Shown here: positions 1 through 64,000 of the stretch, piece after piece
How the letters are laid out: each line of letters starts with the position of its first letter
Position numbering within the stretch: the first letter of the stretch is position 1
From: Eledone cirrhosa
Lineage: Eukaryota
DNA length: 64,000 nt
Reading direction: 5' to 3'
Assembly: GCA_964016885.1 (NCBI GenBank)
Contig: OZ024742.1
Coordinates: 68,510,001 to 68,574,000 of the forward strand
The notes under the pieces: generated by a model
Seen by the model: the letters and a program-made list of their open reading frames with translations, nothing else
Databases searched by the model: none
What the model was told of the DNA's origin: nothing
Position numbers and translations under genes: made by a program

Positions 1-1243
1 TAGTGAGACCCATATACATATAATTAATTTTGAAGTCCGACTCTTCTTATAGATTGTCCAGGTGTGGCACTCCATATTAGATTGTAATCATCATGATATG
101 AACTCCTTTAGTACTTATTAATAGACTCCACTCTAATTTGTAAATAAGAAACCTAATTTAATTTATATATGAGATGGGAGTTTATGTATTGCTTGATGGC
201 CAGACTAGTGTCTTTACATGAGAGGATTGATCCCCAGATTACCCAGAGGATATTCAAATTGGCCAACGATTCAGACATATAACGACCCAGAGCTTACCGG
301 CAGTCATATATAATAATAGGACCCTGCCAGGTTCTGCGGGTGGAATACACTTACAAAGAACATTGATTTGTGAGTCTGACTATTCTTATAGAATGTTCAG
401 ATATGACACCCCTTAATAGAAGGTAATCATCCTGATATATACACCTTTAGTACTTCTTAATAGACAACACTGTTACCTATAGATAAGTAACCTAATCTAG
501 AAATTAGTTATAGCATCATATGATAGGCACTTTTTTGAAACACCATTAGTGTAATTAGGATAATAAATTTAACTAAGAAAACCAGCTAGTTACCTCCCCT
601 TACGCATTAACTCCCCTTGGTCACGCACACACTTCCGGAGTATAATATCATCACACAAAACTAAACAACATGACCTATTGATTAAGAATCGACAAGATAT
701 GGTTTATAACTTGGTTATATACTGAACCATCATGGATTGTATGATAGACCCGTGGTCTACATATTGCGTCTCATGGATTATGTGAGTGGTGGTGTGCGCG
801 GGGACAGTGGTACTGTTTTGCCTACGCTATAATATGTTTTATAATAAGTTTGATATTATTGATATTTTGGTGTTTCTCTACACTCGGGATTGTATACCAT
901 ACAGGTGTATGCGAAAAAATGATTTAACAATTCAGCCCACATAATACTCTCGATTGCCTGCTTCAACTGCCTGATCCTGCAACTAACAATCTGCCGCACT
1001 CTAACCCCGTGAGATTGTTTCATACACTGACTACTCTAAACTTTCCTCTCGCTTTATCTTCATAAACTGCCAATGTTTCAGTTTCATTTTCATTTTCATT
1101 TTCATTTTCATTTTCATTTTTATTTTTAACCTTTATATGTAAATTGCCATGCTATATCATTTTGATGTGGGTCAATATATGCATGTCTTTATATGTCTCT
1201 TGTGTTGAAAAGGAGGTCAAGTATGTTATAGATCACTAAATTG

Positions 1244-1292
1244 TTGCTCCGAAGAATCCAAACCTCGGTTTGGAGGAAACAATTGTAAGCAA
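1244..1292 (+). ncRNA. Minimal type I hammerhead ribozyme motif (Penelope-type), core variant CCGAAGA
   Basis: Stem I ttgct/agcaa; core ccgaaga (U4>C); stem II tccaaac-ctcg-gtttgga; GAAA; palindromic stem III caattg; GUA cleavage triplet. Confidence 0.6.
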
Positions 1293-1564
1293 ATAAATGA
1301 TTTAAACTGAACTTTGATTATTGTAATCTCTATATAACTGCTCTGTAAAACAACTGATGTTATTACATTGAGCTATTTATCTTACTGGTAATAAGATAGT
1401 AATAAATGACTATCTTTCACTATTTGGGGTTTGTATAAAAAATATATAACCATAAAAGGTTTTATTATATACATAACCATAAATAGTATCCTTAATACTA
1501 TATATATATATATATATATATACATATACATTTTTTTTAATTATCGCTCTACATGGCTGAATAC

Positions 1565-1894
1565 AATAAATGTAATCTGAGTTTTTTGAATATTAATAAT
1601 AATATTCGATTCGTTTACAATATTGCAAACAGGTTCTTTTTAAAGCCATATCAGTAGAATGAGCCCCCTCATTCTTGCTCTAATGTTGGCATGTAAACAG
1701 TTGTGTTTACCTGCCAAAAATAAAAAAAGAGGCTGTTTGCATAATTGCAAACGAATCGAATATTATTATTCAATTGCCTTTCATCCTTACGGGGTCGATA
1801 AAATAAAGTACCAGTAATGCACTGGGTAATTGCTGGCCTTGTGCCTAAAGTAGAAACAATTATTAATATTCGAAAAACTCAGATTACATTTATT
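1565..1894. repeat. Imperfect inverted repeat between (TA)n tracts, right arm interrupted by a SINE fragment
   Basis: aataaatgtaatctgagtttt...gattcgtttacaa..tgcaaacag (1565-1635) is mirrored by ctgtttgca..aacgaatcgaatattatt and ttcgaaaaactcagattacatttatt. Confidence 0.7.
1775..1860 (+). mobile_element. 5'-truncated tRNA SINE (octopus OK-like) 3' part
   Basis: ttgcctttcatccttacggggtcgataaaataaagtacc...gtagaaacaat is near-identical to 11439-11521 and 14143-14227. Confidence 0.8.
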
Positions 1895-1911
1895 ATATAC
1901 ATATATATATA

Positions 1912-2178
1912 AAGTCTAAAGTCTGTCTTAAGCTAGAAGGCTCATCAGGCCAGAGCTTATCCAGGTTCGGTTTCATAGCGTGAAGCGACTGAGAGTACAA
2001 GACTCCCCCCTGGACATGACGCCAGTCCATCGTAAGGTTAAACCCCAGCTATTGCTGGTACTCATTTCCAAAGGAGCATCGTGAAATGAGGTGTTTTGCT
2101 CAGCTCAGGAACACAACACGCAGCCCAGGAATCGAACCCATGACATTATGATCGTAAGTCCAAGACCACCTGCCTCCA
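1912..2178 (-). mobile_element. tRNA-derived SINE2 with conserved central domain
   Basis: Minus strand has B-box-like ggttcgattcc, then gttgtgttcctgag..caaaaacac, typical of CORE/Nin-type SINE bodies. Confidence 0.65.
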
Positions 2179-2205
2179 CTATATAGAGAGAAAGAGAGAT
2201 GTAAA

Positions 2206-2269
2206 CATAGAGATATGTGTTCAATCATAGGGAATTTAAATCTCCTATGATTGAACACATATCTCTATG
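2206..2269. repeat. Palindrome with 26-bp perfect arms
   Basis: catagagatatgtgttcaatcatagg / cctatgattgaacacatatctctatg with a 12-nt spacer. Confidence 0.9.
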
Positions 2270-2513
2270 AGTCTTTAACTCCACGTTTTAATTGGATATA
2301 TATTTATATTTTCGTTGTTGTGGTGGCTTTTGTGGCATTCTTTACCTAGCCGCAGTTTTCAATTCACATCTTTAACGTATGTTTATTACTCTGAGATTTG
2401 ACTTAAAGATTTATCGATATCATCTTATTGAGTGCTCGTGCATGCCTTTGAGGATTATTCTTTCGAGAGATGCTAGCCGTAGCTGCAACTTCGATTTTAC
2501 TCACTATCGTTGT

Positions 2514-2920
<407 letters not shown>

Positions 2921-3335
2921 GTCAGGTCGCTCTCGAGTGCTACTGGTAACATGTAACCCCGTACAACCTGTCTCATTGTCGGATCGTCGGCGACTAAAGC
3001 GGCAACCCCACCAAGCATGCTTGGTGAGGAAGATGATATTTGGACACCCTGCAAGATGAAATACAAGACCCGGCAAAGGGCGGAGAAACTCAACAGTGTC
3101 AACAGCCATTCAAATAGTACTTTTTTTTTCACCTGGAAGTGAAAGGCCCCCAGTTGTTGTCACAATACCTTTCTAAGAGAAGGAAACTCTGAAAAAATAA
3201 ACCTGCGGCTTCGGAAGCATCCGATGATGTTGACCAGTTCTCCTTTTCGGGTAGTGTTTGCGATGCTCTAAGAGTGGGATTGGTCGAGTGCAAGACCTTT
3301 CCACACTTAAAAAACCTTCAAAGCACAGGCATTGC
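2921..3335 (+). mobile_element. Diverged relative of the 608-bp RTE-derived non-autonomous element (head plus core)
   Basis: Starts gtcaggtc, shares ggcgactaaa, caccaag..cttggtgagga, agaaggaaactctga, gatgatgttgac and cacaggcattgc with the 608-bp element. Confidence 0.8.
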
Positions 3336-3710
3336 TTGTTTAGGATCTGTTACAGATTTGTGTGACTGGCCGTAGCCTAAAGGTGCACCAAACACTAATC
3401 TGCCGACCTCGCAAAAGCTCTATATCTTTATGATGTATTGTTTTTGTTTATGCCACGAAACTACGTAGTCGAGGAATCTAGGAGCAGTTTAGGTATGATA
3501 CATTTTATTACTAATTATATCTAAATGTTTCTTCTCTCTTCATAATGTATTTTTAACTCTGATACTGGTTCAGTCTAATTCAACCGGATTGGTCTGTCCC
3601 AGTCATTCATTGAGCAACATCGGTAAGGTTGGCACCATTAACTCACGGTTGGGTGTGGATGCATTCATGTATATGTGTGTGTCCGCACGTATTTGTGTGT
3701 TTCTAAATAT

Positions 3711-3763
<53 letters not shown>

Positions 3764-3791
3764 GGGACTATTTTCCTATATATATATATAT

Positions 3792-3989
3792 ATAGGAAAA
3801 TAGTCAGGACCCCCACGGCAGAGCTCAAGCGTTTCGACAGCTGGACGAGTCCAGAAATAGCTGTCGAAACGGCTTGAGCTCTGCCGTCGGGATCCTGATT
3901 ATTTTCCTATTACCCACTCTACTACCCAAAGTATCGAGTACTCTGGTGCGTTATGGTCCACCTGGTTCCTTAACACACTTCCTTCATTA
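3792..3989 (+). mobile_element. Penelope-like terminal fragment with fold-back palindrome (3792-3910) containing a hammerhead 3' half
   Basis: GAAA-cggc..gccg-TC at 3866-3888; homologous to 32053-32266 (opposite strand); flanked by (TA)n. Confidence 0.6.
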
Positions 3990-4066
3990 TACATACATAC
4001 ATACATACATACATACATACATACATACATACATACATACATACATACATACATACATACATACAT

Positions 4067-4677
4067 GGTGGTGGCTGCCAACTCGTTTTCGAGTACGGCC
4101 ACTACTTTATATACATGTAGGAGAACCTCTACCGAAGCGCTGAACGAGTGTGACTTTTGAGTCCAGCCAGCGACTTGAAAACTCTGGTACAAACACTACA
4201 CTTGTGACAATTATTCACACATAGTGCTGGGCCCATGGTGCCATGTGACAACAAGTGCAGAGAGATCTCCAGATATAAAGCAATGCCTGTGCCGTGAAGC
4301 TTTTATAGTGAGCAAAGGCACTGAACAAAGCCAGTCCCACTCTCTTAACCAAGATGATATTTACCAAAAAGAAGAAAAAGTCAACATCATTGGATACCAT
4401 CAGGGTTGCAGGTGTTATATCAAAGTTTTCCTTCTCCTAGAATTCTGCCTTGACAAAAGCTAAGGGGTCATCTCTCCCGGTGATTTTGGATGGCCATTGA
4501 CTCTTAAGAGTTCCTTTGCTCTTTGACAGGTTTTGTTTTTAGTCCTGCAGGATGTCCAAAGTCACCCTCCTCACCAAGAAACCTTGGTGGGGTTGCCAGT
4601 TTAGTCGCCAACAACCCGACCATGAGACAGGTTGTACTGGGATACATGTTACCAGTAGCACCAACTGGTGACCTGAC
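4067..4677 (-). mobile_element. 608-bp RTE-derived non-autonomous retroelement, copy 1, in (TACA)n
   Basis: Near-identical to copies 2, 3 and 5; RTE-like 5' motif ctaggagaaggaaaact; 3' hairpin and (ATGT)n tail. Confidence 0.85.
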
Positions 4678-4727
4678 ATACATACATACATACATACATA
4701 CATACATACATACATACATACATACAT

Positions 4728-5335
4728 GGTGGCTGCCAACTCGTTTTCGAGTACGGCCACTACTTTATATCCATATAGGAGAACTTCTACCGATGCGCTG
4801 AACGAGTGTGACTTTTTAGTCCAACCAGCGACTTGTAAACTCTGGTACAAATACTACACTTGTGACAATTATTGACACATAGTGCTGGGCCCATGGTACC
4901 ATGTGATGACAAGTGCAGAGAGATCTCCAGATATAAAGCAATGCCTGTGCCGTGAAGCTTTTATAGTGAGCAAAGGCACTGCACAAAGCCAGTCCCACTT
5001 TCTTAACCAAGATGATATTTACCAAAAAGAAGAACAAGTCAACATCATTGGATACCATCAGGGTTGCAGGTGTTATATCAGAGTATTCCTTCTCCTAGAA
5101 TTCTGCCTTGACAAAGGCTAAGGGGTCATCTCTCCCGGTGATTTTGGATGGCCATTGACTCTTAAGAGCTCCTTTGCCCTTTGACAGGTTTTGTTTTTAG
5201 TCCTGCAGGATGTCCAAAGTCACCCTCCTCACCAAGAAACCTTGGTGGGGTTGCCAGTTTAGTCGCCAAGAACTCGACCATGGGACAGGTTGTACTGGGA
5301 TACATGTTACCAGTAGCACCAACTGGTGACCTGAC
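4728..5335 (-). mobile_element. 608-bp RTE-derived non-autonomous retroelement, copy 2
   Basis: Same ends and length as copies 3 and 5; flanked by (TACA)n. Confidence 0.85.
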
Positions 5336-5406
5336 ATAACATACATACATACATACATACATACATACATAGATACATACATACATACATACATGCATAC
5401 ATACAT

Positions 5407-6014
5407 GGTGGCTGCCAACTCGTTTTCGAGTACGGCCACTACTTTATATCCATGTAGGAGAACCCCTACCGATGCGCTGAACGAGTGTGACTTTTGAGTC
5501 CAGCCAGCGACTTGGAAACTCCGGTACAAACACTACACTTGTGACAATTATTGACACATAGTGCTGGGCCCATGGTACCATATGACGACAAGTACAGAGA
5601 GATCTCCAGATATAAAGCAATGCCTGTGCCGTGAAGCTTTTATAGTGAGCAAAGGCACTGCTCAAAGCCAGTCACACTCTCTTAACCAAGATGATATTTA
5701 CCAAAAAGAAGAACAAGTCAACATTATTGGATACCATCAGGGTTGCAAGTGTTATATCAGAGTTTTCCTTCTCCAAGAATTCTGCATTGACAAAGGCTAA
5801 GGGGTCATCTCTCCCGACGATTTTGGATGGCCATTGACTCTTAAGAGCTCCTTTGCCCTTTGACAGGTTTTGTTTTTAGTCCTGCAGGATGTCCAAAGTC
5901 ACCCTCCTCACCAAGAAACCTTGGTGGGGTTGCCAGTTTAGTCGCCAACGACCCGACCATGAGACAGGTTGTACTGGGATACATGTTACCAGTAGCACCA
6001 ACTGGTGACCTGAC
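5407..6014 (-). mobile_element. 608-bp RTE-derived non-autonomous retroelement, copy 3
   Basis: Same ends and length as copies 2 and 5; flanked by (TACA)n. Confidence 0.85.
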
Positions 6015-6126
6015 ATACATACATACATACATACATACATACATACATACATACATACATACATACATACATACATACATACATACATACATACATACAT
6101 ACATACATACATACATACATACATAC

Positions 6127-8467
6127 TGGTCCCCAAGAACAAAGACACTCACTTGACAAAAAACTACCGACCCATTGCATGCCAGAACCTATTCCTCCAA
6201 GATCACTGTGAAAATAATAACATCATCACAGATGAACAAGAAGCTGGAAAGAAAGGGGTTTGGGGATGTGCTGAACAACTCCTAATCAACAAAACTGCGA
6301 TGTCGGAGGTGCGACAACTTAGGAGGAATATGACTACAGTCTGGCTGGACTATAGGAAAACTTTCGATTCTGTTCCCCACTCTTGGATGATAGAATCCCT
6401 CCAACTTGCTAAAGTCCCAGACATAATTGTCAGAGCCATAGAGAGGCTGTCTTCTTCTTGGGCTACTATCCTAAGGTTTAAAACAGAGAGGGGGGACTAT
6501 ATTTTCACTGATAAAATAAAATATCGCAGGGGTATATTTCAGGGGGACAGTCTCTTTGTGATATTGTTCATCTTGTCATTAAACCCCTTGTCGTTTCTGC
6601 TCAAGAAATGTGAGGGATACATCATTGGCTCACAGGAGGACAGAAATGCGAACCTAACCCATAACTTCTTTGTGGACGATCTGAAACTCTATGCCAAGAA
6701 CATGGATGGGATGAAGAAAAGTCTTGACCTGGTTACGACGTTCTCAAAGGATGTAGGAATGGAGTTTGGCCAAGATAAATGCTCATACATGACTGTAAAG
6801 CGGGGAAAAACAACAACCCAATCTAGCAACATTGTCATCAATGGTCTAACTGTTTCACCGATATCTGATGAGGACTGCTACAGATACCTGGGGATAGATG
6901 AGACCATATCCTATAATGGTATCTGTAATAACGAACGCGTAACCAGGGAATACTACACCCGATTAAGAAAGATCTGGTCATCGGAACTCTCTGCGCAAAA
7001 CAAAACAGTGGCTCACAATGTGTTTGCTGTGCCTGTCCTACCACCAACGTTTGGAATACTCGATTGGACGATAGACGAAATCCGAGCAGTTGATGTTGGA
7101 ACTCGAAAAATACTGAACAACACCGGAAACTTCCACATCAACAGTGACATAGACCGCCTTTACTTGAAACGTAAGCAGGACGGCAGAGGCCTAACATCAG
7201 TCCAGACAACATTTGAATGTCGCATCATATCTCTCCGACAACATATACGAACCTCGAATCGTAGGAGCCCGTCTCTCGAGCAAGTCTATCTGCATGAAAC
7301 AGATAAGATCATGAGAGTTGGGAAGTAACTCCTTGAGAGATATTCCCTGTGTGATAATCAAAAACTCACACCCAGGGATGTCGCTCAGCAGTATCGCAGT
7401 GAATCCATGGATGAAAAACTGCATGCCTATTAGCAAAAAATCATGCATGGATATGTTGCCAGGAAGCTCCAGAGTGAGAGTAATATAGATAAGGAAAGTA
7501 GTCTATCTTGGACCAACAACCGCTATATTGGCTCCCATTTTGAAAGATACGCTTTTACAATCCAAGAACAGGAGATTAGCACGAAATACCTGATTCACAA
7601 AAGAGATAGGGATGCAGGCAAAACACCTAGATGTGATAACAAGTGCAGACTCTGCAGAACTAACATCGAGGATATCACCTATGTCATCAGCAGCTGTCCA
7701 AAGATGTCATCACGGTACTATCTACCTATGAGGCATGATGTAGTGGCCAAAACACTGTACAATGCAGTTTGTAAAAAAGATAGCCCCGATAATAAACACA
7801 TTAAAAGCTACAACAATGTGGAAGACATCCATGTACATAATAGGAAAGAGTACTGGTGGAATGTTCCAGTAAAAACCTCAATAAAATGCAGGCATAACAG
7901 ACCAGATATTATGATATGGGACAGGGAGAAGAAAACATGCACAGTAGTGGAAATTAGCTGCCCAGCAGATGCCAATATAATATCAAAGATTAGTGAAAAA
8001 GAGAATATTTATGCAGAACTAATGAGAAATCTGCAGATACTCCACTTTGATTACACCTTCAGATTTATGCCTGTGATTATTGGGGCACTGGGGTATGTTA
8101 GTAACTGCCTCAATACAAATCTTGAGAAGCTGGGCTTCACAGGAACAGAAAGAACACAACTAGTTAGGAAACTACAAGTACAATCCATTAATGGAACAGT
8201 AAAAATATGTAAAACATTCCAAAAATGTTGCATCTAATAACTGCATATACACATGTACAGATACAAAGCATATACACATGCACACATACAACTCAAAACA
8301 TACACATCCACACATACAATAACATCCATATCTACACATGCATGCATACATACATATCTACATAGTTGATGTTGTGTAAATTCCAATGAGAGAGTCTTGT
8401 GTCTATGTTAGAAACCGACTCTCTCTCTCTATTGGTAAAACTTTGTGAAATTATAAAACCAGAAGAA
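6127..8467 (+). mobile_element. 5'-truncated R4/Dong-clade non-LTR retrotransposon (family A) in (CATA)n
   Basis: RT, CCHC knuckle and restriction-like endonuclease motifs; 3' UTR ends directly in (CATA)n; 5' end also abuts (CATA)n. Confidence 0.9.
6153..8237 (+). pseudogene. Reverse transcriptase plus RLE endonuclease ORF broken by in-frame stops (7326, 7430)
   Basis: NYRPIAC, DYRKTFDSVPHSW, GIFQGDSL, FFVDDLKLY, YRYLG; CRLC..S.C, RHD, RPDI..WD..VEISCP. Confidence 0.9.
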
Positions 8468-8469
8468 CA

Positions 8470-8503
<34 letters not shown>

Positions 8504-8560
8504 CATACATACATACATACATACATACATACATACATACATACATACATACATACATAC

Positions 8561-8836
8561 AAGGTAGATGAGAGAAAAGTGCTTAATAAAAGATTCAGAC
8601 GAAACCAAACATCAGTCTATAGAGACATGAAGGGCAAAATAATAAGTGTCACTGAGGCCCCATCCCAGAAAGTCATAGATTCCTTTTGGAGAAAAATATG
8701 GAGTGAAAAGAAGAATTTCAACCAAGATACAGTGTGGCTAAGAGAAATCCGAAAGAACTATTGCTCCTAAGAACAAAGACACCCACTTGGCAAAAAACTA
8801 CCGACCCGTTGCATGCCTGAACCTGATGTATAAGAC
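8561..8836 (+). mobile_element. Internally deleted Dong/R4 fragment (pre-RT region joined to RT domain 1)
   Basis: ERKVLNKRFRRNQTSVYR..SFWRKIWS resembles family B 35610-35800; followed by PKNKDTHLAKNYRPVACLNLMYKTY. Confidence 0.75.
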
Positions 8837-8856
8837 ATACATACATACATATCATT

Positions 8857-9386
8857 GATATAATGATATGGGACAGGGAAAAGAAGGCATGCACAGCAGT
8901 GGAAGCCCAGCAGATGCCAATATAATATCAAAGATTAGCGAAAAGGAGAATATTTATGCAGAACTAATGTGAAATCTGCAGATACTCCACCTTGACTATA
9001 CCTTCAGATTTATGCCTGTGATTATTGAGGCACTGGGATATGTTAGTAACTGCCTGAATACAAATCTTGAGAAGCTGGGCTTCACAGAAACAGAAAGAAC
9101 ACAACTAGTTAGGAAATTACAAGTACAATCCATTAATGGAACAGTAAAAATATGTAAAACATTCCAAAAATGTTGCATCTTATAACTGCATATAAACATG
9201 TACAGATACAAAACATATACACATGCACAGATACAACTCAAAACATACACATCCAGACATACAATAACATCCACTACTACATATGCCTGCATGCATACAT
9301 ATCTACCTAGTTGATGTTGTGCAAATTCCAATGAGAGAGTCTTATAACTATTGGCAAAAATTTGTGAAATTATAAAACCAGAACAA
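8857..9386 (+). mobile_element. Short 5'-truncated Dong/R4 family A copy (RLE C-terminus plus 3' UTR)
   Basis: Highly similar to 7905-8467; ends in (CATA)n. Confidence 0.9.
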
Positions 9387-9409
9387 CATACATACATACA
9401 TACATACAT

Positions 9410-9695
9410 GGTGGCTGCCAACTCGTTTTCGAGTACGGCCACTACTTTATATCCATGTAGGAGAACCCCTACCGATGCGCTGAACGAGTGTGACTTTTTA
9501 GTCCAGCCAACGACTTGAAAACTCTGGTACAAACACTACACTTGTGACAATTATTGACACATAGTGCTGGGCCCATGGTACCATGTGACGACAAGTGCAG
9601 AGAGATCTCCAGATATAAAGCAATGCCTGTGCCGTGAAGCTTTTATAGTGAGCAAAGGCACTGCACAAAGCTAGTCCCACTCTCTTAACCAAGAT
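9410..9695 (-). mobile_element. 5'-truncated copy 4 of the 608-bp element
   Basis: Retains the 3' 286 bp on the minus strand; both ends in (TACA)n. Confidence 0.85.
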
Positions 9696-10940
9696 ACATA
9701 CATACATACATACATACATACATACATACATACATACATACATACATACATACATACATACATACATACATACATACATACATACATACATACATAAGAA
9801 TAAAATATTATGAATACTACTTCTTGAAGTATGGCGTGTATTATTCTACGTGTGAAATTCTTAATCTTTCGAAAAAGCACAGAGGTAAATGTACATGTGT
9901 GCGAGTGTAAATGTGCATGCATGTGAGTGCATGCTTCTGTATGCGTGTGTGTGTGTGTGTTTATGTACATTTGTCGATGAGAAAATCAGTGACCAGTACT
10001 TCTGAAACGAAGTCCCTGAGGTTATTTTTCTGTATTGAGTTACACAGACACTCTCTTGTCGCTTACAACGTCGGAAATACAATGATACTGAGATTGCAAA
10101 GATAGAAACCAATAAAGAATGACGTATAAAATTTGGAAAAACATAATTTTGAAAAGAAACGAAATGCAATGTCAGTGATAAAACACAAATCATTGATCTC
10201 TCAGTCCAATATCCGGTATCCTATCGATACACAATTTCCTTTTCTCAAGTATTATATATTTATTTATTTATTCAAATTAAACGTCCGTGGCAACCTTATC
10301 ACTTAGGATTTTAGAAACAATGATAGAGACGGGTGGGGGGTGGAGAAAGAAGAAAAGAAAGAGAGTTCAAAATGGAAAGAAAAGTACCAAAGATAAGAAA
10401 AAAGATGATAAACAACGATAACGATAGAGCATGTTGTTGAATCTTTTTGTAGCCATCATGTACTAGAGAAATCTTGTTCATGAATGGTAGATACTTGACA
10501 ACATATGTTCACCGTCATTTATGTACATGTACTTACTCTCGGGTCTCGAATAATCGCCCATACCCCAGCTTATTAATTTTTCAGATCCTCCCCTCCTACT
10601 CTTATTTCCCCACCACCACCACCACCCTGCTTATTAAATTTTGCTAATCTATCTCCGGCGAAATTTTATTTTAAGTGGTAGCATTCCTGCGACAATTGAT
10701 TTTTTTTATGCATCCCAAAATATTATACATGACAAAATAAGAACATTACTAGAAATCCAATGCATTATAAAATAAATAGGATAGATTGCGGTTTCAATAT
10801 GTAAACTAAATGACTAATTTGGGATTTTTAAAAAATCAACGGAGACAACCTAAAAAATGTGCCGAATTTCCAAACCCACCACAAACCCCACTCATGCTTA
10901 TACCAACTTCCCCTTCATTCTACCACACACACACACACAT

Positions 10941-11027
<87 letters not shown>

Positions 11028-11416
11028 ACACACTATTATTTGGAATCCGAGAGTATGTACAGTGTACATGTACATTGTACATGTTGGACATTGAGTCTAA
11101 GGGAGACAAGAACGATTGTAAGGGAGATAACTATTTTTTATATCAAGGGAAAATACTATTGAATAATTTGTACAAATTTGTTTATTAAACAATAGTTCAT
11201 AATCATTTAAGAGGTAGAATGTGGTGCATATCAGTTTGCTTTAAATTTACACAGATTTCGAAATTGACAGAGAGAAAGAGGAAAAGTGAGGCAGTAAAAG
11301 ATGGTGGGAGATAATGTGTGGGTTAAGAAAGAATGAAAGAAAGAGACATATGCAGATAGATAGAGAGACACGTGGGTGAATTTGAAGTAACATGTATGGA
11401 ATATTATTTTACACAA

Positions 11417-11521
11417 CAATCCCGCCGAGGTTAACTTTGCCTTTCATCCTTACGGGGTCGATAAAATAAAGTACCAGTAATGTACTGGGTAATTGATGGT
11501 CTTGTGCCAAAAGTAGAAACA
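11417..11521 (+). mobile_element. 5'-truncated OK-like SINE with 14-bp TSD
   Basis: TSD attattttacacaa at 11403-11416 and 11522-11535. Confidence 0.85.
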
Positions 11522-11899
11522 ATTATTTTACACAATTGCCAAATACAATATTTGAGAGTCACATACAATATAGTCATCTGTTAGCCCCCCGTTCTAATTC
11601 AGTAAAATCTCAGGGAAAAGTAAAGTATCACATGATCCACATGACAGGGGCAAAGTGTCTGAACACGGATGAGCCCAACTCCCATCGTCATCGCCCTCCC
11701 CATCTCTCTATATAGTGAGCAAATTGGGTCCCACGTGCAGGCCGCCCCATAGCCCGATTCGGTGATTTACTGAATATAATAAAACTATGGTTGTGGAATA
11801 CTATGCTTGTGCATAAAACTGGCACTCCATCGGTTACAACAACGATTGTTCCAGTTGATACAATCAGCAGACAGTCTGCTGGAGAAATTAACGTACAAG

Positions 11900-12123
11900 T
11901 CGCTCAGCATTCCACAGGCTCACTTAACGAAGTTCTCAGGGGGATTCAGCATATCACAGAAGGTGAAAAGTCTGGCCCTTCAGATAAAAGTCGTTTTTGC
12001 CAGCTGAGTGAACTGGAGCAACATGAAAAAAAGTGTCTTACTCAAAGACACAACGCACCGCCATGAATCGAAATTATGACCCTATGGTCGTGAAAGGAAT
12101 ACCCTAACCATTAAGCAACGTGC
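11900..12123 (-). mobile_element. Degenerate tRNA/CORE-like SINE
   Basis: ctgagtgaactggagcaac..gaaa..aagtgtctt.ctcaa.gacacaacgc is shared with 34085-34215 and, inverted, with 22850-22900. Confidence 0.6.
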
Positions 12124-12205
12124 TGTGCTTTTCTGTTTGTTCTGTTTGTATGTCTCCGTGGGTGTTTGTGGTGATTGATAAATATAGAGACATCAATATA
12201 TGTAT

Positions 12206-12620
<415 letters not shown>

Positions 12621-14047
12621 CTTTGATCAACACCATCATTTATCTATAATTTAGTACAATAGCTAATCCTTACATATCTATTTATTTAACTGTGAATTTC
12701 TAATACATTTGTAATCTCTTTTAAATTTTAGTTTTAATACCCAATCCAAAAGTTTTTACGAAACTTATCTATAACTCCAAATTTTTAATGACTTTTTGAT
12801 CTATTATTTATAGTATAATATAGCATGTATTTCTTTCAAATATACTTACGGCACTATAAAATCTAAATTTGAGACGGATTCAAACTTATATATAAATGTG
12901 AATTTTTCGCTGTACTTTCGATCTCTTATTTATTTATTTATAATATAATCTATTATAATATATATGTAGTTATATATTGTATTTTATATATTTTTAAATA
13001 TTTTTAAATATACCTACTATAATTCTATATATATGATTCAAATATAAAGAAAATATCCAAACTAAAAATTATTATAGACATTATTTTGAACTTTATATTA
13101 TACTTGCACTCATTGTTTGTTTTTCTTATATGTATATATATATATATATATTTAAATGTAACACGTTGTTAAGAGTATAACTGTTATCATTTTCCTAAAG
13201 TATACTACATTAATAATACCTAATATATATCTATATATACACATCCCAATATCTAATAATATGTTGATATCTTGGTTGAAGAATAATTAGTGCATTTACA
13301 CCTAATCATACATATGTATAAATTTATCCGTAACATATTATTTTATTTTATTTTATTTTTATCTTCGTCAGTATTATTTACCTTAAACATACTGACTCAT
13401 TAATATATACCTATATACATAATAGTTATTAAAATGTTTATAACAATAATGTACTTCAAAAGCTTTACATACATAATATGTTGGGATATTTGTTAAAGTT
13501 TAGATTCAGGTAATTAACCAACAGTATAATATTTCATTCTTTATGTGCCAGCTAAATCCTTTAAAATGTTATTCTCACAATTCAGAAGTTTTAAAATGAT
13601 AACACACTTATCGTATTTATATAAATAATATATAAATAATTAGCAAATAATCCTGAAATCTGGAGTCTTCACCTTAATATTATAAATTAAATATTTTCAA
13701 ATATAACTGTTTAACTTTCGAAACCCCCCCCCCCCTCTCCCTACACACACACACACTTTACTTTTCCCTCCTTATAAATCTTTTTCCAGTGGCTATCACT
13801 GGCCGTTATGATTCATGAGATGTCTCCCTAATATATTTGTAGTATCATACAATTCAAAATTTTGGAACACTTACAGTATGCAACGTTTTTTCTTACTCAC
13901 ACACTCTCTAATTAATTCATTACGTTTTCGCACTTTCACACAGATATTATATAAGTAAAATTTTCTATCGGGTAATCACTACCTTGATTAAATCTTAACC
14001 ATTTAACATCTCAGGGTATGTCATGTATCATTATATTTTGTCTGATG

Positions 14048-14227
14048 GTGGGTTGGCAGTATCGGTAGAGGGTCGGACGCCATGCTTTCCAGCATAGTTA
14101 CGTCCCTTTATGATCAGAGTTCAAATCCCGCCGAGGTTGACTTTGCCTTTCATCCTTACGGGGTCGATAAAATAAAGTACCAGTAATGCACTGGGTAATT
14201 GCTGGCCTTGTGCCAAAAGTAGAAACA
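14048..14227 (+). mobile_element. Full-length OK-like tRNA SINE with 18-bp TSD
   Basis: A/B-box-like tggcagtatcggtag and gagttcaaatccc; TSD attatattttgtctgatg at 14030-14047 and 14228-14245. Confidence 0.9.
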
Positions 14228-14228
14228 A

Positions 14229-14289
14229 TTATATTTTGTCTGATGAGGACGTACTGTTGTACATCCGAAATATGTATAATAAAATGTAA
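14229..14289 (+). ncRNA. Minimal type I hammerhead ribozyme (Penelope-type)
   Basis: Stem I ttatattttgt/ataaaatgtaa; CTGATGA 14240-14246; stem II ggacgtac-tgtt-gtacatcc; GAAA 14267-14270; tatgta-TA; predicted cleavage after 14278. Confidence 0.8.
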
Positions 14290-14756
14290 TTGATCAAAAG
14301 AACATCTATTTTATTAATACTTATATTTTAATATTAATAACTCCTGAAATTTATTGTTCGTTGAGTGCTTCCAATCTACTGTAAAACTCATTCTTTGTCA
14401 TAATCATTGAATATTGTTTAACAACTTAATACTTATATATATATATATATATATATAAAGATAGAGAGGCGGAGAGAAGAGATATTGATTGGGAGAGGGG
14501 GTAGGTAGAGAGAGAATGGGGTGGGGGAAAAACACCGTCGACAAAATGCTAAATTCTGGTATATGACGGGTATATTTAGAAATATGCGTTTGCCACAGTA
14601 GGTGAATAAAAAATTATAGATATATTAATAAAAATTAATATATAAATTCCCTGCCCCTGTAATCATATAAATATTCGATACAAACAGATCAAACAGACAG
14701 ATAGATACAGAGACAAACAAACGTAAACACAAAGTGAGCTACTGAATCATTTAAAA

Positions 14757-15085
14757 CAGAGGTTCTCAAGGTGGGCCCTACCACCCCCCGGGGACACTAA
14801 GAGGGTCCAGGGGTCACTGGAGCCAAAGGGGGTAGGGGCAATAGAGATGATATAATAGTATATTAAACATCAAATAATACATGAATATAGTAAAATAATA
14901 TCTGAATATAGTAAAATAAAAAATATAAAATATTTATTTTTACATAGTATATATTATATTATTTATTATATATAAATTAACAGTTTCATTTAATATATAT
15001 TATTTACAATTTGCGTGTAAGCAGATCTCTCTGGAAATAGCGTTGGTGGGGGAAGCGGTGACCTCCAAAAGTTTGAGAACCTCTG
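14757..15085. mobile_element. hAT-Charlie-type MITE
   Basis: 13-bp TIR cagaggttctcaa / ttgagaacctctg; 8-bp TSD atttaaaa / attaaaaa. Confidence 0.85.
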
Positions 15086-16698
15086 ATTAAAAAAAAAAAA
15101 CGTTAACTATGTAGAAGTTATCTTCCTTGATTATTGTTTATTATCTCCCTTGAATTTTAATACTAATTTTATAAAACATTTGAATATTTCGCATTTTAGC
15201 AATTACTAATCACATGCAAGCACTGCTAGTTAATAATGTGAGATAAAGTTTAATCAATAGTGTGCATGTATTTATCCTGCCTAATACCTAAATATCTTAA
15301 TAAAATATCTAAATAAAATTACCAAAATCGATAAAGTGTTCGACAAAATGGTATTTGTTCGGACGTTTTATGTTTTGAGTTTAATTCCAACTAATTTCGG
15401 CTTTGCCTTTTATTACACGAAATTCTCAACTATTATTCATAGTGATCGACTGTTATAATGGTCATTTGCGTTGGGACGCACACATTTCAAGTATATAAGA
15501 GAGAGAGAGAGAGGGAGAGAGAGAAAGAATTGCTCTTGCTCCTTTCATTATAATGAAAACTTGCAATTTATGCATGTTTAAGAGAAATTTGAAATTCTTT
15601 TCCATATTATTTACAGAGTAGCCTCCCCTCGACATTTGTCTTTAGGTTGTTTCTTCCACAGGAGTGATGATTTATTAGTAAAAGGAAATATTTCGAATTA
15701 AATTATGTGTGGTAATGATTTTAAAAAATATGAAAATCATTATTATTCAGCGTTGAAGATGCCCGATTACCTAGGGGGTTACAGAAATTTCCTGAGAATG
15801 CTTAAATTTAGAGATACGTCGTGTGTACCTAGAACGAAATAACACAGAAAATTATAATGAATTTTCAAAACCCCAGAGTGTGTTGGGGAACTATGTGAGT
15901 CCTCAAAACCCACATTTTTTCTGGGTTGGGACAGGTGTCAGATATTCACAGACCACTTTTGCCTCTCACGGATTCAAACTGATAAATTAGTTGAAATCCA
16001 TTTGTATAGGTCCTGCTCGCATCCATTGTCTTGAAAAATGGAAGATTTGGTCAATGCATTCCCAGATGTGGAAAGATTGGATGGTCATAGCTGGAAGACC
16101 TTAGATCATATATACCGTGCATAAACAACAATACAAATTAATATTAATGTCATTGTTAATACATTCTTTCTAGTGAATGTGATTTACAAAAGAAAGAAAT
16201 CAATGAGAAAGAGTCAGAAAGAAAGAAAATAGAGAAAAGACATGTACAATAATGTTTCCCTCTAAAAACTTTCGCAACAACTTAGAACACTCATAGTGCG
16301 ATATCGACACTGAGGCACTGGAATAGCCAAGCACCCTCACGAGCATGAACTTCAACTTAGTTTGAACGTCGATGGGGTTACCAATGGAGGGTATTGTGCT
16401 GCAAGTGGGGGTTAATCGAACGTTTGAAACAGCATACCAAGAATAAGAGATTGCATTAAAATACAAGATAGTGCAGTAAAATGTGTAGTTATGTTCCTTT
16501 CAAATAATCTTAGAGTCGACCACACCCGATCAAGAAAGTTGACAGGAGTGAATGATCAACAGTTGCAGTTAGTTTTGATGGAGTAACATGTTTATGTGTG
16601 TTGTGTAGAAAGTTCAGTGGAGTGAGTGGTGAACAGTTGCAAATTGGCTACATTTGAGTAGCCTCTTTATGTGTGCATGTTGTGCAGAATGTGCACAT

Positions 16699-16924
16699 GG
16701 GTTAGGGTTAGGGTGGGGGTGGGGGTGGGGTGAGGATGAGGGTGAGGATGGTGGTTAGGGTGAGGGTTAGGGTTAGGGTTTGGGCTAGGGTAGGGTTAGG
16801 GTTAGGGTGAGGGTGAGGGTTAAGGTGAGGGTGAGGGTGAGGGTGAAGGTTAGGGTTAGGGTTAGGGTTAGGGTTAGGATTTGGGTTAGGGTAGGGTTAG
16901 GGTTAGGGTTAGAGTTAGGGTTAG
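16699..16924 (+). repeat. Interstitial degenerate (TTAGGG)n tract
   Basis: Mix of TTAGGG, TGAGGG and TGGGGG units. Confidence 0.9.
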
Positions 16925-17819
16925 TTTTACTGGATTAGCATTTATATATTTATTTATGTGCATGTTATGTATAAAGTTCACATGTTGCAGTTTCTTTATG
17001 CTTGAGTAACCTGTTTATACGCATATGCGTGTTATGCAGAAAGGTCACAGACGTCAATGTTCAGCAGTTGTATTGATATAGCATATTATAGATGCAGGCT
17101 TGCATGATGTGCACTAGTTTGTTTCGGGGTTTTTTGTTGTTTTTTTTTATAAAGAAAAAACAAATTTCGAAACTCAAACCAGGAATACCAAGCGGTAAAT
17201 ACCTCGACTAACGGATTTAGTTAATATTCTGATTTCAAAAGCATGTTGCAGATTAGTGGCGAGTTATATTCGCAGTCAGATTTGTTGACTGTTGGAAACA
17301 AATTTTACATATTCTTTGTCGAAATGAGTTTAAATCATCATTGAACTTGATAGCTAAAGAATGAGTGTTTGATATTTCTTTAATGGCCTAGGAATACCAG
17401 ATTTGTAACCGACTGAATCCTCCTCACAAATTTGGTTTGAGCTTAAATGTGTGTTCGTGATGCAAAGAACAATAATGAAAAATGTTAACCTGAAGAATTC
17501 ATGTGTGAACCTAGATTTAAGGTTTCGCATCCCGGTAAAAACCTATAATAAATTAATAGTTCCGTAAACCAAGTCACCAACGATGACAGAATCTTTGCTG
17601 ACAATGACTTTCCCGAACGTCTCAAACGCCATAAGCTAAAAAATACAATTTAACGATTAATTCTGGTATTTCAGTAGATTATTTCGTTCGGTTATTTGTG
17701 CATCTAGGACATGAGTAGTGAAAATGTCGCTGACTGTGGCGTCCTATATGAGGGAACTAACATTAACCTAAGGCCAAAGAGTAAGTCCTTTGGGCCTCAT
17801 CTAGTTGATTATGGGTAGT

Positions 17820-17879
17820 GCGATCGGCATGTTTCATTGTTAGGTTTAAGCGATCGGCATGTTTCATTGTTAGGTTTAA
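17820..17879. repeat. 30-bp direct tandem duplication
   Basis: gcgatcggcatgtttcattgttaggtttaa occurs twice. Confidence 0.9.
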
Positions 17880-19064
17880 CTCGGTGTAGCAAGCAAAGTG
17901 GCCTACAATTAGTCCACATGACAATCCATGAAGACCCCTGGGTTTGCCACATCGACACTCTAATGCCCAACATATATCACCCCACTACTCCAGAATACGA
18001 CGGAATATGTAAGCAACTGCTATTTGTCACAAGGAATTCATTAACTCAATCCCCAGAAAAATTGGCACTCGCAAAGGTTAGGCAACACCTTGAATATTGA
18101 ACATCAAAAAGTCTCAAACTATGTTTCGACTGTAAATTTTTGCTAGCCCTCTGACTCAATTTATTCTACTCTGGAACCGACAAACGAAGTTCACTCCACT
18201 CTAGTAAAATTTCATCTGCTCTCATCCTGAAATGAGACGATATTGCCTACCAAAGAGAAGCAACATGAATGGTACAAAGGAAGTAGGATGGAGATATGAG
18301 TGTACATTTTCGTAGGGCCAGGTCCCCAAATCGTTTGTAACCGTTGACTAGAAAGACCCCACAATCAAAGTCTCTAATCATCAACTTCGCTTTTTCCCGA
18401 AGTAGTTGGCATTCAAATCCATGTCGGAGACTGGGTGTTAGAGAGACAATATACTCGTATATTATCATTTTACTCTAGCTCAGTACCTTACAATAGTAGT
18501 GAATAGATAAATTAATTAATTAATTATCAGAGGCCAACAGGCTTCCGACACTGGGGAGAAGAAAGGAAGAAATTATCCCCATAACGGAGACCTGGCTCGA
18601 GGCGGTAAATTTAAAACGGGAGGTGGGTTAAATGTATCACTCAAAAACCCCAGAATACGAAGAACAGAAAACGTATAACTCAAGGCATCTCCGTAGGAAT
18701 GAAATATATAGCTAACTGCATCTGGACTGAATCTCAGAACGCGGAGAGTTGAAGCAAATACCATAAGGCATTTTGTCCTACACTTTAGAAGATGAGAAAG
18801 TCTTTTGGTTTTAGCTCATGCATTATATAGAAATTCAAATTAATTACGTGTATGCATGTATTTCATTTACATCATGGAAACATACCTTTAAAATAAACTA
18901 CATTATTCATTGCTGCATAGTTCAGATGCAATATTTCATCATCTTAAATTAACCAATCAAGTTTTTGTCTGATGAAATAGGTATTTCAATATCTCAAATT
19001 GTCCAGTCATAATTGGTTTGATGAAATATTTCATCATCTCAAATTGAATATAAGTATAACCGTT

Positions 19065-21395
19065 TGTATCTATTTCCTTATTTGTTTTACCAGTTCCACT
19101 AAATGATGGTATTGAAACATCAGATGATGATGCTGACTGTCACGATAGTGCTGCTGAGGAAGATTACGTGGCTGATGACGATAGCTTTGAACCTCAGAAA
19201 TTTTCCCAAACTGAACTGACCTATCCCTCTCAAAAGACAAAGCAGAACTGTTGGCGTCAAGACTGAAGGAGAAGTATCTGCTAGAGAATTTTGTTCGTAT
19301 AGCACATTTTCGGCATAGAAATGTGGTTCTACAAACGTGTGTAACGAATAGATGGAATTGTTGGTATGATGGTTTCAATGCAGAGAATAATACCAGGATT
19401 GTGTTGTTACAATGTTTATTTTATTATAACAATATTCAATTTGAATATTGAATGATAAAATCTATAACATGAAATATTCGTACAATCAGTTGATGGCTCT
19501 TCGAGCCTCGTAAATACAAATATCACAGAATACGATAATAATATAATTTGTATTGTATTTGAAAGATACAATATGACAGACAGAAATGGTGAATGTAAAA
19601 TGCAAACAGTGTGAACTTACTATGTGTGTGTGCGTATTAGTAACGTTCTTGTTTTAGCAGTTGGTAGTATTCAATCAGCCAGGCAGGAAAGGCATGTGAG
19701 AAATTAGTGGACAGACTGTTTTTCGTGAAGGGAGATTTGACAGCGTTGGTGATATACGTCCTGTCTTATCTGTGGTCTCACTTTTTCTGACGGACGTAAA
19801 CAACCCTTGTATTTATAAGGGTTGAAGTTAGAAGGATAGATATATCATCTGACCTGTGGTTAACATCTCCCAACGGGTTGGTCTGCCAGGTGTAAACAAC
19901 CTTGTATTTATAACGGTTGAATTTAGAAGGATGGATATATCATCTGACCTCTTTTCTGCTGGGTGTAAACAACCATCATCTGGCCTGTGGTTAGCATCTC
20001 CCAATGGGTTGGTCTGCCGGGCGTAAACAAACTAACCACGGCTTGTCTCAGAGGCGGGAAAGCTCAGATTCGGTTTCGAATCTTCGCCGCCGTTATACGT
20101 GTTTTTCTGTTGAAGGCTCGCTTTGCTTTTGCAGTAACATCGATGGACTTTTCAAATGTTTATCACAAAATCATGATCCTGCAGAGTGGTGTTTGTTTAT
20201 TTACTCTTCAAAACGAAGTTTAAAAACTGTACTTCTCCATAATGGTAATTTGAAGCTCTCCATTCCTATTGCACACTCCGTTCATCTTCATGAATCATAT
20301 GAGAATATGGAACTTTTACTTCATGCCATTGCCTATGAAAGGTAATCATGGAAAATATGTGGAGATTTAAAAGTCATTGGAATGTTAATGGGAATGCAGT
20401 CAGGTTTCACAAAATACTGTTGTTTCTTGTGTCTATGGGGTAGTCGGGCAACTGGCAGACATTATTCGGAATCAAACTGGCAGACAAGAACATCATACCA
20501 GCCAGGACTGTCTGGCGTCAAGAATACACCTCTTGTAGATCCATGTAATGTCTTATTGCCATCTTTGTACATAAAGCTTGGACTGATGAAACAGTTTGTA
20601 AAGACACTAGGGAAGAGAAATGCCAGAGGGTTTTAGTATATTGTAGAAAAGTTTCCTAAAATCACACAGACGAAGTTGAAAGATGGTACCTTTGCCGGAC
20701 CCCAAATTAGAGAAGTACTCAAAGATGTCAACTTCAAAACAACACTGGATGAACTGGAACTGCCTGCCTGGAATGCTTTCAATTGGATCTGTGAGAATTT
20801 CTTGGGCAACAAGAAGGCAATGGACTAAAAGGATGGCATCAAGGATCTTCTGAAATGTTACTCAGCCATGGGTTGTCGCATGTCACTGAAAGTTCACTTC
20901 TTGGACTCCAATCTGGATTTCTTCACAGATAACCTTGGAGCAGTGTCTGATGAACATGATGAAAGATTTCACCGGGACATTAGTGCTATGGAGAAACGGT
21001 ACCTAGGCTTCTGGAATGACAATATGCTGGCTGACTACTGCTGGACACTTTACCGTGAACAACCAGATCAGGAACACCGCAGGAAATCCAAATTACAATG
21101 TTTCTAACTCTGTTGTTCTAACTTTGTCTGTTTTGTCTGACACATCTTTTGTGTATTCACTCTTTGTAGAAAGATAGTGATGATTTTTAACTCAATAAAC
21201 TCATTTACTTTCTAAAAATAATACGTTAATGATTTCATATATACAAATATGTAAATATTTGCATGTATCTACTGAAAAACTGATACGTGTTGCATACTAA
21301 TGGAGTGAAATTTTGAAATCAGCATGAAAAATTAGTCTAAGAAAGTTGGTTTGCATTCATAATGAGTATAATACATTTAATTTTGTTGACCAGTA
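19065..21395 (+). mobile_element. Decayed Chapaev3 (CMC) DNA transposon, interrupted by an insertion at about 19322-20097
   Basis: KAELLASRLKEK; SSKRSLKTVLLHNGN; WKICGDLKVIGMLMGMQSGFTKYCCFLCLW; MSLKVHFLDSNLDFF..SDEHDERFHRDI..MLADYCW; 3' end ttttgttgaccagt resembles the Chapaev3 TIR. Confidence 0.8.
19322..20097 (-). mobile_element. Solo-LTR-like insertion inside the Chapaev3 transposase
   Basis: Splits the transposase frame; minus strand ends ..ccaca; TATA-like and AATAAA motifs; internal repeats at 19796-20030; no clear TSD. Confidence 0.4.
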
Positions 21396-22513
21396 TAATT
21401 AGAATACAGAATCAGGAGAGACACTGAATAAAAAAATATATATTTATACTCCTCCACTGCACATCATTCAATACACTGCGAGTTCGTGTGCGCTGTATAT
21501 ATTTGTTCTTGACCATTTCAGGTCCTCTAAAATTGGTGATATCTGGATTTTTACTGTTTCTCAAAATAATTTAAAGTTGACGTGGACATATATGGGTGAG
21601 TATACGAGGATGAGGAGAGACGGATGAGTGAGACGGGAGTACATGAGTACAAATTGTATGACACCAGCCTTCTCTGAAAAGCCACTGTAGTGACACTAGA
21701 TTTGTTGATCGCACCTAGTTCATTCGACAGCCTAAATGTATACCATGGGTCATCTTTATCAGTGACACCTGGAGCCGCAATAACAATACAAACCAACGAA
21801 GAAAACTAAAATATCTAAGTCTGATAGAAATAGCTACTAAATCTACGATATGAACAGTGTTAAATCTAGTTTAAAAACTATAAAATGGACATGTTATGAT
21901 TGATGTTAAAAATAATGTAGACTTGTGTATGATTTAATTATGAGATTCACCATTTATGTTTTGATGAAAAGGCTGTCAGAAGTGAACAGAAACAACAACC
22001 ACATGTATTCGACTAAAATGGGGTTATTTATTTCGTCAAATATGGGATTTGAAACTATGTTCAAATCTTCTGATACTTCGTGGATCTCTCAATAAGAAAA
22101 TCACGATAAAGATGAAGTAAATTTGTGAACTACAGAATGGTTGTGTGGAAATGTTTTGTATGAAAAAGAGACAGATAGGCTAATGAAGTGCGTGAAGAAT
22201 TTAGAGAGGATAAGAGATAGCCAATGGCAGGCTGTCGTAGTCAACTGGCCCGGGAGTTATAGTTACTCCCTTTACATTATTTAAAGGAATTTAGAGCTAA
22301 ATTCGAGATTGCCTGCTCTTGAAGAGCTCTCCGGTATTTTCTAAAAACTGTTTTAAAATCTGTGGAGGTAGCCATCTTTATTTATATGACAGGCTGAATG
22401 AGTTTGGGTGTATAGCCCAACGAAACTTAAGTACCTGTTTGTGTCACTGTTGTAACATATATATATATATAAGGTTTCACAACCCGAGAATTGCCCGAAA
22501 AACCGAAGTTTTT

Positions 22514-22564
22514 GCTGTCTGAAGAAATCACGATATCTATCGCCATGGAAATATGTATAACGGC
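22514..22564 (+). ncRNA. Minimal type I hammerhead motif with degenerate stem II
   Basis: Stem I gctgt/acggc; CTGAAGA; GAAA-tatgta-TA identical to the 14229 motif; lies in a segment bounded by (TA)n. Confidence 0.65.
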
Positions 22565-22784
22565 TCAATTAATAAAGGACTCTAGCATTTTCAACTTCGC
22601 ATTTTCCTCTTTATATATATATATACATTTATATATATGGAAGAAATCGGTTGTTCAGCCCTGGAGTAGTATAGGTTCCGCGAGATTGAAAATTCCCGGG
22701 ACACGCCGAATGTCAGGACGGAGCCTCTGTGACTCCATCGGAGGTTAAGAGACCTTTACTTACTTTATTACTATATGTATTAGA

Positions 22785-23040
22785 TGGTTGTGACTTGGGG
22801 TTAGGAATGTTGATAAGGTCATGAGATCAATGTTTGGTCAAGTGACGAGTTGTGTCTTTGAACAAAGCACTTCATTCCACGTTGCTCCAATTTACGCAAC
22901 TGGAACTGAATTCCAGCTGCATCAGCTGGGAAGTTAACTTTGCGAAGGCGTGGCGTCCCATCCAAGAGAAGTGGTCTGGTACTCTTAGTCGCTTAATGCC
23001 ACATGAAACAGGGATAAATCATGGCTTGGTGATCTTCCAG
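22785..23040 (+). mobile_element. Degenerate CORE-like SINE
   Basis: gttgtgtctttgaacaaagcacttcattccacgttgctcca matches other copies in the window. Confidence 0.55.
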
Positions 23041-23544
23041 CCTTGAAACATTTTTTTCTCCATGCATTGAGTTTTTTTGTTTTTTTCTTCCAAGCTTGCC
23101 CAACATTTTCCTCACAGTTTGCCACAGTCATATACTCAACCGACCCATTCACATGCACACGCACACACACGCACACACTCACACACCGATCAATAGATTA
23201 TAATAACGATGTGCGAACTTTGTACTAAATACTAAAACAATAATGAATTGTTTTATCAAAGAAATAACTGTTTCCACGTCAGCAGAAACTACGTTGTCAA
23301 AGAACACATACACACAGACTGACACACAAACATTCACACACACTGACACACAAACATACACACACACACTGACACACAAACATTCACACACACTGACACA
23401 CAAACATACACACACACACACTGACACACAAACATACACACACACAAACATACACACACACAACCATACACACACAAACATACACACGCAGAGACATACA
23501 CACATGCACACACACACACACCCATACACCTTCACTGACACCGA

Positions 23545-23607
<63 letters not shown>

Positions 23608-23760
23608 ACACACACACACAACCAGCCACGCACGCACACCTCAAAGCATCACCTGATTACCCACACCAGGATATTGTGATCAGTGACCTCCATTCATAAC
23701 AAACCAAAAGGTCAAATGTATACTAAATACACATGCACAGTGACACTCACACTCAACTCC

Positions 23761-23808
<48 letters not shown>

Positions 23809-24554
23809 GTATATATATATATGTATATATATACATATATATATTTGTGTGGGCGTGTGTATGTTTGTATTTGTGTGTGGGAGTGTGGGAGTGTATTTGT
23901 GTGTGCGTATATATATATATGTGTGTGTGGGGGGTACATATGAGTGTAAATGTCTTTCGTAAAAGTTTAATTGTCAGAAATAATACAGCTTAGTTTATAA
24001 CTTGGAGGTGGGACGATACTATACTAAAACGTTATCTATAATTTCAGTTTAGCATTTTCGTCTTTCTCTAGACTTATTAGGATAAACCCCGTACTGTCGA
24101 GCTCCTCCGCAAGATCGGAACGTCAACAGCCCATCTGAGGAAGGAGCCCTGTGAAGTGGGGTGACTGTTGCAACGTGTGTCGCTGGCCATTGTCCACGGA
24201 AATGCCTTTTAGTTTTGTCCGCGGGGTGCAGCCAAAACACCGCCGCGCCCAAGGCCCAGAACCCATCACCATCCTCCCTTCCCTCTCTTTTTCTTCTGTG
24301 ACCCTAGAGTCCTTGCTTTTTCCCACCCTTTACTCTCATTTATGGAATTTATAGTCCTTTCCTCTACTTTCCTATGCAGCCAGATCTGCCCTTCTTTTTC
24401 TCGTTGCTAAATGAATTTAGTTCTTGATGAGTCCCGTGAAAGACGAAAGCACTAGATTCAAAATATAGACTGCGTTTCCTTTCTTTACCCAAGTGAATTA
24501 TACATATATATAAAAAACATGTACAAAAAACTGTCGTTTTACTGGCATTCAATT

Positions 24555-25290
24555 CACAATATCCTTATCCTCAGTTCGCTGCTCCTCCCACCTACCATTC
24601 GCTCAACCCTCAGGTTCAGACTACGCCAGCTAGAATCCATGACGGGTAGACTGAGCCTGATTGACGCCCACCCGATACACTTTCTGTTGAAGAACTGCTT
24701 CGCCATGCCGAAGCTCTTATACACCTTCCACAGTTCCCCCTGCTCCAACCAAGCATTTCTCCTCACAGATCTCGACGTCTGCATCCAACAGGTTACTGAG
24801 GAGTTATGCAACGTCAAGTTTGACGACACCGTATGGCATAAGGCCACCTTACCCCTCAAATATAGCGGTCTCAGGTCTCCTGTGTTACTGGCCATGCCTG
24901 CTTTCCTTTCGTCGGTGACCTCTTGCAATGTTCTCATCAACAGTGCTCTCCATAACACAACTGAACCTTCTGTGATCGAGGAGCGCGGGGCGGCCTACGT
25001 GACATGGAATCAGTTCGGCATCCACCCTGTGAACGTCCATCCCCCTCTCCCCTCCGTAGTCGTCCAAATATCGACCCCTCTGACAGATTTGTGGTAGAGC
25101 CTGTAGCAATTGAGATTTCTAGCGTTCATGGCCCCCGGACCACATCCCTACTCACTGCTATCGGAGCACAGTTGGCCGCCCGTGGATGAGAGCCCCACAA
25201 GGTAGAATGGCTGTTCCAGCGGATCTCCCTCGCCGTTGTATTCTCCGGCGCAATGTATTCTTCATCCTGTCGGCCGGACCCAAAGGGTAA
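24555..25290 (+). mobile_element. CRE-clade-like non-LTR retrotransposon remnant (post-RT region and RLE C-terminus)
   Basis: LLKNCFAMPKLLY, ATLPLKYSGLR..LAMPAFLSS, PVAIE..VHGP..LL..IG, WLFQRISLAV. Confidence 0.65.
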
Positions 25291-25569
25291 GTTAGTTGGA
25301 GGTGGAGGATACTCGTTCGGATATCACAAACAAAACTGAAACTGTGGTCAAGGCCTGCCATACTATCTTTTTAAGAAGTTGGATGGATTTAATAATATAA
25401 CTATCTGCTTTTTTGTCTGCCATAAATAGTTGGGATTCGTTTATCCGGTAGATATCGTCATTTTGAAGATGATGGGATAGTATTTAAGGTAGATTTAGCT
25501 GCAATTTCTTACAGGGTGAAAGGCTATGTAGAGGCATCTTTGCTTGTTCGTGTGTCACAGTGATGGTAA

Positions 25570-27270
25570 TCACAGTGAAAGTGAGCAAACTGGAATAAGT
25601 CAGAATTCGACAGTCGCTGTTTCTATACACAATACATTATTTCTGTGTATAAGTGTGTTTCTATACTGATTTGGTCTGAGAGGGGTGTGTGGCAAAGCGT
25701 TCTGAGTTGCTATATATATGCCTGAATCTTTGGGAGTGATTTTTCATGTAATGACAGGGACTGTAAGAGTTGTAGTTTACTGTGGCAACAAACTATGCTC
25801 CACACGTATCCAGATGAAATTCATATTTTGCTGTCGATGTGTACGCCGTCTATAGGTGTCATCTGTGTACAACCTATGATGATGCGAAGTTTTCTGTTTT
25901 AATTTTTTTGTAGTTTATGGTGGTTAATTGTGGACAGACTAGAGGTCAAAGTAGAGTTATGTATTATTGCATGTGCTTTATTGTTGCTATTTCTTTCTGT
26001 AGACTAAATGTGGTGTATGTGATTGCTCTAAGTAGGTGCTACATTTTTCTTTCTTTACTGTGACTTCTGATGTGCGTTGTGGGTATTGTATGTAATCCCT
26101 AAAATTGTATTTTGTTTCTGTGTGTGTTGTTTATATTGTTCAGTGTGAAGTTTGATATTGCTGGTAAAAAGAAAGATAGGTGTTAATTTGAGAGGTGATG
26201 ATTTAATTTTGTTGTTCTGAGGCTAAGTGTTTAAGTGATTTATGTAGGGTTGAAGTAATTGTTCTTCTACGTCTAATGGTAGAGAATCGTGAATGTGAAA
26301 TCACTTGCGTCGAGGCAGTACCTGTATTTTTGAAAAGTGTGGGAAAATCACAGAGGTATCGGGTGAAAATAGTTGATGAGAGGAGAGATCCTTGCGTATT
26401 TGAAAAATTGAAAATTTTATAAGTATTAGTTTCGTTTACTAAGTAGGCTTGACAGCTTAACATGTAGTTAACTCGCCAATATTTTATGTTGTTTCTTAAG
26501 GAGATTAAAGAATGATGTGTATACGTTGATAGTGGGGAATAGAGTTGAATGATTTGCTTATTTCGATGATGGTTAGAATGTTACGTGTGAGGTTTTATTT
26601 AATTTTATTTTTTAAGCCTTCTCTGTTATGTTTGGGAGTAGTGTGTGGTGGTTGAACGTTGTGGTCGGCATCTGTGTTTTGATTTGGAAAGCGGAGTGTG
26701 TAGGTTAGTAATGTCAAGAATAAGTCTTCTTAATGCGTTAATGTATTGGAGAGTGATTGATTTGGGTCATGTTACTTCACTCGGGTGTTTGTTGCACTTT
26801 AGATTGTTATAATTTAATCCAGAGATTTGGCAGAGTTGGTGCGAATCGTTAGAGATATTGGTGAATGTATTGATCGCTCCGGGACCTAGGTGCCTTCTAG
26901 TACATTTGTGATTTTACCAGGCCCTGTGGCTTTTGAGTTTTTAGATTTCTCTATTGTTTTGTAGATTTTGATGTCTGATGAAAGGGAGAGCTTAAAATCA
27001 TGGTCAAAGAAGAAAGTGAGTATTTTTAATTTTGTGTTCTTGTCTTCTTTATGTAGTGTTTGGTGGATGATTTTCACAAACTTCACGGGATTAGCTTGGT
27101 GTTGCTATATAGGGGTTTACTGTTTGTTTTCTGGATTTTGTCGGATACAGTTTTCTGATTTTTGTATTTTATCTTTTAGTTATATCATTATTTCTACAAT
27201 CTGTATTAGATTTGCACCAAGTTCAGTTATTGTCATCGAAGTCACTTTGATAATTGTGTTTGGGAGTAGT
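25570..27270 (-). mobile_element. Highly decayed APE-type LINE fragment
   Basis: IEKSKNSKATGPGKITN resembles the pre-RT K(A/S)PGPD.I motif; strong strand asymmetry. Confidence 0.4.
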
Positions 27271-27276
27271 AATATC

Positions 27277-27430
27277 CAGTGCCGGATTTACTGTTGTGCT
27301 TAGGTGTGCTTAAGGACAGGATCCCGTTGACCAAGGGAAAAAGGGGCATCTTCCTGCTAAATAAAGTTTTCCGGTGAATTTTTCATAACTTAACTAGCAC
27401 AGGGCCTCATTTGTCTTAAATCCGGCGCTG
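27277..27430. mobile_element. 154-bp hAT-type MITE
   Basis: TIR cagtgccggattta / taaatccggcgctg; 8-bp TSD gtaatatc / gaaatatg (6 of 8 match). Confidence 0.75.
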
Positions 27431-27440
27431 GAAATATGAT

Positions 27441-27527
<87 letters not shown>

Positions 27528-28073
27528 TTTGTGTGTCTTTGTGTGTATGTGTGTGTGTGTGTGTTACAAGTCTTTATCTTGAATACGTGTTGTCGTGCTC
27601 TATAAGGTTTCGAATATTATTTTCTGAATTAATTTACTGAATGCATGTGTTTTATATACATATATTGTTTGGGGGCCTTCTCTGTGATGATTGATCCAGC
27701 CAACCTTATTGAATTATAATTAGAGAGGTGTATTGAGTTGTGGTTGTAAATGTGTTAGATTTGTTTAACTAACAGGACATACTAATAAAAGTTTATAAAA
27801 GTATTTTTATCTCGCTAATGTAGTATTTTTATGTGTTTTGCAGCAATAAGTGTGTTGGCCATTGTAACCAAATCGCTCTTAGATCTTAGGTTGCCGTCTT
27901 AAAAGAATAATGTTGTCCTGGACACACATTGTAAAACGTTGAGATTGTAACGGCTGGAATGCTTTTCATCACAAATATACTGAATGAAAGCTGACCTGAG
28001 TCTAAACAACAGTAGCAACATATTTTACTAGTCCGCTAATACTATTATGATCGACATGGGCCTTTATCTAGAA

Positions 28074-30413
28074 CAGGGTAGGATAAACTTTTTTGACTGG
28101 GTCATGAACACCAGAGGGCAGCACCATTTATTATTGGATATAGTGTGCCAGTAACCTTGCTTTTCTTCAGTTAAAATTTAGAAAATATAAAATATAAACT
28201 GCATCATTGTAATACATAAATTAATAAAATTATTAAATACAAACATTTTTAAACAAGGTTTTATTTTAATTTGTGTCTGTACATCACAAAACATGCCAGA
28301 AAAAGCAATTTTTTTAAAAATCTGGCACAAAGTAGCTGGTAGAAATTCTCAGCACTGGGTGCAGGTTTATGCCTGAAATCATGGATCTGTTCTTGGACTT
28401 GTTTATTTTAAGGCAGGAAAAACTCTGTTCGCAGATGTAAGTTGACCCCAAAATAGAAAACAATCTGGCAGCAAAGCTTCTCAAACATGGACATTTTTCA
28501 TCTGAGAGTGACGTGTAATACTTTATTAATGGCACAGAATGAAACATTTCTTTCAACTAGTGATCTGCTTGCATGTCAATTAGTTGAAGCTGTATTTCTT
28601 CGGGTGCTGCATCAACATCAGCAGTGAAAGGGAAAGTTAACAAATTGAATTCAGATTCAATCCTTTTGAAATCTGTAAACTTTCTTTCAAATTCCTTTAA
28701 ACTCATCAGCTTATACATGATCTTTGAGGAGACATTTGCAGGCACTTTCTCCTTCCTTAATAGAGAAAAATGGCAGAACTTGCCTTTACCTGCTTGCCTG
28801 GAGAACAAAGTAAGTTTTGCCTGAAAAGACTTGACATGCTTGTACTTACCTTGAACAAACAGATCCTTTCGCTGCAATGTCACATTCAGGTCATTCAGTT
28901 TATCAAAAATGTCAACTGCAAACATTAATTCGTATTTCCAGTCTTCACAGGACATTTTTATTACAAAGTCACAAGAAACCCCCTTCATGTCCAGAAAGAG
29001 AACGGTTTCTTCTCGCAACTCCCACACTCTTTTCAGCACTCTCCTACACTCTCTTCAGCACTTTGCCCAGGCTCAACCACTGCACGTTGTGGCAGAGTAC
29101 ATCTCCATGCTCAACCTCCACGTCTTCCAGCATAAATTTGAACTGTCGGTGATTCAGTGCCATTGCCCTAGTAGAGTTTACTACACTCTACCACCGGATC
29201 TACCATATACTTCAAGTTCAGAGCAGCTTTACAAAGGCTTTTTTGCTGCAAAATGAAGTGGAAAGACTACATGGTATGATTAGGATGGCCTTTTCTGATT
29301 TTATTTTCAATGAGTTTCACCATGCCCATAGGTTTTCCTGTTAATGCCCGGGCACCGCCTGTTGTCACGCTTGCCAACTTATCCCATGATAAAGCATTTT
29401 TATCAACACAATTGATCACACATTCAAACAAATCCTGACCTGTTATGCTTTTCAATAGCACTAGTGAAAGGAGCTCTTCTGTGACATGAAAATTCTCATT
29501 CACTCCACGAATGAATATAAGTAGCTGAGCAGTGTCTTGGATGTCCTTACTCTCATCTAGGGCTACAGAGTACCACACAAAATCTTTGGTAGCAGCCCCC
29601 AGCTGTTGAGTCAACTCGTTACTTATTACATCAATGCGTCGTACAATAGTCCATCCTGATAATGAAGTGCTTCCACTTCACTTACATTTCACTTCAGGGC
29701 TCACAGTGTTTGCGCAATCCATCATATATTTTTTTAGAAACTTTCTATCCGAGAATGGTTTGTTGTTTTTTGCAAGATTGTATGCTACAATAAAACCTAC
29801 TTCCGTGGCACTCTCGTACGACGATAGTCTTGTAAACAGATTTTTGCTTCTTCAGTTATGTCACAAAATCCATTGCCTTTCTCCTCCGTTCTTCATCGGA
29901 CATGTTGAGACCAAAACCCTCATATTTTGTTTGGTGATATCGCTTTAAATTGTACTCTTTGAACACAGCAAACATACCACTTTATTCTCGGCACTGGTAA
30001 AGAGATACTTGTGCAGCCAATCTTCTTGGAATACGCGACATTCTTGGACAATTTTGCGCTTTTTAACAGAAGTCATTATTTCGGTCAGAAGAAATTATGT
30101 CACGGCGTTGTTGTGGAAACGAAATGTAGATGTCACAGCGCATACAAGTTTCGCGTAAATCGGAGCACGGGTTCCCGAGATTCGGGGTGTTTCCGGGTAC
30201 TTTCATAAATAGAGAGAGAGAAGGATAGAGAGAAAGAGAGAGAGAGGGAAGGAGACAGAGAAGGAAAATGGAAGAGTAAGAGAGAGCTGTTGGTGTTGTT
30301 GAAATTATAACCAGTATCTTCAAAGAAACGATTACACCATTACTGAATCCTGGTAAATATAAAGGGTTTCTAAGTGCATGTGTATATATGTGTGTGAATA
30401 CACACACACACAT

Positions 30414-30488
<75 letters not shown>

Positions 30489-30808
30489 CCTTCCAATTTC
30501 CTTTTACATTATATACATGCATGTGTATATTTAAATTATTTTAAAATTATTTTTAAGTGAACATGATTTTAAAATAGATATTTTTAAGTGAATGTGACCC
30601 AACGGGTAATGGGTGGTCTAATTTGAAATAAAATAGTCACTCCTGTCCTTTGTTTCTCTGCTCTCTCTGGTACAAAAACATAACTAGATCTAGTCACGGC
30701 TTAAGTATTATATACGAAAATTTGCTTTTGTTCTTTTTTTATTAATTCGCCGTATGCTTCCACGGGCCGCACAAAACTCTTTGGTGGGCTGTAGTTTGCC
30801 CACCCCTG
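28074..30808 (-). mobile_element. Full-length decayed hAT Charlie/SPIN-like transposon
   Basis: Termini cagggtagg..aaact / agtttgcccacccctg; perfect 8-bp TSD atctagaa at 28066-28073 and 30809-30816. Confidence 0.9.
28314..30070 (-). pseudogene. hAT transposase (GTF2IRD2/SPIN-like), frameshifted
   Basis: SVALDES.DI.DTAQLLIFIRGV, VLKRVWELREE, LGSTYICEQSFS.LKINKSK.RS. Confidence 0.9.
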
Positions 30809-30829
30809 ATCTAGAAAGTTTCTTTCCCA

Positions 30830-31098
30830 GAGACAAGTCTGGACAATGTGCTTTTGCGGAAGACCAGCAGTCACCCATACATTCTTGTCTTTCCTCTCTA
30901 CGCCACCGTTTTTGTCTAAAGGAAAGACAAAGATTGATATTGTCGGTACCAGTGTCCTAAATATACATTCTCATCTATTAGGCCTGGACAAACATGAAAT
31001 ACGTGTTTTGCTCGAGGACTAACATGTCGTCCGGTTGGGAATCGAAATCACAACTTTACAATCCTGAGTACAACGCTCTTGCCACTAAATCACCTCCA
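30830..31098 (-). mobile_element. Degenerate tRNA SINE
   Basis: Similar to 33880-34217 (caagtctggacaa..tttgcggaagaccagcagtc; gggaatcgaaatcacaac). Confidence 0.55.
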
Positions 31099-31653
31099 CA
31101 TAAACAGCCAACAAAGTAAGGATACACTAGCGTATGTAGTCCTAGATGTACAAAGGGACAAGGAGATTACGACTGGAATACTTTGATCATAGGTCTGGTC
31201 AATTTGAGCTGGCCATGATTAAACAAATATAACGAAGCAACGAGAATGCCTCTACATAGTCATTCAACCTGCTAGAAATAGCTACCAAATCTGCCGCAAT
31301 TCACACTGCCGTTTTAATATAGAAAAGAACACTTTGTATCATCTTTTTTTTGTTTTTTTTGAAAATTCGCTGATCCCATATCTGTATTTTACTCACAATG
31401 CCTTCCTCTCTAATTCTAATTAATCATTGAATAAAACAAACATTGTTTCAATGGATGAGAATGTATTCATTTTCTATTTCCCTCATTTCTATTTGTTCTC
31501 TTTTGACTAAGCCCTTGCGTAACGTGCTCTCCCTTCTTCGAAAGGCGTATCAAACTAAATATACCAAAACTCTAGTGATTTCCAGAAGTTGGCTGAAGAG
31601 ATGGGACTGTCCGTTTTCCCGTTGCCTTTGTCCTATACGCCGCCTATTTTATA

Positions 31654-31731
<78 letters not shown>

Positions 31732-32019
31732 CGCATATATACGCAAGAGATGTCAACATGAATGGACCTGTTATTTTTATCTAAAGACATTTTTTCCAAT
31801 TCCAACCCACCCGTCCACACAATCTATCTTATTTCTCATTCTTTCAAACGTCAAGACCCTCTTCCTCCTATTTCAAGCCTTAACCTAATATATTCCTTCC
31901 ATATACTGTACCGATTGTGTTGTTATTTCTGTTTACCTTTTACACACACACACACACATATATATATATTAAAATAACAGATTAAAGTCTTCAAATTTAT
32001 TATTATTACTATATATATA

Positions 32020-32052
<33 letters not shown>

Positions 32053-32054
<2 letters not shown>

Positions 32055-32266
32055 CGAAGGAAATGTGGTAAGGAACCAGGTGGACCATAACGCACCAAAG
32101 TACTCAATACTTAGGGTAGTAGAATGGGTAATAGGAACGAGTAGGACCCCGACGGCTGAGCTCAAGCCGTTTCGACGGTTAATTTTTTTTTTTTTTTTTT
32201 TTTTTAGTCCAGAATTAGCCGTCGAAACGGCTTGAGCTCAGCCGTCGGGGTCCTACACGTTCCTAT
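32053..32266 (-). mobile_element. Second copy of the Penelope-like terminal fragment with fold-back palindrome (32131-32266)
   Basis: Homologous to 3792-3989; GAAA-cggct..agccg-TC in both arms; (TA)n on both sides. Confidence 0.65.
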
Positions 32267-32280
32267 ATATATATATATAT

Positions 32281-33363
32281 ATATGAAAAAGTGAGTCCTT
32301 CATCAGTGACCCTCCAACCGTCCTCGGCATTTCATCGCTTTAAGGGCCATATGCCTCAGGTTGGTGCGAACAACGGCTAAAAAAAGTCGTTGGGACACGT
32401 AAATAAAGGGGGACGCTAGAGTAACAACAAAAAGGTTTAAGCAACGGAAAGTGAGTAGAAATAGACAAGTCCCAGATCTCTATGAATATAAACTCTGTGA
32501 AATCGTGAACAAGAGACGAAAGACCATCAGACCTGGTTGAAATGTGAGCAAGGAAAGAATTTCGCCCAAGTTTGACGGGGGGGAAAAAAGAGAGAGAGAG
32601 AGAGAGAAAGAAAAAGGAGAGAAGAAGAAGAAGAAGAAGAAGAAGAAGAAGAAGAAGAAGAAGAAGAAGAAGAAGAAGAAGAAGAAGAAGAAGAAGATAA
32701 GGGGGTCTGGTCTACGAATTCGGTAAACGCAAGTTTTGTGAAGTCGCAGACGAAAGAGAGAGAGAAAAAAATTCCATACCAGCTCGGGCAAGACTGCGCG
32801 AGAAAAGAATTACACACAGGTCAAACTTGAAGGAGGAGGAGAGGTAGTGACAGAGAATGAGTGAGTGAAAGTTGAGGAGAGAGTAACAGAGAGGGAGACT
32901 GCTAGAAGTGGTAAAGATACAAGGAACGAAACAGACGAAGGCAGCATGGAAAAGTTATATGTGTAAATATGATGATAATAATGGAGCTGCGGCGTTGCAA
33001 ATGGGATACATATGAAAAAGTGAGTCCTTCATCAGTGACCCTCCAACCGTCCTCGGCATTTCATCGCTTTAAGGGCCATATGCCTCAGGTTGGTGCGAAC
33101 AACGGCTAAAAAAAAGTCGTTGGGACACGTAAATAAAGGGGGACGCTAGAGTAACAACAAAAAGGTTTAAGCAACGGAAAGTGAGTAGAAATAGACAAGT
33201 CCCAGATCTCTATGAATATAAACTCTGTGAAATCGTGAACAAGAGACGAAAGACCATCAGACCTGGTTGAAATGTGAGCAAGGAAAGAATTTCGCCCAAG
33301 TTTGACGGGGGGGAAAAAAGAGAGAGAGAGAAAGAAAAAGGAGAGAAGAAGAAGAAGAAGAAG

Positions 33364-33393
<30 letters not shown>
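32281..33393. repeat. Partial tandem duplication with 729-bp period, bounded by (TA)n
   Basis: 32281-32696 is repeated almost exactly at 33010-33393, differing mainly in (GA)n and (GAA)n lengths. Confidence 0.9.
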
Positions 33394-33462
<69 letters not shown>

Positions 33463-33879
33463 GCGTACACACACCGGTGTGTGTTAATATATATAACATG
33501 TCATCAATGTTTATGAAATTACATTCTAAGACACCTTATGTCGCAGAACCCACTTTGAGAAACATTACCTAAAATAATCAAGTGTTAGATATCCCGAAGA
33601 GGAATTGGATTATCAAAGTTGGGACGCCTTTGATACTTGATTATCTTAATTAGGACTGATTGGTTCAAACAGTACCATCACCACTATTATGACTTCTACC
33701 GTTAATAAAACAAGTATCAAGGTCCAGAAACTATGAACATTCTGAAAGTACACTGTAATTCTACTTCACTGATATGTTTTCTTAATAGATAACAACACTG
33801 TTATCAGAAATACTTCAGTTATACATATATCATGTAGATAATACAAACATACAGACTTGTATACATACATACATTAGAG

Positions 33880-34217
33880 GCCCCCATCGGTCACGAATGA
33901 CCATGGGATTTGCACCTAGAAAGTCCCCCCCCCCCCGCACCGAGGCACAAGCCTGGGCAAGGTTTGTTTGTGGAAGACCATCAATCGTTTAAGCATACTA
34001 GTCTCCTCTCTCCACGCCACCGATGTTGTCAAAGGGAAAGGCAATGGCCGATACAGCTTGGCACCAGTGACGTCGCAACTCTACAACTAAGTGAACTGGA
34101 GTAACGTGAAATAAAATGACTTTCTCAAGAACACTAGGTACCACTCGGTCCGAGAATAGAACTCACAACCTCTGAATTGCAAGCCTAATGCTCTAACCAC
34201 TAAACCATGCGCCTTCA
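33880..34217 (-). mobile_element. tRNA SINE (octopus OR-like)
   Basis: Minus-strand head ggcgcatggtttagtggttagagc..gagttctattc with tRNA A/B boxes. Confidence 0.7.
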
Positions 34218-34362
34218 CGCATGCATACATACATACATACATACATACATACATACATACATACATACATACATACACACACACATACATACATACATAC
34301 ATACATACATACATACATACATACATACATACATACATACATACATACATACATACATACAT

Positions 34363-34970
34363 GGTGGCTGCCAACTCGTTTTCGAGTACAGCCACTACTT
34401 TATATCCATGTAGGAGAACCCCTACCGATGCGCTGAACGAGTGTGACTTTTTAGTCCAGCCAGTGACTTGAAAACTCTGGTACAAACACTACACTTGTGA
34501 CAATTATTGACACATAGTGCTGGGCCCATGGTACCATGTGACGACAAGTGCAGAGAGATCTCCAGATATAAAGCAATGCCTGTGCCGTGAAGCTTTTATA
34601 GTGAGCAAAGGCACTGCACAAAGCCAGTCCTACTCTCTTAACCAAGATGATATTTACCAAAAAGAAGAACAAGTCAACATCATTGGATACCATCAGGGTT
34701 GCAGGTGTTATATCAGAGTTTTCCTTCTCCTAGAATTCTGCCTTGACAAAGGCTAAGGGGTCATCTCTCCCGGTGATTTTGGATGGCCATTGACTCTTAA
34801 GAGCTCCTTTGCCCTTTGACAGGTTTTGTTTTTAGTCCTGCAGGATGTCCAAAGTCACCCTCCTCACCAAGAAACCTTGGTGGGGTTGCCAGTTTAGTCG
34901 CCAACGACCCGACCATGGGACAGGTTGTACTGGGATACATGTTACCAGTAGCACCAACTGGTGACCTGAC
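34363..34970 (-). mobile_element. 608-bp RTE-derived non-autonomous retroelement, copy 5
   Basis: Same ends and length as copies 2 and 3; flanked by (TACA)n. Confidence 0.85.
34422..34529 (-). CDS. 35-aa C2H2 zinc-finger micro-ORF in the 608-bp element (also 4129-4236, 4787-4894, 5466-5573, 9469-9576)
   Basis: ACCATGG start; MGPALCVNNCHKCSVCTRVFKSLAGLKSHTRSAHR*; open in all five copies; translation unproven. Confidence 0.35.
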   Translation of the reverse strand: MGPALCVNNCHKCSVCTRVFKSLAGLKSHTRSAHR

Positions 34971-35052
34971 ATACATACATACATACATACATACATACAT
35001 ACATACATACATACATACATACATACATACATACATACATACATACATACAT

Positions 35053-38000
35053 GACTCTACTGAACAAACAGAGCACCAAAAACTTGTGGACACCCTACAA
35101 GTGATATGGAACGATATGTTTCAAGAGATACACAGCCTTAATGTGAGTGACAGACCATACAACACTAGAATCAGTAAAGAACCCACTAAATTGGAATTGG
35201 AAGCGGTGAACGAAATAGCTGGCAATTATCTGAAGGCTATACGATCTAAAGGTGTAGAAACGACATTTGAAACGCTTAATGTTTTGTTATATGTTTCAGC
35301 TGTCACATTGCTATCATATAACACACATCTAAAACCACGCAATCAAGATACAAACAGGAAGCCTGAACCAGCGTGGATGCGAAATTTAAAAACCAAAATT
35401 TTGTCCCTGAGACGAAGTATCTCACACATCGCAGTCGTTATGAAATGCAACATAGAGAGCAACTTCACAGGACACCAGGAAGATCTAAAGAAAAAGTTAG
35501 AGAGACGATTTGGAGATACAAAATTTAAAACTTTGAACTCCGAATTACACCAGTTGAAACAACAACTCACAGCTACAACAGAAAGACTAAAATATAAGTC
35601 AACAGCACATAAACGACAAGTGCTAAATAGATTGTTTGCCAGAGATCCTAAATCAGTTTATCGCAGCTTCGGTGGCAAAAGCTCAATCCCTGTAAACGAC
35701 ACCCCTTCAAAAGAACAGGTTGAGAGCTACTAGAGATCTGTATGGGAAACGGATGACGGATTCAACAGACAAGCTAATTGGCTAAAAGAACTGGAACAGG
35801 ACTACTGCCAACATGTCCAGACAAAACAATATGACATAGATGGGTCAATACTGGAAACAGCTCTACAGAAAATGTCGAATAGGAAATCGCCAGGCCCAGA
35901 CCTCATTACAGGATACTGGTTGAAGAATTTCACTTTCTATCGGCAAGATCTCATACGGCTGTTTACAGAAACCATTAAGGGCACACAAGAACTGCCCAGA
36001 TGGTTATCAACTGCCACTACTCTCCTCATTTCCCAAAATAGCCAAACCACCCTTGCTAAAAATTACCGCTCAATTGCCTGCCAAAACATCATGTATAAAT
36101 TATATACTGGGTGCCTTAACCTGTTCTTACAGGATCACTGTGCTACCAACAACATCATAACACCTGAGCAAGCTGGTGGAAAGAGGGAGGTGTGGGGTTG
36201 CATAGATCACCTACTAACTAACAAAATGATTCAGGAAAAAACAACAAAGAATCGCAGAAACATGACTGTGGTGTGGCTGGACTATCAAAAAGCATTTGAT
36301 AGTGTACCTCATGGGTGGATTATTAAGGCTTTACAGTTAGCTAAAGTCCCACAACCATTGGTAGCTGCTGTTGAACGCCTGACCAAGAACTGGTACACCA
36401 ATTTGATCCTTAGAGGTGAGAAGGAGCAGGTTAAGACTCATAAGATACATTACCAGAAGGGCATCTTTCAGGGTGATAGCTTGTCAGTGCTACTCTTCGT
36501 TCTCTCACTGAATCCACTATCTTACCTACTCAGGAAACAAGGTGTACAAAGAAGTGGGCCCAGAAGTATCTCCCATCTTTTCTTTGTTGATGACCTGAAG
36601 TTGTATGGGCCAAATATCAATGACATCAAGAAACAATTGGACCTCATTACACAATTTTCAACCGACATCAAAATGAAATTTGGTGAGTCCAAGTGTGCAT
36701 ATTTGGCAGTAAAACGTGGAAGAGCTGTGCCCTCCTCTAGAAATCTACAGATGAACGGCCTGACAATACAACCTCTGCAGTCAGGTGACAACTACAGATA
36801 TCTTGGACAGGATGAGAATGTCAGATATGATGGACCCATAAATAAGGAGAGAACCAGAACTGAATACCTCAGAAGAGTAAAGAAAATATGGTCATCAGAA
36901 CTGTCAGCATACAACAAATACATTGCCCACAATACTTATGCTGTGCCAATTCTAACGCCAACATTAGGCCTGCTGAACTGGTCATTGCAAGAACTAACTG
37001 AGATGGATGTTAAAACTCGAAAACTTCTCAGTGTTACTGGAACTTTAAAATCAATGGTGATGTGGATAGGCTATACTTCTCACGCAAGGAAGATGGCCGG
37101 GTCTAAAATCAATATTAACAACATATGAGACCCGGATAGTAACACTGAAGCAACACCTTCGACAGAGGAAAAAGGTTGGCAACCATCTTGCCCAGGTTTA
37201 TGAGCATGAAAAAAAAATATCATTAGAATAGTGACTGATCTGGAGGAGAGATATGGAATAAAGCCTGATATAAATCTCTCACCCAGAGAAATCGGAAGAT
37301 CCTATTCAATGTTCAAACAAGATTAAAAAATTGACCAATTTACAGAAAAAGTTGTGCATGGATACTTGAGGCGTAAAACACAGACCATATAGGGGATAAA
37401 CCACTCAAAAAGCCTGGCATGGAGTTCCGACAGGTTTATGACATCACACCTTGAGGGATATCTCTATGCAATACAGGAACAAGAACTCCCTACCAAATAT
37501 CTGCTGCACAAAAGAGGAGGGCCAGCAGCTGACAATAAATGTAGGCTATGTAAAACAAAGATCGAGGATGTAAGCCACATTGTTGCCAGCTGTGAAAGAA
37601 TGTCATCTCGCTACTACCTCCCCATGAGACACGATGGGATAGCTAGAACCATCTGGAACGCACTTCGGAAAACAAAATTAACAACAAACGAGGAAGAATA
37701 TATTGAGACAGATGGCACTAAGGAATACTGGTGGAACCTGAAAATAAAAACTGCCACCAAATTAAAGCACAACCGGCCTGATATTGTTGTTTGGGACCAC
37801 ACATTGAAAACGTGTTCTGTTGTGGAGATCAGCTGCCCACTTGATGCAAACGTTGTCAGAAAAATACAGGAGAAGGAGGACATCTACGGACCATTGATGA
37901 GGAGTTTACAAATCCACTATCCAAGATACACCTTTAGCTTCATACCCATCATTATTGGAGCTACGGGTTATATACCAACCCGCTTGGACCAAAGTATGAC

Positions 38001-38194
38001 TGAACTTGGATTTGCGGACAAAAAGCGCTGCTCCCTAATTCATAGTCTACAAATGGCTGCGATAGCTGGCACCTTCAAAATTTGCAAAACATTCTTGCGA
38101 TTCAAGGGATGACAATTTCTTTTCTTTTACAACCTTGCCACCAGGAGGGTGGCCGGTCAAAATAAATATACTCGAAATTAAGAGAAAGAGAAAA
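35053..38194 (+). mobile_element. 5'-truncated R4/Dong-clade retrotransposon (family B) in (CATA)n
   Basis: Broken ORF 35053-38112: KSPGPDLI, DYQKAFDSVPHGW, GIFQGDSLS, FFVDDLKLY, CRLC..H..ASC, RHD, RPDIVVWD, EISCP; 3' UTR hairpin gccacc-aggag-ggtggc; (CATA)n at both ends. Confidence 0.92.
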
Positions 38195-38273
38195 CATACA
38201 TACATACATACATACATACATACATACATACATACATACATACATACATACATACATACATACATACATACAT

Positions 38274-38667
38274 GGTTGCATCTGTTTTGAGAATTCCCAT
38301 TCCTTGATATTTTTCTCATACACGGGTGGCACGATAATGACCTTTTAGTTCCTCCCAAGGATTTAGATTCCTTTCTGTATATGTTGCAGCGAATGAAAAA
38401 AGAAAAGGCCATATTCTTGCAACAATCGTTTAGATCAAATGAAACTTTTTTTAAGTGAAGAAAGGCCTTACACTGGATCAATCCCACTCTCTGAACAATG
38501 GTGACGGGTATCCAAAAAGAAGAACAGGTCAACATCATTGGCTGCCATCGAGTTGTAAAGATTTCTTTCTTTTAGAATGATGTCCTAACAAGAACTAGGA
38601 TCTCTCACTCTCGGTGAGCTAACTGCGCGTTCGGGCGCTAAACCGAGTATTTCCATATCCCCGCGTA
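38274..38667 (-). mobile_element. Diverged short element sharing the core of the 608-bp family but with a different head
   Basis: Shares aatcccactctc, aaaaagaagaaca.gtcaacatcattgg; head tacgcggggatatggaaata is like 47694; flanked by (CATA)n. Confidence 0.6.
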
Positions 38668-38704
38668 TGCATACATCCATACATCCATACATACATACAT
38701 ACAT

Positions 38705-38759
<55 letters not shown>

Positions 38760-38792
38760 GGCAGACAGGCAGACAGAGAGATAGACAGACAG

Positions 38793-39040
38793 ACGTGAGG
38801 ATTGCAGCATCTTCACAGATGATTGCCGTCTCTTATTGATTCTTCGTTATCATCCCATCCGCGTCCATGACTTCGTAGATGTTTTATAGTCCAGCTGTAG
38901 ATCTGCATGGCTTATGACACAGATGATAGAAGAGAGTGATGCTTTCCACAGGACCGTTGGTTTCACCCTGTGGGACACAATCTTTATGTACCACCATATG
39001 TATTTTTAGTGCGGAACTAGTTCTACACACTTTGTTGCGG
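38793..39040 (-). mobile_element. RTE 3' end with two decayed C2H2 zinc fingers
   Basis: NKVCRTSSALKIHMVVH..HLCHKPCRSTAGL followed by a short 3' UTR running into (GTCT)n. Confidence 0.6.
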
Positions 39041-39376
39041 GTGTATACATGCACACACACACACACACACACATACATACATACATACATACATACATAC
39101 ATACATACATACATACATACATACATACATACATACATACATACATACATACATACATACATACAGTAGTACATGTATGTAGTACCATTAAGGCCAACTC
39201 GGCAGGATTTAGGTTTTATAGAAAATTGGATAATTACATTAAATATCTAATAATTTCCTGCAATCAATAAATGAAATACTCAGTATCTCTGCTACATAGC
39301 AGCATTTCAACAATACCCAAAGCAAGGGATAGGGTCTATGTTGTTATGACCTAGCACATGATTTTGCGTCGGCTCT

Positions 39377-39987
39377 GCATACACATACATGCATACTTAC
39401 ATAGATGCATACTTACATACATGCATGCCTGCATACATACATGCATGCATGCATGCATACATACATACATACATACATACATACATACATACATACATAC
39501 AAATATACATACATACATGTCTGCATACATACATACATACATGCCTGCATACATACATACATACATACATACATACATACATACATACATACATACATAC
39601 ATACATACATACATACATGCATGCATGCATGCATGCATACAAACATACATACATACATACATACATACATACATACATACATACATACATACATGCATGC
39701 ATGCATGCATGCATACATACATACATACATACATACATACATACATACATACATACATACATACATACATACATACATACATGCATGCCTGCATACATAC
39801 ATGCATACATACATACATACATACATACATACATACATACATACATACATACATACATACATACATACATACATACATACATGCATGCCTGCATACATAC
39901 ATGCATACATACATACATACATACATACATGCATACATACATACATACATACATACATACATACATACATACATACATACATACATA
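39377..39987. repeat. Compound (CATA)n/(CATG)n microsatellite
   Basis: About 610 bp; the interruption atgcatgcctgcatac recurs. Confidence 0.95.
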
Positions 39988-40950
39988 CTCCCGGGGAAAT
40001 TGCACAGCAATGCCGCAATGAATCCAGGGATGAAAAGTTGCATACATATCGGCAAAAAATCCTGCATGGCTATGTCGCCAGAACGCTTCAAATTGAGAGA
40101 AATATAGATAAACAAAGTAGTCTCTCTTGGACCATCAACCGGTATATTGGATCTTACTTTGAATGATATTCTTTTGCTATCCAAGAACAGGAAATAACAA
40201 CAAAATACCAAATGCACAAAAGAGATAGAGATTCAGGCAAAACACCTGGATGTGACAACAGATGCAGACACTGCAAAATAAACATCGAAGATGTCACCCT
40301 CATTATAAGCAGATGTCTAAAGATGTCCCCATGATACTATTTACCCATGAGGCATGATGTAATGGCCAAAAGCACTATACAATGCAATCCATAGAAGGGA
40401 TATTCCTGAGAATAAAAATATTTTTAAATTACCGTGGTGTAGAGAAGATGTGCCTACATAATATGAAAGTGTACTGTGGAATGTTCCAGTCAAAACCCCA
40501 GTAAAATGTAAACATAACATGCCAGATATAGTGATATGGGATAATGAAAATTAGGTATGCACAGTAGTGGAAACCAGTTGCCCAGCTAAAGATTAGCGAA
40601 AAGGATATTTATACTGAACTAAGAATCTGAAGATACACCAGCCTAACTATGCCTTTCGATTTGTACCTATGATCATTGGGGCTCTGGGATATGTTACAAA
40701 CTGCCTCGGTACAAATCTTCGAACCTGGATTTCACAGAACCAGAAATGACACAGCTAATTAGGAAGCTGCAGGTACAGTTCATTAATAGAACTGTAAAAA
40801 TATGTAAAACATTTCAGAAATTCTACATGCAATAAATGCACATACACACGTATAGATACAGAAACATGCACATTTACACATATAACTCAAAACATACAGA
40901 TACACTTATTCAATAGCATCCATAGCTGCACACACACAATCACATACAGG
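39988..40950 (+). mobile_element. Older 5'-truncated Dong/R4 family A relative
   Basis: KILHGYVARTLQIERNIDKQSSLSWTINRYIGSYFE; colinear with 7370-8350; starts in (CATA)n. Confidence 0.85.
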
Positions 40951-40952
40951 CA

Positions 40953-41460
40953 TACAAGGTGCATTCCAGAAGTGTTGAGACTTATTTTTTTTAGCAGAGG
41001 CAGTTATAAATAGGATTTATTTACAATTGAATTAATATATCATGTAAATACCATTTAATAGAAAAAGGGGGAAAAATTAGATTGAGAAGAAAGAATGGAA
41101 TGTAAAATTGACCTGCCAATTTGTGTTATTTCAGAATGAAGGAGACAGCTGTAACAGTAATTTGAACAGACTTCACTAAACACTGCTTGTCACAGCTGAC
41201 TAGTTTACAGAATGCAGTCAGGACGTGAAGAAAATTTGGAAACTCGCTAGGAAATAAAGTTTTGTGTTAAAATGGGCAAAAATGCTACAGAAACTTATGA
41301 GATGCTCCAGACTGCTTATGGATTAACTTGTATGAGCCGAGCACGGTAGAGAGGAGGTGAGACCCAATGAGAGATGTGAGAAGGGGAGGGACGTTAGAAC
41401 ATCAACACTGGTTGAGAAAATTCACAATTTTCTGAATGAAGATTGTTGCGTCTTTAAAGA
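40953..41460 (+). mobile_element. Mariner remnant (5' TIR and transposase N-terminus)
   Basis: tacaaggtgcattccagaagt TIR-like sequence; IKFCVKMGKNATETYEMLQTAYG..MSRA. Confidence 0.7.
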
Positions 41461-41659
41461 CAATAAGCATACACTTCGGAGTGTAAAAGCCAAACTCGTT
41501 TTCTTCAATTCGGTATTAGTGCCACCCCTTAACTATGGTCACGAATCTTGGTTAATGACTGAAAGAATACGATTGCGAATACAAGAAGAAGAAGAAGAAG
41601 AAGAAGAAGAAGCAGTAGTAGTAGTAGTAGTAGTAGTAGTATTGAGTCTCTCGAGACGT

Positions 41660-44600
41660 GGTAAATTTCGGCGGAGTAAGCTCATTGTTTGTTAACGTGT
41701 TTACAAAACATTTTTGCCAGAATATTATATATTGTTTTGTAGCTAAATCAACCATCTTCTTAGAGAAAAATCCGTCCGCTGAAATGAACTGCCAAAGTTC
41801 AGAAAATAAAGACAGCAGCAACAACAACTTTGCACGGGAGAACTATGCAATCAACTTCGACACCGACGCCACATTCACAAGAACAATAAAATTTAAAGTA
41901 AAACACAAAAAAAACAACGCTAGTACCACCCCCACCGCCACCATTAAAAATAACAACTTTAGCGCTACCACAACAACCAAAAAACATTGATATAAATAAT
42001 AGCCACACCATAAAGAGCAAATCAACACCAGTGTCAACATGAACACCAACAACAACAGCAGTGACAAAAATGATGACAACAAAACTAATGAAAAACACAA
42101 CAAAAACTTTTTGACATCGCGAGTATAAATTAAAAAAATAGATGTTTCCATTAACACTGGAAAATAAAGACTTTGGATTGGCTCAAGTCAAAACGATAAT
42201 AAAATTTGAAGGCGGGAAGACAGCAGTAATGATGTCTAAAAAGTGACAAAAGGGGCCAAAACACTGTCTTTTACCGAATTGTGTTTCCACGGACCTGCCA
42301 CAATTATTCAAGTGGAGAAGGCTCTAAAAGAAGTAATGGTAGATGTGGCCCACATACAAAGAGCAAGGGCGTTTGCCAGAGTCAAGATCCTCTTCAAAAG
42401 TGAGGACCTCGAGCGACATGGTCTCCCGTTAGAGTAAGGAGTTTGTCCTATATCCGACGTACCTCTCACTCAATATTATCAGATTATCCCGTAATATCAT
42501 CAGTCTCGCACGCTTTTGATCAGATGCCAGAAGACGTGGAACCCACCGAGCAAAAACCTTCGGCGTGCCAAGTACATTGTGCAGAATATTCTCGACTCTC
42601 TCACGGGAAATGGTAATAGTCATCCATCATCGTGTGGTGAGCACGATCAATGTTTTCCTCGGTGGTGGTAGTTGCAGGATGCCCAGACCTTGAGTCATCA
42701 TCAAAACTCTCCCTTCCTCTCCTAAATTAAGCTGCCAACTTTTGCACAGTTGATGAACCTGGAGCGTCATCTCCTAATGTAGCAACCATGTAGCTATGTA
42801 GCTAAACCCTTTTTCTGCAGGTATTTGCTAACACCACAATGCCAAATTTTGTCCATTTTTACGAGAAGTCGTTACTAGTTACTTTTGAAGTCTTCTTTGA
42901 ACAGTCAAATGTCAGTTTATTTGGAAAGAAACAATGTATTTATTAATAAGAAGAGTTGAAAGTAATGTATGCAATATTTCACTGCTCTAGCATAGCTCCT
43001 TCATTGTCAGCCTATAATATTTTCAGCTCACCATCGCACAACCGCCCAATGGGATGGAACGTAGAACAAATATTGAAAGCAAAGACCAAAATGCCGTCTG
43101 TGTGATCCGAAAAGTCACCTAAGAGACTTTTGCCTTTCAAAATAGTAGACAAGAGGCCATCGCTATAACTAACACCGGGGCCTCAACAAAAGCAAAATCA
43201 ACGACAGTATTCCACTCCTGTAGCAGCATGAACAACAACAGCGACAGCAAGAACACCAACAATATCACCAATAACTACGCCAGCAGCTGTAAAACCAACA
43301 AGACTAGCAGCTGCTCCAGCAACAACAAAAGCAGGTGAGACAACAACAGTACCAACTGCAGCAACAGAAGCATTAACACAGCAGAAATACAACAGACATC
43401 GTCAAAATCAGACAGAGGGTCTCCAAACGCAGCTCCCCCCTCTCTTTCTCTATCTATCTATCTCTGCCTCCTCTAAACACACGCATATATGGACACTCAC
43501 AAACACAATCTTACCCATGTCCGAGGAAGATTCCGCAGATACCTGTACCTCCACACCTCGAAGTGAAGATGAAGCCCCCCCCCCCCCCCCCCCAATAAAA
43601 AAGTCGAAAAAGAAAACACAAAAACATCTTGCCTCACACCAACACAAACGCCAGAAAAAAAACAGAGAACACACCTCCACCAATTACAGACACACCTACA
43701 ACACCAACCTCCTTAACACCACAACCATCAACAGAACCACCGCCACCACCTATCACTACCAACACTACCGCAACCACAACGACCCACAAAAAGAAAACAC
43801 ACAACAACAACAACCAATCACAGAGACGCCAAACTTCGTACTACTGAGGAAGGTCAACGAAGAATTGATAGCTTTCATTGCACAAATAGAGGATATTGAG
43901 AGATAAGTGGAAATGTTTGGCACCAGCAGGTTTAAAATGTCACAAACACTAATACAAAAACACCAGGGAGGATTTCTCCAACTACGTGGGAGCCTATAAT
44001 GTAAGAACCACCAGTAACCTTTTAAAGAAGTTCCCAAAGGAACCCCAACCAGATATAGAGGTCAAACCACCCGATCTCAAACAGCGCCAGGGCTGTAAGT
44101 AGCTCCCTTTTTTCTGTTAACTCTTTCATACCAACATGGTAATTTTAAGAGTTGGTTACATAATTGTGGCCAATGGTCGTCCTGGAAGTAAGGTCAGTTG
44201 CTTAATGACCACAAATCACTAGCGAAAAATGTGACAGCCGTCAGTGAGACCAGGATTTCCGACACACGTACTAATCCCTATTTTAGACGACTTTGATATC
44301 TTCGCATCTCTTAGTCGGCCTGGAATGGGAGGCGGGGTGGCGGTGCTGTTTAGGAAAGCCCAGCATCTCGAGGTAAGGTCGATCTTCCTGAGCCCGGAGG
44401 GTAAGTTGGTGGTTCTGAATGTGAACAATAGTGAAGGTGGTACATTTAGAGTGGTGGTTGTCTATGCCCCGATTATGGCAAAATGGTTGGATTTTTCAGG
44501 CATCTGGAAGCCTTTCTTGGAACCTCTTACCCATTACTGTTAGCCGGGGACTAGGTGGCATCTTAGACGCACGCTCGTGGTGTGCATATGTAGCTCAGAG

Positions 44601-46420
44601 AAATGGGTGGTGTAAAAGCCTCAAGAACCTGATCAGTCTATCCCAACTATCTGACAGGTACCTACTAGATTTCCCGAATGCTCCAGTGTGGATATGGGCC
44701 AATTGCAGAGGGTCATCAAGTTGTATTTAGATAGGCTTTAGGTGTTTTTTCATTAGGTTAGCAGATAGGGATAGCGTAGGTTGTCAACAGCTACAAACAG
44801 TTGCACCTTTTCAGACCACAAATGTGTGAGCTGCATGGTCGACATAGATAAAACACGTCGACAAAGAAGGGGTTATTGGAAGATTAAAGCGTCGTACCTG
44901 GCGTATAAAGCCAACAAAAACCTTATTAGCTCATTAGTTAAGCAACAGATAATGGCTCAATCGTCAACAACTGGTGGGGCGTGCTCTCAAGAGAGCGATT
45001 AGAGTAAAATCAATAGCTTTTAGTAAAGAAGTAACAATAGAAAAATATAGTAGAGGCGGAATTGGTAGATTAAACTAGAATAGGCGATTAGGAGTGGCAT
45101 TGCAACCGACGTACTAGCTGCAGGAATGGCACTAGACCATTTATTCATTACGAAACACGAAGGTTGCATTGTTAGACATAAAGCACCTGCTCGAAGACAC
45201 GAGGAACGAAAGCTGTTCGATGGGATCGAGTGGCAGGTTACAGCATGACAATAAAGCTACAATTTGGTATTTGATGGGGCAAGATGGGCGCGTGAAGGAC
45301 GATTCCAAGCAGATCTGTGCAGGTTTCCAGTGGCAATTTGCGCAACTGTTTGGGGCAAGATGGTGAAGGCGGAGATGGTGGCGGAATATAGTTCCTAACT
45401 CGACGGCCTGTCGTGATTCGTGACAGAAGATACGAAGTGCTGCGAAAAGTCGATAACAGCAGCGGAGATTCAGGAAGCCCTAATCAGCTACATGAGGCGC
45501 AAATCGCCCGGTTTAGGTGTTCCACATTACGAGTTTTCCGTATATATGTCAGACTTGATCTCCAATGTCATCGAAGCCGTCTAATGCTGGCCTCAGAACG
45601 GGAGAATTCACAATTCTATGAGTCGGTGTGTAGTAACGTTGATGAAGAAAGACGAGAACAAGAGGGTTGTAATTGATAATTTCCGGCCCATAATTCTGTT
45701 CAACACTGAGTTTAAGATTTTGGCCACGGTATTAACAATGAGGTTGGCGCTTGTTGTCAAGAGTCTGGCAGGGGAGGTGCAAACTGTTGCAGGGTATTCG
45801 GCTGGAATGTGTCGAACTCCTCGGAAATTGAAGTGATCAGCAACTTCGTAGATGAATATGAAACGCTTACCGGATAAGTTGGTGAGTTTGCAGCGTGGCA
45901 CCTGGAGAGGCAAATCCATTCCGTTCAACAACGTCTGGTTCGCTCAGCACTTCCAGGTGGATAGGAACTGGAACGAGGCAACAAGCAGGGTGGTCACGCA
46001 TACCCAGAAATGAGCTGAGAGAAAACTATTCCTGAAAGGTCGGTGGAGGGGGCGAATGGGTACATCGCTTTCGGCATCTATTACCGCCAAGCAGTCGTGC
46101 CTTGCCCCAGCTCACGCCTCACTATATTGGAGCGCCTGCTCTTTCATTTCTAGTGAAAGGGACATGTTCCATTGGCCGGGTGGTCTGTCTGTTGCCAGCA
46201 CCTTATGCGCGGAGGGCTAGGCATGCCGTGGCTGATGATGCGTAAACATGCATTTGTAGATATTCCTAAACGATGAACAGATGTGATCGCCGTGTGTAAG
46301 ACACTTCTTCCGCCTACATTCTACACAACAGTGACCACACAACTAAGCAATCCAAGTGAGTACACACAACAACCGAATCAACACCACAACACACCAGCAT
46401 CTCATCTCAGCATCAACATG
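41660..46420 (+). mobile_element. Decayed L1/Tx1-clade LINE (ORF1 remnant plus APE-RT ORF2)
   Basis: GGGVAVLFR, VVVVYAP, SDHK..GYWKI, DNFRPIILFNTEFKILATVL; many stops and frameshifts. Confidence 0.75.
42435..43036 (-). mobile_element. Mariner fragment nested in the L1/Tx1 element
   Basis: ILHNVLG..KVFARWVPRLL..DQKRARL; TIR-like cgatggtgagctgaaaa. Confidence 0.75.
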
Positions 46421-46819
46421 CTACAATAGGAGCCGCTATCATTATTTAATCTGAATCCAACACATATTTTGTGATTACACCTCATTAGATAATTTCTTAA
46501 TTTTATATTATTTAAAAATTGATACGTCTGAACGTCGGGATTACGTTTCTCACATGTGAACAAGAATTTTACTTATTATTTAATTTGAATCCACCAGATA
46601 ATTTGTGGTTCACATTCATAATTAACGTTACAAAAGCATGGTTACTAACTATCCAAGTTTATTAAATATTAATGAAATATACTGAGAGTGATAAACAGCA
46701 TACACATGGGATACAATTACTTTTCTTCAAAATTATGACCTTCTTCAACGCATTCGATTCTGTTCTGGCTGTGGTGCAGATGAACACTTATAAAAATGTG
46801 ATAAAAGTGTTTGTCGAAA

Positions 46820-47225
46820 GTCACAACAGCCACACCTCTTCGCGGTGCTCCCTCCTCAGACAGACTGCTATCAATCGGACGCTTGAGGGCTCGACAGTGA
46901 CCGCTGCAAAGAGGAAGCGGCAGGACAAGCTCCCGTATTTGCTTGTTTTCCTCTCCTCTGCATTACAAGCCGCCGTACCGGGATTTGTGACCGAGGCGAC
47001 TATTTTGGAGGTGGAAACCGTGTGACGACATGTCGCGTCCCAGAAGAGGGGTTTACCTCCTTCGAAAGGGGAGAGGGTAATTCCGTCGGGGCACTTGCCA
47101 TCACTACGATCGAGGCCTACTGGCTCCAGTTGTGACGGGAAGCCGGCTGTTTCGGGGTTCCTGCTCATGTCAGGGAAATCGGCCTGCGCTCTGGCGGCAT
47201 AATAATGGGCGTGGGCCGAACTCAT
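46820..47225 (-). mobile_element. CRE-clade-like restriction-like endonuclease remnant
   Basis: LEPVGLDRSDGKCPDGITL.PF..GKPLFWDATC..AEERKTSKY..F.AVTVE. Confidence 0.75.
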
Positions 47226-47343
47226 CAACGATAGCCCCACAACGGCTTTTATGTCATAAATATATATATGTTTGTGACTATGTGTATACATACATACATA
47301 CATGCATACATATTTACATGCATGCATGCATGTATACATACAT

Positions 47344-47694
47344 GATGGCTGCCCCCTCGTTATCGAGTAAGGCCATTGCACATATAACATTATTAATAAT
47401 TATCAATTAATGCTATCGTGCAATGCCTGTGCGTGAAGATATTATTTAAAGTGAGGAAAGACTGCGCACTGAGCCAATCCCACTTTCTGAGCGACAGTAG
47501 CTATAACCCGAAAAGAATAAAAGATCAACATCATCGGTAACTACTGAGCCGCAGGTTTCATGTCGGAGTTATCCCAGTTTCTTGAGTTGCCTTCTCCTAG
47601 AAGAATGCCCTGACAAAGGCTTGGGGTCCTTCATTCCCAGTGGTTTAACTGCGCCATCGGGTATACAGCCAGATTATTTCTATGTCCCCGCGTA
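47344..47694 (-). mobile_element. Short relative of the 608-bp family (alternative head, same core and 3' hairpin, no zinc finger)
   Basis: ccttctcctaga, tcaacatcatcgg, caatgcctgtgc; 3' hairpin tggcc..ctcg-ataa-cgag..gcagccat; flanked by CATA-like repeats. Confidence 0.7.
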
Positions 47695-47731
47695 TAGACA
47701 TACACATACATACATGTATACATACATGTAT

Positions 47732-47771
<40 letters not shown>

Positions 47772-47869
47772 TATATAAATGAATTCCGTCGGAAAGGTCC
47801 AGGAAAGAAGAGTGCTCTATGTAGGTTACAGAGCTTATTAGTTATGTAATAAACAACATAAGATAATTA

Positions 47870-47930
47870 TTTCATTTACCAGTGGTTTCTTGAAAGCAAA
47901 CAAAATTTGCTTTCAGTCATCAGAATGAAA
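47870..47930 (-). ncRNA. Type I hammerhead motif (left arm of palindrome 47839-48098)
   Basis: Mirror image of 48007-48067. Confidence 0.7.
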
Positions 47931-48006
47931 AAGTCCTGGTGTATTTATTGACAGTGGATTTTAAAAAGGTTTGTAAAATCCACTGTCAATAAATACACTA
48001 GGATTT

Positions 48007-48067
48007 TTTCATTCTGATGACTGAAAGCAAATTTTGTTTGCTTTCAAGAAACCACTGGTAAATGAAA
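48007..48067 (+). ncRNA. Type I hammerhead motif (right arm of palindrome 47839-48098)
   Basis: Stem I tttcatt/aatgaaa; CTGATGA; stem II tgaaagcaaa/tttgctttca; GAAA; cc-act-gg; GUA triplet; C.A mismatch at the base of stem II. Confidence 0.7.
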
Positions 48068-48092
48068 TAATTATCTTATGTTGTTTATTACA

Positions 48093-48156
<64 letters not shown>

Positions 48157-48191
48157 CATACACATGCATACATGTATATACATATTTACAC

Positions 48192-48386
48192 ATTTTGGAT
48201 GGCCGTTGACTCTTATGAGTTCTTCCGCCCTTTGTCAGGTTTTGTTTTTTGCCCTGCAGGGTGTCCAAAATCACCCTCCTCACCAAGTAAACTTGGTGGG
48301 GTTGTCGGTTTAGTCGCCGACGTTCCGACCATGCGACAGTTTGTACTGGGTTAAATGTTAGCAGTAGCACTCAAGAGTGACCTGAC
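48192..48386 (-). mobile_element. Head-only diverged copy of the 608-bp element
   Basis: Same 5' start gtcaggtc; about 195 bp of homology. Confidence 0.8.
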
Positions 48387-48452
48387 ATAATACAAACATA
48401 CATAGATACATACATACATACATACATATATGCGTATGTGTATGTGAACAAA

Positions 48453-49220
48453 TGTTAGAAGCGAAAACTGTTGTGGGGAGCGCTTTACATGAAGTGCGTA
48501 TATAGCAATAGTGCCCCACAGCCTGAATATGGAGAATGGGAAAAACTATAACATCAACTAAAAAAAACGAATCTTCCAAAACCGGTATTCAGTTGATGAG
48601 AAGCAACAAGTGAAAGAACTTATAGCGGAGATACTGGGTTGTATGAATGTAACAAGGAATACATTGTTTGTGTAGATAATATTTAATTAACAATGGTAGA
48701 TAGTATAGTTGACATGTCAAAGTAATGGATGATAGAATGAAGCAAAGTTAGTAGTTACCGTTTTGATTGCCAGGCAAACGCGGCTGGCAGAGGACGCCTG
48801 GCTAAGGCCAGGCGCCTGTTGGCCAAATGAATGGCAGAGCCAAATGAGAGGCTCTTGACCTGGTGCTGAAAAGGCAATGAGAGGATGAGAACTTAAAGTT
48901 GTTAGTTTTATAGGGTTCTGACCGGAAGTTGCAGAAAGGGTTCTACTTCCCGTCTAGATCCAAACAAGGGAGACAACCGCTACAAACTCATTAAACCTGG
49001 GCTGATTAAAGTCTTTTTGGAACAATGTAAGACAATGCAATGGGAGTGGATCTTGTCTTTAAGCTAGCTTGGAGAATACAAGCGTGTTTTGATCTTATTA
49101 GATCTCCTCAGCAAATCATATTTACTCAGCACGTTGGCTAACCAAGAATTCTAAGATATGGGTATGGAAGAGGGGAAAAACTTCGTGCAGAATGCTTCAC
49201 TCACATTTTCGCCTATAACA
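48453..49220 (-). mobile_element. Solo-LTR-like element
   Basis: TG..CA ends with inverted termini tgttagaagcgaaaa / ttttcgcctataaca; minus-strand TATA ctataaaa; TSD unclear. Confidence 0.5.
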
Positions 49221-50076
49221 CATGGTGACACATATAATCAGCGCATATTTTCTCAGTAACAGTGTTGAGCACTTTTTCCTTGTGTTTGCAAATTCAAACA
49301 TATGTGTGTGTGTGTGAATATATATTTTCCATATACCACTGACATTTTATAAATTCTCTGATGATTTACCATCTTACTGCAGTGAGCATTCAAGGAAACA
49401 GCATAATTAATGTTTAATATCTAGTATTGCCAGAAATAATAACAGAACACACTCATTGATTGGTTGGTTTTCGCTTCTGCATCTTTTATATCTCCATAGT
49501 TAATTTATTTGGCAATCAATTTTTATCATTGACTGACCAACGGTTAAAAATACAGATATAAATATATATATATATAGTCTAACATTGTTCTTTCGTTGCA
49601 CATCAGCAACATCATCAGTGGTACTATTATCATATTTCCTACTATTGTGTTGTAGTGTTTACGTCATTTTTTTTTCTCCGTCTCTGCGCATGCGTTTGCG
49701 TGTGTGTATAATGTTTGGTGTGTGTGTTCGCGTTTGGGTGTATGTGTTTTGGTTTCGTTTATTAGTGTGTGTTTATATGTGTTTGTTGTTATTGTACTTG
49801 TGTATATATTTATTTATTTATTAATCTATTTATATTTCTCTTAAGTCAGTATTGTTTGTTTGGGTATGGTTGTTGTTGTTATTCCATTCATTTTTTTCTG
49901 TTTAACTGTGGCTTTCTAAGCTCTATTTCGCTCGCTTCTCTGATTTGCCTACCTGTTGGGTCATTTCTATGTTTGAATATTATTTTAATTTCTATGTTGT
50001 CTATGTTACTGTCATGTTTTTGTCTGGCGTGTTCGTATAGTACTGAACCGTTTTTTTTGTTGTCCTTTTAATTCCC

Positions 50077-50271
50077 TCAGTGTTTCTCCTTTTCTTTTCC
50101 TATGCCTCGAGCTGTCTTACCTATGTATGTCGTTGTCATGTTTCTGCAAGTACCCTCTGTACATCTTATGCTATAGACTACATTTCTAGTTTTACAGTTT
50201 ATCTGGGGGTTCACTTTACATATAATACATTTCTTATTAGTACATAGTATATGTTGGTTGTTTACCGACAC
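50077..50271 (-). pseudogene. Penelope-like GIY-YIG endonuclease fragment
   Basis: C...KC..C, then NCKTRNVVYSIRC...C...YIGKT.R. Confidence 0.75.
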
Positions 50272-50395
50272 CTCAGATTGCAGATTGGGGCCCTCGACGA
50301 AGTACGCAGGTTGGTTTGTTTACTCCGGAGTAATGTAAAATAATTAAGTCAAATATGTAAAATTTGGCTTCGTTTATTACAAATTATAGATATAG

Positions 50396-50446
50396 TGCTA
50401 TATATATTTCGGTGACAGCCATCATTGGCTGTGACCTCTTCAGGCA
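50396..50446 (-). ncRNA. Minimal type I hammerhead ribozyme (Penelope-type)
   Basis: tgc-CTGAAGA-ggtcacagcca-atga-tggctgtcacc-GAAA-tatata-TA-gca, about 125 bp from the GIY-YIG fragment on the same strand. Confidence 0.75.
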
Positions 50447-50540
50447 GTCCGAATTGGTGTGGGAAGGAGAGGTACACATGTTGTTGAAGTGTGTTTTACT
50501 CCGTCAATCCATCGATATGTCCAGCTCCTGGTTGTGTTGT

Positions 50541-50590
50541 TATTTCTCTTAGGAACTGGAATCATATGATTCCAGTTCCTAAGAGAAATA
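50541..50590. repeat. Perfect 50-bp palindrome abutting (TA)n
   Basis: tatttctcttaggaactggaatcat / atgattccagttcctaagagaaata. Confidence 0.95.
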
Positions 50591-50689
<99 letters not shown>

Positions 50690-51987
50690 ATCTTATGAAA
50701 AGGGAGCGGACAGAAATCCATCTACACCTCGAGCTTACCTCCAGTTGGGGATTTCTTGTTTTACAAAGCGAGTGTAGTTCTTGTCTGTATTGTTCAATGG
50801 CCGTTTGAAATGATTTGTTCAGTAATAGAGTTACTGTTGCCAGTGAGGCGTTTGTGTGTCTACCAGATGATCCTGCTGGGTGGGTGAAATCTATCTCTTG
50901 AACTGTTTCTTCCAATGCTCTCGACATTTCCTGTCGAGGCAGTCAATCAGGTCTGATACCTTTGTATATGCATCTTCCCCATGTTAAGCGTGTAGGATCT
51001 CTTCATGGAGGGTGTCACATTCCTCATCCTTAGTGGGCATGTCACGTTGGCGAAAGCCACGTGGAATGGAATTCGTTGCTGCCTTGATGAGAAGTTTACA
51101 GAGGTCTGAGTAGACATGGTCAAAGTTAGATATGTCTGGTGTAGGATGACTAGACACTTCAGTATCTGTCAGTTTTGTAAACAGTTCCCAGTTGGCCTTT
51201 CGGAACTTCCATCGTTTAACTGGTTTGGTTGGAATTTTGATTACCTGGAATGATCAGGGAAGGTTTGTGTTGGGATTTTGGAAAGGGGTTCAGGTTTATG
51301 TAATGTAGGGATGGGCCTTTCAGATTGGAAAAAGTGGGGGCAAGATTTGAGGTTGTATTGCATCTGCCTGAATAGAAGCTGTCCGACTGCTTAGCGTCGG
51401 ACAACAATTGCAGTCCAACAGTCAAGGACCAGTCATCTAGTGCACACCATGATCCTGTAGTCCCACGTGGTACTGTAGCTGTTGAAATCGCCAACATAAA
51501 TGTAGGGTGTGTCAAAGACAGAGAGAGAATCTGCCTGAAATCAATGAAGGATTCTTGTAAACATTTACGAGAGTAACTCCTTCAGTTTGGGTTGCCGCCC
51601 ATTCCATAGTTGAGTCAGATGGGGAAGAGGCTAATGTTTTCCACTCAGCTGTATTTCTGACGAAGATGATCCTACTCGTAGTGTATGCAGCTATGGTGAA
51701 GCCAAGGATCTTTTGACGAGATCTATCAGTAATATGCATTTCTTGAAGGAAAACTGCTGTGATCTTATGTATCTTTAGAAGGTACTCAATGATTTTCTCC
51801 TTGGCTTTTTGTGAATCACGGTGATGCCATCTAGTATCAGGCTGCGTTACTCGAGGATGCATTGCATGACTTGTTCAAAATGCACGGATACGTATACTGT
51901 TGATTTGCACTCAGATGGTTGTCGTTCGCCTGATCAAGAGATCAGTTTCCTGGACCTCATCACGAGGAGGTCGACAAACTTGGGCCC
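50690..51987 (-). mobile_element. Ingi/Vingi-like LINE 5' portion (APE domain, decayed)
   Basis: KITAVFLQE.H, GVTLVNVYK, RWKFRKANWE; HDV-like ribozyme at the 5' end. Confidence 0.65.
51919..51987 (-). ncRNA. HDV-like ribozyme at the LINE 5' end
   Basis: P1 gggcc/ggtcc; P2 ttgtcg/cgacaa; P3-L3 acc-tcctcgt-gat; GG; P4 ctgatc-tctt-gatcag; J4/2 gcgaa. Confidence 0.7.
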
Positions 51988-52054
<67 letters not shown>

Positions 52055-52069
52055 ACACATATACACACG

Positions 52070-55000
52070 GAGTGAAAAGGAGAGATAGAGATATTGAGAG
52101 AATAAGATTAAGCTGAGCAAAATGAAGAGATGGTAAATAGATATTTGAGAGTGAAATAAGTAACGATGGTGAGAGGAAGAACGGGAGAAATATAGGAGAG
52201 GAGCAGGTAGTGGAAGTGAAAGAGGAGAGCTGAATTCGATGATGTAACTGTGATGAAAAACGTTATGATTGGTCACATGGTAAGATTCTCGGCCTTCTGG
52301 CAAAGATCAAAGTGTAGTAAGGTAGATAAATGGGGAGAAAGCGGGAGAAGAGAAAAACGAAACTATAAAATGTTAAATAGAGAAGGGGAGTAGTTGTAGA
52401 CTTGGTAAAGTGTTAATCAGGGGGAAAAGAGAGGAAGTGAAAGGTGAACGCTGAAACAGAGAGAAAAATGATGCTGAAAGGAGCGAAAAGATAAATGAAT
52501 GAGAGAGGTAGGACAACGAGAAACAAAAGAGCTATAAAGAGACAGAGAGCGATAGTTAGGGAAAGTAAGAGGAGTAAATAGGAGAGAGTGCGTGACAACT
52601 AAATTTAACCAACTCTATTACGTAAAATAATAATAATATAATTTAAAAAAAATTTCAGGAAAAAAGAGAAAGAAATGAGAGAGAGAGGATAACAAAGTAA
52701 TATATGCTATGACAAATATAGAGTGAGAAGTGTTTAAAACAAAGAGGAGTGAGTGATCAGAAACGGATATAAGAGAAAGATTTGTGGAGGGAGGGGGGGG
52801 GATAAAGAGACGGGAGAGTGTAAAGAGATAAAGAGAAAAGGATGGAGGAAGTGAGATTGGTAGTTAATGAAAGAGAAAGCTGATAATGGAACACACTACT
52901 ACGTAGAAATAGAAACATTAATGGAGATTGGAGAGAGAGAGGGCGGAGACGACGAGAGAGTAAATCACGTGACCGAATGTAGAGAGCAGACGACATATCA
53001 CGTGACTAATATAGTCAAGATAAAAACAACCATGTTACGACGTTCATCTGTTATTGGTGCCTTTGATGATATGATATAGCTATGGTGTTTGTTATATATT
53101 TCATGTAAATTAGGAACAGAATCAGACAAAATACTGTATATTGCAATAATATATTCTATATACTCTGAGTTCAAATCTCGCTCAAGTCGACTTTATTTTT
53201 CATTTTTTTCCAGTCCAATAAAACAAAATATAAGTCAAATACTGTGGTCGAGGTTGATATTGTCATCTATACTCTTGAAGTTAGTGCTCCAAAATACCCA
53301 CGGACTGAAAATTGCATAAAAATATAAAAACGAAAATGAAATAGTGCTGTCTATTGTTGACAAGGCGATTCCATAAAGATATATGCGCGTGTGATTAAGT
53401 GCATGCGCTCCTCTTCCTCGCACTTCCACTCATATTCTTTCCTTCGTTATTTCTAATCTCCCTAATTTCCCTCTCTCTTATTCTTTCCCCCTTCCTTTTC
53501 TGGTTCTCCTTCTTTACTCATCAGTTTAACTCATTCATTCTTACTCTCTGCGTCTCGTTCTTCCTCACTGTGTCACTTTCTCTTTCTCTGCATCTGAGAG
53601 ATGGACAGAAAGAAAGAGAGAAGGAGAGAGAGTGAGACAAGGGAAGAGAGTAAAAGAGGTGTATAAAAAAGAGAGCAGGGGTATAAATAAGGAGGAAAAG
53701 AGTGATAGCCAGAAAGAAATACGATTTCGAAAGAAATATAGATGGGTAAAGAGAAAGAATGAACAAATACAGAAAGTACAAAAGAATGGATGAATGAATA
53801 AGAGAAGAAAAATTAAAAACACAGTGAGAATGAAAAAACGAAAAAATATGAGAATGAGGGTGAAATAAAAGGAAATGAGCGGTTTAAAATTGGTGTAGAA
53901 AAAGAGAGCAAGTAGAAAAGTTAAGCAGTAAATAGTGAGGGAGAGAGGAAGCCATGGGACACAAGAAACGACACACACACATGCATGCATCTGTACATAT
54001 CTATACAAAGAGGAAAGCGACGGCAGCAGCAAACTCTTGAGTGTGTAGTCAAGTTCGAACTCAACGAAGCTTGAATGGAGTGGAATACTGATTTGGTAAG
54101 AAATATTCTCTTCTCGGCCGTGGCACTCAGCCCACTGGCTAAAGACCAGAGAGTTGAAGATAAAGACAAAGAAAGGGAAAGATATATGGGGGGGGGGTGA
54201 AAAGACGTGATGTGTGAGAGAGTGAGTGACAGATAATAAGAGGTAGTTAATGAGACAAGAGAGAGAAAAAGTAAAAAGAGAAGGTGTTTGAGAAAGAGAA
54301 ATTACCGAGTATGTACAGAGGGAGATGGGCTCGCAGACGGGCAAAGAAAAAGAGAGGGAAAAGATGGGTATAAACAATGGTGATTGAGGAGCAAACACGT
54401 ACAGAGGTAGGAGTGCATAAGAACAACAATGACAAATTATATTGAGAGGAATACATGTCAGTCAGAGCGGTTGAGAGATAGGAGAGAGATGAATAGTGAG
54501 AGTGTGTACGCGACAGACGAGGTGGGGGCAGATACAGTGAGTGAGAAAGGAAAGAATACAACAAAGAGAGAGAGAAGTACACGGAGAAAAATGTTTCAAG
54601 GAGAGATAGAATGCTAAATAGATAGAGTAATTGGTAAGAGAGAAAGAGAAAGCAATTAAGGTATAGTGTAATAGAAACAGGCTATTAGAGAAGGAAGGAG
54701 AGAGATCGAGTTGTGAAAGATGGATAGAGCGATAGTAGGACATTATGTGAATGAGAAAAAAAACAAAGCAGTTGAAATAAAGGTAGATTGATAAACAGGG
54801 GAGTATATTAAAATAATGTGTGAGAGGGATAGTTAGATCGACAAAAACATATCGAGAAAGGGAGGGAGATATTTAGCGATTGAACAAGTATATTGGATAA
54901 GGGAAGATGTGTTTGGAGATAGACAGCGAAAGAAGTAAGAGAACAGCTGTGAGGGAGAGTCAGAGCGGCAAAGACAGAGTGAGAAAGGAGGCTAAGCGAC

Positions 55001-55650
55001 ACAAAAGTGTGCTAGTATATATGTGTATGTATATAGTGGGGGGATAATAAAAATAAAGATGATTATAATAATGGAAATTTTTTAAAATATCGATTTTTTT
55101 TTTAATATGCAGAAGGCTTCAAATTTGGAGGAAGAGAATATTCGATTATATTGATACCAGTATTTAGAAGATATTTTATTTTAAGAACGAAAATCAAAGT
55201 TGACATCGGCAGGACTTGAACAGAAATATGTATAAATTCAGACGGAGAAGAGTTGGAGTTAGTGGAGAGTGTCAAAGAGAGTTTAACGGAGTGTGAGTAT
55301 AGATAGTAAAGGAGAGAAACAGATAGAGACAAGGAAAGGAAGAGAAATTGAGAATAACGGTGGGTGAGTAAAAGCGAATATAGACAGTTTGCGAGAGACG
55401 GGGAGAGGCGAAAGCGATAGAGACAGAGAGAGGAAAAGATACATACATACAAGAAAGTAGTAAAAAGACCAAAAGAGGGGTAGAGAGAGAGTTATAATGT
55501 TTGACTGAGTGAAAGGAAGAGATATTAGAGTGTGTATATGTATGTGACTAAGAGAAGTCAGATTTTGTAAAAGAGATACAGAAAGCAATAAAGAGGAGAG
55601 ACTGTATCATCTGTATTAGAGGGAGAGAGAGAAAGTACCTTGTAAGTGTG
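52070..55650 (+). repeat. Long degenerate GA-rich (polypurine) low-complexity region
   Basis: Strong purine bias on +, with a locally inverted patch at about 53400-53590. Confidence 0.85.
52286..52319 (+). pseudogene. U2 snRNA 5' fragment (nt ~6-39)
   Basis: ttctcggccttctggcaaagatcaaagtgtagta versus U2 UUCUCGGCCUU(U/A)UGGCUAAGAUCAA(A)GUGUAGUA. Confidence 0.75.
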
Positions 55651-56005
55651 TCGATATAACCGTGTAAGCATGTGTATCCAGTTGGGGATGTAGTGGTAGA
55701 GGTAGTAGTAGTGGTGATTGGCCAACACCGGCCGTTTGATTCTAACGTTATTACACAGCTGCACGCCGCCAGGTAAGAAGCTCCATACACATATTACTAT
55801 ACCTGCTACTACACTTATTTGTAATATAGTATTTGTTCGTGTTGTAGTTATTATTATTAGATTTCCTCCACCACCACCACAAGACATGATTTATCACCAA
55901 TCATCAATTACGTCTGAACATCCGTGACGCACACCATGGACATCAACTACAGTCTTTCAATTACCACATACATCCATATATACATATACATACATACTTA
56001 TATAT

Positions 56006-56039
<34 letters not shown>

Positions 56040-57008
56040 TGCTCCAACATGAAATTGGTGCTCTATCATGGCCACAGTCCAATAACGGAAACCATTAAAA
56101 GAATATTTTTATCTGTCTATATTTCCATTTCGCGTTATATTTCAGTCTTGTAGGTTTCGTTTCGATCTCTTAACTTCTATTCTCTTTTTTTTTTCTCACT
56201 CACTCCCACTCCCATGTGTGTATGTATGTGTAATTTCTCTTGAATTGTTTACAAATACATAACGTTAAATATTGCTTATATAAAAGCCTTAACTGATAAT
56301 GTAAACACACACACACATACATACATTATATATATATATATGAGGAGAGAGAGAGATGCGTGTGTATGTATATCGAGAGTATATGGGCTTATAGACTATG
56401 TATACGTAATGAGTGCGATTAAGCACTGGTATGTTTAATCTTTCTGTATGACTTTGTATACATCGATTTATATGTATATATGCATATTAGCCCCGGGTCA
56501 GCTCTGATTGAGCAAACCTATTATTAAACGCGTTCCAACCAGGAACATTTTGTCTTTTAGGTGCTATATAAGAATACTTTATCTTATGTGCCTTTCCATT
56601 CATCAATGCAAGTAGAATGGGATTTCAGGGAGATTTACTTCTATTTCTAGCAGGTCAAGTGACCACGTAGAGACATGTTTAGGTTGTCTTTATGTATGTG
56701 ATACTGTACATGCATTATCCAAGCTGAAATTTGCCCATGTGAACACACAAACACACGCTAAGACGTATGTGTTTGTGTGTGTTTCTACGTGTTTATATAT
56801 GATGTTCATGACTATAATAAATACACATTTCCACACATGTATATGCACACAAATGCGCACGTAAATGCTGATGCAAATATTTATGCATACCTCTAGTTGT
56901 GCAAACACACACTATTACATCATAAATACACACTAATATACCCCCACCCCACTTCAATACTGTCAGTGCCCCAGAATGTCTTCAGAAAAATTGTAAAGAG
57001 TGTATATA

Positions 57009-57048
<40 letters not shown>

Positions 57049-57108
57049 AGTGTGTATATATATATTATCATTTAATGTTACTTTTCCTTGCTAGCATATT
57101 TATAAATG

Positions 57109-57140
<32 letters not shown>

Positions 57141-57141
57141 G

Positions 57142-57195
57142 AGATATATGTAAAATCCCGACCGCGGCGCCAAGGGATTTCGGCTTGTGTATGTG

Positions 57196-57239
<44 letters not shown>

Positions 57240-57283
57240 AGCCGAAACCCCTTGGCGCCGCGGTCGGGATTTTACATATATCT
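57142..57283. repeat. Fold-back palindrome centred on a (TA)n/(CA)n tract
   Basis: tgtaaaatcccgaccgcggcgccaaggg.tttcggcttg / caagccgaaaccccttggcgccgcggtcgggattttaca. Confidence 0.9.
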
Positions 57284-57499
57284 ATGTATGTGTGTGTGTG
57301 AATGCATTTTAAATTATATATATATATATATATAAAGAGAGAGAGAGAGAGAGAGAGAGAGCATATCCTCGTCGTCTCTGTCTTTAAAAAGCAGTCAAAC
57401 CCACGCCAACAGGGGAAAATGGACATAAAATGATGATGATGTTTGTTTGTGTGTTTTTGTGTATGTATAATAATAATGATTTTTGTCGTCTTATATAAG

Positions 57500-58610
57500 G
57501 TTCGATCAGAAACCTAGCTATCTGCAGCTATGCTCATGGCTCATACATCCAATTTTGGTACCAGGATTTCAGTCACAAAAATCACAAAACAGTGGGGTGC
57601 TTGCTGTTTAGATTGTTTTCCCCTTTCTTTGACTTTACAGCCTGAAAGTTGCCTGTATCTCCTGTTTCATAATAATGACACCTGTTTATTGTTGTCCTTC
57701 AAGCTGTTCTGCTATTAGCAACACTTTCTCAATTCATATGATCAATACTGCACTTAATTAGGTTGCTCCTTGATGAGATGTCTTTGAAATGCAACTTGTA
57801 TCTTCTGCTTCTTTGTGTTTCTTGAAAACACTCATTGATGAGCAGCCATTTTTTAATCTTATCTTCCATACATTTAACATGGTTTTACCATCATAATTGT
57901 TGCACAGAATCGACATGAAGTTTTGCAGTTGCACAGAATCGACATGAAGTTTTGCAGTTGCACTAGTTGTAACATTTGTATGGTGAGGATTTTATCTTGC
58001 TATGAGATGTTTAGGATCTTATGAAAGCATCATAAATAGAAAGAATTCATGTTATTCATGTGTCCAGCATAAGTAATCCATGACAAAACCATGCAGCAAT
58101 ATGCTGATGATAGGTGCCTCATAGATTCTGAGCTGAGTCTTTGTATTTAGTATTTTTTCTATGCCCTTTTTGTAAATTTTCAAAATGTGGCTCTCTTGCC
58201 TTTTCTAATATTGATTTCTTCATCTAAAGATACCTATGCTGTCCAGTAGAGACAAAATAGGAAAACTTATCAACTGTTGCCAATGGGCATCTATCCAAGA
58301 TGATGAAAAACAAACATTACTTTCTTTTAATAGGATAATTGTCTTCCTTGTGCTGATTTCTAATGGAAAGGCTTGTCAGTCATTTCTTTTAGGCTTGGCT
58401 CACTGGAAGAAACTATTGCTGTATCATCAGTGAACAGTAGATTTTAAATACTGAACTTTGATACCTTGGTTTTTGCACTTAGTTGTGCTCACTTGAGTCA
58501 TCTGTTTTCCAATTGAAGAGGATATCACCAGGCGTCTTCTGAAATACACACTGGAATAAGATGGCGAAACAAATGTATTTACATTTGTTTGCTTCTACAG
58601 TGACTCTTTT
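57500..58610 (-). mobile_element. Decayed RTE-type RT fragment
   Basis: Minus strand LLFTDDTAIVSSSEPSL..LEISTRKT..VDKFSY; 29-bp tandem duplication at 57899-57958. Confidence 0.55.
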
Positions 58611-58764
58611 CATTTAAATTAAGTATTCCTACCTTAGATTTATCCCAAACAAAATTAATTGTATGCAGAGTTTTGTGTATATTATTCTATCTCAAGACCA
58701 AAACTTCAAAGTTACTGCCACTTTTTCTTCAGGGAATAATATGTATGCATATATATATATATAA

Positions 58765-58855
<91 letters not shown>

Positions 58856-59199
58856 AAGAGAGACTACCTTAGTGTAGATCCTGACAGAGATTGAACCCCA
58901 GATTAGGATCTCCACCATCTCTAATACCTTCCATTAGGTCACCGGGACAACTATATGTATATATGAAGATGCTTGGTTGATTGTACAGTTGGATTCTCAT
59001 TTGTTGTTCTTGATGGGAGAGTCCATCACCATCACATGTGTGTCAGGGAGACATTAAATAATGATAATCATGATATCTATCTATTTATCCATCTATCTAT
59101 CTATATAATTTGGTTTATTAAGTATTTTTGTAGGTTACTGAAGGTGGTACCACTATTAGCATTCTTGAGGTGCTACCAATATTAGCAAAGTGTATATAT

Positions 59200-59326
59200 A
59201 TTAAGTTTAACATGACAAAGTTTCATGTTTGTAATTATATTGATTATTTATTGAAATGCACATAACTGGTTGATAATCAATAAAATTAAAAACATGCATA
59301 TGAAATTTCATCATGTTAAACTTAAT
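59200..59326. repeat. Imperfect palindrome between TA/CT microsatellites
   Basis: attaagtttaacatga..ttgattat / ataatcaa..tcatgttaaacttaat. Confidence 0.7.
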
Positions 59327-59342
59327 CGCTCTCTCTCTCTCT

Positions 59343-59399
<57 letters not shown>

Positions 59400-61884
59400 T
59401 TAAAACAGAAAACAAAAACAATAACGAAGAGTGCAGTACAAAGTGTTAGTATTAGGTTCACGCTTGAGAGTGGGGGGTACAAAAAAAGCAATGAGAAAGG
59501 TTTAGTAATCTAAAGAGATATTCTCGCTGAAGTTCAAGTAGCAGGGTGAAATCTCAATTAAGGTATCCAACAAATTCAGGGTATCCTTGTAAATTAACAG
59601 AGAAAAACAACACAGGAGAACAATACAGTATAATGGTCATACATATTAATGTAATGCTTGATATAGTAGTAAAAGAGTCTTAACATCTTCATCAGGAGAC
59701 AGAATGTGAGGTAGGAGAAGAAATAGGATATATGAGAGAAAGAAAAAGAAGGAACTGAAAAAATATTTTTCACAGGAAGAAAGCATGTGTGTGTTTAGTC
59801 AGCTATGTGTCATACAATGGTGTAACAGATATTATATATATTAGCTTGCATTCCATTATAGTGGATTATTGAAATGCCTGTAAAACTTTTATGATAAAAA
59901 ACTGTCATGTCTGTTTACAGATATCTCCATTGTGTTTGAAATAACAAATTTATGAAGATTTGCCATGATTGTCTTTCAATAAATTGGCCTCCAACTGAGT
60001 TATTTGTTTCCAATCTTTTCAAGAAAATAGGGCAAAGTTCAAGGGAGGTTAAGTTGTGATAATCCCAACTTTTATATGTACAGAGAACATATTATTTAAT
60101 GACCTTTTTTAAGATTTGGCTGATATTTCTAACTAGTCAAGCAACCATGTAGAGTTTCGATCCTTGGTTCAATCTTCCCTGGTATCATAGGATGATGTAA
60201 TAGATTTTATATGTAATATTATGGATTATTTGTGATGATGGACTATGTGGTACTATGAGGCATCATTTGATGTTACAGAGGATTGTGTTGGGGTATCATA
60301 ATTTGTTTGTATGTTTAATGAAGCATGGTGTTATGGTAGATCATATGATGGTATGATGCATTATATGATAGTTTGTGTGATTATATAATAATATGAAATG
60401 TCATAAGATAGAATATCTCACTTCACTTGCATGTAACGCTGCTAAACACTGACAGTTGAATGTAAATCGCTGTCTTGTGTGTGTGTGTGTGTGAACACCA
60501 ATAGATTGAGATGAATGAAATAAGATATAAAATAAAGTTAACAGGGTAAGAAATTGGTGGTGAGATATCATAATCAACATCATCAGGATTTTCACTTTCA
60601 TCACTATTGTTATCACCTTCATTAATACTTCCATCAACATCACCACCTCTCTTTGTCTGTGCTGTTATGTGTCAACTGAGACACTGTACAATAAAATGTT
60701 CTACCCACATACACCATGATTTGATATAAATCACCTTCTGCAGTCTACCACAGGTAGTACTCTCCAGATGATTTGGTACCTATCTATTCCTCATGACGTC
60801 TAATTGAACTGAGGCACAGTGTATGATATAATGTTCAGCCTGAGAAACACTTGAGATGACACATAGATTGCTGTCTCCTCTGGATAAACACCAGTCCTAC
60901 ATTACCTATGTTCAAATGTGTTGTAGAAGGGGATTAAGTGTCAAATCACATAGAGATCATTAAATTTTGTTAGACTATTGTACTAACCAGTAGTAAATTT
61001 ATTTATCAAAATAGGGTTTCTAGAGCAGAACTGTTTACTCTATATATTGTCACAACAACTAACTCTTGGATTGAATGTGACTCTTGCTCATGCATTCTAT
61101 TTTTTTACTTGATTTCTAAGGCTGAATGCCCTCCCCTACATCAACCACTTTACGGTGTGTACTGGGAGTATTTTATCATGACTCCAGCACTACCACCTTA
61201 CAGGATGGTATGGGTGCTTTTTTGTTGTAACACCACCACTACCAATTTACAGAATGTTCTGGGTGCATTTTATCATAAAATTAGATGCTCATTCATTGCT
61301 CTCGAAGGGAGAGTTCACTATAATAAAGGATTTTGAGACCTGAAAATGTTTTATTTTTGTAAATATAAAATTAATTAACCTGCCTCAAAGAGACTGTGAA
61401 GATGTTGAGTGTGGGATTTAAACTCAGAATGCTCAAAGGCAAATCAGTTATCACAAAGTATCCTGTTTGACTTGCCAATCCACTGCCCTGGACTGATAAT
61501 CGAAAAGGATGAAAGGCAAAGTAGACCTTGATCTGATTTGAACTGAGAGGGCAGAGAGCTGGAAACCAATACGCTAATAGTGCCAAATCACTTATGAAGT
61601 AAGGGTATTGATTATCCTATGTACCACATGGTAAGGTAGCACCTCATTGTATATAGGCATGTTGGATATGACATTGGCTACACATACATATTTGTTTCAA
61701 CATGATCGATTGAGTCAGTTGTGAGTTATTTTTGTTTATGTAAAGGCATAACATCTGTTAAGTTTCAGTACATTAAGGTTGATACTATTTATTCCAGTGT
61801 ACGTTGGGACGCAACAAAGCAGGGAAACTCAGGATACGTTTTGCTTTTATAAGTAGATATTTATATCTAGGTATAAAAGGGATC

Positions 61885-62580
61885 AGATGCAGTGGATGCA
61901 TATGAAGGATGACAGCTATATAAAAAGATGCAGAGTGCTCAAATTTGATGGAAGCTATGGAGTAGGAAAACCCAGGAACATTTGGGATGAGGTGATAAAA
62001 GCTGACCCTGCACAATTGCACCTCTCAAAGGTTATGACACAGGACCAAAATTTCTGGTGTTATGCTATAATACAGAAGACCTGCCTTCCTATGACTACAG
62101 GCTGAAGCATACATCCAGTATGCACCACCTTCATGTCCATCCCCCATTCCAACACCCCACCCATGTCCTAACACTCCGCTTTTCACACACGCACCTATAC
62201 CTACCCCCCCAATTCCCACACATCTCCCCCGCCTAAGTCACCAGTCCACACTGTAAAGTCGTCATTTTGGTGCCACAACAAAAAGCACCCAGCCCAAACT
62301 GTAAAGTTGTCGTGTTGGTATCATGACAAAAAGCAGCCAGTCCACACTGTAAAGTTGTCATGTTGGTATCACAAAAAAAAGCAGGTGGTTGTGTAGGTGT
62401 CATTACAAAAAGCACCCAGCACACACTGTAAATGTGACTGGTGTTAGGAAGGGCATCCAGCTGTAGAAACCAAGATAGAAACAGTTCTGTGTGAGCAAGA
62501 CATGATCACCTGATCCGATTTGCCTCAAATGGGACAGCCCATCTGACCCATGCTAGCATGGAAAATAGATATCAACATCA
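61885..62580 (+). mobile_element. RTE-like 3' remnant, ~49-bp minisatellite (62240-62435) and SINE tail
   Basis: HMKDDSYIKRC....DG..GVGKPRNIWDEVIKAD; repeated cacactgtaaagt..aaaagcacccag; aggaagggcatccagctgtagaa tail, inverted copy at about 63705-63870. Confidence 0.5.
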
Positions 62581-64000
62581 TCATTTAATGTCCACTTTCC
62601 CTGCTATATATATAAACAAGCTTCTGCATAGTTTGTATCTATTAAAATTAGCCCACAAGGCTTTAGTCAACATGAGGGTATAGTCAAATACTTCTAGTAG
62701 CTGCCAGAGGAGCTGCACAGTGAGATTGAACCTAAAATAATGTGATTGCAAAGCAAACTTCTTTACCATACGGCTATGCTCGTACACTACAGGGTTTAGA
62801 CAATTCTGTTTATCTCTATCTTTGTTTACATTCTGTACTTTGTCCTTTTAACACAATCAACAATTGCTCTTCATGCTATTGTGATTTCTTCTTGACATAT
62901 TCTACCTCTTAATTGGAACACTACTACACCAATATACTTTCTTGTACTTTATCAAATGTGTACATAACTATCTATATGATTGTTGTATAAGTGGGAGTCT
63001 GTGTAGGTGGGTATATATATATATGTATTTGTGTGTGTATATATGTGTGTGTGTGTGTATATATATATACATATATGTACTTATATGTTACAACTATGTC
63101 GGAGCTAAAGTTATAATTCTACTTTCAAGCTGAGCCAGATTACACAGCTCCATATGCAAATGAGGCTAATCAGCCCATCTACACAGGTGAAAAAAACTAT
63201 ATATTTTCGCCTGTTTCAACTTCCAGCAGAGAACAGGGGTAGGACTGTCTTGATGATGGGCCAGTGAGGTGTATCAGGGCTGGGGCTAATATATTTTCAG
63301 AACACCCTCCTTCAATGCTAATAGGTAACAGGAGCTATCGACTACTTCTATGGTGCCTTCTAGATATTTAAAAGGGTTTGCTTCCTGTGCATCGACTACA
63401 TTCTTTGCTAGCCTGCCTGAGATCCCATTATATCTCTTGTGTACCTCTAGTTTACATTTGGAACTTAGGATGAAATTTCTACCTATTTAGCAAGGTCATC
63501 TCTCTGAGGGTATCTTGGCCCTGTTTTTCTTTCTACTTACAAAGGCAAAGCTATCGTTTAAACACAAATATATTTTCTACTTACTAAATGTTTTCATTTT
63601 GCAGACAGAACTATTTTTTAAAAAACAAACATTTCTTATTACAACAACATGACATTTGACAGCGGTTTTCAGCAAGTTTTATATATATATATAGATTAAT
63701 ATATATCATCATCATCACTGTTGGACGTCCATTTTTCCATGCTTACATGGATTAGATAGGTCATCCATGCTGAGAGGCAAGTCTGGCCAGAGTTTGCCAT
63801 GTCACACCTTGCTCTGGCGAGGTCTGTAAATTTGGGTGGGTATTTTACAGCTGGATGCCCTTCCTAATATCAATCACGTAATATATTGAGCTAATTCTGA
63901 AACTACTTTTACATATGTGTGTAAATATAAAGAGTTGTGTGCTCATGCACATGAAGACGGAAAGTGCCCAGTCCACTGTGTAAGGTGGTCATGCTGGTGA

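Follow-up and report, generated by a model that had tools for sequence, protein, structure and literature searches.

Among the LINEs known to insert into microsatellites, Dong of Bombyx mori, DongAg and DongBg are all listed with TAA as their target, and Waldo, of the R1 clade, with ACAY repeats (PMC3812793); Togen inserts into (TG)n, and the target-specific elements that carry an AP endonuclease (APE) belong mainly to R1 and Tx1 (PMC4640811). In octopus, Dong-R4 elements are abundant and recently active (PMC13282606; PMC8967140). RTE elements are described as inserting without sequence specificity (PMC2887409), hagfish RTE-dependent SINEs are reported to have no strong site preference (PMC7245038), and RTESINE, RTE-N and Bov-A consist of an RTE 5' part joined to a 3' end by internal deletion (PMC5786205). 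RTE-2_OV of Octopus vulgaris encodes EN, RT and a terminal C2H2 finger and has a microsatellite-rich 3'UTR (PMC9115989). As for arrays, SaTar in guayule and rice forms linear, non-nested series in which microsatellites link unrelated elements to one another (PMC5907723).

Here, we analyzed a 64,000-nt stretch of the Eledone cirrhosa genome (hereafter "the window"), in which retroelements of two kinds lie in a (TACA)n array. We consider it probable that this array results from independent insertions of two unrelated, oppositely facing non-LTR lineages, and that they face opposite ways because their priming nicks likely lie on different strands of the repeat.

Layout of the array and its recurrence

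The order of units proposed in the earlier note, namely three copies of a 608-bp element (hereafter E) on the minus strand, a Dong element and Dong pieces on the plus strand, and a truncated E on the minus strand, was confirmed by sequence and BLAST (table 1). Its description of units parted solely by (TACA)n holds overall, save for a few additional junction bases. E copy 1 has an additional CCA at its 3' junction. The large Dong-type LINE, D1, has an ORF broken by stops. Farther right, where two more Dong fragments had been noticed, D1 pieces are indeed present (88–95% identity to a reference D1 copy), covering D1 positions 1320–1544 and 1746–1815 and, past a short run of three to four CATA units, positions 3533–4093; they may represent one internally deleted copy or two copies.

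Table 1. Coordinates, in the window, of the array, of a second array, and of an old related fragment
Feature	Position	Strand	Source
(TACA)n tract bounding the array on the left	3989..4066	+	TRF
Element E copy 1, 608 bp	4069..4676	-	BLAST
(TACA)n spacer, E copy 1 / E copy 2	4677..4726	+	TRF
Element E copy 2	4727..5334	-	BLAST
Imperfect (TACA)n spacer, three interruptions	5335..5405	+	sequence, TRF
Element E copy 3	5406..6013	-	BLAST
(TACA)n spacer, E copy 3 / D1	6014..6126	+	TRF
D1, 5'-truncated Dong/R4-type LINE (RT, CCHC, restriction-like endonuclease, 3'UTR)	6127..8466	+	
(TACA)n spacer, D1 / D1 pieces	8467..8560	+	TRF
D1 pieces, 8561-8835 and 8857-9385	8561..9385	+	BLAST
(TACA)n spacer, D1 pieces / truncated E	9386..9408	+	TRF
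5'-truncated element E, positions 322-608	9409..9695	-	BLAST
(TACA)n tract bounding the array on the right	9696..9796	+	TRF
SINE-like element adjoining the second-array E	33875..34222	-	
Second array: full-length E between (TACA)n tracts	34362..34969	-	BLAST
Second Dong lineage D2, 5'-truncated, between (TACA)n tracts	35052..38193	+	
Old D1-related fragment, 77%	39987..40932	+	TRF, BLAST

The same E/Dong/(TACA)n architecture is found again at 33875–38273, where the Dong belongs to a second lineage, D2, and the SINE-like neighbor of E has what we take to be a tRNA-like head; the old D1-related fragment is preceded by a 600-bp imperfect (TACA)n tract. Exact matches number 24,554 genome-wide for the 3' end of E, 4,572 for the 3' end of D1 (control 0) and 503 for its 5' end, and the architecture occurs at many loci, with a content that varies by locus. 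The array is thus real and one instance of a genome-wide pattern. That it could be an assembly artefact, with repeats collapsed or expanded, is barely credible in view of this recurrence with differing content, of the approximately 4% divergence of E copies at private sites, and of an independent short-read run (14,845 contigs of E) in which two E copies are joined through a CATA-type spacer in one contig, at a depth of 2.6. The sequencing-run search returned no RNA run among those listed. The many organism codes in that listing are no evidence that the element is widely distributed, two of them amounting to one low-depth contig each and a third having no reads.

Identity and targets of the two lineages

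Elements of the R4/Dong clade encode an RT followed by a CCHC knuckle and a PD-(D/E)xK-like endonuclease, without AP endonuclease and without N-terminal zinc finger or Myb domain. The Dong-type identity first proposed for the LINE is borne out by the RT, CCHC and restriction-like endonuclease motifs: the window D1 has an RT domain (Pfam RVT_1, E 1.5e-17), D1 and D2 share a C-x2-C-x7-H-x4-C knuckle (the H, present in the L065 copy and in D2, is a Y in the window D1), and their RPD...E motif is PD-(D/E)xK-like. The Pfam scan found no EEP (AP endonuclease) family in the D1/D2 pieces submitted, and no C2H2 pattern was seen by eye in the N-terminal frame of the L079 copy (Pfam covering the L065 part only). 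Among the matches listed, D1 frames without stop reach 1,134 aa within the match. The best PDB matches of P0002, a close homolog, are all R2 or R2-like RT proteins. The RTs of D1 and D2, 53% identical in amino acids, join insect proteins including B. mori P0065 (support 100/99), away from APE elements, in a tree that leaves out R2, NeSL and HERO rows and has no reference named Dong.

D1 and D2 have CATA repeats at either end and are read in the direction of the CATA strand. Among the first 100 of the 4,572 D1 3' ends, inspected by eye, 87 begin with CATAC and 13 with CATA-type variants; a TACA-type repeat lies within 30 nt upstream in 98 of the first 100 of the 503 D1 5' ends, likewise inspected; and CATACATA comes next at 10 of 12 D2 3' ends. 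Among Dong 5' alignment ends, 18/69 lack TACA, many of these being internal deletions or later insertions. The (TAA)n target of Dong sensu stricto is not found here, D1 and D2 targeting (TACA)n, and Dong target duplications show no excess (2/69, against 3.6 by chance).

The RTE clade is characterized by a single ORF encoding both AP endonuclease and RT, a short 3' tandem-repeat tail, and target-site duplications (TSDs) of roughly 6–20 bp; a 5' self-cleaving (HDV-like) ribozyme occurs in some of its members. RTE-A, whose 10 intact, near-identical ORFs differ by 0.6% and encode EEP, RT and zinc fingers, combines PF03372 and PF00078 within a single ORF and ends in variable (CAT)n. In the RT tree it joins four RTE-like rows (99/97), away from CR1-like and Tx1-like rows, these labels resting on motifs rather than on database names. 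Judging from its sequence, E is a 608-bp non-autonomous RTE derivative made of an RTE-type 5'UTR part, the end of a zinc-finger ORF and a 3' hairpin. The RTE origin suspected for it is upheld, and its parent lineage is now identified as RTE-A2, the sister of the young RTE-A and an RTE with C-terminal zinc fingers that is seen only as 5'-truncated, broken copies: the last ~180 nt of E (429–608) are 91% identical to RTE-A2 3' ends at L074 and L342, and the two share the zinc-finger frame. Since no full-length RTE-A2 was recovered, the link between the 5' part of E and the RTE-A family is limited to 68% identity (E 191–397 against the RTE-A 5'UTR). A further family, RTE-B, matches the first 274–297 nt of E at 96–98% at its 5' end, with 96–97% over E 1–274, yet has a different ORF and tail. 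Either RTE-A2 or RTE-A likely mobilises E in trans, by way of the 3' hairpin common to them. With its RTE 3' end and RTE-type duplications, E is not the Dong passenger that it had been taken for. By alignment, 59/100 E copies are not full-length, as befits 5'-truncating retrotransposons. No ribozyme was found at the 5' end of E in Rfam at E<=5, and an HDV-like descriptor had no match in its first 170 nt; a divergent ribozyme may have escaped both.

RTE-A2 came to light when RTE-A served as a tblastn query on the retrieved loci. A genome-wide Pfam search for APE had returned only Tx1-, CR1- and I-like elements, an RTE fragment in the window had led to an old, unrelated family, and a candidate from an exclusion pattern had proved to be a subfamily of E marked by a small deletion; a zinc-finger spacing pattern missed the parent because the latter differs in the seed. 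The E zinc-finger peptide had no match in a protein search and hit generic C2H2 clusters only in an Atlas search.

E, RTE-A2, RTE-A and related short derivatives are read along the TATG strand, and RTE-type elements favor TATG and mixed TA/TATG tracts. The strict (TACA)n specificity at first attributed to E did not stand: among 100 consecutive copies, the 3' flank is pure TATG in just 14, mixed TA/TATG in 59, pure TA in 6, otherwise mixed in 7 and other in 14. Overall, 80/100 consist of TATG, TA or a mixture of these and show no excess of C (C>G in 6/100), and ATGT or ATAT comes next in 73/79 full-length copies. By the rule applied, 14/100 3' flanks and 29/100 5' flanks are non-microsatellite; several of these 5' flanks are split alignments or inversions. 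RTE-A 3' ends lie within TATG/TA in 10/10 cases, and RTE-B 3' ends meet a TA tract in 1/6. The non-specific insertion described for RTEs is therefore not what is seen here, the preference for TATG/TA being strong and polar. Sequence-unspecific insertion is a described property of RTEs rather than a strict criterion of the clade. Target duplications, of 9–22 bp (mode 12) and beginning with AT, were detected in 15/79 informative E copies, against 2.7 (max 8) in shuffles. Hence, the renewal of the target proposed in the earlier note is supported on the RTE side by these duplications, and not on the Dong side, where no duplication is detectable.

These flanks also bear on the possibility that each repeat is a tail which an element itself produced through reverse-transcription slippage, and to which later elements simply anneal without any choice of target. 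Lepidopteran RTE tails are a known source of microsatellites by such slippage (PMC2887409). The variable (CAT)n ends of RTE-A would fit this scenario, as would truncated copies of an older (AAG)n-ended RTE family that are sometimes followed by (AAG)n, and annealing of tails may well add to polarity. However, the repeat also stands 5' of 98/100 full-length D1 copies and of D1, E and RTE-A copies truncated at various points, and the E 3' flank varies (TA, TATG, TG mixes), unlike a fixed tail; moreover, imperfect tracts recur on both sides of E as target duplications and therefore pre-existed. We thus hold this origin of the repeats to be unlikely.

Strand polarity and array growth

Across 192 neighboring pairs, drawn from all fetched loci rather than from a random sample and a few possibly counted twice, Dong and RTE-type elements face opposite ways in 89/90, the lone exception involving a fusion between a D1 fragment and an RTE-A body, Dong/Dong neighbors face the same way in 23/23, and RTE/RTE neighbors in 65/73. 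In unbiased samples, none of 100 E copies has a Dong neighbor on the same strand, and none of 30 D1 loci an RTE-type neighbor on the same strand. The strict polarity claimed at the outset is hence nearly so between Dong and RTE, and relaxed in (TA)n: opposite RTE-RTE pairs make up 3/6 in (TA)n spacers, against 5/67 in TACA-type spacers.

Such polarity, together with base-precise junctions, is what a mere retention of unselectively inserted elements in microsatellite-rich, low-constraint regions cannot give. Microsatellites admittedly abound in this genome (555 TA tracts/Mb over 200 kb sampled systematically). However, very young RTE-A copies (0.6% apart) are flanked alike, RTE-B, of similar age, lies mostly in unique DNA, and a Dong/RTE-type element adjoins 4/10 TACA tracts but 2/111 TA tracts, the random background being this 200 kb only and a further 560-kb background being skewed to LINE bodies. 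We regard this explanation as highly improbable.

It is also very unlikely that the array arose through local tandem duplication, through unequal crossing-over or through gene conversion from one TACA tract to another, and for the E trio this origin is largely refuted. Variable-length tracts do invite unequal exchange, and the deleted D1 piece with its internal CATA run is a possible recombination product. Yet the tandem copies differ pairwise at 23–25 of 608 sites, their grouping as a single clade is rejected (AU p=0.0098), and copy 2 is a member of a 12-copy subfamily on other contigs (100/98) that excludes both its neighbors, so that the independent insertions first proposed for the trio are borne out. 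More generally, neighboring E copies are no closer than distant ones (0.033 over 15 pairs, 0.030 over 1,638), and units are unlike in family, truncation point and age. Adjacent copies being nearest relatives, as duplication would have it, is not observed for the trio and is observed for one neighboring E pair, at L051 (sisters, 96/88). Local duplication does happen occasionally: L381 and L382, 2.4 kb apart, have flanks and 5' junction in common, the one case among 30 D1 loci.

E copies are clustered, 26/100 lying within 2 kb of another. Under a null in which all tracts are taken as equal in length, the mean is 11 and 6 at 40–80 tracts/Mb, below the observed value, and 21 at 20 tracts/Mb, where there is no excess; this hints weakly that array growth outpaces what long tracts by themselves would predict.

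On the reading that we prefer, that of independent insertions by two oppositely facing lineages, the Dong restriction-like endonuclease would first nick the TATG strand, and the RTE AP endonuclease the CATA strand, at most 2 nt from a TpA step, a position certain only to about 2 nt because of junction microhomology. The RTE nick would leave a primer ending in AT that may pair with a CAU-type RNA tail. Its site would exist on one strand only in (TACA)n and on both in (TA)n, which could explain why polarity is relaxed there. Each insertion would leave repeat on either side and earlier elements intact, and non-nested arrays would thereby build up. More tentatively, and with rather more doubt than belief, one may imagine that the zinc-finger RTE, from an APE clade not known for targeting of this kind, evolved true TATG/TA targeting and splits (TACA)n by strand with the two Dongs, self-renewing arrays holding a large share of TACA and driving its growth.

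Such insertions would explain where young retrotransposons, in tens of thousands of copies, land in a cephalopod-type genome; the Dong group gains a new target, TACA, and the RTE clade, described as unselective, a targeted lineage. The intact, near-identical ORFs of RTE-A make the system directly testable, and RTE-B amounts to a natural swap, with the 5' end of E and yet untargeted, so that zinc fingers, endonuclease and RNA tail become separable as determinants of target and polarity. On a practical note, TACA microsatellite markers in such genomes will often have repetitive flanks.

Comparison with described systems

Microsatellite-targeted Dong elements, bipartite RTEs and microsatellite-joined arrays (the plant SaTar) are already known. 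In the literature searched, primary Dong papers being outside its scope, no Dong with a TACA target is described, nor is an RTE that targets TA repeats or prefers microsatellites; the fixed opposite polarity of two lineages is likewise absent from this literature, Repbase and Dfam lying outside the search.

Like Dong, D1 and D2 are single-ORF LINEs with RT, CCHC and restriction-like endonuclease that reside in a microsatellite, and B. mori P0065 has a like architecture (37% identity, under a database name other than Dong); unlike Dong, DongAg and DongBg, which target TAA, they target TACA. Waldo, Mino, Kibi, Koshi and Togen are microsatellite-targeted LINEs too, but of other clades, the ACAY of Waldo covering ACAT and thus the repeat seen here; the APE element of this system differs from R1 and Tx1 in being RTE-type. 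As in bipartite RTEs, E joins a 5' part to an RTE 3' end and has TSDs of about 12 bp, but E and its autonomous relatives favor TATG/TA tracts with polarity. By its description, RTE-2_OV resembles RTE-A in domains and 3'UTR, and the available portion of PMC9115989 reports no target preference for it. Finally, the non-nested multimers of unrelated elements with microsatellite between them recall SaTar. The latter, however, are plant MULEs, DNA transposons bounded by terminal inverted repeats, and the term "orientation" is absent from PMC5907723; here, the elements are retrotransposons, and each lineage keeps its own, opposite polarity.

Arrays in the window and the origin of their copies

In this 3.0-Gb genome with chromosome-scale contigs, the array at 3990-9795 is laid out as the earlier note had read it: three full copies of E, a 608-bp non-autonomous RTE derivative, on the minus strand, a 5'-truncated copy of D1 on the plus strand (D1 and D2 being two Dong/R4-type LINE lineages), more D1 pieces, and a truncated E, with (TACA)n between all of them. 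What had been counted as two more Dong fragments is indeed D1, but the pieces correspond to 1320-1544, 1746-1815, and 3533-4093 of a full-length D1 copy and may represent one deleted copy.

Features of the window and RTE-B loci sharing the 5' end of E
Feature	Position	Strand	Remarks
D1 pieces of the array	8561-9385	+	
Second array	33875-38273		SINE-like element, E (-), D2 (+)
SINE-like element	33875-34222	-	between TATG repeats, polarity same as E; head putatively tRNA-like
Palindromic MITE-like element, ~200 bp	3790-3990, 32051-32268		in (TA)n; one copy is the left border of the array
Older short E relatives U1, E2, E3	2921-3500, 47341-47700, 48192-48386, 38447-38545		each terminates in a hairpin, then ATG(T); E2, of bipartite structure, derives from RTE-A (90%)
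(GGGTTA)n, 38 copies	16699-16924		interstitial telomere-type repeat
~390-bp unit, two copies	32277-33393		98% identical, both with (AG)n(AAG)n at end
Old decayed RTE-like family (fragment)	41465-41587; also L162-L180		(AAG)n end; some truncated copies adjoin (AAG)n too
Decayed Tx1-like LINE	44300-46400	+	by eye resembles intact Tx1-like ORFs elsewhere in the genome
RTE-B with E-like 5' end	L329, L336, L338, L339, L340 (e.g. G000:C1:241896371 onward)		E-like stretch of 297 nt in L340, 274 nt in the others

The proposal that neighboring E copies are independent insertions rather than products of local duplication is borne out by their phylogeny. In a tree of 58 full-length copies, with sampling skewed to relatives of copy 2 of the window, this copy falls within a 12-copy subfamily (100/98) and its neighbors fall outside; a single clade for the window trio is rejected (AU test, p=0.0098), and divergence is 0.033 in 15 neighboring pairs versus 0.030 in 1,638 others. 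Local duplication is nevertheless clear in one case, among D1 loci (L381/L382), and one sister pair of E copies (L051) is a further counter-case. As for the idea that such a site renews itself and grows, 26 of 100 E copies have another E within 2 kb, against 1.9 expected under uniform placement. Random choice among equal tracts would yield 6-11 at 40-80 tracts per Mb but 21 at 20 per Mb, the measured density being 50-90 per Mb. Self-reinforcement of arrays is at most suggested.

The two element lineages and their flanks

Both D1 and D2 encode an RT (53% identity between them), as well as a CCHC knuckle and, for the endonuclease, the motif RPD...E, and in an RT tree they cluster with insect proteins, one from Bombyx, separate from AP-endonuclease LINEs. 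Argonauta hians provides the nearest named relative of the window's Dong-type RT (63%), and the PDB matches of a close homolog are R2-type proteins. The Dong clade label, taken from this architecture, is presumptive, no reference being named Dong. Full-length D1 measures ~4.1 kb, and exact patterns matched 4,572 3' ends and 503 5' ends (control 0 for each). Judged by eye, the flank after the 3' end starts with CATAC in 87 of the first 100 listed matches, the others being variants, and a TACA-type repeat precedes the 5' end in 98 of the first 100 listed; because the repeat flanks both sides, it is the target and not a tail. Dong target duplications showed no excess (2/69 vs. 3.6 by chance). In full-length D1, 5' junctions often bear short extra units (AGTC repeats, TTCCAT, AGAC), which suggests template jumps or untemplated addition as cDNA synthesis ends.

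On the RTE side, using a distant RTE-like protein as the query recovered RTE-A at 11 loci (L347-L357), with an ORF intact across EEP, RT, and zinc fingers in 10; the copies are only 0.6% apart, and the lineage has therefore likely been active recently. Its ORFs of ~1,150 aa end in several C2H2 fingers, internal microsatellites fill its UTRs, TATG or TA directly follows its 3' end in 10/10 cases, and TATG lies upstream of truncated 5' ends in 6/7. The strand of E is fixed by the identical end that every truncated copy retains; this terminus holds a hairpin and a C2H2 finger remnant, whose peptide aligns with the last finger of RTE-A; over their last 33 nt, RTE-A and E are 85% identical. The RTE origin ascribed to E is confirmed by RTE-A2, a sister lineage of RTE-A (54% aa), to whose end E 429-608 is 91% identical. 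Judging by this match, E is an RTE derivative of probably bipartite structure, its 5' part matching the RTE-A 5'UTR at only 68%. Both RTE-A2 copies found are broken, and the one traced upstream is 5'-truncated and flanked by two D1 copies in opposite orientation.

RTE-B, a different RTE, has another ORF and a (GTCTGA)n tail, yet its 5' end is E's first 274-297 nt at 96-98%, likely a recent 5'-end capture between RTE lineages. As a TA tract adjoins its 3' end in only 1/6 cases, targeting would follow the ORF or the 3' end, at this small sample size.

The (TACA)n specificity claimed for E does not hold, the majority of copies lying outside pure (TACA)n. Its 3' end has 24,554 exact matches; over the first 100 successive matches of contig C1, 14 have a pure TATG 3' flank, 6 a pure TA one, and 14 one of another kind. 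The 3' flank is mixed with G>C in 59, with G=C in 1, and with C>G in 6. Per tract, E still favors TACA, adjoining 2/10 TACA tracts versus 1/111 TA tracts in a 200-kb systematic sample, although these numbers are small.

Strand polarity and a candidate nicking scheme

The polarity of neighbors was scored in 192 microsatellite-joined pairs from all loci taken, a nonrandom set that may hold a few duplicates. Dong and RTE-type elements (E, RTE-A, RTE-A2, and related short derivatives) lie on opposite strands in 89/90 pairs, and Dong/Dong neighbors share a strand in 23/23. The sole same-strand Dong/RTE-type pair is a fusion of a D1 fragment with an RTE-A body. Such a fusion at L414:1732-3054 joins the RTE-A body directly to a D1 5'-region fragment, inserted in RTE polarity, and is likely a template switch between the RNAs of both lineages. 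In unbiased samples, no same-strand Dong was found next to 100 E, nor any same-strand RTE-type element next to 30 D1, although 9 of these 30 do neighbor an E. The strict polarity previously claimed nearly holds between Dong and RTE-type elements and is looser among the latter: RTE/RTE neighbors share a strand in 65/73 pairs, and opposite pairs, some of them 5' inversions, make up 3/6 in TA-rich spacers versus 5/67 in TACA-type spacers. Six pairs contain the SINE; against RTE-type elements, 4 are same-strand and 2 opposite.

In target-primed reverse transcription, orientation is set by the strand nicked first. Dong elements read along CATA and would first nick the complementary TATG strand, while E and RTE-A, reading along TATG, would first nick the CATA strand. 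In imperfect tracts, 15/79 full-length E copies have duplications (2.7 in shuffles) of 9-22 bp, mode 12, with an AT start after T in 14/15. From these we infer an RTE-type nick at or near TpA, whose primer end AT could pair with a CAU-type tail. Such a site would occur on a single strand of (TACA)n and on both strands of (TA)n, matching where polarity relaxes. Pairing over two bases cannot account for tract choice, so the endonuclease or the C-terminal fingers likely recognize the tracts to some extent. Both lineages would split a tract and leave repeat on either side, E contributing ~12 bp more.

Comparison with known systems

The pattern is real, genome-wide, and mechanistically coherent, and each of its components has a known analogue. 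Dong elements have TAA listed as target and Waldo ACAY (PMC3812793), whereas D1 and D2 sit in TACA; RTEs are described as lacking sequence specificity in their insertion (PMC2887409), whereas RTE-A and E favor TATG/TA tracts; and target-specific LINEs belong chiefly to the RLE, Tx1, and R1 groups (PMC4640811). Bipartite RTEs are already known (PMC5786205), and plant MULEs are described as forming arrays joined by microsatellites (PMC5907723). Dong-R4 and RTE elements are listed as abundant or active in Octopus, and no target notes for them appear in the parts examined of the three sources (PMC13282606, PMC9115989, PMC8967140). A description of the present system was not found in the literature searched; target notes could exist in Repbase and Dfam, in the original Dong literature, or in supplementary files of PMC9115989. 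Against this background, the apparently new details are the TACA target, a targeted RTE lineage, and the split of the two lineages by strand.
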